Below, piece after piece: positions 1 through 33,048 of a stretch of 33,048 nt of DNA. Position 1 is the first letter of the stretch, and each line of letters starts with the position of its first letter. Position numbers and translations under genes: made by a program. The DNA comes from Peptostreptococcales bacterium (GTDB lineage Bacteria > Bacillota > Clostridia > Peptostreptococcales > Anaerovoracaceae), in NCBI GenBank assembly GCA_038248565.1, contig JBBRXH010000001.1, positions 1 to 33,048 of the forward strand. Direction: 5' to 3'. Below the pieces are notes generated by a model. The model was not told the DNA's origin. It saw only the letters and a list, made by a program, of their open reading frames with translations, and made no database searches.

Positions 1-1285
1 CATCGCAGAAACCGGTCCCTCTTCGATGGATATGAATACGCTATGGGGCGCAGAGGAAGACATCCGCTCTTTAAAATCCCTGATTCTATTCGGGCTTCGC
101 GGTATGGCGGCTTATGCCCATCATGCACTGATTCTCGGTTATTCAAATGACGAAGTCAATGCATTCTTCTGCAAAGGATTAAAAGCATTGGATGAGAACT
201 TGTCTGCCGACCAGCTTCTTGCAATGGTACTTGAACTGGGTCAGGTAAACTTAAAATGCATGGCTCTTCTTGACGAAGCCAACACGACAACCTATGGAAC
301 TCCGGTTCCTACTCCCGTAACGACAAATATCGAGAAAGGCCCTTTTATCGTCGTTTCAGGTCATGATCTTCATGATCTTCAGCTTCTTTTAGAGCAGACC
401 GAAGGAAAAGGCATTAACATTTATACCCACGGTGAAATGCTGCCTTGCCACTCTTATCCGAAGTTAAAAGCTTTCACCCATCTTAAAGGCAATTTCGGTA
501 CTGCCTGGCAGAATCAGCAGAAGGAATTCATCGATCTTCCGGCTCCTGTCTTATTCACCACAAACTGCATTATGCCTGTTAAGGATAATTATAGAGACCG
601 CATATTCACCACGGAACTGGTGGCTTATCCGGGCATGGTTCATATCGGCGAGAAAAAAGATTTCTCCCCGGTCATCGCTAAAGCACTTGAACTCGGCGGA
701 TACCCGGACGGCAGAAAGATGACAGGAATTAACGGTGGAGACAAACTGATGACCGGTTTTGGCAGAGGCACCGTCCTTGGCGCTGCTGATATTGTGGTTG
801 ATGCAGTAAAAAAGGGTGCTATTTCACATTTTTTCCTGGTGGGCGGTTGCGATGGTGCTAAACCGGGTAGAAACTACTACACCGAGTTCGTACAAAAGTC
901 TCCAAAGGATTCCATCATTCTGACCCTTGCCTGCGGCAAATTCAGATTCAATGATCTTGCCCTGGGAGAAATCGGCGGGCTGCCACGTATCATGGATATG
1001 GGCCAGTGCAATGATGCCTACAGTGCTATAGAAGTTGCCTTAGCCTTAGCCAACGCTTTTGAATGCGGTGTGAATGATCTTCCTTTGACCCTTGTACTAT
1101 CCTGGTATGAACAGAAAGCCGTCGTCATACTCCTGACGCTTCTATCACTGGGCATTAAGAACATTTTGATAGGGCCAACACTACCGGCATTCCTGTCTCC
1201 CAATGTGCTGGGCATTCTGGTTGACAACTTCAATCTGACTCCGATATCTACTCCGGAGGAAGACCTTAAAAAGATTTTAGGTTAA
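1..1285 (+). CDS. hcp: Hybrid-cluster protein / hydroxylamine reductase Hcp, C-terminal ~420 aa (5' end lies outside the window)
   Basis: ORF 26..1285 stays open back to base 2. The translation carries Hcp-typical blocks: FIVVSGHDLHDL, INIYTHGEMLP, GNFGTAWQNQ, LFTTNC, FFLVGGCDGA, TLACGKFRF, MGQCNDAYSA. Confidence 0.9.
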   Translation, partial: IAETGPSSMDMNTLWGAEEDIRSLKSLILFGLRGMAAYAHHALILGYSNDEVNAFFCKGLKALDENLSADQLLAMVLELGQVNLKCMALLDEANTTTYGTPVPTPVTTNIEKGPFIVVSGHDLHDLQLLLEQTEGKGINIYTHGEMLPCHSYPKLKAFTHLKGNFGTAWQNQQKEFIDLPAPVLFTTNCIMPVKDNYRDRIFTTELVAYPGMVHIGEKKDFSPVIAKALELGGYPDGRKMTGINGGDKLMTGFGRGTVLGAADIVVDAVKKGAISHFFLVGGCDGAKPGRNYYTEFVQKSPKDSIILTLACGKFRFNDLALGEIGGLPRIMDMGQCNDAYSAIEVALALANAFECGVNDLPLTLVLSWYEQKAVVILLTLLSLGIKNILIGPTLPAFLSPNVLGILVDNFNLTPISTPEEDLKKILG

Positions 1286-1313
1286 ATTAAAATAGAGTCT
1301 CAGCCTAAATAGT

Positions 1314-1347
1314 AAAGAGCGAGTCAATTGAGTTTGACTCGCTCTTT
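1314..1347 (+). terminator. Hairpin terminator downstream of hcp
   Basis: Perfect 14-bp stem AAAGAGCGAGTCAA (1314..1327) / TTGACTCGCTCTTT (1334..1347) with a 6-nt loop. The T-tract is short (CTCTTTACCTTC), so strength is uncertain. Confidence 0.6.
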
Positions 1348-1371
1348 ACCTTCTGTTGACTGACTCCTTGG

Positions 1372-1407
1372 CCGGGTATATACTAAATGTACCCATACCC
1401 GGTATAT
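1372..1407 (+). promoter_or_regulatory. Inverted repeat, candidate operator of the CsoR-family repressor
   Basis: CCGGGTAT (1372..1379) is the exact reverse complement of ATACCCGG (1395..1402). The right arm sits in a near-palindrome ATACCCGGTAT, 15-25 nt upstream of the ATG. CsoR-family operators are GC-cored palindromes of the ATACCC...GGGTAT type. Confidence 0.4.
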
Positions 1408-1421
1408 AAGGAGATGATTTT

Positions 1422-1706
1422 ATGAATGATATCAGCATCGATTATAAAAAGGATATTCAGCGAAGACTAAGCAAAATCGAAGGTCAGGTAAAAGGAATCC
1501 AGCGCATGGTAGAACAGGAAAAAACCTGCGTGGATATTCTGACCCAGATTGCAGCCATCAGAGCCGCCATCAATAAGGTCGGCGGCATGATCCTTGAAAA
1601 ATATTCCAAAGAATGCATTCAAGGTTCAGTAAATTCTGAAGATAAGGATGCAGAGCTGCAAAAGCTCATGGACACCATCCAGAAATTTCTAAAGTTTGTG
1701 GATTAG
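1422..1706 (+). CDS. CsoR/RcnR/FrmR/CstR-family (DUF156) metal- or persulfide-sensing transcriptional repressor
   Basis: 94 aa with the typical RLSKIEGQVKGIQRMVEQEKTCVDILTQIAAIRAAINKVG core. RBS AAGGAG lies 8 nt upstream of the ATG. The ligand fingerprint is Cys (KTC) ... Tyr-x-x-x-Cys (EKYSKEC), so the CsoR His position is Tyr. Confidence 0.85.
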   Translation: MNDISIDYKKDIQRRLSKIEGQVKGIQRMVEQEKTCVDILTQIAAIRAAINKVGGMILEKYSKECIQGSVNSEDKDAELQKLMDTIQKFLKFVD

Positions 1707-2002
1707 CAGGATCCTACTCCTGGGCCTCTGAGTATAAATCCCTTTTCATACCATCTATCCGAGTAATCGACTGTCGCGTTTTTTATGTAGTGTTCGATAG
1801 TCTTATCATAGACGATTTTAACGCCGTCCATCTCCACGAGAACATCTTCATCATTTTTTAACTCATCCAGAGTTAATGCAAATTTCGGACCGCCTCAGCC
1901 AAATCCGCCAATCCATACTCTAAGCATCGTATTGCTTGGATCCTCTTTGTTTGACATGACATTTTTAAGCTGTAAAACTGCAGCTTCAGATACTGTAATC
2001 AT
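1703..2002 (-). CDS. HesB/IscA-like selenoprotein, 99 aa, in-frame UGA (Sec) at codon 36 (1895..1897); missing from the ORF track
   Basis: Manual reverse-complement translation: MITVSEAAVLQLKNVMSNKEDPSNTMLRVWIGGFG-U-GGPKFALTLDELKNDEDVLVEMDGVKIVYDKTIEHYIKNATVDYSDRWYEKGFILRGPGVGSC*. The frame is continuous across the single TGA. The ATG at 2002 follows RBS GGGGGTG, which overlaps the selB stop. The GFGUGGP motif and the C-terminal GSC match the HesB-like selenoprotein family. A hairpin lies downstream of the UGA. Confidence 0.85.
1858..1876 (-). promoter_or_regulatory. Candidate bacterial SECIS hairpin for the HesB-like selenoprotein
   Basis: On the minus strand, UUAACUC-UGGAU-GAGUUAA forms a perfect 7-bp stem. 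The 5-nt loop has G at positions 2-3. The stem starts 18 nt after the UGA, which puts the loop about 25 nt from the UGA, within the spacing reported for bacterial SECIS elements. Confidence 0.5.
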
Positions 2003-2006
2003 TTCT

Positions 2007-3923
2007 TCACCCCCTTTCCCTAAAATGTACACCGGGTTTTCTGATATTATCCTGCCTCTCTGTCACACCGATACTGTCCAAATATTCCAAAAGTGTGATG
2101 GCAGCCTTTCGGCCAATAAACAGGGTATCCCTGATTTCTCCGGCAGTGATGCTGCCCTGACTTTCCAGCAAAGCTCTGATTTTTGAAACCGCAGGATAAA
2201 AGTTGGCTTCATGGAGGCAAAGTCCGTTTCCCAAATTCACCGCCTGGCCAGACTGAATCAAAAATCTCTCAACATCCTCAAATAGCTGGATGGGCATAGA
2301 AAGAACCCTGGCAAGCTGATCCGGAGTCCTTAGGGCAAATCCTTCTTCTTTAAGCAGCCCATTGACTCTCTGAGTCTCTTTTTTGCCGCTGATTCTTTGT
2401 ATTGACTGGTTTCCCGGCTGCATCAGGTGATTTCCCCAAGGCGCAAGAACACCGGTCTCGACCAGATGATTTATAATGGCATTGAAATCTTTTTGTTCAA
2501 GAGATTTGAAAACCTCACTCTTTATTTGTTCCCTGGGAAGCAGATAGCTAAACGGGTTTTTAAAATAAAAATCAGCGAATGTTTCATCAATTTTTTGTAT
2601 ATACCAGTCAAGGGAATTTATACTGAGATATTTATCCGGTGCCTCCAGATAGATAAGTTCCCCGCTATCAGTCAGTGCTAGCATTACGGTCTGCAGCAGC
2701 GTCTCATCTTCATAGAGTTCCCTGTAAATATCTGCGAGGTTTGCAAGCCTTCCCTTTTGATCAAACAGGTGCCCGATCACCTGCTTCAAGTTCCCGTGGG
2801 CACCAATATCCAATGCGGAAATACTCTCCTCCGAAAACCTTTTTCTATTTTTTGTTTTATGATAGAGGACTTCTCCGCCGCCCAAGATAGTCATGGGAGA
2901 ATAGGCTCTGACTATAAAACGGTCCCCTCTAAGCGCCACGACAGGTTCTTCGAATCTAAGCTGAGCGTAACCGGAACTGTTTTCCGGTATCTGGTCACCC
3001 CCTAAAAGGCGCACCCTGGCCAGCACTTCCTTGGATCCAATATGGACATGGACCCGCTGGTTATGCTCTATTCCGCCTTTTCCCCCAGTACTGTAAAGAA
3101 TGACATCCACCAGCACCTGGACATCCACTGTATTTTTTCGGGTAATCACATCTCCTCTTTGAAGCTGAGACTTTTCAATGCCTGAAAGGTTAAGGGCGCA
3201 GCGGTCGCCGGCAGAAGCCTGTTCTACCTGCTTGTTATGAACCTGAATTCCCCTGACCTTGGCTGAAATTTTTTGAGGCAGGATATCCACGTTGTCCCCC
3301 TTACCGATAAAACCGCCGTGGATAGTCCCCGTAACAACGGTACCATGCCCCGTTATGGTAAATACTCTATCGACGGGCAACCTAAAAAGCCGCTGAGCAT
3401 TCCGCTCCGCAGCCTCCCCTGTCAGTTTTTCCAGACAGTCAATAAGTTCATCTATGCCGCTTCCTGTTAATGCAGAAATCGGTATGATAGATATTCCCTC
3501 AAGGGTAGTCCCTTCCAGCAGCTTTTTAATTTGAGAAGTGGCTATAGCCAATTCTTCTGTGCTGACCAGCTCGCATTTGGTCAGGGCTACAACCCCTGAA
3601 TTCACTTTAAGTATAGACAGGATTTCCAGATGTTCCCTAGTCTGAGGCATGATGCCCTCATCCGCAGCGATGACCAGGGTCACAAAATCGATCCCCGTAA
3701 CACCTGCTACCATGGATTTTATAAACTTTTCATGGCCTGGCACATCCACGATGGAAATAACATTGCCGGAGGGCAAAGTCAGGGGTGCGAAACCAAGCTC
3801 GATGGTCATCCCCCTGCGCTTTTCTTCCTCCAGTCTGTCTGTATCCACACCGGTCAGTCTTTTGACCAAAGTAGTCTTTCCATGGTCGATATGGCCAGCG
3901 GTACCCATGACGACGTGTTTCAT
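2007..3923 (-). CDS. selB: Selenocysteine-specific translation elongation factor SelB
   Basis: 638 aa. N-terminal GTPase motifs GHIDHGKTTL, DVPGH and long winged-helix C-terminal domains. The start overlaps the selA stop as ATGA. Confidence 0.95.
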   Translation of the reverse strand: MKHVVMGTAGHIDHGKTTLVKRLTGVDTDRLEEEKRRGMTIELGFAPLTLPSGNVISIVDVPGHEKFIKSMVAGVTGIDFVTLVIAADEGIMPQTREHLEILSILKVNSGVVALTKCELVSTEELAIATSQIKKLLEGTTLEGISIIPISALTGSGIDELIDCLEKLTGEAAERNAQRLFRLPVDRVFTITGHGTVVTGTIHGGFIGKGDNVDILPQKISAKVRGIQVHNKQVEQASAGDRCALNLSGIEKSQLQRGDVITRKNTVDVQVLVDVILYSTGGKGGIEHNQRVHVHIGSKEVLARVRLLGGDQIPENSSGYAQLRFEEPVVALRGDRFIVRAYSPMTILGGGEVLYHKTKNRKRFSEESISALDIGAHGNLKQVIGHLFDQKGRLANLADIYRELYEDETLLQTVMLALTDSGELIYLEAPDKYLSINSLDWYIQKIDETFADFYFKNPFSYLLPREQIKSEVFKSLEQKDFNAIINHLVETGVLAPWGNHLMQPGNQSIQRISGKKETQRVNGLLKEEGFALRTPDQLARVLSMPIQLFEDVERFLIQSGQAVNLGNGLCLHEANFYPAVSKIRALLESQGSITAGEIRDTLFIGRKAAITLLEYLDSIGVTERQDNIRKPGVHFRERG

Positions 3924-5389
3924 CGCTCTGCTCCTAAAATATCAGCTATTGCGCATGCGACTAATTTATAATCATCCGGGTCAATAGTCCTCACATTCAG
4001 CAGGAGGGTATCCTGATGAATGCGGCATAAAATCGGTATAGTGTATTTTCTCAAACTTTCCTGTAGTTTGTCCAGACTCATGTCCTGTGGTGCAAGGGAT
4101 ACAGCTCTGCCAGGCAGCAGGACACCAGGCAGGGAGCCTCCGCCAACCTCATCCAGCTCCTCCACAATACCAATATCAGCTATACTGCCATTCTCCAGCC
4201 TGCCCAAGCCAATGGTCTGAATCAGACAATTCTTTATCATTTCAGCTAAGGCTTCAGCCCTGATTTCCAGTTCTTCCGGCTTTAATGCCATCATTTTCAG
4301 TACCGGGATATGAAACGCCACTGAGTTTTCATTTAAATAAATCTTTAATACCGAAGTCAGCGCAGCAAAGGTCATCTTGCAGGGCCTTACCATGCGAGCC
4401 AGAGGATTTGCCTTTATCCGGTCGATGAGGTCTTTTTTGCCTGCAATAATTCCCGCCTGAGGGCCGCCAAGGAGCTTGTCTCCACTGAAGGTGACGAGAG
4501 AAACCCCCCTTTTGATGCTGTCCTGAACCGTCGGTTCATAGGGTAGCCCTATTGACCTTAGGTCAATGAGACTGCCGCTGCCTAAATCTTCTACGACCAG
4601 GAGCCCCTTTTTTTGGGCAAGATCGACCAGGATTTCAAGGTCAACACTTTCGGCAAAACCGGTTACCCTATAATTGCTGGTATGCACCTTAAGTAAAACT
4701 CGGGTGTCCTGAGTGATCGCCTTCTCATAATCTTTAAGATGGGTCTTGTTGGTCGTGCCGATCTCCACCATCTTGGCCCCGCTGCCGGAGATAAGATCAG
4801 GAATGCGAAAGCTGCCGCCTATTTCAACCTGCTGGCCTCTGGAAACGATGACCTCCCGGGCCTGGGCCAGGGTATTGATGCACAGGAAAACCGCGGCTGC
4901 GTTATTGTTCACAACCAAAGCACTTTCGGCTCCTGTCAGCTCTTTAATCAGAAATTCAGCCTGGGAATGTCTGTAGCCTCTTCTTCCGGTTTCAAGATCA
5001 TACTCCAGATTGCTGTAGCCTTCTGAAACAGCAGATACCGCCGCTACTGCCTTCTGTGGCAAAGGCGCTCTGCCAAGGTTGGTATGGAGCACGATGCCCG
5101 TAGCATTGATGACCCTGCCCAGCTCCTGGCGGCTTTCTTTAGCAAGGGCTTCGATAATGCGGCTGGCTATAAACCCCGGCACCTCTTCTTTAGATTTAAT
5201 CCCTTTAGTTTGGCAAAAATCCGGATGATCTCCGGCCTCCTGCTTAAAAATTTCCAGCACTAATTTTGAAGTGCGAAGGACGGCTTCTCTGCCTTCCCCC
5301 AGCACGTAACCGGATAGGGCTTCCGCTTCAAGGATTTTATTGATGGGAGGAATAGCCCGTAGGGCCTCTTTACTGCTCATTTGGTTCAT
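3920..5389 (-). CDS. selA: L-seryl-tRNA(Sec) selenium transferase SelA
   Basis: 489 aa from the ATG at 5389, preceded by AGGAGG. The longer 5479 start of the track would overlap selD by 77 nt. SelA-typical blocks are present: NATGIVLHTNLGRAPL, NNNAAAV, FSGDKLLGGPQAG (PLP Lys). Confidence 0.95.
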   Translation of the reverse strand: MNQMSSKEALRAIPPINKILEAEALSGYVLGEGREAVLRTSKLVLEIFKQEAGDHPDFCQTKGIKSKEEVPGFIASRIIEALAKESRQELGRVINATGIVLHTNLGRAPLPQKAVAAVSAVSEGYSNLEYDLETGRRGYRHSQAEFLIKELTGAESALVVNNNAAAVFLCINTLAQAREVIVSRGQQVEIGGSFRIPDLISGSGAKMVEIGTTNKTHLKDYEKAITQDTRVLLKVHTSNYRVTGFAESVDLEILVDLAQKKGLLVVEDLGSGSLIDLRSIGLPYEPTVQDSIKRGVSLVTFSGDKLLGGPQAGIIAGKKDLIDRIKANPLARMVRPCKMTFAALTSVLKIYLNENSVAFHIPVLKMMALKPEELEIRAEALAEMIKNCLIQTIGLGRLENGSIADIGIVEELDEVGGGSLPGVLLPGRAVSLAPQDMSLDKLQESLRKYTIPILCRIHQDTLLLNVRTIDPDDYKLVACAIADILGAER

Positions 5390-5402
5390 AGTGAACCTCC
5401 TA

Positions 5403-6467
5403 CTATAAAACCTTAATAGCGATGTTGCTGCCTTCTTCTTTTGCAAAAACTTCGCCGATAATAACTGCCCTGCTCTCATTTCCGGAGTTAATCTCAGCCA
5501 TCAGTTCATCAGCTTTTTCATGTGGAACAGAAATCAGGAGCCCTCCGGATGTCTGGGGATCAAACAAGGCAATGCGAAGGGTTTCTGAAACCGCCGCATC
5601 AAAGGCTATCAGATCCTGAAAATACTTCCTGTTGGCAAAGGCGCCTCCGGGTACGGCTTCCCGCTCAATTAGCGCCAGCACCCCGGCCATGACGGGCACC
5701 TTTTCCCTATTTATCCGGATTACAACCTTGCTGCCATTAGCCATTTCACAGCCATGACCCAAAAGACCAAAGCCGGTGACATCGGTGCAGGCGTTTACGC
5801 CTACCCGCTGCATGGCTTCGGACGCGGCCCTATTCAGGGTCGCCATATTGGTGGTCGCCTCTTTTGTTTCGGCTTCGGAGATCATATCGAATTTAAAGGC
5901 TGTGGTAATGATGCCCGTGCCTATGGGTTTTGTCAAAATAAGAAGATCTCCCGGTTTAGCCCCGGAGTTGGTCACCACCTTGTCTGGGTGGATCGTTCCT
6001 GTCACTGATAAACCGTATTTGATTTCCTCATCGGTGACCGTATGACCCCCGAGAAGAATTGTTCCTGATTCTTTGATTTTATCCTCGCCACCCTTAAGTA
6101 TCTCAACCAGAATATTCGGATCAAGGCTGCAGGAAAAGCAGGCGATAGATAGCGCTGTCAATGGCTTTCCGCCCATGGCATAAATGTCGCTGAGAGAATT
6201 TGCCGCCGCAATCTGGCCATATAAAAAGGGATCATCCACAATCGGCGTAAAGAAATCCACCGTCTGCACCAATGCAATATCAGGGGAAATCTGATAGACG
6301 CCTGCATCGTCGGACATATCGAAGCCAACGAGTAGGTTTGGATCTCTGTTATCTGTGTTTTTATCCAGGTGACACAAAACTTGTGCCAAGTCCTCAGGAC
6401 CAAGCTTGCTGGCTCAACCAGCCTTTGAAGACATATGGGTCAGTCGCCTGATTTGCTTGTCTGTCAT
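5403..6467 (-). CDS. selD: Selenide, water dikinase (selenophosphate synthetase) SelD, Sec-containing form; UGA at codon 18 (6414..6416)
   Basis: The track ORF 5403..6389 starts at an artificial TTG. Reading upstream in frame gives MTDKQIRRLTHMSSKAG-U-ASKLGPEDLAQVLCHL, which aligns to the E. coli SelD loop RLTQYSHGAGC(17)GCK. The ATG at 6467 follows GGAGAGGAGGGA. Length (1065 nt) is in frame. Confidence 0.93.
6385..6413 (-). promoter_or_regulatory. Possible SECIS region downstream of the selD UGA (structure not clear-cut)
   Basis: GCCAGCAAGCUUGGUCCUGAGGACUUGGC can form an outer stem GCCAG/UUGGC (includes one G-U pair) and an inner stem GGUCC/GGACU around a UGA triloop. This is a hand fold only and is weaker than the HesB-like hairpin. 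Confidence 0.25.
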
Positions 6468-6493
6468 AAGATCCCTCCTCTCCTAAAGTTTGT

Positions 6494-6590
6494 TGGCGGG
6501 AGTGTGTAGGAGTTGAACCCACCTCGGATGGTCATGCCACCCGACTACGGATTTGAAGTCCGAGGAACCCACCAGGACCCATCCACCCCC
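6494..6590 (-). tRNA. selC: tRNA-Sec (anticodon UCA), 97 nt including encoded CCA
   Basis: The minus strand GGGGGTGGAT...CTTCAAATCC...CCCGCCA folds by hand as follows:
- an 8-position acceptor stem (7 pairs plus one G-A);
- a 6-bp D stem with the 4-nt loop TGGT;
- anticodon loop CUUCAAA (UCA at 6554..6556);
- an 8-bp long variable arm;
- a 5-bp T stem with TTCAACT.
These are hallmarks of bacterial tRNA-Sec. Confidence 0.93.
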
Positions 6591-6644
6591 ATGGTTTTAT
6601 TATATCTCATTTTAAGAAAACGAAATAGCTCTGATAAACGAATT

Positions 6645-6672
6645 TTGTAATTATTACTTTATGTATTATAAT
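6645..6672 (+). promoter_or_regulatory. Sigma-A type promoter candidate for the DMT-metY unit
   Basis: TTGTAA (6645..6650), 16-nt spacer, TATAAT (6667..6672). Confidence 0.4.
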
Positions 6673-6739
6673 AAAATTGAAAGAAAATCACTTCGTTGAA
6701 GTTTACATCAACTCGTATTCAAACAACAGGGAGGTCGCC

Positions 6740-8474
<1,735 letters not shown>

Positions 8475-8482
8475 GTGAGTTA

Positions 8483-9409
8483 TTAGTCAGATAGCTGCTC
8501 CGGGAAAAATTTACCGATTATAGCCACCACTTCATCGCCGATTCTTTCCTGAGCTTCTATTGTGGCTCCTCCAATGTGGGGAGTCACTGATATATTGGCA
8601 CAGGCGCACAGTTCCTCATTGATTGTAGGCTCCTGTTCGAAAACATCGATAGCTGCCCCGGCTACCTTCCCGGACTTCAGGGCATCGAGTAGAGCTTTTT
8701 CATTGATGACGCCTCCCCTGGCAGTATTTATGATAAATACGCCTTCTTTCATAAGGGCAAATTCTTCAGCGCCGATCAAGGATTTATCTCCTTTTGTAAA
8801 TGGGACATGAATGGAAATAAAGTCTGATTCCTTGAATAAATCCTCCAGTCCGCAATAACTGTAATCCGAAAAGCCCTCCTTTGGGCCGGTTCTGTTTGTA
8901 TAGATGACCTTCATTCCAAGAGCATTCGCCTTCTTTGCCGTCTCCTGGGCGATTCTGCCGGATCCAATCAATCCAAGGGTTTTTCCGGCTATTTCAATGC
9001 CCTGATACTGCTTTTTATTCCACTCACCGTTTCGCATGGTGACATTGGAGATGCCGATATGCCTTGCCATAGAAAACATATGGCCGATGACAAGTTCAGC
9101 TACCGAGGCACTGCTGGCCTTGGGCGTATTTGCCACAGTAATGCCCATCTTTCGTGCGTATTCGGCATCTATATTATCAATACCGACGCCGCCTCTTATA
9201 ATCAGCTTAAGCCTGCCGGTGATCATGGCGGCATCGATGATTTCCCGGGTTATCTTTGAGGCAGATCTCACAGTCAGAACATCGACAGACTTGACCGCTT
9301 CTTTGAGCTCCTCCTTTTCAAAATGGCGCTCATCTACCTCGCAGCCCATAGCCATAAGCTTTGCCCCAGCCTTTTTTTCAATTCCGTCATTGGCAAGTAT
9401 ATTAACCAT
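8483..9409 (-). CDS. D-isomer-specific 2-hydroxyacid dehydrogenase, short-type D-3-phosphoglycerate dehydrogenase-like
   Basis: 308 aa. NAD-binding motif GLIGSGRIA. Catalytic-region blocks INTARGG and DVFEQEP, then HIGGAT. It is the last gene of the gcv operon, 12 nt after gcvPB. Confidence 0.7.
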   Translation of the reverse strand: MVNILANDGIEKKAGAKLMAMGCEVDERHFEKEELKEAVKSVDVLTVRSASKITREIIDAAMITGRLKLIIRGGVGIDNIDAEYARKMGITVANTPKASSASVAELVIGHMFSMARHIGISNVTMRNGEWNKKQYQGIEIAGKTLGLIGSGRIAQETAKKANALGMKVIYTNRTGPKEGFSDYSYCGLEDLFKESDFISIHVPFTKGDKSLIGAEEFALMKEGVFIINTARGGVINEKALLDALKSGKVAGAAIDVFEQEPTINEELCACANISVTPHIGGATIEAQERIGDEVVAIIGKFFPEQLSD

Positions 9410-9420
9410 ACTATTCCCCC

Positions 9421-10857
9421 CTATGCTTCAAAATTAAACTTTAACTTGGGATTTCTTGCGGCATTCACCTCGTCCGGCCTTGTCACCGCCTTTGTGATCG
9501 GAGCATTCTTAATGATTTCGGGGTTTTCTATTGCAGTTTTATAGATCTTTCGGTATGCTTCGGCAGCCTCATCCAGAACATCTATGCTTTCCGTCTCAGT
9601 TGGTTCGATCATCAATGCTTCGTGGACGATCATGGGAAAATACATCGTAGGCGGATGCATGCCACTGTCCAGAATAGATTTGGCAATATCCATGGCAGTT
9701 ATCCCATGGGACTTTTTTAGCTCTTCAATACTGATGACAAACTCGTGCATGCATGGGTCCTTGTAGGCAACCTCATAAAGATCTGAAAGCCTTTTCATCA
9801 GATAATTTGCATTGAGTACAGCATTTTGAGAGGCTTCCAAAATACCTTCATGGCCAAGGGTTTCAATGTAAGCAAGGGCTCTTACCACGACAAGAAAGTT
9901 GCCATAAAAGGCTTTGAGCCTACCGATGCTTTCCGGAAGGTCGTCATCAAAACTATAGCTCGCATTTTTTGCGTAATAAGGACGGGGTAAAAATTTCGCC
10001 AGTCTTTCCTTGCAGCCAACGGGGCCGCTTCCTGGTCCACCACCGCCATGAGGCGTCGAGAAAGTCTTGTGCAGATTCAGGTGAATCACGTCAAATCCCA
10101 TATCCCCAGGACGTACGATGCCCATGATCGCATTGAGATTTGCGCCATCATAGTATAAAAGCCCGCCCGCATCATGAATGATTTTAGCAATTTCTTCAAT
10201 ATTCTTTTCAAAAAGGCCCAAGGTATTGGGATTGGTAATCATAAGCCCTGCGGTGTCATCGCCTACGACTTGCTTTAGTTTCTCCGTATCCACATAGCCG
10301 GAACTGGTTGAAGGAACGGTGATCACCGTAAAACCAGCCATGACCGCACTGGCAGGATTCGTACCATGGGCAGAATCAGGTATTATGATTTTGTTGCGTT
10401 TTTCATCATTTCTTGATTTATGGTAAGCTTTGATCAGCAGCAAACCCGTAAATTCTCCCTGGGCTCCCGCTGCAGGCTGAAAGGTCATGTGGTCCATTCC
10501 CGTAATTTCGCAGAGCCGTTCCTCTGCAAGGCATAGCACCTCAAGACAGCCCTGAACCGTGTGTTCAGGCTGCAGTGGATGAATTCCCGAGAATCCTTCA
10601 TAAGCAGCTATTTTCTCATTTACCTTTGGGTTGTATTTCATCGTGCAGGACCCCAGGGGATAGAAGCCATTATTTAGGCCATAGGTCCTGTTTGCAAGCT
10701 CTGTATAATGCCTGGCCAAATCCGTTTCCGAGATTTCAGGCAGTCTCAATGGAGTTTTTCTCCTAAATTTTTCCGGCACCGTTCCGTGAGTCAATTCGCA
10801 TTTTCCCAGGATTTGGGAGCCTCTGCCTTCGCGGCTTTTTTCAAACAGCAGTTTCAT
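9421..10857 (-). CDS. gcvPB: Glycine dehydrogenase (decarboxylating) subunit 2
   Basis: 478 aa with the typical LNLHKTFSTPHGGGGPG PLP-Lys block. The start lies 1 nt after the gcvPA stop. Confidence 0.95.
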   Translation of the reverse strand: MKLLFEKSREGRGSQILGKCELTHGTVPEKFRRKTPLRLPEISETDLARHYTELANRTYGLNNGFYPLGSCTMKYNPKVNEKIAAYEGFSGIHPLQPEHTVQGCLEVLCLAEERLCEITGMDHMTFQPAAGAQGEFTGLLLIKAYHKSRNDEKRNKIIIPDSAHGTNPASAVMAGFTVITVPSTSSGYVDTEKLKQVVGDDTAGLMITNPNTLGLFEKNIEEIAKIIHDAGGLLYYDGANLNAIMGIVRPGDMGFDVIHLNLHKTFSTPHGGGGPGSGPVGCKERLAKFLPRPYYAKNASYSFDDDLPESIGRLKAFYGNFLVVVRALAYIETLGHEGILEASQNAVLNANYLMKRLSDLYEVAYKDPCMHEFVISIEELKKSHGITAMDIAKSILDSGMHPPTMYFPMIVHEALMIEPTETESIDVLDEAAEAYRKIYKTAIENPEIIKNAPITKAVTRPDEVNAARNPKLKFNFEA

Positions 10858-10858
10858 T

Positions 10859-12184
10859 TTAGATCGCCCCCTTTAGAATACCGACCAGTTCGTCAATTTC
10901 AGCCTTAGTATTTACCTCGGTGACGCACCAAAGGATGCCGCCATTTTCTTCTTCTTTAAGCGGATAGCCCCCTAAGATGCCTCTTTCCTCAAGCCTCGAC
11001 ATGAGATCTTCATAAGGGAGTGGGCATTTTGTCACAAACTCATTGAAGAAGTCGCCTTTATATTCGAGTTCAAATCCAGCTATCTTAGAAATCTCCGAAG
11101 CCGCATATTGGGCTTTGGCCATGCAGTGATCGGCTACCTCAGCTATGCCTTTCGGCCCCATAGCAGCCATATAGGCGGAAGCCGTCAGAGCGCATAGTGC
11201 TTGGTTGGAGCAGATGCTGCTGGACGCCTTTTCTCTTCTGATGTGCTGCTCTCTCGCCTGAAGTGTCAGCACGAAGGCTCTTTTCCCGTTTGTATCCACC
11301 GTCTCTCCCACAATTCTTCCCGGAAGTTTTCTTGTCATGGATTCCCTGCAGGCCATGAACCCCAGATAGGGACCTCCGAAGGCGAGCTTCATGCCAAGGG
11401 GCTGCCCTTCTCCGACGGCGATATCCGCATCCCATTCGCGGGGAGTCTTTAGGATTGCAAGGGAAATCGGGTTGACGCCCATAATATATTTAGCAGAAGC
11501 TTTATGGGTTATTTCTCCTATTTTAGCAGCATCCTCCAACAGCCCATAATAATTCGGCTGCTGAACATAGACGCAGGCAACACTATCGTCAAGAGACAGC
11601 GCAAGCACATCTATATTCGTCAATCCCTCTTTTTTGGGGATGATGACCACTTCCATACCCGATGCTTCGCAGTAGGTTTTGACCACCTGAATCGTCTGGG
11701 GATGAACTGCCGCCGATATAACCACCTTGTTTTTACCCCGGTCCCTGCACATCAGGGCCGCCTCGGCAGCTGCTGTTGCACCATCATAAACTGAAGCATT
11801 AGAAACATCCATTCCGGTCAATTCACAAATCATAGTCTGATATTCAAAAATAGACTGCAGCAAACCCTGACTTATTTCTGCCTGGTAAGGGGTATAAGCC
11901 GTCACAAATTCTTCTTTGGCAGCGATATGCTTTACCACAGAAGGTATGTAGTGATTGTAGGCGCCCGCTCCTCTGAATAGGGTTTTAAAGACGGTATTTT
12001 TTGCTGCTAGGGCTTCCATTTTACTGCAGACATCCATTTCCGAAAGTCCACTCGGAATGCCGAGGGGCCTGTTAAGTTTGACCTTCTCCGGAATGTGGGT
12101 GAAAAGATCATCCATGGTTTTCTTTCCGATAAACGCCAGCATTTTTTGCCTTTCAGCGGCTGAAGACGGCACATAAGTCCCCAT
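10859..12184 (-). CDS. gcvPA: Glycine dehydrogenase (decarboxylating) subunit 1
   Basis: 441 aa. YIPSVVKHI and TAYTPYQAEISQG blocks typical of the P-protein alpha subunit. Confidence 0.95.
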   Translation of the reverse strand: MGTYVPSSAAERQKMLAFIGKKTMDDLFTHIPEKVKLNRPLGIPSGLSEMDVCSKMEALAAKNTVFKTLFRGAGAYNHYIPSVVKHIAAKEEFVTAYTPYQAEISQGLLQSIFEYQTMICELTGMDVSNASVYDGATAAAEAALMCRDRGKNKVVISAAVHPQTIQVVKTYCEASGMEVVIIPKKEGLTNIDVLALSLDDSVACVYVQQPNYYGLLEDAAKIGEITHKASAKYIMGVNPISLAILKTPREWDADIAVGEGQPLGMKLAFGGPYLGFMACRESMTRKLPGRIVGETVDTNGKRAFVLTLQAREQHIRREKASSSICSNQALCALTASAYMAAMGPKGIAEVADHCMAKAQYAASEISKIAGFELEYKGDFFNEFVTKCPLPYEDLMSRLEERGILGGYPLKEEENGGILWCVTEVNTKAEIDELVGILKGAI

Positions 12185-12186
12185 TG

Positions 12187-12567
12187 TTATACCTCTTTCT
12201 CTACCAATTCTTCGTAGTCTTCTGCTGACAGCAACTCCTGCATTTCGGTGATATCGCTGATCTCTGCGATCCAGGAGTCATAAGGCGCATTATTTAGAAG
12301 TTCCGGTGAATCCTGCACCTCCGTGTTTACTTTTGAGATAATGCCGGCCATTGGGCTGAAAATGTCGGAAACAGCTTTTACAGACTCTACGTCGGCAATG
12401 TTGTCCCCGATGCCAATTTTGAGACCCTCGCTTTGGATGTTGACAAATACTACGTTTCCCAAATTATGCTGCGCGAAATCCGTAATGCCTATGATAGCCG
12501 TATTTTTGTCGATTTGTCTCACCCATTCATGATCCTTGGTGTACTTGAGTTCTTTTGGAATGTTCAT
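12187..12567 (-). CDS. gcvH: Glycine cleavage system lipoyl carrier protein H
   Basis: 126 aa from the ATG at 12567 (GGAGGAAAT upstream, 1 nt after the gcvT stop). YTKDHEWV motif and lipoyl-lysine context VESVKAVSDI. Confidence 0.93.
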   Translation of the reverse strand: MNIPKELKYTKDHEWVRQIDKNTAIIGITDFAQHNLGNVVFVNIQSEGLKIGIGDNIADVESVKAVSDIFSPMAGIISKVNTEVQDSPELLNNAPYDSWIAEISDITEMQELLSAEDYEELVEKEV

Positions 12568-12568
12568 G

Positions 12569-13666
12569 TTAATTTCCTCCTTGGTTTTTTTTATAAAACG
12601 GCAGTTTGACAATCTCTGCAGAAATCATTCTGCCCCTAACATCTATTTGAAGAACTGTGCCTAATGCGCTATGGGAAACATCTATAATAGCCATGGCAAT
12701 GGCATAATTGAGATAGGGCGCATAGGTCCCCGATGTGGTGATGCCGATTTCCGCATCATTAAAATAGACCTTGGCTCCTTCTCTTACGATACCCCGATCG
12801 ATCACCTTAAGGCCGATCCGTTTTTTGCTTACAGATATTTTTCTGGCTATGGCACTTTTACCGATAAAGCCTTGCTTGTCCATCTTTACAAATGGCCCCA
12901 GGTCCGACTCCAGTGGTGTAAACTCGTCGTTCATCTCATGGCCATAAAGAGGCATGGCCGCCTCAAGCCGAAGGGTATCCCGGGCCCCAAGTCCTGCGGG
13001 GATCAGTCCGAATTCTTCTCCTGCTTCAAGAAGGCTATCCCAGAGCTTCGGCGCATCAGCGGGTTTGCAGTAAATCTCAAAGCCATCCTCTCCCGTATAT
13101 CCGGTTCTGGAGACTATGCACTCAAAGCCGGCCACATTGGCTTTTGGAATAAAGCTGTAATATTTTGTAGGAATCTGCTGTTCTACCATAAGTTTTTTTA
13201 GAATATCCAAAGACCTCGGTCCCTGAAGGGCTATCTGTGCGAAGTCATCGGACACATCTGAAAACTCGACGTCTCCAAAAATATTCTGTTTTATCCAGCT
13301 TACATCTTTGTTTCTATTGGAAGCGTTGATTACAAGCATATAGTCCTCTTCTCCACTTTTATAGACCAGCAGGTCATCGACGATGCCTCCTTCAAAATTA
13401 CACATCGGACTATAGCGGACCTGACCATCAATCATAGTCTGAAAGTCATTCGTAAGCAGATATTGGAGATTCGCAAGGGCGTCCTTTCCTTTTAATATGA
13501 CCTCTCCCATATGGGAAACATCAAAGAGTCCCGCTTTGGTGCGCACTGCATTATGCTCCGCAATAACCCCGGTCTCATATTGTACCGGTAGCAGATAACC
13601 GGCAAAGGCGACTATTTTGCCTCCGCACACGACATGATTCTGATACAAGGGTGTTTTTAATTCCAT
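12569..13666 (-). CDS. gcvT: Aminomethyltransferase (glycine cleavage T protein)
   Basis: 365 aa. [16 protein letters not shown] and [12 protein letters not shown] blocks. Confidence 0.95.
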
Positions 13667-13695
13667 GACTATGCCTCCTTATTTCTTAGCTTTAA

Positions 13696-14535
13696 TCACA
13701 TACCTGCGTGGTATGAACTTCTCACCAAGGGCCCGGACATGACATTTTTAAAGCCCATTGATAAGGCGATTTCACGATATTTCTTAAACAGATCCGGATG
13801 GATATAGGCAATGATCGGATAATGATCCTTAGATGGCGCCAGGTATTGGCCCATGGTCAGAAAATCACACCCGACCTTTCTCAGGTCCCCGAGAACCTCT
13901 AAAACCTCTTCAAATTCTTCGCCAAAACCCAGCATGATACCTGATTTTGTGATAATAGCGGAATCTTTGCTCCTGACCTTTTTTAGGAGCTCCAAAGAGC
14001 GCTCATAGCCAGCCATGGGTCTTACCCCAGAGTATAACCTGGGAACGGTCTCGATATTGTGGTTGATAATATCCGGACCGGCGCAGATTACTGTATTAAG
14101 GGATTCCGTATTCCCTTTAAAGTCCGGAATCAGTACCTCTATGGTCATATCTGGATTTATTTTCCTTGCCGCAAGGATAACCTGGGCGAAATGCCCTGCG
14201 CCGCCATCAGCCAGATCGTCTCTGGTGACAGAAGTGACGACTAAATGTTTAATGCCCAACGCTTTTGCCGCCTCAGCGACTTTTGAAGGTTCCTGCGAAT
14301 CTAAAGGCGTGGGCGACCCTTTGGTCACAACGCAAAAGCTGCAATTTCTTGTGCAGACATTTCCAAGAATCATAAAGGTTGCCGTCTTTCGGTTAAAACA
14401 CTCCATCCGGTTAGGGCAGTTGGCCTCTTCACAAACCGTATTCAGATCAAATCTGCGGAGTACCTTTTTCACCTCTCCGGAAATTTCGCCGCCTTCTATT
14501 TTAATTTTCAGCCATTCCGGCTTTCTCAGATACAT
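13696..14535 (-). CDS. lipA: Lipoyl synthase (radical SAM)
   Basis: 279 aa. N-terminal [12 protein letters not shown] cluster and radical-SAM CTRNCSFC motif. RBS GAGGAG. Confidence 0.95.
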
Positions 14536-14556
14536 ATCCCTGCTCCTCTTTCAATG

Positions 14557-14609
14557 AGTTAAAAAGACCAAATTAGTTAAAAAGACCATAATTTTAGTTA
14601 AAAAGACCA
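14557..14609. repeat. Three direct copies of a 14-nt unit AGTTAAAAAGACCA (minus strand TGGTCTTTTTAACT)
   Basis: Exact copies at 14557..14570, 14575..14588 and 14596..14609. The third copy encodes the last residues and stop of lplA (GLFN*). The other two fill the lplA-lipA spacer. Confidence 0.85.
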
Positions 14610-15577
14610 AAAATCAGGTCATCCAGCGTAATGGCGGAAAGATACCTTCCCACATCGCAATCCTTCAGGGTTTTTCGCACATCTTCCTCCGAATACCTGA
14701 TTCCCTTGAGCTTGCTTTCCAGCTCGGAGGTCTCCAGTTCACCGAAGAAATCGCCAAACAATTTTATATCTTTAATGACGCCTTTTTCAATATTCAGGTT
14801 AAACTCTACTATGCCGCCGTCGAATTTTTTTGTATTGGAAAAAGAATACTTTGGGAAATGGCCAAAATTCCATTCCCAGCTTGCATATTTTTCCGTTGCT
14901 ATCTTATCGATCCTTACCAGGTCATTTTGGGAAAAACTATAAACCTCAGTGATGTCGTAAGACTCCATGACCTTCCGCTTTAAGAAGTCTTTAAATTCAA
15001 GGACGGTCATCGGAGATTTTAGGTGGCTTCCTATGTTAGTCACGCGGCTGAAAACAGACTTGACGCTTTTATACTGAAATTTGATGGGATCAGGTTTAAG
15101 CGCCGCTGACAGATTCGTCAGATTGCCTGAAAACAGCAGAGTTCCATGGTGAAGCAGTCTGTTTTTATAAAGATATTGGGCATTGCCCGAGAATTTTTTG
15201 CCTTCGATGGTGATATCATTACGGCCTGAAAATTTGGCTTCTATTTCCAGCTTCTTTAAGACTTCTATGATGGGCGCCGCGAATTTTTTGAAATTGATGA
15301 CTGCATCATTCTCCTTGTTCGTAATAAAGGTAAAGTTAATGTTGCCCATATCATTAAAAACAGAACCTCCGCCAGTGATCCTTCTCGTTATTTTGATGGC
15401 GTTTTCTTTCACATACTCCATATCGATTTCCGAATAGGCATTCTGATTTTTCCCGATCAATACACAATGCTCACTTTGCCAAAGCATGAAGAACTCATCC
15501 TGTGAATTTTTAAGCAGGTATTCTTCGATGGCATGATTGACGCAGGGATCTGTGCTTTTTGACTCTATATAGAACAT
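14594..15577 (-). CDS. lplA: Lipoate-protein ligase A
   Basis: 327 aa from the ATG at 15577 (AGGAGGAG upstream). The longer 15655 start would run through the riboswitch terminator. RRITGGGSVFND and GKKFSGNAQ (lipoyl-AMP Lys) blocks. Confidence 0.9.
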   Translation of the reverse strand: MFYIESKSTDPCVNHAIEEYLLKNSQDEFFMLWQSEHCVLIGKNQNAYSEIDMEYVKENAIKITRRITGGGSVFNDMGNINFTFITNKENDAVINFKKFAAPIIEVLKKLEIEAKFSGRNDITIEGKKFSGNAQYLYKNRLLHHGTLLFSGNLTNLSAALKPDPIKFQYKSVKSVFSRVTNIGSHLKSPMTVLEFKDFLKRKVMESYDITEVYSFSQNDLVRIDKIATEKYASWEWNFGHFPKYSFSNTKKFDGGIVEFNLNIEKGVIKDIKLFGDFFGELETSELESKLKGIRYSEEDVRKTLKDCDVGRYLSAITLDDLIFGLFN

Positions 15578-15596
15578 ACTATCTCCTCCTGAATAC

Positions 15597-15626
15597 AAAA
15601 AAGCAGAAAGCATTAATGCCTTCTGC
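15597..15626 (-). terminator. Intrinsic terminator, expression platform of the glycine riboswitch
   Basis: Minus strand GCAGAAGGCA-UUAA-UGCUUUCUGC forms a 10 bp stem (one G-U) followed by UUUUUUG. Its 5' flank overlaps the CAGAG 3' strand of aptamer-2 P1. Confidence 0.8.
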
Positions 15627-15793
15627 TCTGTTATGAACCTGAGAGATTCTTTCAATCACTTGAAATTGCCCCGTCGGTGCTTGCGCTTTCCAGAGTTTTG
15701 TCCAATCACGGTCCATTTACCTGAGATCATCGCTGATAGTATGGCTACCTATCAGTTTATTCCTTCGGCGCTGCTTTTAGCAGACTCTCCCGC
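15626..15793 (-). promoter_or_regulatory. Tandem glycine riboswitch (two aptamers)
   Basis: Aptamer 1 on the minus strand reads GCGGGAGAGUCUGCUAAAAGCAGCGCCGAAGGAAUAAAC...AUCUCAGGUAAAUGGACCG. Aptamer 2 reads CUCUGGAAAGCGCAAGCACCGACGGGGCAAUUUCAAGUGAUUGAAAGAAUCUCUCAGGUUCAUAACAGAG. Both carry the GGAGAG/CUCUGGA, CNCCGAAGG/CACCGACGGGGCAA and CUCAGG consensus blocks. Confidence 0.88.
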
Positions 15794-15826
15794 AATCTTC
15801 ATCCAAATGATTTATTCATTTGGCTA

Positions 15827-15855
15827 ATAATACCATACACTTCTTCGGTATGCAA
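15827..15855 (-). promoter_or_regulatory. Promoter candidate for the riboswitch-lplA-lipA-gcv operon
   Basis: Minus strand TTGCAT (15855..15850), 17-nt spacer, TATTAT (15832..15827), with TGG immediately upstream of the -10 (extended -10 TGn). Confidence 0.5.
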
Positions 15856-15901
15856 GGCCCAGTCGTGTTTCCATCCTTGAATATCGGGTAAAAAAAATAT
15901 A

Positions 15902-15910
15902 TGATATAAT
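15902..15910 (+). promoter_or_regulatory. Extended -10 element upstream of the CoA-binding protein gene
   Basis: TGATATAAT (TGnTATAAT). There is no good -35 at 17 nt. Confidence 0.35.
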
Positions 15911-15986
15911 TCAGAGATTAAATTTTTATACTGCTTATAGAATGAAATTTACCCTGTAGATTTCTAAAGGACATAGGAGGTTTGCC

Positions 15987-16385
15987 ATGTCGAAAAGTTC
16001 ATTGATCTGCGAAATGCTGGATAAAAAAGTCTGGGCTGTGGTAGGCGCAACGCCTAATTGTGAGAAGACGGCCAATCACATATTCAATATGCTGCTTAGG
16101 CAGGGTTATGACGTCTATGCCGTCAATCCGAATTATGACGAAATGGAGCCGGGGATCCCCTGCTATCATTCCATCGAAGAACTGCCCAAAGTCCCCGAGG
16201 TCATCGACTTCGTTATTCCGCCAGCCGTTACCCTTGCTACGCTTCAGAAAATTGACCCCTGCGTCATCAAAAACCTCTGGTTTCAGCCCGGAACCTTCAA
16301 CCCGGAAGTACTGAAATTCGCCGAGGAAAAAGGCTTCGACTTTATCGGAGATGGCTCCTGCGTCATGGTTGAACTGAGGGCATAA
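15987..16385 (+). CDS. CoA-binding domain protein (YccU/YneT-like, CoA_binding_2)
   Basis: 132 aa. KVWAVVGATPN...ANHIFNMLLRQGYDVYAVNPNY Rossmann-like N-terminus. RBS AGGAGG. Confidence 0.75.
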   Translation: MSKSSLICEMLDKKVWAVVGATPNCEKTANHIFNMLLRQGYDVYAVNPNYDEMEPGIPCYHSIEELPKVPEVIDFVIPPAVTLATLQKIDPCVIKNLWFQPGTFNPEVLKFAEEKGFDFIGDGSCVMVELRA

Positions 16386-17361
16386 AATCCGCTGCCATTT
16401 GCTCCCGAATCCACTTATAGGTCTTCCTAATGCCTTCTTGAAGCGGCCTCTCCGGCTTCCAATCCAGCTTTTCATAAATCAGACGGTTATCTGATTTTCT
16501 GCCGCGAACGCCCTGGGGCCCTTCAATACAATTGACATTAAGTGCTTTGCCGGATTCTGCGATGATCATCTGTGCCAGATCGTAAATCGTGATTAACTCT
16601 TCAGATCCTATATTGACCGGTTCTGAAAAATCAGAGTCCATCAATCTGAGGACCCCATCGATGCATTCATCTATATAGAGAAATGTGCGGCTCTGTTTTC
16701 CATCGCCCCAGATATCGATGCTTCCGCCGTTTTCGGCGGCTGCAGTTTTTCTGCATAATGCCGCCGGGGCTTTTTCTTTGCCACCCCGCCATGTCCCAAG
16801 GGGACCGAATATATTGTGGAATCTTGCAATACGTACATCCAGGTTGTAATTCCGCTGATAGGCTTTATATAAGCGTTCACTAAAGAGTTTTTCCCACCCA
16901 TATTCGCTATCCGGTTCTGCCGGATAGGCTGAAAGTTCATTACAAATCGGATTATCCGGATCCTCCTGGTTATATTTCGGATAGATGCAGGCAGAAGATG
17001 AGTAAAATATTTTTGTTACCTTTTTACTTCTGCAGGCTTCAAGCATATTCAAATTAATCATGGCAGAATTATGCATGATATTAGCATCGTTGTCCCCGGT
17101 AAAAACATATCCGGCTCCGCCCATATCAGCCGCCAGCTGATAGAGTTCGTCAAATTCATTTTCTGCGATCCTCATGCAAAATTCCGGATCACGAAGATCG
17201 CCAATCACGAAATTATCGGCATCGGTATGTTCAAATTCTGGCCATTTCAGGTCAACGCCCGTTACCCAATACCCCAATGATTTCAGTCGCTTAACCAGAT
17301 GATGTCCAATAAATCCTCCTGCTCCGGTTACCAGAGCTCTCTTGCTGTAGCTGTTTTCCAT
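16363..17361 (-). CDS. NAD-dependent sugar-nucleotide epimerase, GDP-mannose 3,5-epimerase-like (extended SDR)
   Basis: 332 aa. TGAGGFIGHH, ADMGG, SSACIYP, YGWEKL (YxxxK), RFHNIFGPLGTWRGGKEKAPAALCRK and IDECIDGVLRLM are near-colinear with the plant/bacterial GME blocks I recall. RBS GGAGG. Confidence 0.8.
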   Translation of the reverse strand: MENSYSKRALVTGAGGFIGHHLVKRLKSLGYWVTGVDLKWPEFEHTDADNFVIGDLRDPEFCMRIAENEFDELYQLAADMGGAGYVFTGDNDANIMHNSAMINLNMLEACRSKKVTKIFYSSSACIYPKYNQEDPDNPICNELSAYPAEPDSEYGWEKLFSERLYKAYQRNYNLDVRIARFHNIFGPLGTWRGGKEKAPAALCRKTAAAENGGSIDIWGDGKQSRTFLYIDECIDGVLRLMDSDFSEPVNIGSEELITIYDLAQMIIAESGKALNVNCIEGPQGVRGRKSDNRLIYEKLDWKPERPLQEGIRKTYKWIREQMAADFMPSVQP

Positions 17362-17414
17362 TTTTCAGACCTCCAATATGTCGTGAAATAGAATCTCCAA
17401 AGTTTTTTTATTTG

Positions 17415-17443
17415 ATTATATCCTTTCGGAAGACTCATTTCAA
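17415..17443 (-). promoter_or_regulatory. Promoter candidate for the epimerase gene
   Basis: Minus strand TTGAAA (17443..17438), 17-nt spacer, TATAAT (17420..17415). Confidence 0.45.
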
Positions 17444-17483
17444 TTCAAAGCGCAAACTCCGAGTTCCAGCGCATCTTTGCCTA

Positions 17484-17512
17484 TTGACAAAAGAACATAC
17501 GTTCGTTATTAT
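17484..17512 (+). promoter_or_regulatory. SOS promoter with LexA (Cheo) box in the spacer
   Basis: TTGACA (17484..17489), 17-nt spacer, TATTAT (17507..17512). The spacer contains AGAACATACGTTCG (17492..17505), which matches the Gram-positive LexA consensus CGAAC-N4-GTTCG. Confidence 0.7.
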
Positions 17513-17543
17513 AGAGTTACTCCCAGAATGCGAGGTAACTCTT

Positions 17544-18791
17544 ATGTCCATTATTATGCATATCGACGCCAACTCGGCTTATTTAAGCTGGGAGGCGGTT
17601 CATAGATTAAAAACCCGCGGCGGTGTGGACCTTCGCGAAGTTCCCAGCGTTATCGCCGGCGATCCCGCCAAGCGTCACGGCATAATCCTGGCCAAATCCA
17701 TCCCGGCCAAAAAAGTCGGGATCAAAACCGGCGAGAGCCTCATGGAGGCCAGGAATAAATGTCCGGGGCTCGTTGTGTTGGGTCCGAATTATGATTTGTA
17801 TTTAGCCTGCAGCGACGCCATGTATCGGATCTTAAGCAGTTATTCTCCCCTTATACAGCGCTATTCTGTAGACGAGTGTTTTTTGGATTACACCGCTTCT
17901 CAAAAGCGCTATGGGGATCCGGTCTCTGTTGCCTATGATATAAAAGAACGCATTAAAAGAGAATTGGGTTTTACAGTCAACATCGGAGTCTCTACGAATA
18001 AGCTGCTGGCCAAGATGGGCTCTGAACTTGAGAAGCCGGACCGGGTACATACCCTCTGGCCTGAGGAGATTGCATCAAAAATGTGGCCCCTTCCTGTTTC
18101 CGAGCTTTTTATGGTAGGCCGGGCTACGGCCAAAAAACTCAGAGACCGCAATATACTGACTATCGGCGATCTGGCCAGGCAGGACCCAAGTCATATTAAA
18201 GTGTATTTAAAAAACCCCGGTCTTTTAGTTTGGGGGTATGCCAATGGCATAGATATTTCCCCGGTAATACTTAATGATGATATCGTTCAAAAGGGCATCG
18301 GCAACAGCACCACCCTATCCTTTGACGTCACGAGCAGAAAGGAGGCCCTAATGGTGCTTCTGGCTCTGACCGAGAGAGTCTGCGCCCGGCTTCGCAAATA
18401 TGGGAGAGTCTGTTCCCTGGTTTCCGTATCTATCAGAACCAGTGCTTTCAGCGGCGGCTCCCATCAGATTCAGCTTCAGAGCTATACGAATACCACCTCG
18501 GATATCTACCGTTACGTTGTGAGACTTTTCGATGAGATGTGGCGGGGAGAACCCATCCGGCTCCTGGGCGTCCAGATTTCCAATTTCACAAAGGATAGCC
18601 TGGTCCAGCTCTCCATTTTCGACATGAAGAACAGAGACAGCGAGGAGAGGATCGATCAGGCCGTGGATAAAGTCAGAGCCCGCTATGGCGACAGCGCTAT
18701 CATGCGTGGCTGCTTTGCCAACAGCCCTATAAAACCCCTGCAGGGCGGCGTCAACGAAGGCGATTATATTGGAATGGGTGGCTACAGGTGA
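17544..18791 (+). CDS. Y-family translesion DNA polymerase (UmuC/PolY2-like active-site signature)
   Basis: 415 aa from the ATG at 17544 (GAGGT 7 nt upstream). The 17412 start of the track would begin upstream of the promoter and read through the LexA box. HIDANSAYLSWEA (D-x-N as in UmuC CDVNAFYASCE), SVDECFLD, SxNKLLAKM and C-terminal QLSIFD blocks. Confidence 0.9.
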   Translation: MSIIMHIDANSAYLSWEAVHRLKTRGGVDLREVPSVIAGDPAKRHGIILAKSIPAKKVGIKTGESLMEARNKCPGLVVLGPNYDLYLACSDAMYRILSSYSPLIQRYSVDECFLDYTASQKRYGDPVSVAYDIKERIKRELGFTVNIGVSTNKLLAKMGSELEKPDRVHTLWPEEIASKMWPLPVSELFMVGRATAKKLRDRNILTIGDLARQDPSHIKVYLKNPGLLVWGYANGIDISPVILNDDIVQKGIGNSTTLSFDVTSRKEALMVLLALTERVCARLRKYGRVCSLVSVSIRTSAFSGGSHQIQLQSYTNTTSDIYRYVVRLFDEMWRGEPIRLLGVQISNFTKDSLVQLSIFDMKNRDSEERIDQAVDKVRARYGDSAIMRGCFANSPIKPLQGGVNEGDYIGMGGYR

Positions 18792-19051
18792 AAATTATCG
18801 GAGACGGCATAGATGCCATCGTCAAGTTTAAGGGCAAAAATAAGCCTGAACCTATTAAATTCAGCATTGCTGATTCGGATGGTGCCGGAAGAGTGATTAA
18901 GGTCGACAAGGTTATTTGCGTAGAAGAGGATAATTCTGCGGGCATCAAGTCTTATGTGTACAGATGCCAAAGCCAGATTGAGGGCGAGCTTAAGCTTTAT
19001 GAACTGAAATACTACATCCAGGATTGCCGCTGGGTTCTGTATAAAATATAA
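18788..19051 (+). CDS. Hypothetical 87-aa protein translationally coupled to the Y-family polymerase
   Basis: The GTG start overlaps the polymerase stop (GTGA at 18788..18791). A weak SD GGGTGG lies 6 nt upstream. I recognise no family for it. It sits inside the LexA-controlled unit, between the polymerase and SRAP genes. Confidence 0.5.
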   Translation: MKIIGDGIDAIVKFKGKNKPEPIKFSIADSDGAGRVIKVDKVICVEEDNSAGIKSYVYRCQSQIEGELKLYELKYYIQDCRWVLYKI

Positions 19052-19103
19052 TGAATGTGTGAGGCGCTTAATAATCTGATTCAAGAGAGGGGATGCATGG
19101 AGG

Positions 19104-19718
19104 ATGTGCGGAAGATATCAGTTTGACAATGAAGTCAATATCGCTGAGCTTGAGAAGATCATTTCACAGCTCAATAAGGACTATTATGGCACCCAGAAGC
19201 TGTCTGCCATGAAAACCGGCGAAGTATTTCCAACTGATCTGGCTCCTGTTATAGTCGATGAAAACGGCGTGGAGAAACCTGTTCTGATGAACTGGGGCTT
19301 TCCCAAGTGGGATTCCCATGGCGTAATCATTAATGCAAGGTCCGAGACAGCCGAAGATAAGCCAATGTTTCAGACGGCTTTTCATAAACACAGATGTCTG
19401 ATCCCCGCCACCGGTTTTTTTGAATGGCAGCATAAGGAAAGCCCGCCACATAAAGCGAAATATCTGATAAAATCCGAGGATTATCCGATGCTCTATATGG
19501 CAGGCTTATACGATTTTTTCAAAGATTTGAACGGGCTGCTGATCCCATCCTTTGTCATCCTTACGACCGCAGCCAATCCGTCTATGTCAGGTATTCACGA
19601 CAGAATGCCTCTGATTCTCTCGGGCGGCGACAGATTGTCCTGGCTTCAGGACCGGGAAGCGTCGCAGGCACTGCTGCGACGACCCTGCGATGCCAATCTT
19701 CTACTGCGCTTGGCGTGA
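19104..19718 (+). CDS. SOS response-associated peptidase (SRAP/YedK, abasic-site DNA-protein crosslinking protein)
   Basis: 204 aa. Begins MCGRY (catalytic Cys2). Also WGF, INARSET and ATGFFEW blocks typical of DUF159/SRAP. Confidence 0.9.
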   Translation: MCGRYQFDNEVNIAELEKIISQLNKDYYGTQKLSAMKTGEVFPTDLAPVIVDENGVEKPVLMNWGFPKWDSHGVIINARSETAEDKPMFQTAFHKHRCLIPATGFFEWQHKESPPHKAKYLIKSEDYPMLYMAGLYDFFKDLNGLLIPSFVILTTAANPSMSGIHDRMPLILSGGDRLSWLQDREASQALLRRPCDANLLLRLA

Positions 19719-20150
19719 CGGAGGCGCTTGGCCTGATAGGCCCGCCAATTTGCAATAACTTTGTATGGCGTTATTCATAAATTCCGCCAGGCCTTCCTGC
19801 CGCTTGTCGATGTTTGTCTTGAATCGTTCATCGCTTATGTACATGCTGCCCAAGCCGGCTAGCATATCATCGCTGCAGCTATAATAATATGTCGAGATGT
19901 GTGTTTGCCATGCGATTGCCAGCTGCCTTGCTTCAGAAGATTCCGGGCCTTTTCCCATGACGGCTATGAAGCCCGCGTAAATTTCCTCCGCCTCTTTCGT
20001 AATCTTTTCCCAATCCTCTTTTGTGTAGCTGCCGGTTTTTCTTACGCTTTCTTTATAGGCATCCGTATCTCCCCATCTTTGGTTAGCTTCTTCCTGATAC
20101 TTGGCTTTTGCCTCTTTAATATCTGTCATGTCGAATTCCTTAAAGCTCAT
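19701..20150 (-). CDS. TipAS-like antibiotic-recognition domain protein (stand-alone C-terminal half of a former MerR/TipAL regulator)
   Basis: 149 aa from the ATG at 20150, which has a strong AAGGAGG 7 nt upstream; the track starts at 20216. MSFKEFDM...AKAKYQEEANQRWGDTDAYKES...W blocks match TipAS domains. Confidence 0.75.
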   Translation of the reverse strand: MSFKEFDMTDIKEAKAKYQEEANQRWGDTDAYKESVRKTGSYTKEDWEKITKEAEEIYAGFIAVMGKGPESSEARQLAIAWQTHISTYYYSCSDDMLAGLGSMYISDERFKTNIDKRQEGLAEFMNNAIQSYCKLAGLSGQAPPSRQAQ

Positions 20151-20216
20151 GACTTTTCCTCCTTTTATGGATTTCTCGATAAGTCGAATCAGCCCCTCGT
20201 AGCGACGGACTTTCAT

Positions 20217-20344
20217 GGTTAATAGTTGTTTTTGTTGGGTTAGGGCCTTTTGGGCATCAAAGTCCTTTTTTCCTGATCATAAAACCTGTATCCGGCTTCC
20301 GACAGAGATGCCGGCTTCAGAAGTCCCAGCTGATCATAGTAATG
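20217..20344 (-). pseudogene. Remnant of the MerR-type HTH domain of the TipAL-like gene (5'-truncated, internally deleted, frameshifted)
   Basis: The minus strand reads HYYDQLGLLKPASLSEAGYRFYDQEK and then stops; this is the MerR wing signature. The next frame reads DFDAQKALTQQKQLLTMKVRRYEGLIRLIEKSIKG, which is the coiled-coil linker and runs into the TipAS ORF. The first ~20 HTH codons and ~30 codons of helix 5 are absent. The frame change is at an A-run (GGAAAAAAGG). Confidence 0.6.
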
Positions 20345-20370
20345 TTATAGTCAAGCTTTTTAAAATAGCG

Positions 20371-20721
20371 TTATAAAACGATTATCGTAATCCCTTCGTT
20401 TCCGTTTCTGTAGTCCGAATCCTGCTTAAGTTCAGGATAAAGGCGGGCGAGTCTGACGCCGGCGTCCCGCTGAGCGCAGAAATCGCCGCCCACCGCATAG
20501 TCTCTGATGAAGCCCTGGGCTTTTCGCTCGGCCAGGAAGGCAGGCAAAGCCTGCCTGATGGCGCCTCCGGCCCCGGAGGAGCCATAGCCGTGGATGATTT
20601 TTATGCATTTGACGCCACGGCGCCTGGCCGCCGGCACCGCGCTGAGTATTCTGCTCTTTGCCTGGTCAACGGTGGGATAATCTCTTTCCAGATTTATATA
20701 ATCCATATTCATTTTCTTCAC
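20371..20721 (-). CDS. Smr (small MutS-related) domain protein
   Basis: 116 aa. KIIHGYGSSGAGGAIRQALPAFL resembles the Smr nuclease-domain core. The gene is markedly more GC-rich than its flanks. Confidence 0.75.
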   Translation of the reverse strand: MKKMNMDYINLERDYPTVDQAKSRILSAVPAARRRGVKCIKIIHGYGSSGAGGAIRQALPAFLAERKAQGFIRDYAVGGDFCAQRDAGVRLARLYPELKQDSDYRNGNEGITIIVL

Positions 20722-20744
20722 AGAAGAGCCTTAGCTCTACCCCT

Positions 20745-21506
20745 TCAGTCCGGTTTCTTCGTTGCGCAGGGAACCCCGGTCATACACTTGGCACAGACAT
20801 CGGCAAAACCGATTTCCTTGTATTCCTCTGCGTTTTCATAAGTAACTGCCATGCATTTCCTATTATCATAATAATCCGGGACATCCAGAGCTGAGACCGG
20901 GCACTTTACAAGGCATAGTCCGCAGCTGCCATCCCTCTTATAAAGACAGTATTCCTCTTCAGGTCTTGGAGTCGGCTTGATGTAGGCATCGGTGATCAAG
21001 GTTCCAATGCGCCCGCAGACGCCCTTTTCCGTAATCAGCCCCCTATTGATGCCAAAAGTTCCCAGGCCCGCTATATATGCGGCATGGCGATGGGACCAGT
21101 CGCACTTCATAGTCTCGGGATCCCAGCTTCTATGATTTGCTGTGACAGAAAGCTGCCAACCATCCAGTTCAAATAGCTTTTGCAGTCCGTTATTTATACC
21201 ATTAATAAGGTCTATGGTTTCAAAATAACCAAATACCCAGGCCTTGGAAGAAAAGTAGCCGGGTATATTGGAATCTGCTATATTTTTAGACAGAGGAATA
21301 AAATAGCTGATTACCGTTCTCCCGTCAGCCATGATATCCTGAGGCAGTTTATGGTATTCTCCAATGACTGTCTTTAATCCAATAAAAAGCGGATCCGCAG
21401 CATCTGCATAGGCAAATACCGGCTCTTCCCAGCGGGATTTTATTTCAGGCTTTTCATTATAACATCTCACAAATTCCACTATAAATGCTTCCAATTTCTC
21501 TTTCAT
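20745..21506 (-). CDS. 4Fe-4S protein of the QueG / reductive-dehalogenase-like superfamily
   Basis: 253 aa. HRHAAYIAGLGTFGINRGLITEKGVCGRIGTLITD core, followed by CGLCLVKCP and CAKCMTGVPC cysteine clusters. Subfamily not resolved. Confidence 0.5.
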   Translation of the reverse strand: MKEKLEAFIVEFVRCYNEKPEIKSRWEEPVFAYADAADPLFIGLKTVIGEYHKLPQDIMADGRTVISYFIPLSKNIADSNIPGYFSSKAWVFGYFETIDLINGINNGLQKLFELDGWQLSVTANHRSWDPETMKCDWSHRHAAYIAGLGTFGINRGLITEKGVCGRIGTLITDAYIKPTPRPEEEYCLYKRDGSCGLCLVKCPVSALDVPDYYDNRKCMAVTYENAEEYKEIGFADVCAKCMTGVPCATKKPD

Positions 21507-21540
21507 CGGTTCTCCCCCTTAAAATGCATATCTATATGTA

Positions 21541-21569
21541 TTGATTCTAACATTTTTTGAGAATAGAAT
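21541..21569 (+). promoter_or_regulatory. Promoter candidate for msrBA-wrbA
   Basis: TTGATT (21541..21546), 17-nt spacer, TAGAAT (21564..21569). Confidence 0.45.
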
Positions 21570-21664
21570 AAAGAATATAGGGTAAATATACAGTATTCTT
21601 AGCAGGCTTATAAAAGCAACGCTAACATCATTAATATGCACAACCTAAAAAAGGAGGAAATACG

Positions 21665-22636
21665 ATGAGTTTTTTTAAACATGAGCATACTATTAAAGCC
21701 AAGGACGAAGCATCCGACTACCAGGTTCGGCTTATGCAGGAGGACGGTTCGCCCGGACCCCTTACCAAAATCGAACGGCTAAATCTGACAAATGAAGAAT
21801 GGCAAAAAAGACTTACCCCGGATGAATTTAAGGTACTTAGAGCCCAGGGAACGGAACCTGCATTTTGCGGTCTTTTGACCGATGAGAAAGAAAACGGCGT
21901 TTATTTCTGCGTCGGCTGTGGTCTGCCGCTTTTCAGTTCAGAGGCCAAATTCCATTCAGGTACAGGCTGGCCCAGCTTTTTTAGTCCCTTTGCCCCGGAA
22001 AATATTATCGAGAAATCCGATATCAGCTTTGGCATGGTCCGTACCGAAATCCTCTGCACACGCTGCGGCAGTCACCTTGGTCATGTATTCACAGATGGTC
22101 CAAAACCAACAGGGCTGCGTTACTGTCTTAACTCCCTGGCTCTTAAGTTTATGCCAAGTGTCAAAACCCAGCAAGCGACTTTTGCTGCAGGCTGTTTCTG
22201 GGGCGTTGAAAGCGATTTTCGTAAAATCCCGGGTGTTTTGGATGTCCTCTCCGGCTACACCGGCGGCCATACGGATAATCCAAATTATAAGGAAGTCTGC
22301 ACCGATAAAACCGGTCATGCGGAAGCAGTTCTCGTTACCTTCGACCCGGTTAAAGTCTCCTTTGAACAGCTTCTGTCTGCCTTTTGGCTGCTCCATGATC
22401 CAACCCAGTTCAATCGTCAGGGGCCTGACTATGGTTCCCAGTACCGCTCGGCGATTTTTACCCATACCGAGGATCAGAAAGCACTGGCAGAAAAATCACG
22501 GGAAGCTATGAATGCATCCGGCCATTATAAAAAACCCATCGTTACCGAGATAACACCCGCCAGCCACTTTTGGCCTGCAGAAGATTACCATCAGCGCTAT
22601 AATGAGAAACATGGCGGCGGTAGCTGTCATATTTAA
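21665..22636 (+). CDS. msrAB: Bifunctional peptide-methionine sulfoxide reductase, MsrB (N-terminal) fused to MsrA (C-terminal)
   Basis: 323 aa.
- MsrB half: CVGCGLPLF...[12 protein letters not shown] zinc motifs and the catalytic RYCLNS.
- MsrA half: the catalytic GCFWG and GYTGG.
RBS AAGGAGG. Confidence 0.92.
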
Positions 22637-22673
22637 AACTCGCTTAGCAGTCATTAAAAGAGAGAGGCGTCTT

Positions 22674-23288
22674 ATGAGAGTTTTGATCTTATTTTATTCC
22701 ATGTATGGGCATATTTATCAGATGGCCGAGGCCGCAGCGATTGGCGCCAGAGAAGTCCCGGGAACTGAGGTCCTGCTTCGCAGAGTTCCTGAAACTCTTT
22801 CCGAAGATATCCTGGAAAAGATGGGCGCACAGGAGGCTCAGCAGACATTTTCCCACATACCCGTCTGTACCCTGGATGAACTGGCCGTGGCGGATGCAGT
22901 CTTATTTGGAACCCCCACCCGCTTCGGCAATATGGCTGGTCAGATGCGCCAATTTTTGGATTCTACAGGCGGGCTCTGGGTGAAAGGTGCTCTTGCAGGA
23001 AAGGTCGGCAGTGTATTTACAAGCTCAAGTACCCAGCATGGCGGTCAGGAATCAACCATTCTGGGATTTCACATCACGCTTTTGCACCATGGTATGGTGA
23101 TCGCCGGTCTTCCTCACACTTTCAAGGGACAATCTAACATCGATGAAGTAACCGGCTGTTCTCCCTACGGCGCCTCTACCATTGCCGGAGGAGGCCACGG
23201 CCAGCGTCAGCCCAGCGAAAACGAACTTGCCGGAGCCAGACACCAGGGCCGCTACGTTGCGGAGCTTGCCGCAAAGCTCACCAAATAA
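22674..23288 (+). CDS. wrbA: NAD(P)H:quinone oxidoreductase, WrbA type (flavodoxin-like fold)
   Basis: 204 aa from the ATG at 22674. [38 protein letters not shown] and [10 protein letters not shown] blocks. Confidence 0.9.
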
Positions 23289-23310
23289 AGGGGTGCTTTT
23301 GCACCCCTTT
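23288..23310. terminator. Bidirectional intrinsic terminator between wrbA and the convergent diguanylate cyclase gene
   Basis: AAGGGGTGC-TTTT-GCACCCCTT with A-rich sequence 5' and T-rich sequence 3'. Confidence 0.75.
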
Positions 23311-23328
23311 ATCATCAATTCTATAGCC

Positions 23329-24237
23329 TCATCCAATTGTCACTCTATTTTTCCCGGATTGTTTGCTTTTATACATCAGATCATCCGCTCTTTTAATTAT
23401 GCTTTCAGGGTTGTCCTCCGGCAATGCCAGGGTAACTCCTATTGAAACCGTGACATGAATTTCTTCACTACCGTTTCTAATCCTAGACTGTTCAACAAGA
23501 ACTCTCATCTTTTCTGTCACAGATTGAATGCCTGCAGTATCCACGCTTGAGAATACGGCGACAAACTCCTCGCCGCCCCAGCGGCCCACTACATCCTGCC
23601 TACGAAGATTCGCTTCGAAGGTTTTAGCCACCATTTTAAGGACTTCATCTCCCGCATCATGGCCGTAGATGTCGTTGACACCTTTAAAGTTATCGATGTC
23701 CATGAAGGCAACGCCAAAAGATGTCCCCAGTTCATCGTACTCAATTTTCTTTGCTTCCAGCACTGCCTTGATATATCTCCTGCTTGATATTCCAGTTAAA
23801 GCATCCTCAGTGGCTTCTTTTTTATATTGTTCAAGACTGTTCAAAATCTGAACTTTATTTTTGTCGTCGACAAAGATCTCCGCCGCGCCTATTATCTCAC
23901 CGTTGTCATCATACATCGGCAGTGTCTTGATTGCTACCGGAACGCGATAACCCTTTTTATGCTGCAGAAATACCCTCGCTTCCCTTATAACTCCGTCACC
24001 TATAGTCCCATGTAGTGGGCAACCTATGAGACACAGCTGATTTCCTTGATCATCCACATGGTTTAGAATGTTTTCATAGCATTTCCTCCCGACCACTTCA
24101 TCCGCCGTGAATCCTGTAATCTTTTCTGCTCCCTTATTCCAGGACGTGATCGTTCTTTCAGTATCGACAAAATAAATCCCTTCATAAAGAAATTCCAGCA
24201 TTTTTTTATAGTCTTTATCAATTACGCGTATTGTCAT
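23329..24237 (-). CDS. PAS-domain diguanylate cyclase (GGDEF)
   Basis: 302 aa. N-terminal PAS (WNKGAEKITGFTADEVVGRKC). Intact GGEEF active site preceded by an RRQD I-site (RxxD five residues upstream). Confidence 0.9.
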   Translation of the reverse strand: MTIRVIDKDYKKMLEFLYEGIYFVDTERTITSWNKGAEKITGFTADEVVGRKCYENILNHVDDQGNQLCLIGCPLHGTIGDGVIREARVFLQHKKGYRVPVAIKTLPMYDDNGEIIGAAEIFVDDKNKVQILNSLEQYKKEATEDALTGISSRRYIKAVLEAKKIEYDELGTSFGVAFMDIDNFKGVNDIYGHDAGDEVLKMVAKTFEANLRRQDVVGRWGGEEFVAVFSSVDTAGIQSVTEKMRVLVEQSRIRNGSEEIHVTVSIGVTLALPEDNPESIIKRADDLMYKSKQSGKNRVTIG

Positions 24238-24512
24238 TATTATAATCCCCTTTAATAAATTTTTAGAAAAGTCTTTAAATATGGATCGTACCGGCCCTTA
24301 TACCTACGATGATTGTATTATACAATATTATTTACAGATTATGTCGCTTTTTCCTTTGACAATTGCTATAATTACCTGTAATTATATTTGATTTTGAATT
24401 AGAGCGAATCATTATGCTTCAGGCGAAATAGAATAGAGGCCCGTGTAGATTAGATTGTTATTTGAGTATATAATATTTATGATAAATATTATAAGACTGG
24501 GGGGCGCATAGG

Positions 24513-25814
24513 GTGTTAAGGGATTCAAATCTTAATGTTAATGAAAAGGATGATTTTATCAGCAGCTTTTTTACCACCGGGCTTGCTCAAATTAGGATCG
24601 TATCAATCGTTTTTATTTTTCTGTTTCTGGCGGATGGTTTGCTTAGCGCGAAGCCAATGCAGAATGAATCTATATTTTTCGCAGTTCGCTACTACACACT
24701 CATTCCCATTATGGCACTCGTCATTGGGCTAAGTTTCACCAAGTTTTTCGTCCGGATCAGTCAGCCGATCATGCTTTTCGCCTTTATAATTTCAGGTTGC
24801 GGCGTAGCTACACTTCTGATTTTAGATCCTACTGATCAGGTACTGCTTGGTCTTTTAATTCTTGTTGAGCTTGCAGGGTTTCTATTCATTCGGCTCAAGT
24901 TTCAAAACGCAGTTATTGGTGGCATTGCCATTTTTGTATTCTATATATTTGGAATTTTCGAATTTACGAAATTGGCTCCGTTGTATGTTCTCCCAATGTT
25001 CATTCTTTTAACAGGTGCTATCATCATTGGTTCTTTCGGTAATTATTTTATAAATAGCTCTGAACTAAGAAACTATCTCATGAAGAAGCAATATTTGACC
25101 GATAAAAAGCGTCAGGAAAAAATAATGTCCGAAAAGGTTAAAGAGATATCAGACTCCCAGACCGTAACTATATTTGCCCTTGCAAAGCTTTCAGAATCAA
25201 GGGATAAGGATACAGGGAATCATATCGAAAGAGTTGGGAAGTATTGTCTGCTACTGGCCTCTAAAATAGAAAACAAAGAATATGAGAAAAGAAATTTAAC
25301 CAAAGAGGATTTCATAAGCAGGATAGAGCTCGCCAGTGCACTGCATGATATCGGCAAGGTTGGTATCGGAGATTCCATATTGATAAAACCCGGGAAGCTG
25401 AATGCCGAAGAGTTTCAAATCATGACCTGCCATACGCTGATTGGCAGCAATACACTTGATGAAGTGCGTAAAAAGTATCCAAACAACTCATTTATCAATA
25501 TGGGCATCGAGATTACAAGGTGTCATCACGAAAGGTTCGATGGCACTGGTTATCCCCATGGCTTAGTTGGAGAACAAATACCGCTTTCTGCCAGAATAGT
25601 AGCCATTGCAGATGTTTATGACGCCTTAATCAGTACAAGACCTTATAAGGATCCATACCCTCACGAGCGGGCTATGGATATCATTGTCAATCTCTCCGGC
25701 TATCAATTCGATCCGATGCTGATTCGGATATTTGAAAAGTGCAATAAAGAAATTAAAAGTATCGCCTATGGCCACCAGCACTCATTTCGGATTTTAGAAG
25801 ATGACTTGGAGTGA
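24513..25814 (+). CDS. Membrane-anchored HD-GYP domain protein (putative c-di-GMP phosphodiesterase)
   Basis: 433 aa with a GTG start. About 6 hydrophobic segments in the first 180 aa, then HDIGKVGI, HHERFDGTGYP and ADVYDAL motifs. Confidence 0.85.
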   Translation: MLRDSNLNVNEKDDFISSFFTTGLAQIRIVSIVFIFLFLADGLLSAKPMQNESIFFAVRYYTLIPIMALVIGLSFTKFFVRISQPIMLFAFIISGCGVATLLILDPTDQVLLGLLILVELAGFLFIRLKFQNAVIGGIAIFVFYIFGIFEFTKLAPLYVLPMFILLTGAIIIGSFGNYFINSSELRNYLMKKQYLTDKKRQEKIMSEKVKEISDSQTVTIFALAKLSESRDKDTGNHIERVGKYCLLLASKIENKEYEKRNLTKEDFISRIELASALHDIGKVGIGDSILIKPGKLNAEEFQIMTCHTLIGSNTLDEVRKKYPNNSFINMGIEITRCHHERFDGTGYPHGLVGEQIPLSARIVAIADVYDALISTRPYKDPYPHERAMDIIVNLSGYQFDPMLIRIFEKCNKEIKSIAYGHQHSFRILEDDLE

Positions 25815-25815
25815 T

Positions 25816-28800
25816 TTACCAGATCTTTCCCAAAACCTTTTCAACAAATACCTTTGCGATCTTGGGATCAAATTGAGTTCCCGCGCACCTTCTTATTTCA
25901 TCAGCAGCTTCGGTCTCGCTTAATAAGCTTCCGTAGGCACGCTCGCCAGTCATGGCATCAAAAGCATCAGCAACTGATATAATCCTTGCCTGCATTGATA
26001 TTTGATCATTTTTCAAGCCTTTGGGATATCCGGTTCCATCCCATTTTTCCTGATGCTGCAGAACATATTCTGCGATCTCTGAAAATTCATTCACTGAGCT
26101 TAAGATTCTATAGCCAATTTCCGAATGCTTCTTAATCTCTTCCCACTCACTCTCATCCAGCTTTCCAGCTTTGTTGAGTATATTGTCACTGATCCCTATT
26201 TTGCCAATATCATGCATAAGGCCGGCTATTCTAATTTGATTGACGTCATCCCAACTATACCCCAAATGTTTCGCGAGTAATTCGCATAAATCCCCGACTC
26301 TTTTGGAATGATTCATCTCCCTGTTGTTTTTTTCATAAAGCGTGCCCATTATGAGATTGATAGTCTGGCTTCTCATACTTGCGCTTTCATAAAGCTTGTG
26401 CCGATACATATGGTCTTCGGCCAGTTTTAGAAGCTCCCGAATATCTTGAGCTTCACTTTTCTTTGTTTCATAGCCAAAGGAAATAGAAAGGGCAATATTG
26501 CCTACCCTATACTCTAATAAATTGCTTTGAATGCGGTTTATGAGATTCTCCGCTTCCGTTGAATCTGTTTTAGGAAGTATTATAACAAACTCATCCCCGC
26601 CAAGTCTGGCAACGATATCGTCTGACCTGCATCCATCGGATATTGCCTTAGCTGCTTTCCTTAATAATTCATCGCCTACATCGTGTCCGAAAGAATCATT
26701 GATAAGCTTCAGTCCATTGACATCGGCCATGACAATAGTGATTGGCATATTTCTTGGTGTATCATATCTGCTGAGTTCTTCTTCAAAGAACCTTCGGTTA
26801 TAAAGCCCGGTGAGATAATCGTGGTAGCTCAAATGTTTTATCGCTTCGATTTTCTCAAGTCTCTCCGTACAATCTTTGAAAACTATTACGACGCCCGCGT
26901 TTTCTCCATTCTCCTGAACAATCGGCGCTGCACTGTCTTCAATGGGGCGCCTTATTCCATTTTTCGAGACCAGTATGGTATGGTTTTCAAGTTCCTGTAT
27001 TTTGCCGCTTCGAATTACTTTTTCGGCGATATTTTGGCTCTTTTCTCCGGTAACTTCGTTAACGACATTAAATACTTCCTCTATAGATTTCCCCTTCGCT
27101 TCTTCCTCTACCCAACCTGTTAGGTTTTCCGCAGCAGGGTTAATCAATAATATTGCTCCATTTTTATCACAGGAGATGACTCCGTCGCCAACCGACATTA
27201 AGGTGGCTTCCAGTAATTTTGTTTTGTTATGTAGATTAAGCTCTAGTTGCTTGCGCTCTGTTATATTTCTGGCAATTCCGAACAATCCGATCAGTTCATT
27301 GTCTTTATTGAATACCGGGCCTTTAGTGCTTAAGAAAGAAGTGGTATTGCCGGAAGCGTCGGTTACTGCCTCTTCATAGGTCATCGTCTCCCTTGCCTCC
27401 AGCACCTTTTGGTCTCCAGCCATCACCGCCTTCGCTTCATGCGCTGGAAATAATGCCATATCGTCTTTATCAAGGACTTCCTCTGCCGTTTTACCAACGA
27501 CTTTTTCAGCGCCCTTATTGAACAGCAAATACTTTCCCGAGGTATCTTTGATATAAATGGCATCTGTTGTGTTGTCAAGCAAAGACTTCATCAGCTCTCT
27601 ATTCTGGGCAAGTTCAATTTCTAATTGCTGTTGGATGGTTATATCCTTTAAGATGCAGTGTGTTTGCTTGAATTCGCCGCCTTCGTTATAGCCGATCTTT
27701 CCATCGAAAGCAATAAATAGTTTCTCTCCATTTTTATGAACCATCTCGAATTCGCTGTGGATATGCCCTTGCGCTTTGAATAGTGGAAAGCGTTTTCTGA
27801 ATCCATCCTGATATAAAGGGGAGAGGAAATCTCCAAACCACTTTCCGATAACCTCATCTCGGTCATAGCCCAGCATAGTAAGCCACTGCTGATTCACATC
27901 AATGAAACACCCATCAATATCCAGGGATTGATAGCCAAGAGGTGCTTTATCAAAGAGCATTCTAAATTTTTCTTCACTTTGAATGAGCATTTTTTCAGCT
28001 TCTACGCGCTCCGTTATATCCTGAAATGATCCCTGAATATATTTTACAATACCATCTTCCCCTATAGGATTTCCTATAGACTGAACCCAGCGGCTGTTTC
28101 CTAAGGCTGTTATAACTTCCCATACCTGATTATAGGATTCCCCAAATCTAATGGCTCTATCGATTCCTTCCAAAGCCATTGCTCTATAGGGCGGCGCTAT
28201 GAAATCAATCCCTTCAGGAACCTTTGGTTCGCCATGCGTCGTATCAATCTCAAGTATTCGGAAGGTTTCCTCAGTCCATGTCTGATCAAAGGTCTGTGTA
28301 TTGAATTGAAATCCTCCTATTTTTCCAGCCATTTCTGTCTGTTTGAGTAAATTCTGATTTTTTAACAAATCAGCCTCAAGCTGTTTTTTATCTGAAATAT
28401 CGGTATGAGTCCCACTGGTCATTAATGGCTTTCCATCAGGTGTCCAGGTGTTTACCCTTCCTCTTCCATTAATCCATACCCAGTGCCCATCCTTATGCTT
28501 CATTCTAAATTCAATATCGTACTGCTCTTTTATATTTTCAAACAACTGATCGATATCTATTTGAACTCTGATCATATCCTCAGGGTGGCTGTTTTTTCTC
28601 CAGGTGTCTATACTAAGCGGAGAGAGCTCTTCTATGGTGTAACCTATCATTTCCGCCCAGCGTTCATTGATTACCTCTTCGCCGGTTTGGGCATTGAGCT
28701 CCCATGTCCCCACGTTAGCTCCCGCAATTACATTTTTGTATCTATTTTCAATCTTTTCAAGTTCTAATAATCGGATCTTTTCTTCGCTGATATCTGTGAA

Positions 28801-29142
28801 CCATGTAACGAAATAGCAACTTTCGGGAGAATAGGCTTTTATTTTATAGTATCTATTCAGGGTCTCTGAATACTGTATGAATTCTTTCTCCTGTCCCCCT
28901 AATGCTACATCGCCATAGAAGCTGATCCAGTCAAACTCATCTTTCCTGATATTTGGTATTACATCTGTAATTCTTTTACCTACAATCTCATTCCCTTTAA
29001 GCCCTGTAAATAGTTCAAAGGCTTCATTGACCTCTAAGTATTCGTAGTCGCAGGGGATACCTTCAGCGTCGCAAATAATCCTGTGGTAGGCAAACCCAAT
29101 CGGTGATTCTTTAATAAGTTTTTGATAGAGATACTCATTCAT
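25816..29142 (-). CDS. Multi-PAS (about six PAS/PAC modules) - GGDEF - HD-GYP hybrid c-di-GMP signalling protein
   Basis: 1108 aa.
- Repeated PAS-type blocks up to about residue 765.
- GGDEF at residues 847-851 (26590..26604), preceded by an RSDD I-site.
- C-terminal HD (MHDIGKIGI) and HQEKWDGTGYP.
RBS AAGAGGAAAG. Confidence 0.9.
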   Translation of the reverse strand: MNEYLYQKLIKESPIGFAYHRIICDAEGIPCDYEYLEVNEAFELFTGLKGNEIVGKRITDVIPNIRKDEFDWISFYGDVALGGQEKEFIQYSETLNRYYKIKAYSPESCYFVTWFTDISEEKIRLLELEKIENRYKNVIAGANVGTWELNAQTGEEVINERWAEMIGYTIEELSPLSIDTWRKNSHPEDMIRVQIDIDQLFENIKEQYDIEFRMKHKDGHWVWINGRGRVNTWTPDGKPLMTSGTHTDISDKKQLEADLLKNQNLLKQTEMAGKIGGFQFNTQTFDQTWTEETFRILEIDTTHGEPKVPEGIDFIAPPYRAMALEGIDRAIRFGESYNQVWEVITALGNSRWVQSIGNPIGEDGIVKYIQGSFQDITERVEAEKMLIQSEEKFRMLFDKAPLGYQSLDIDGCFIDVNQQWLTMLGYDRDEVIGKWFGDFLSPLYQDGFRKRFPLFKAQGHIHSEFEMVHKNGEKLFIAFDGKIGYNEGGEFKQTHCILKDITIQQQLEIELAQNRELMKSLLDNTTDAIYIKDTSGKYLLFNKGAEKVVGKTAEEVLDKDDMALFPAHEAKAVMAGDQKVLEARETMTYEEAVTDASGNTTSFLSTKGPVFNKDNELIGLFGIARNITERKQLELNLHNKTKLLEATLMSVGDGVISCDKNGAILLINPAAENLTGWVEEEAKGKSIEEVFNVVNEVTGEKSQNIAEKVIRSGKIQELENHTILVSKNGIRRPIEDSAAPIVQENGENAGVVIVFKDCTERLEKIEAIKHLSYHDYLTGLYNRRFFEEELSRYDTPRNMPITIVMADVNGLKLINDSFGHDVGDELLRKAAKAISDGCRSDDIVARLGGDEFVIILPKTDSTEAENLINRIQSNLLEYRVGNIALSISFGYETKKSEAQDIRELLKLAEDHMYRHKLYESASMRSQTINLIMGTLYEKNNREMNHSKRVGDLCELLAKHLGYSWDDVNQIRIAGLMHDIGKIGISDNILNKAGKLDESEWEEIKKHSEIGYRILSSVNEFSEIAEYVLQHQEKWDGTGYPKGLKNDQISMQARIISVADAFDAMTGERAYGSLLSETEAADEIRRCAGTQFDPKIAKVFVEKVLGKIW

Positions 29143-29202
29143 GATGCTTTCCTCTTTGCGCCCGAATATTTTGAACGGTTTGCCTTGATATTGATGATAT
29201 TA

Positions 29203-29231
29203 ATTCTATTATTCTTTTTCATGAATTGCAA
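29203..29231 (-). promoter_or_regulatory. Promoter candidate for the multi-PAS signalling gene
   Basis: Minus strand TTGCAA (29231..29226), 17-nt spacer, TAGAAT (29208..29203). Confidence 0.45.
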
Positions 29232-29262
29232 ACTTATTTTAAATGGAGATATAGCGATTCGT

Positions 29263-30267
29263 TCACACTCTTTTTCTTTTGAATTTGGTTATGAAATATC
29301 CTGCCAAACCAGCAAATACAAGCGTAAGCAATCCACCGACTATGCCGGAAGTACTTGTTCCCACCAAGCCCGGACTATTTCCACTAAAATTTTTAAAATT
29401 GTAATCAGGCAGGAACGCTAATTTCTCCTGAATGCTGCCAAAGAATCGATGTATCCCATCCTGCCCGGCAAGTTCCGGAGATCCTGTGACATTAGTTATT
29501 GCCCATTCCAGTCCATCTGGGTTTTCTGATGCGAACCAGGATAAGAAGCCTCCGGTTATTAGCGTAAGAATAACCAAACCCACAAGAATTCTTCCGGTTG
29601 AACTCTTAACCATCTTCTCCGCGTTTAGGGCATTTTCAATGATATCAGGGCTATATTTATAAATAAAGCTGAGTATTGAGGCTACCACAATGCCTTCAAC
29701 AAGACCAATAGCAAGGTGAATCGGCTGCATTAGGGCAACAAATGCCATGAAGGGCAACTCAGTTTTTCCCGATGCCAGTGTTTCGACAACCACACCAAAG
29801 GCACCAAGCTGAAGCCCTACAATAACCGCAATGATAGTCCCGAGTGTTATCGTCCTCGGATTGATCGCTTTTTTTAAAATCGGCTTAAAAATCAGCGGAT
29901 ACGCAACAAAACAGGTGAAGAATCCCATATTGAATATGTTGCACCCGAGAGCGAGCAGTCCGCCATCTCCAAAAAATAAGGCCTGAATCAGTAAAACCGA
30001 AGTAATAACCAAAAACCCAGCATAAGGGCCAAGTAGCGCAGCCAATAATATACCGCCTCCCATATGTCCGCTGGATCCGGTTACTGGTATTGTAAAATTG
30101 ATCATTTGCGCAGAGAATACAAAGGCACCCATGACCCCCATTAATGGGATCTTTTTTTCTTCAAGGCCATCTTTTAGTTTGTTTACTGAATACGCCAACG
30201 TACCTGTGCTGGCTGCAAGCATTATGCCTCCAACTGCCGGTGAAATTAAAGCGTCTGCCATATGCAT
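29263..30267 (-). CDS. CbiM/NikM-family ECF-type metal (Co/Ni) transporter substrate component fused to a C-terminal PDGLE domain
   Basis: 334 aa. N-terminus MHMADALIS (compare the MHIPDG of NikM). GSSGHMGGG block and multiple TM segments. C-terminal ENPDGLEWA (PDGLE motif) plus a final TM. RBS GGAGG. Confidence 0.8.
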   Translation of the reverse strand: MHMADALISPAVGGIMLAASTGTLAYSVNKLKDGLEEKKIPLMGVMGAFVFSAQMINFTIPVTGSSGHMGGGILLAALLGPYAGFLVITSVLLIQALFFGDGGLLALGCNIFNMGFFTCFVAYPLIFKPILKKAINPRTITLGTIIAVIVGLQLGAFGVVVETLASGKTELPFMAFVALMQPIHLAIGLVEGIVVASILSFIYKYSPDIIENALNAEKMVKSSTGRILVGLVILTLITGGFLSWFASENPDGLEWAITNVTGSPELAGQDGIHRFFGSIQEKLAFLPDYNFKNFSGNSPGLVGTSTSGIVGGLLTLVFAGLAGYFITKFKRKRV

Positions 30268-30337
30268 TGCATTTCCTCCAAATTTTTATTTTATGCTTAT
30301 TGCTGACAACTGAATCAATACTTTGATTAGATACGGA

Positions 30338-30421
30338 CTATCCCTTGACTATATTTTTGCCTTCCGCTTTCGCCTCATATAACTTTTTATCTGCATTATC
30401 GATGAGTTCATCAAGGGTCAT
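30338..30421 (-). pseudogene. 27-codon relic of the C-terminal end of a GGDEF domain
   Basis: The minus strand reads MTLDELIDNADKKLYEAKAEGKNIVKG*, which matches the conserved end of GGDEF domains (ADxALYxAKxxGKNxV). A stop lies 3 codons upstream of the ATG, and no RBS is evident. Confidence 0.55.
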
Positions 30422-30468
30422 TTCGTTTTGTTATAGCAACATTGGCTAAAAGGGTTAAGATTGGAATA

Positions 30469-32040
30469 CTAACTGCTTTTTTCATTTCTCTCTATAAACA
30501 TTTCTTCAGTCCAGTAAGGCGTCACAAGACCAATATCCCGTAATGAAATAAAGCCTTCTTTTCCATCAGTTTTATTATAGTGGGTCAGTGCGGCAAAGAT
30601 GTATTTTCTTCCCGCAAGAATAATCGGTACATTGACAAAGACAAGCAGGATATTCATCAGGTCCGCTAAGTACCAAATATTCCCCAGTTGAAGATCGGCC
30701 AGAACGGTTAGAACCCCAAAGGGTACAAAGATCAGTGAGCCAAGTACACGAATACCCATGATGAATTTTTTATCGCGGGAAATCATATTGGCGCTGATTT
30801 CTGCAAATACGATCATGCCAATTAGAGTCGTAAAGGCGAAGAGGGCGTAACAAAGGGATAATATTACCTGTACTACGCCGTCCATGGAGACTCCAGGTAC
30901 AAGATGCTGCGCCGAGAGCATAAAGACGCCAAGCTTATTGTCTCTGATGCTTTCCCAGGCAACGCCGCCATCCCCCGTCCAGAGCTGAGCCATAACAACC
31001 ACAAATCCTGCCATTGAGCATATAATGAATGAGTCAAAGAATACACCCATGGATTGGACCAATCCCTGCTCTACAGGATGCTTATTGCTTGCAGCTGAAG
31101 CAGCCATGGTGATAGTCCCCTGTCCCGCTTCATTGGCCATGAGCCCTCTTTTAATACCCTGCTGGAGTGCAACCCCAAAGGCTCCACCAAAGATCGCTTC
31201 CGGTGTGAAAGCCCCGCTAATAACCGCTGTAAAGAAATAGGGAATAAGCTTATAGTTTATTATAATTAAGAGAATAACCAATCCGCAGTACACTACAGCC
31301 ATGATCGGCACGACGATGTCTGTAAACTTGGTAACGCGCTTCATACCGCCAAGAACAAGGGCTGCGATTGAGATGATAAGAAATACTCCGATGACATAAT
31401 ATAGTCCTGAGGTTCGATCAAAAGTGGTATTTGCTAAAGTGTCTGCCACTGAGCCCAAGGCTGTGAAAAGATGAAAGGTTTGACTTGGTACATTAAATAG
31501 GGCGTATACGATGAAAAGAATGGATAGCGAAATACCAATCCATTTTTTATTGCCGAGTATTTTCATGCCATAAAAGGGAAGACCTCCAACATATTCTTTT
31601 TCCTTTTTTTCCTTGAATAGTTGGGCAAGAACTGCCTCTGAAAAGCCTGTCGCCATACCAAAGAATGCCATGACATACATCCAAAAAAGTGCCCCAGGAC
31701 CCCCAACAGATACCGCACCTGTCACGCCCATAATATTCCCCGGGCCAACGCGCATAGCTGAGCTCAGCATGAATGCTGCAAAAGGCGTAATACCTATTTC
31801 CGTAGCTTTCCTGTCAGCAACGATACTAATACTGCGCCCAAATCTTTTAATCTGTACTGCTCCAGTTTTAGTAGTGAAATAAACGCCAGCGCCGACCAGA
31901 ATTAATATGGCCAGAGAAAACTTGCCTAAAATTGGAATGTTCGCATATGCTGGAAAATTAGTTGGAAAATCCCATAAAAAATCTGAAATTGGCACTATAA
32001 AAGCAAAGATATTGTTGACGCCCTCAAAAATTTGATTCAT
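30469..32040 (-). CDS. Alanine/glycine:cation symporter (AGCS family)
   Basis: 523 aa, polytopic, with AGCS-type blocks (QGIKRGLMANEAGQGT, VGPGNIMGVTGA). RBS AGGAGG. Confidence 0.88.
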   Translation of the reverse strand: MNQIFEGVNNIFAFIVPISDFLWDFPTNFPAYANIPILGKFSLAILILVGAGVYFTTKTGAVQIKRFGRSISIVADRKATEIGITPFAAFMLSSAMRVGPGNIMGVTGAVSVGGPGALFWMYVMAFFGMATGFSEAVLAQLFKEKKEKEYVGGLPFYGMKILGNKKWIGISLSILFIVYALFNVPSQTFHLFTALGSVADTLANTTFDRTSGLYYVIGVFLIISIAALVLGGMKRVTKFTDIVVPIMAVVYCGLVILLIIINYKLIPYFFTAVISGAFTPEAIFGGAFGVALQQGIKRGLMANEAGQGTITMAASAASNKHPVEQGLVQSMGVFFDSFIICSMAGFVVVMAQLWTGDGGVAWESIRDNKLGVFMLSAQHLVPGVSMDGVVQVILSLCYALFAFTTLIGMIVFAEISANMISRDKKFIMGIRVLGSLIFVPFGVLTVLADLQLGNIWYLADLMNILLVFVNVPIILAGRKYIFAALTHYNKTDGKEGFISLRDIGLVTPYWTEEMFIERNEKSS

Positions 32041-32090
32041 TACATTTCCTCCTAAATTTTTCTTGAATTAAACCTTCGTACTATTTTTTA

Positions 32091-32119
32091 ATTATATTAA
32101 ATTCCTTGATAATTAGCAA
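32091..32119 (-). promoter_or_regulatory. Promoter candidate for the AGCS symporter gene
   Basis: Minus strand TTGCTA (32119..32114), 17-nt spacer, TATAAT (32096..32091). Confidence 0.45.
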
Positions 32120-32121
32120 AT

Positions 32122-32161
32122 AAAAAGCCATCCTAATGATTGCCTCTTTAGGATGGCTTTT
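32122..32161 (-). terminator. Intrinsic terminator after the CDGSH gene
   Basis: 11-bp stem AGCCATCCTAA (32126..32136) / TTAGGATGGCT (32148..32158). On the minus strand it is followed by TTTTTATTT. Confidence 0.75.
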
Positions 32162-32200
32162 GGAACGCTAGGATTTGCTTTCTACGTAATTAATCCTGGC

Positions 32201-32452
32201 TCACAAAATAACTGTGGGGCTTTCGTGGGATCCATCACAATAAGGTGTCTTCTTAGTTTTCTTACATGAGCAAAGGAATGCTGTTTTATCTTCATTTACA
32301 GTAAATTCTAGAGGACTAAATGATGATCCAACATGTGATCCGTCACAAAACGGCTCCTTTGCAGTTTTACCGCAAGTACACCAAGAATAGGTCTCGCCTG
32401 TTTTGAGTTCTACAGCTATTGGCATTTGCTGGACTTTTTTTGATTTATCCAT
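32201..32452 (-). CDS. CDGSH iron-sulfur domain protein (two CDGSH [2Fe-2S] motifs)
   Basis: 83 aa from the ATG at 32452 (AAAGGAGTG 7 nt upstream). CTCGKTAKEPFCDGSH and CSCKKTKKTPYCDGSH. Confidence 0.9.
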   Translation of the reverse strand: MDKSKKVQQMPIAVELKTGETYSWCTCGKTAKEPFCDGSHVGSSFSPLEFTVNEDKTAFLCSCKKTKKTPYCDGSHESPTVIL

Positions 32453-32516
32453 AATAATCACTCCTTTAATAGTTGCCATTTAAAGAAATATTAGCCATTA
32501 TTTTCCCGGTGAATTA

Positions 32517-32544
32517 ATTATATTCCTTATTCTTGCAATGTCAA
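32517..32544 (-). promoter_or_regulatory. Near-consensus promoter for the CDGSH gene
   Basis: Minus strand TTGACA (32544..32539), 16-nt spacer, TATAAT (32522..32517). Confidence 0.5.
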
Positions 32545-32621
32545 TTTGCCTATTCTGTTTTACTCGATCCAATATATCCTGCTCCTATAATAGTGCTCTC
32601 ATGCTCTATAGTCCAATAATT

Positions 32622-33048
32622 TCAAACTTTAAGCGAGCAACGAAACCCTCTGGCGCTATAATAAGACTCTGCACCATTATGGTATACAAAGACAGTGTCG
32701 TAACGACGATCACAAAAAATGGCTCCACCGTGTTTCCTAATATTATCAGGCGTTTTTACCCAACTTGATGTTTTTGTATCGAAGCTCCCAAATTTCTGTA
32801 ACTCTCGATAGAGTTCTTCCGTTAAAATCTCAATGCCCATATTAGAAGCCATATCAATTGCGTTGTTTTGCGGTTTATTTTCTTTTCTTCCTTCCAATGC
32901 TTCACGGTCATAACAAACATTCCTGCGGCCATTTGGGCTTTCCGCTGAACAATCAAAAAAAGTATAGTCGTCTGAATTGTTATTATAAGAAATGACATCG
33001 GGCTCCCCACCGGATATTTCCATTTCGTATAATGCGCTGAGTTTTTCA
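32622..33048 (-). CDS. DUF4256-family protein, C-terminal part (5' end outside the window)
   Basis: The frame stays open to the window edge (…KLSALYEMEISGGEPDV…). GGEPDV, FFDCSAESPNGRRNVCYD, MGIEILTEE, TKTSSWVKTP and YHNGAESYY match my recollection of DUF4256. Confidence 0.7.
   Translation of the reverse strand, partial: EKLSALYEMEISGGEPDVISYNNNSDDYTFFDCSAESPNGRRNVCYDREALEGRKENKPQNNAIDMASNMGIEILTEELYRELQKFGSFDTKTSSWVKTPDNIRKHGGAIFCDRRYDTVFVYHNGAESYYSARGFRCSLKV

Follow-up and report, generated by a model that had tools for sequence, protein, structure and literature searches.

A predicted selenoprotein SelD in a Peptostreptococcales sel cluster, annotated too short at an in-frame UGA with conserved tandem hairpins behind it

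The selD gene carried by a contig of a Peptostreptococcales bacterium is, as sequence and comparative evidence lead us to conclude with great confidence, a selenoprotein gene that has been called too short in databases. In the 33,048-nucleotide stretch of DNA analysed here (contig JBBRXH010000001.1, assembly GCA_038248565.1; hereafter the window), direct reading places the start codon ATG of the full-length frame at 6467..6465 (-) and its stop codon TAG at 5405..5403, and the sole internal stop in the translation from 6467 to 5403 is the TGA at 6416..6414, which forms codon 18 and is read here as a predicted selenocysteine (Sec) codon (Table 1). Because the Sec UGA halts gene callers, the database entry of this protein (P0001) is without the catalytic N-terminal loop that the corrected gene model includes, and so are the entries for most of the closest relatives.

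Table 1. Positions of the sel genes, the predicted recoding signals and further features in the window
Feature	Position	Strand	Evidence or remark
selB, Sec-specific elongation factor	2007..3923	-	TIGR00475, 373 bits
selA, L-seryl-tRNA(Sec) selenium transferase	3920..5389	-	TIGR00474, 556 bits
Full-length selD (selenide, water dikinase), predicted	5403..6467	-	354 codons including Sec18; translation, TIGR00476, PDB
Hairpin H2, UGGCACAA-GUU-UUGUGUCA	6370..6388	-	overlaps codons L-A-Q-V-L-C-H
Hairpin H1, GGUCC-UGA-GGACU	6389..6401	-	12 nt past the UGA; overlaps codons G-P-E-D-L
In-frame TGA, predicted Sec codon, residue 18	6414..6416	-	alignment to E. coli Cys17; TGA/TGY in relatives
Shine-Dalgarno region of selD, AGGAGAGGAGGGA	6472..6484	-	purine-rich; GGAGG core 6 nt 5' of the ATG
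selC, tRNA-Sec, anticodon UCA, CCA end encoded	6494..6590	-	ARAGORN
Promoter-like site TTATCA-17-TAAAAT, 5' of selC	6609..6637	-	consensus scan, 9/12 matches
PAS-GGDEF protein	23329..24237	-	
HD-GYP-like HD_5 protein	24513..25814	+	
Multi-PAS GGDEF and HD_5 protein, 1108 aa	25816..29142	-	

The mechanical open reading frame (ORF) for selD begins at a TTG at 6389 and comprises 328 aa, while the database entry P0001 (324 aa) begins another four codons 3' of this position. An earlier note on this DNA, made from the sequence alone, had proposed that the frame extends upstream through the TGA, with a gain of 26 codons over the mechanical start, to an ATG with a strong Shine-Dalgarno sequence 3' of the tRNA-Sec gene. 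Direct reading of the frame agrees with this proposal in both respects, and the positions of the start codon and of the Shine-Dalgarno sequence are conserved in relatives. The 17 codons 5' of the TGA encode MTDKQIRRLTHMSSKAG, so that full-length SelD is predicted to begin with the peptide MTDKQIRRLTHMSSK and to give rise to the Sec-bearing tryptic peptide AGUASK. The end of the tRNA-Sec gene is separated from the selD ATG by 26 nt, and a tblastn search found a single selD copy within the window. As TGA is the normal stop of 11 of the 28 supported ORFs in the window, the code is standard, and reading through codon 18 would require site-specific recoding.

Judged by its similarity to known proteins, the added upstream sequence is genuinely the N-terminal part of SelD. 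When the protein, with Cys written for U at residue 18, was searched against the PDB with phmmer, E. coli SelD (3u0o; E 5e-69) was matched at its N-terminus by residues 6-27, with U18 opposite Cys17 and K21 opposite Lys20, and SelD from Aquifex aeolicus (2yye) was matched from residue 10 onward (E 4e-76). The NCBIfam selD equivalog TIGR00476 covers residues 8-318 from model position 1 onward with 389 bits (cut-off 125), and NF002098 is matched with 327 bits (cut-off 299). The assignment of RLTHMSSKAG-U-ASK to the catalytic glycine-rich loop of SelD in the earlier note, with Sec falling on E. coli Cys17, is borne out by both phmmer and TIGR00476, and alignment with Sec-type and Cys-type SelD proteins likewise reveals an extension that is similar to SelD N-termini.

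We gathered 93 related loci from the genome-collection matches listed (at most 68% identity) and from exact-protein look-ups, the latter supplying the closest relatives. The homologous codon could be located in 86 loci, a count that predates the Cys-type loci L091-L093; it is TGA in 74 of the 86, well beyond what chance would produce, and TGC or TGT in the other 12, and the Cys-type set employed below for folding and pairing tests comprises 15 genes (these 12 and L091-L093). TGA-type loci were found in Bacillota, Chloroflexota, Acidobacteriota, deltaproteobacterial groups and others. In a protein search, the closest homologues fell into two length classes: proteins of 322-333 aa, to which P0001 belongs, begin right behind the UGA, and proteins of ~352-357 aa are full length and bear Cys or W at the Sec site. 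The closest Cys-type homologue, P0006, is 73% identical (...RLTHMSSKAGCASK..., containing SSKAGCASK), and both P0006 and another Cys-type protein, P0056, have a flanking peptide identical to that of the window SelD. A W residue is found at the Sec position in P0008, P0009 and P0012 (SSKAGWASK), evidently through a gene caller using another translation table, which adds a second type of misannotation to truncation. The nearest named SelD among the matches listed is that of Clostridium homopropionicum, with 68% identity.

The upstream peptide [M/L]TDK..[K/R/I]RLT[H/Q]MSSKAG is retained among the closest relatives, which range from 85% to 68% in identity, and changes in the 17 upstream codons among them are more often synonymous than non-synonymous. 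Each of these loci has a start codon and a Shine-Dalgarno sequence in unchanged position; the latter position is kept in L081, L084, L090, L087, L088 and L089. The gene for P0006 lies at L091:718-1782 (JGI 3300063112), on a 2.9-kb contig, and encodes the same N-terminal peptide with TGC at the Sec site. This Cys-type selD is flanked by EamA-family and CsoR-like repressor genes, as in the lineage of the window, and its contig is without tRNA-Sec, selA and selB; it looks like the gene of a relative that lost its Sec-decoding genes and retained SelD with a U-to-C exchange. Locus L092 is also Cys-type, yet it has retained selC, selA and selB.

The genes for tRNA-Sec, SelA, SelB and SelD are all present within one cluster of the order selC-selD-selA-selB, with selC first (2007..6590, -). 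Rfam RF01852 places the tRNA-Sec at 6498..6590 with 69.6 bits, compared to a gathering score of 47. Residues 10-480 of SelA correspond to positions 1-452 of the 455 positions of TIGR00474, and the selA ATG at 5389, which lies 13 nt past the selD stop, is preceded by its own GGAGG; the mechanical selA ORF (3920..5479, -) opens at an ATG at 5479 inside selD, and the family model fits the ATG at 5389. The selB start overlaps the selA stop (ATGA at 3920..3923), and SelB contains the Pfam domains GTP_EFTU, Beta-barrel_SelB, SelB-wing_2 and SelB-wing_3, the last two being winged-helix domains of the type that binds SECIS elements. A tRNA-Sec gene is also located 5' of selD in L001, L081, L084, L087-L090 and L092, and the closest relatives are syntenic with respect to the sel cluster and its neighbours, genes for an EamA-family protein and an O-acetylhomoserine sulfhydrylase on the opposite strand. 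As no terminator-like site was found between selC and selD, we infer that the two genes are co-transcribed. A perfect TATAAT lies 5' of selC at 6599..6604, and a consensus scan yielded a promoter-like site further upstream (Table 1); the number of such sites in the region does not exceed that in shuffled sequences, and the site at 6609..6637 is at best a weak candidate for the selC promoter.

When other long frames interrupted by TGA were scanned across the window, no credible selenoprotein gene was found. Although the organism is predicted to decode Sec and some Clostridia have Msr enzymes of the selenoprotein type, the MsrB-MsrA fusion encoded in the window (SelR and PMSR domains; 21665..22636, +) has an uninterrupted frame, making it a Cys-type enzyme. 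An operon at 9421..15655 (-) encodes lipoate-protein ligase, lipoyl synthase, GcvT, GcvH, GcvPA and GcvPB, and on its 5' side lies an aptamer of the glycine riboswitch family (RF00504, 54 bits; 15699..15802, -), which was detected as a single aptamer as compared to the common tandem pair. A c-di-GMP signalling gene cluster occupies 23329..29142 (Table 1). The hydroxylamine reductase (hybrid-cluster protein) encoded at 26..1285 (+) is matched from model position 135 onward only, indicating that the gene is cut by the start of the window.

The earlier note had found no SECIS obvious by eye downstream of the UGA. Indeed, the predicted fold of a 66-nt region at the UGA is unremarkable when the sequence is considered on its own, with a stability not beyond that of shuffled sequences (z = -0.02), which accounts for the earlier reader having seen no such element. 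A candidate element is nevertheless present, in the form of two conserved tandem hairpins, H1 and H2, that become apparent upon alignment. Counted from the UGA, H1 spans +13..+25 and H2 spans +26..+44. H1 consists of a 5-bp stem with a terminal G-U pair and a 3-nt UGA loop located 17 nt past the Sec codon, with a folding energy of -4.1 kcal/mol. H2 consists of an 8-bp stem and a 3-nt GUU loop located 33 nt past the Sec codon, with a folding energy of -7.0 kcal/mol as a bare 19-mer and of -7.7 kcal/mol with flanking bases; it is more stable than expected from shuffling (z = -3.5), with 2 of 200 shuffles equally stable. The combined fold of both hairpins has an energy of -12.3 kcal/mol. A nested lower-stem fold around H2 (-15.6 kcal/mol; GUCC..AGG with CCU GGAU) was considered and rejected as the conserved structure, as its 3' arm is lost in the closest relatives.

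RNAalifold yielded no consensus structure for the 66 Sec-type sequences or for the 33 from Bacillota, and we therefore counted pairs in the named structure instead; Mariotti et al. (PMC4561486) likewise obtained no consensus across the full prokaryotic set. Pairs were counted in a gapless alignment anchored at the UGA that comprised 66 distinct Sec-type sequences, including a Bacillota subset defined by taxonomy (n = 33), and were compared to controls in which the pairing partners were displaced by 1-3 columns. Across all 66 sequences, 73% of the cells were paired, compared to 28-51% with slid partners, and the covariation score was 0.276, compared to at most 0.149 with slid partners; none of 500 shuffles attained the observed pairing and covariation values. 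Pair 18-26 of H1 covaries (UA in 35 and GC in 6 sequences), as do pair 33-43 of H2, which occurs as GC, CG, AU, UA, GU and UG, and pair 36-40 of H2 (GC in 22 and AU in 21 sequences). The Bacillota subset showed 82% paired cells (84% in H2) and a covariation score of 0.312, compared to at most 0.134 with slid partners, with covariation in H2 pairs 30-46, 33-43 (GC, AU, CG, GU and UA) and 36-40 (AU in 13 and GC in 11 sequences). In the 15 Cys-type genes, 59.5% of the cells were paired (53% in H2), and the slid controls gave almost equal values.

We also compared the stability of each hairpin to that of 300 synonymous recodings per sequence, drawn according to the codon usage of the respective gene. 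Among these recodings, the Sec-type hairpins ranked at median percentiles of 0.05 (H1) and 0.11 (H2) and the Cys-type counterparts at 0.29 (H1) and 0.55 (H2), and the two types differed with Mann-Whitney p values of ~1e-4 for H1 and ~4e-3 for H2. From these sequence comparisons, pairing is conserved beyond the demands of the encoded peptide G-P-E-D-L-A-Q-V-L-C. The corresponding percentiles for the window selD alone (0.07 for H1, 0.06 for H2) are suggestive but not decisive, and it is the comparative evidence that carries the argument. Cast as a covariance model, the 54-nt element had the selD site as its sole match in the window; in out-of-sample scoring, the medians of ~35 bits for Sec-type and ~22 bits for Cys-type genes separate the two types only in part, because coding conservation dominates the model. 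In selD genes from Moorellaceae, Chloroflexota and deltaproteobacterial groups, H1 is strong and H2 is weak or absent, suggesting that the working element may vary by lineage.

Bacterial SECIS elements are described by a consensus model (bSECIS) that is said to be due to Zhang and Gladyshev in 2005. As quoted in PMC13188914, this model specifies an apical loop of 3-9 nt that begins 16-37 nt past the UGA, an upper stem of 4-16 bp, a G within the first two loop positions that is usually followed by G or U, and a minimum free energy not above -7.5 kcal/mol. H2 agrees with three constraints of the model, namely loop and stem size, a G-U-U loop and a spacing of 33 nt; its energy is borderline, as the choice of boundaries moves it between -7.0 and -7.7 kcal/mol, on either side of the cut-off of -7.5 kcal/mol. 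The geometry of H1 is also compatible with the model, its U-G-A loop having a G followed by A, and its energy here is too weak. In supplement S6 of PMC4561486, the selD bSECIS was modelled with RNAz; in Clostridiales selD, stem2 appears to lie on the 3' side of stem1, and stem2 alone fits the bSECIS model. The arrangement of H1 and H2 is this published Clostridiales stem1/stem2 layout.

Two readings of the UGA would dispense with Sec. Were it a true stop, SelD would have to start downstream, at TTG 6389 or TTG 6377, or selD would be a pseudogene, and the upstream frame would represent a relic or a leader peptide. Gene callers do pick a downstream TTG in the window and in many relatives (P0001-P0005), and a GAGGA is located 5' of both TTG codons; however, its spacing is poor, with gaps of 1 nt and 13 nt to the two codons, and the truncated SelD would be devoid of the loop with Sec/Cys17 and Lys20 that matches the catalytic loop of solved structures. 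A true stop is also difficult to reconcile with upstream codons, a start codon and a Shine-Dalgarno sequence that are kept with synonymous variation, and with a UGA and downstream hairpins that are conserved across phyla; we consider this reading extremely improbable. Hardly more credible is a decoding of the UGA as Trp, Cys or Gly, be it by a reassigned code or by SECIS-independent near-cognate read-through. It could draw on the W residues in entries P0008, P0009 and P0012, but these are best explained by the translation table of the gene caller, and it is at odds with the standard termination at TGA of well-supported ORFs in the window, with the dedicated tRNA-Sec, selA and selB genes that flank selD and with conserved hairpins that make sense for SelB-dependent recoding alone. 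Minor, low-level near-cognate read-through could occur at the UGA and might help to bootstrap the Sec system.

If Sec is inserted, as we conclude, the question is which hairpin SelB binds, and we favour H2 as the probable SECIS, with its GU loop, its 8-bp stem and its rich covariation in Bacillota. It is conceivable, though rather unlikely, that SelB instead binds H1 and that H2 is accessory or unrelated. H1 has an E. coli-like spacing, following the UGA after 12 nt, compared to ~11 nt for the SECIS of E. coli fdhF; it exhibits the stronger contrast between Sec-type and Cys-type genes and is the strong hairpin in Moorellaceae, Chloroflexota and deltaproteobacterial selD. Against such a role, H1 of the window is predicted to fold with merely -4.1 kcal/mol and a terminal G-U pair, its UGA loop departs from the G[G/U] that the bSECIS model expects, and the stem that by itself fits this model in the Clostridiales of Mariotti et al. 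(PMC4561486) is the downstream one. A further reading, which we regard as doubtful, treats the tandem as a distinct two-part signal, in which H1 would provide spacing or a ribosome pause and H2 would tether SelB, with roles shifting by lineage; the dominant hairpin appears to be H1 in Moorellaceae, Chloroflexota and deltaproteobacteria, but H2 in Bacilli and in Clostridia. This two-part reading also invokes coupling at the selC-selD junction, the 26 nt of which could link 3' processing of the tRNA-Sec to the 5' end of selD and its translation.

With H2 as the favoured SelB site, we envisage the following course of events. Translation of selD would start at the ATG at 6467, directly after the short spacer behind tRNA-Sec, and SelB, in complex with GTP and Sec-tRNA(Sec) and tethered to a downstream mRNA stem-loop, would insert Sec at the UGA of codon 18. 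The recoding signal would be formed by the two adjoining hairpins, in which H1 may have an auxiliary part; in other lineages, H1 may be the principal element. The product would be a SelD of 354 residues with the catalytic N-terminal loop SSKAG-U-ASK. Selenophosphate, which SelD would make from ATP and selenide alongside AMP and Pi, would be used by SelA to charge tRNA(Sec); as this charging needs selenophosphate, synthesis of SelD would rely on its own product, and this self-dependence may have regulatory consequences. The deduction of a positive-feedback dependency, made in the earlier note, is valid, although the idea is not new. The 1996 paper first reporting a Sec-type selD reportedly named an autoregulatory loop in its subtitle, and the feedback is said to have been under discussion since.

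The underlying biology is already well described, the window harbouring what we take to be an ordinary Sec-type selD with a tandem-stem SECIS of the published Clostridiales type (PMC4561486). Among the selenoprotein families of prokaryotes, SelD ranks second in how widespread it is (PMC13188914). Mariotti et al. (2015; PMC4561486) reported that ~19% of the SelD genes in prokaryotic reference genomes encode Sec, "always in the same position", and that selenoprotein genes are usually misannotated owing to the UGA. The comparison of Sec-type and Cys-type genes at synonymous sites illustrates such a case cleanly.

E. coli SelD (3u0o) aligns with the window SelD over residues 6-327, and both proteins carry the motifs RLT..S..AG-[C/U]-..K, DDA, DFF.P, N..SD..AMGG.P and TDVTGFGLLGH. 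The E. coli loop reads AG-C-GCK, whereas that of the window SelD is predicted to read AG-U-ASK; E. coli SelD thus has Cys rather than Sec at the catalytic position, its gene is without a SECIS, and its Cys19 corresponds to Ser20 in the window SelD. As to the recoding signal, the SECIS of E. coli fdhF and H2 are both stem-loops within the coding region soon after the UGA, with a small apical loop that has G then U, and the loop context of H2, CAAGUUUUG, presumably resembles that of fdhF, CAGGUCUG. The two differ in the distance of the GU loop from the UGA, which is 33 nt for H2 and ~20 nt for fdhF, and in the intervening space, which is taken up by the separate hairpin H1 in the window selD and by an enclosing lower stem in fdhF. 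Compared to Sec-type SelD proteins of other bacteria (Haemophilus influenzae, Aquifex aeolicus, Clostridiales; PMC4561486), there is no substantive difference; as here, these have the UGA at the Cys17 position in an N-terminal Gly-rich loop, belong to the AIRS/AIRS_C fold family, have neighbouring sel genes and are routinely annotated in truncated form.

Follow-up and report, generated by a model that had tools for sequence, protein, structure and literature searches.

A free-standing, strongly diverged ImuB-C-like protein as the probable small partner of a LexA-controlled Y-family DNA polymerase in Clostridia

The 87-aa ORF that overlaps the end of a Y-family DNA polymerase gene in a Peptostreptococcales bacterium (contig JBBRXH010000001.1) is a real, conserved gene, and its product is quite probably a free-standing, strongly diverged ImuB-C domain that serves as the small subunit or adaptor of this translesion polymerase. 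The key features of the locus, all located in the window (the whole stretch of DNA that was analysed, 33,048 nucleotides), are summarized in Table 1. The GTG start codon of the small ORF lies within 'AGGTGAAAA' and overlaps the TGA stop codon of the polymerase ORF (GTGA). Upstream of the polymerase gene, there is one of just two strict GAAC-N4-GTTC sites across the 33-kb window, a motif that we take, as established knowledge, to be the Gram-positive LexA box. A sequence-only reading of the same DNA had described both the overlapping GTG and the LexA-controlled unit, and neither observation needs revision. The gap between the small ORF and the downstream SRAP gene is 52 nt long and contains no terminator-like site, and a scan of the + strand from 17300 to 20300 detected none either; the SRAP gene is probably the final gene of the LexA-controlled unit, and could also be transcribed separately, from a promoter-like site at 19024-19052.

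Table 1. Features of the polymerase locus (positions in the window)
Feature	Position	Strand	Basis
Promoter-like site of the operon	17484..17512	+	TTGACA - 17 nt - TATTAT; consensus scan, 11/12 matches
LexA (Cheo-type) box GAACATACGTTC	17493..17504	.	Strict GAAC-N4-GTTC, within the promoter spacer; predicted
Y-family DNA polymerase, 415 aa	17544..18791	+	Pfam IMS, IMS_HHH, IMS_C
QLSIF, predicted beta-clamp-binding-type motif, polymerase residues 355-359	18606..18620	+	From translation
EERIDQAVDKVRARYGDSAIMRG, putative RecA-NT-like motif, polymerase residues 367-389	18642..18710	+	Position and conservation among tails
CFANSPIKPLQGGVNEGDYIGMGGYR, conserved C-terminal tail of the polymerase, candidate docking site	18711..18788	+	Tail comparison across related genomes
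Putative stand-alone ImuB-C (DUF6504-superfamily) protein, 87 aa	18788..19051	+	hhalign vs DUF6504; AlphaFold2 model; conserved synteny and overlap
SRAP (YedK/HMCES-type) protein, 204 aa, N-terminus MCGRY	19104..19718	+	Pfam SRAP, E 1.8e-44

In an ImuB-like protein encoded by a 475-aa ORF, IMS occupies positions 39-130 and DUF6504 forms the C-terminal domain (394-466). When the alignment of 126 sequences of the 87-aa family was compared with 30 DUF6504 ORFs using hhalign, the probability was 96.2% (E 2.5e-9, 79 columns), and a second run against DUF6504 gave 95.7% (E 9.9e-9, 77 columns), with both alignments covering the sequences nearly end to end; among the controls, the reversed DUF6504 alignment yielded 0.2%, and none of 20 column-shuffled versions exceeded 0.9%. 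P22, F25, W82 and L84 of the family each fall on a column that ranks among the eight best conserved of DUF6504. Of these, W82 is shared by at least 90% of the 126 members and lines up with W72, which is invariant in the DUF6504 set, and a highly conserved C-terminal Trp is the hallmark of ImuB-C, which is described as containing conserved basic residues but no catalytic pattern (Aravind 2013, PMC3765255). In the AlphaFold2 model, the 87-aa protein is built of seven strands without any helix (mean pLDDT 95.3), just as expected from the initial description of the protein as beta-rich, and the order of the strands is the same in the model of a canonical DUF6504 protein (pLDDT 92.5). A sequence search of the PDB with the 87-aa protein produced a single chance match (E 1.8). 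This structural picture fits the statement in PMC12926913 that no solved structure is related to ImuB-C. As judged by these profile comparisons, the 87-aa family belongs in the ImuB-C / DUF6504 superfamily, as a strongly diverged member.

The extent of the divergence is apparent from the behavior of the Pfam model. PF20114 (DUF6504, cut-off 24.2 bits) does not match the 87-aa protein at E<=1 and detects nothing at E<=10 in the genome that encodes it; DUF6504 is absent among the 25 listed of the 51 families matched by any of the 126 members, and the Pfam scan of these relatives revealed no consistent family. In direct HMM comparisons, performed against a small local database, 5 of 13 ORFs scored weakly (E 0.0016-0.013). 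Because the Pfam model is blind to the protein, the DUF6504 assignment rests on the profile-profile comparison together with these weak direct scores. Of the four invariant or almost invariant Trp residues of DUF6504, three are missing from the family. Compared with canonical DUF6504, the tryptophans of the WRG and W..D.G.WW motifs are missing, the median number of Trp residues is 1 rather than 5, and there is a conserved Cys (median of 2 Cys residues vs 0), with C60 kept in at least 90% of the family members; K24 and K41 are each shared by at least 90% of the 17 close members. None of the 12 same-class genomes listed contained canonical DUF6504. That the Pfam DUF6504 model misses this subfamily is a new observation.

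The polymerase contains the IMS (E 3.7e-36) and IMS_C (E 5.3e-30) domains of Pfam. Its best NCBIfam score, with the DinB/PolY2-type model PRK03103, is 352.6 bits (cut-off 381; model positions 5-389 of 410), followed by 296.3 bits with PRK01810, whereas the UmuC model yields 117.3 bits. Hence 'UmuC-type polymerase', the term originally applied to it, is loose, and the enzyme is apparently an active polymerase related to DinB and YqjH-YqjW. Comparison with a phage collection showed at most 47.7% identity to phage-borne enzymes and about 29% identity to UvrX, and the small protein had no match in this collection. The predicted clamp-binding motif can be set beside the published beta-clamp-binding consensus, QxxLF (PMC12926913), and the putative RecA-NT-like motif follows the concept of such motifs in Y-family polymerases (PMC6511836, PMC12926913).

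The arrangement of the two genes is conserved. A polymerase is encoded directly upstream of the small gene in 72 of the 78 testable related loci; the polymerase stop and the small-gene start overlap in 66 of these 72 loci, by exactly 4 nt in 57; and in 58 of the 61 loci that could be tested for it, a LexA box precedes the polymerase start by no more than 150 nt. Of 80 related loci, 13 have an SRAP gene downstream. The synteny and the shared LexA box support the proposal, made in the sequence-only reading, that the small protein is an accessory subunit; the same reading considered it an undescribed functional analogue, and this part does not stand, given the affinity with the ImuB-C / DUF6504 superfamily and the fact that stand-alone ImuB-C partners of polymerases have already been published (PMC3765255, PMC6511836). 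No relative among 41 encodes a canonical YolD (PF08863) that scores over the cut-off, and no DnaE2 over the cut-off is present in the source genome, which leaves no other known small partner. For this subfamily, no fusion of a polymerase with ImuB-C was detected at E<=0.01 among 8000 longer candidates, which is weak evidence. In one genome (G033), a weakly matching 477-aa open frame proved to be spurious, an unrelated 468-aa ORF amid other large ORFs.

Beyond the clamp-binding and RecA-NT-like motifs, the polymerase extends into a C-terminal tail that is lineage-specific. Of 41 related genomes, 18 encode polymerases with tails of this type, 'P.QGGV..(D/E).Y..MGGYR' or '...DYPMMSSLL', and 16 of these 18 also carry the small gene; among the remaining 23 genomes, there was a single real match to the small gene, and in relatives devoid of the small gene, the tail is mostly missing from the polymerase. 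In two genomes of one genus (G029 and G040), the polymerase bears the tail but the small gene was not found. Thus, the conserved tail tracks the presence of the small gene, a new observation. Coupled translation at the GTGA overlap would cause both proteins to appear together after DNA damage, and the small protein, by analogy with other PolY + ImuB-C (+ RecA) modules, would be a non-catalytic small subunit or adaptor that may dock on the tail. We infer that the small protein binds the polymerase, with the tail as the docking site, and that this binding could affect lesion bypass or mutagenesis.

The sequence-only reading asked whether homologs always follow a Y-family polymerase gene. This is the case for most of them, but in 6 of the 78 testable loci, the small gene has no adjoining polymerase. 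In all six of these newly observed loci, the small gene stands alone, with a promoter of its own, and is preceded at 38-78 nt by a strict LexA box. Among the 5 genomes with stand-alone copies, all of them MAGs that might be incomplete, the cognate polymerase is present in 1, only a 37%-identical paralogue in 2, and no polymerase in the other 2. The lack of the polymerase in most of these genomes argues against obligatory pairing and opens the way to an alternative interpretation, whereby the ImuB-C-type domain is mainly a polymerase-independent SOS factor, which would, for example, sense or bind damaged DNA or serve as an adaptor for other repair proteins (Aravind's proposal), so that its adjacency to the polymerase would be due to co-regulation and not to a stable complex. 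With a median pI of 9.1 and a net charge of +4 among the 126 members, the family is on average basic, which is compatible with this alternative, as is the reported occurrence, in the absence of a polymerase, of stand-alone ImuB-C next to Ku/ligase, SplB photolyase and SRAP (PMC3765255). Nevertheless, we consider a mainly polymerase-independent role unlikely, given that a start overlapping the polymerase stop is typical of stoichiometric partners, that the tail and the gene co-occur in one set of genomes and hardly in the other, and that the stand-alone cases come from potentially incomplete assemblies. In a further, rather unlikely reading, the partner of the polymerase would also act without it, as a general LexA-controlled adaptor, in genomes where only the stand-alone gene has been kept.

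Arrangements of this kind have precedents. Stand-alone ImuB-C proteins have been described beside DinB-type polymerases, in operons that also encode LexA and SRAP (Aravind 2013, PMC3765255), and ImuB-C has been reported as coupled to YqjH-type polymerases of Clostridia (Timinskas and Venclovas 2019, PMC6511836). Examples of the stand-alone type include Geobacter sulfurreducens GSU0042, Syntrophomonas wolfei Swol_1669 and Deinococcus deserti Deide_1p01890. Like the stand-alone ImuB-C proteins (PF20114), the 87-aa protein is small (about 80-100 aa in that group), all-beta, with a conserved C-terminal Trp, and devoid of a catalytic motif and of a related solved structure, and its gene lies beside a Y-family polymerase gene in a LexA-controlled unit, often with SRAP. 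The 87-aa gene is found downstream of an apparently active polymerase, whereas several sampled canonical copies adjoin Y-family homologues of about 20% identity. The clostridial combination of a YqjH-type polymerase with ImuB-C resembles this locus in composition, with an active Y-family polymerase, a clamp motif, a RecA-NT-like stretch and a stand-alone ImuB-C, no DnaE2 or ImuA, and a clostridial host lineage. PMC6511836 distinguishes two subgroups, in which the present subfamily may be included; the polymerase tail and the stand-alone LexA-controlled copies receive no mention in that text. A search of the literature on YolD and Y-family polymerases and on ImuB-C/DUF6504 found no paper specifically on this small-gene subfamily.

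The locus also resembles the better known two-component SOS polymerases. In Bacillus, YolD/YqjX, together with UvrX/YqjW (PolY2), exemplifies an SOS-induced small protein whose gene adjoins that of a Gram-positive Y-family polymerase, and YolD is a proposed analogue of UmuD; in Staphylococcus aureus, the small gene can stand apart behind its own LexA box (PMC6511836). The 87-aa protein might then be a strict UmuD'/YolD counterpart, that is, an SH3-type subunit that inserts an N-terminal arm, belonging to the YolD group but diverged past recognition. The shared genomic logic of yolD-uvrX, with the small gene adjoining an SOS polymerase, the published linkage of YolD variants via a short N-terminal arm only (PMC12926913), and a short local resemblance detected by hhalign (23 columns, P 0.025) are in line with such a relationship. 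Against a YolD alignment of 31 sequences (phi3T YolD and 30 loci), however, hhalign returned 2% in the local and 0.1% in the global comparison, PF08863 produced no match, and the YolD identity of the family was rejected. A homologue search started from YolD yielded near-identical Bacillus proteins only. The N-terminal 'RG.IKW..MMLPEH' stretch of the YolD alignment has nothing similar in the 87-aa protein, in which the model assigns residues 3-13 to a strand of the fold, as opposed to the arm-helix-SH3-like layout of YolD. The polymerase differs as well: the YolD-linked enzymes score 590-639 bits with PRK03103, reaching the end of the model, and end in '...IGGH..', whereas the polymerase of this locus belongs to another subfamily, falls under the cut-off of this YqjW-type model and has a different tail. 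Moreover, the gene order is opposite to that of phi3T yolD-uvrX. A strict YolD counterpart therefore appears highly improbable.

The comparison with UmuD'2C (Pol V) of Escherichia coli leads in the same direction. Both systems combine a LexA-controlled polymerase with a small subunit, and UmuC's conserved C-terminal tail is the proposed docking site of UmuD' (summarised in PMC6511836). Unlike UmuD, the 87-aa protein has no S24 peptidase domain or sign of self-cleavage, with none detected by the Pfam scan at E<=1, the small gene is downstream of the polymerase rather than upstream, and the low score of the polymerase with the UmuC model is unlike Pol V. The original statement that the ORF matches neither UmuD nor YolD is accordingly upheld, no Pfam or NCBIfam family having been found for the 87-aa protein at E<=1.

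Apart from the GTG start codon and a look-up of RNA runs, in which none was listed as containing the stretch, little favors the view that the ORF is non-coding, either a chance frame or a segment conserved as an RNA element or as the 3' end of the polymerase gene, and its probability is negligible in the face of 321 representative clusters (50% identity) at E<=0.001, nearly all encoding 82-92 aa, of substitutions relative to two orthologues that are biased to the third codon position (10/10/41 and 17/15/53 at positions 1/2/3), of ATG, GTG or TTG starts that keep one aligned Met-Lys among the relatives, of the confidently modelled fold, and of stand-alone copies with promoters of their own. The close relatives form 17 clusters with 41-100% identity, every one of which is 86-89 aa long.

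ImuB-C is among the least understood parts of bacterial mutasomes, and the texts of PMC3765255, PMC6511836, PMC8072749 and PMC12926913 present neither a solved structure nor a biochemically tested stand-alone member. The locus described here offers a compact case, in which an apparently active polymerase, a putative 87-aa ImuB-C protein and SRAP are placed behind a single LexA box and DnaE2, ImuA and YolD are all missing, and the co-occurrence of the tail with the small gene provides a concrete, cheap hypothesis on how ImuB-C might bind a polymerase. Because at least 126 clusters (50% identity) form a branch that escapes the Pfam DUF6504 model, surveys based on this model under-count ImuB-C in anaerobic Firmicutes. 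The relatives that carry the small gene include the cultured Anaerovorax odorimutans DSM 5092 and Bacilliculturomica massiliensis.

The 87-codon ORF that follows the Y-family polymerase is a gene. A word-indexed search recovered 17 clusters of relatives with 41-100% identity, every one 86-89 aa long, and an exhaustive phmmer search yielded 321 representative clusters at E<=0.001, 43 of these at E<=1e-10. The family alignments have a common Met-Lys start and a common C-terminus, and the nucleotide differences from two orthologues are distributed over codon positions 1/2/3 as 10/10/41 and 17/15/53. AlphaFold2, run with the 126-sequence alignment of the family, produced a confident all-beta model of seven strands (pLDDT 95.3, pTM 0.85), in agreement with the beta-rich fold expected in the sequence-only reading.

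The GTG start of the ORF lies within AGGTGAAAA, so that the ORF and the TGA stop of the upstream polymerase ORF overlap by four bases. The LexA-type box (GAAC-N4-GTTC, hereafter strict box) in front of the polymerase is one of only two in the 33-kb window, and no terminator-like site was found on the + strand within 17300-20300. Thus, the ORF with its quoted sequence, the overlap and the polymerase are as originally read, and the description of a small gene coupled to the polymerase within a LexA-controlled unit is correct. An SRAP (YedK/HMCES-type protein) gene comes next; at its 3' end it runs 18 nt into the convergent TipAS-domain gene.

Features of the polymerase locus and its surroundings in the window
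Feature	Position	Strand	Remarks
Other strict GAAC-N4-GTTC site	297-308		GAACTCCGGTTC
Strict GAAC-N4-GTTC box	17493-17504		in spacer of TTGACA-17-TATTAT promoter-like site
Y-family polymerase, 415 aa	most likely ATG at 17544	+	Pfam IMS, IMS_HHH, IMS_C
Polymerase tail	18711-18788		conserved C-terminal; common to polymerases paired with the small gene (comparison covers the window and loci L121-L150)
Small ORF	18788-19051	+	87 codons
Promoter-like site TTGCCG-17-TATAAT	19024-19052		within end of small ORF
SRAP gene	19104-19718		52 nt after small ORF; starts MCGRY; PF02586, E 1.8e-44
TipAS antibiotic-recognition domain protein, 171 aa	19701-20216	-	E 9.1e-39
253-aa ORF	20745-21506	-	Cys-rich stretches, e.g. 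C..C..C...CP
Fused MsrB-MsrA methionine sulfoxide reductase	21665-22636	+	SelR and PMSR domains

The small protein belongs to the ImuB-C (DUF6504, PF20114) superfamily, from whose canonical members it has diverged; the ImuB-C domain was defined by Aravind and co-workers (PMC3765255). Profile comparison with hhalign of its family against 30 DUF6504 ORFs gave a probability of 96.2% (E 2.5e-9, 79 columns), and an independent alignment of matched DUF6504 segments, A3, gave 95.7% (E 9.9e-9, 77 columns, residues 1-87); the reversed A3 scored 0.2% and 20 column-shuffled versions scored at most 0.9%. An HMM built from A3 alone matched the family weakly (E 0.0016-0.013 for five of 13 ORFs from a small local set). 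In tblastn, the window protein aligned with one DUF6504 ORF at 44% identity, over the last third of that ORF (C-terminal). A 475-aa ORF carries IMS near its N-terminus and DUF6504 at 394-466, which identifies DUF6504 as the ImuB C-terminal domain, and a canonical DUF6504 protein, modelled at pLDDT 92.5, shows its strands in the same order as the small protein. The Pfam model itself has no match at E<=10 in the window's own genome; 91 of 401 genomes sampled from the phylum score above its cut-off, and the 12 listed for the window's own class include none.

P22, F25, W82 and L84 correspond to four of the eight best-conserved columns of canonical ImuB-C, whereas the WRG and W..D.G.WW tryptophans are lost in the window's branch (median of one Trp versus five). 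Conversely, conserved cysteines were acquired in the branch (median of two Cys versus none), C60 being present in at least 90% of its members. Both groups are basic on average (median pI 9.1 in the branch and 9.3 in canonical ImuB-C). Several of the sampled canonical copies adjoin very divergent Y-family homologues (~20% identity), unlike the window's branch, which comes after an apparently active polymerase. DnaE2 was not found over cut-off in the window's genome, which is 89% complete (best, 587 of 939 bits).

The known accessory factors considered at the outset were not matched, in line with the sequence-only reading: the small protein has no S24 peptidase match at E<=1, as would be expected of UmuD, and neither it nor any of the 126 relatives matches YolD (PF08863), with hhalign of the family against an alignment of the phi3T YolD and 30 loci giving 2.0% locally and 0.1% globally. 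None of the 41 related genomes exceeds the PF08863 cut-off, versus 22 of 301 in the phylum sample. The polymerases differ as well. That of the window scores highest with the DinB-type NCBIfam models (PRK03103, 352.6 bits against a cut-off of 381; PRK01810, 296.3 bits; compared with 117.3 bits for UmuC) and matches only positions 5-389 of the 410 in PRK03103, whereas YolD-linked polymerases reach 590-639 bits, extend to the model end and terminate in a different tail, '...IGGH..'.

Among one genome per prokaryote species, 91 relatives of the small protein were detected and 80 loci were kept, labelled mostly Anaerovoracaceae, Anaerovorax, Aminipila, Bacilliculturomica and unclassified clostridial MAGs. 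A tblastn search with the three window proteins placed a polymerase orthologue (53-85% identity) immediately before the small gene, on its strand, in 72 of these; two of the other eight end at a contig edge just before the small gene, leaving 72 of 78 testable loci. The six remaining loci have unrelated neighbours, so homologs follow a Y-family polymerase gene in the great majority but not always. The stop and start overlap by four bases in 57 of the 72 pairs, by one base in 3 and by 26 in 6; in the last 6, the two are 6-25 bases apart, and AGGAGG is often present in this gap. In 58 of the 61 loci that include the region, a strict box lies no more than 150 nt before the polymerase start; across the 80 loci, which total 625,098 nt, strict boxes number only 80. 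SRAP is encoded downstream in 13 of the 80. Two pairs come from MAGs labelled Proteobacteria and Fermentimonas (Bacteroidota), on short contigs of 2.8 and 3.7 kb; they probably reflect misbinning, not transfer.

In the 41 related genomes, the small gene was matched at E<=0.01 in 18, including one spurious match (G033) and a weak one with an in-frame TAA (G030). In two genomes it is convergent to the polymerase gene, at 29 nt (G036) or ~800 nt (G025). Reading of the polymerase C-termini identified a conserved tail, '...P.QGGV..(D/E).Y..MGGYR' or '...GGV...DYPMMSSLL', in 18 genomes. The small gene is present in 16 of these, the exceptions being two members of one genus (G029 and G040) whose loci gave none in HMM searches, and there is one real match among the other 23 genomes (G021, 85% complete); these genomes are kin and not independent, so the counts are given without a statistical test. 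Within this family of organisms, polymerases that lack a small-gene partner mostly have no such tail, stopping just after '...D.IR.KYG...I.RG' or running into unrelated acidic tails. The MGGY codons double as a G-rich stretch just 5' of the small gene's start.

Because polymerase and small gene share a single box of the LexA type, and the overlap of stop and start is conserved, both proteins should be co-produced upon DNA damage. Given the co-occurrence of tail and small gene, we infer that the small protein may bind the conserved tail, located after the QLSIF clamp motif and a RecA-NT-like stretch. ImuB-C is viewed as a non-catalytic, PolY-binding regulatory subunit and modelled, within ImuB, in contact with DnaE2 and ImuA (PMC12926913); the role of stand-alone ImuB-C has been called not clear (PMC8072749), and the papers cited here report no biochemical test of it. 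An accessory role, as initially proposed, is thus reasonable and fits published predictions; the protein is not, however, undescribed, being a divergent ImuB-C, and PMC3765255 and PMC6511836 already reported the arrangement with a polymerase in 2013 and 2019. New are a large ImuB-C branch missed by the Pfam model, the polymerase tail co-occurring with the small gene, and autonomous SOS-controlled copies of that gene.

These copies sustain the main alternative, that the small protein works alone, for instance at damaged DNA or together with other partners. All six (with the position of the small gene: L050, ~5001; L051, ~2749; L054, ~5001; L061, ~5001; L071, ~5001; L079, ~3726) have their own strict box 38-78 nt upstream of the start, set within a promoter-like pair of hexamers (TTG... 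and TATAAT-like). Several are labelled ruminant-gut MAGs. A polymerase search of five of these genomes (all but that of L079) found a full-length cognate elsewhere, with 64% identity and its own box, in one, only a 37%-identical paralogue in two, and no match at E<=1e-20 in two; as the genomes are MAGs, absence of the polymerase there is not established.

Further downstream in the window, the 171-aa TipAS protein has no MerR-type DNA-binding domain at E<=1e-5. The 253-aa ORF matches no Pfam family at E<=1e-5; its Cys-rich stretches look, by eye, like iron-sulfur cluster motifs.
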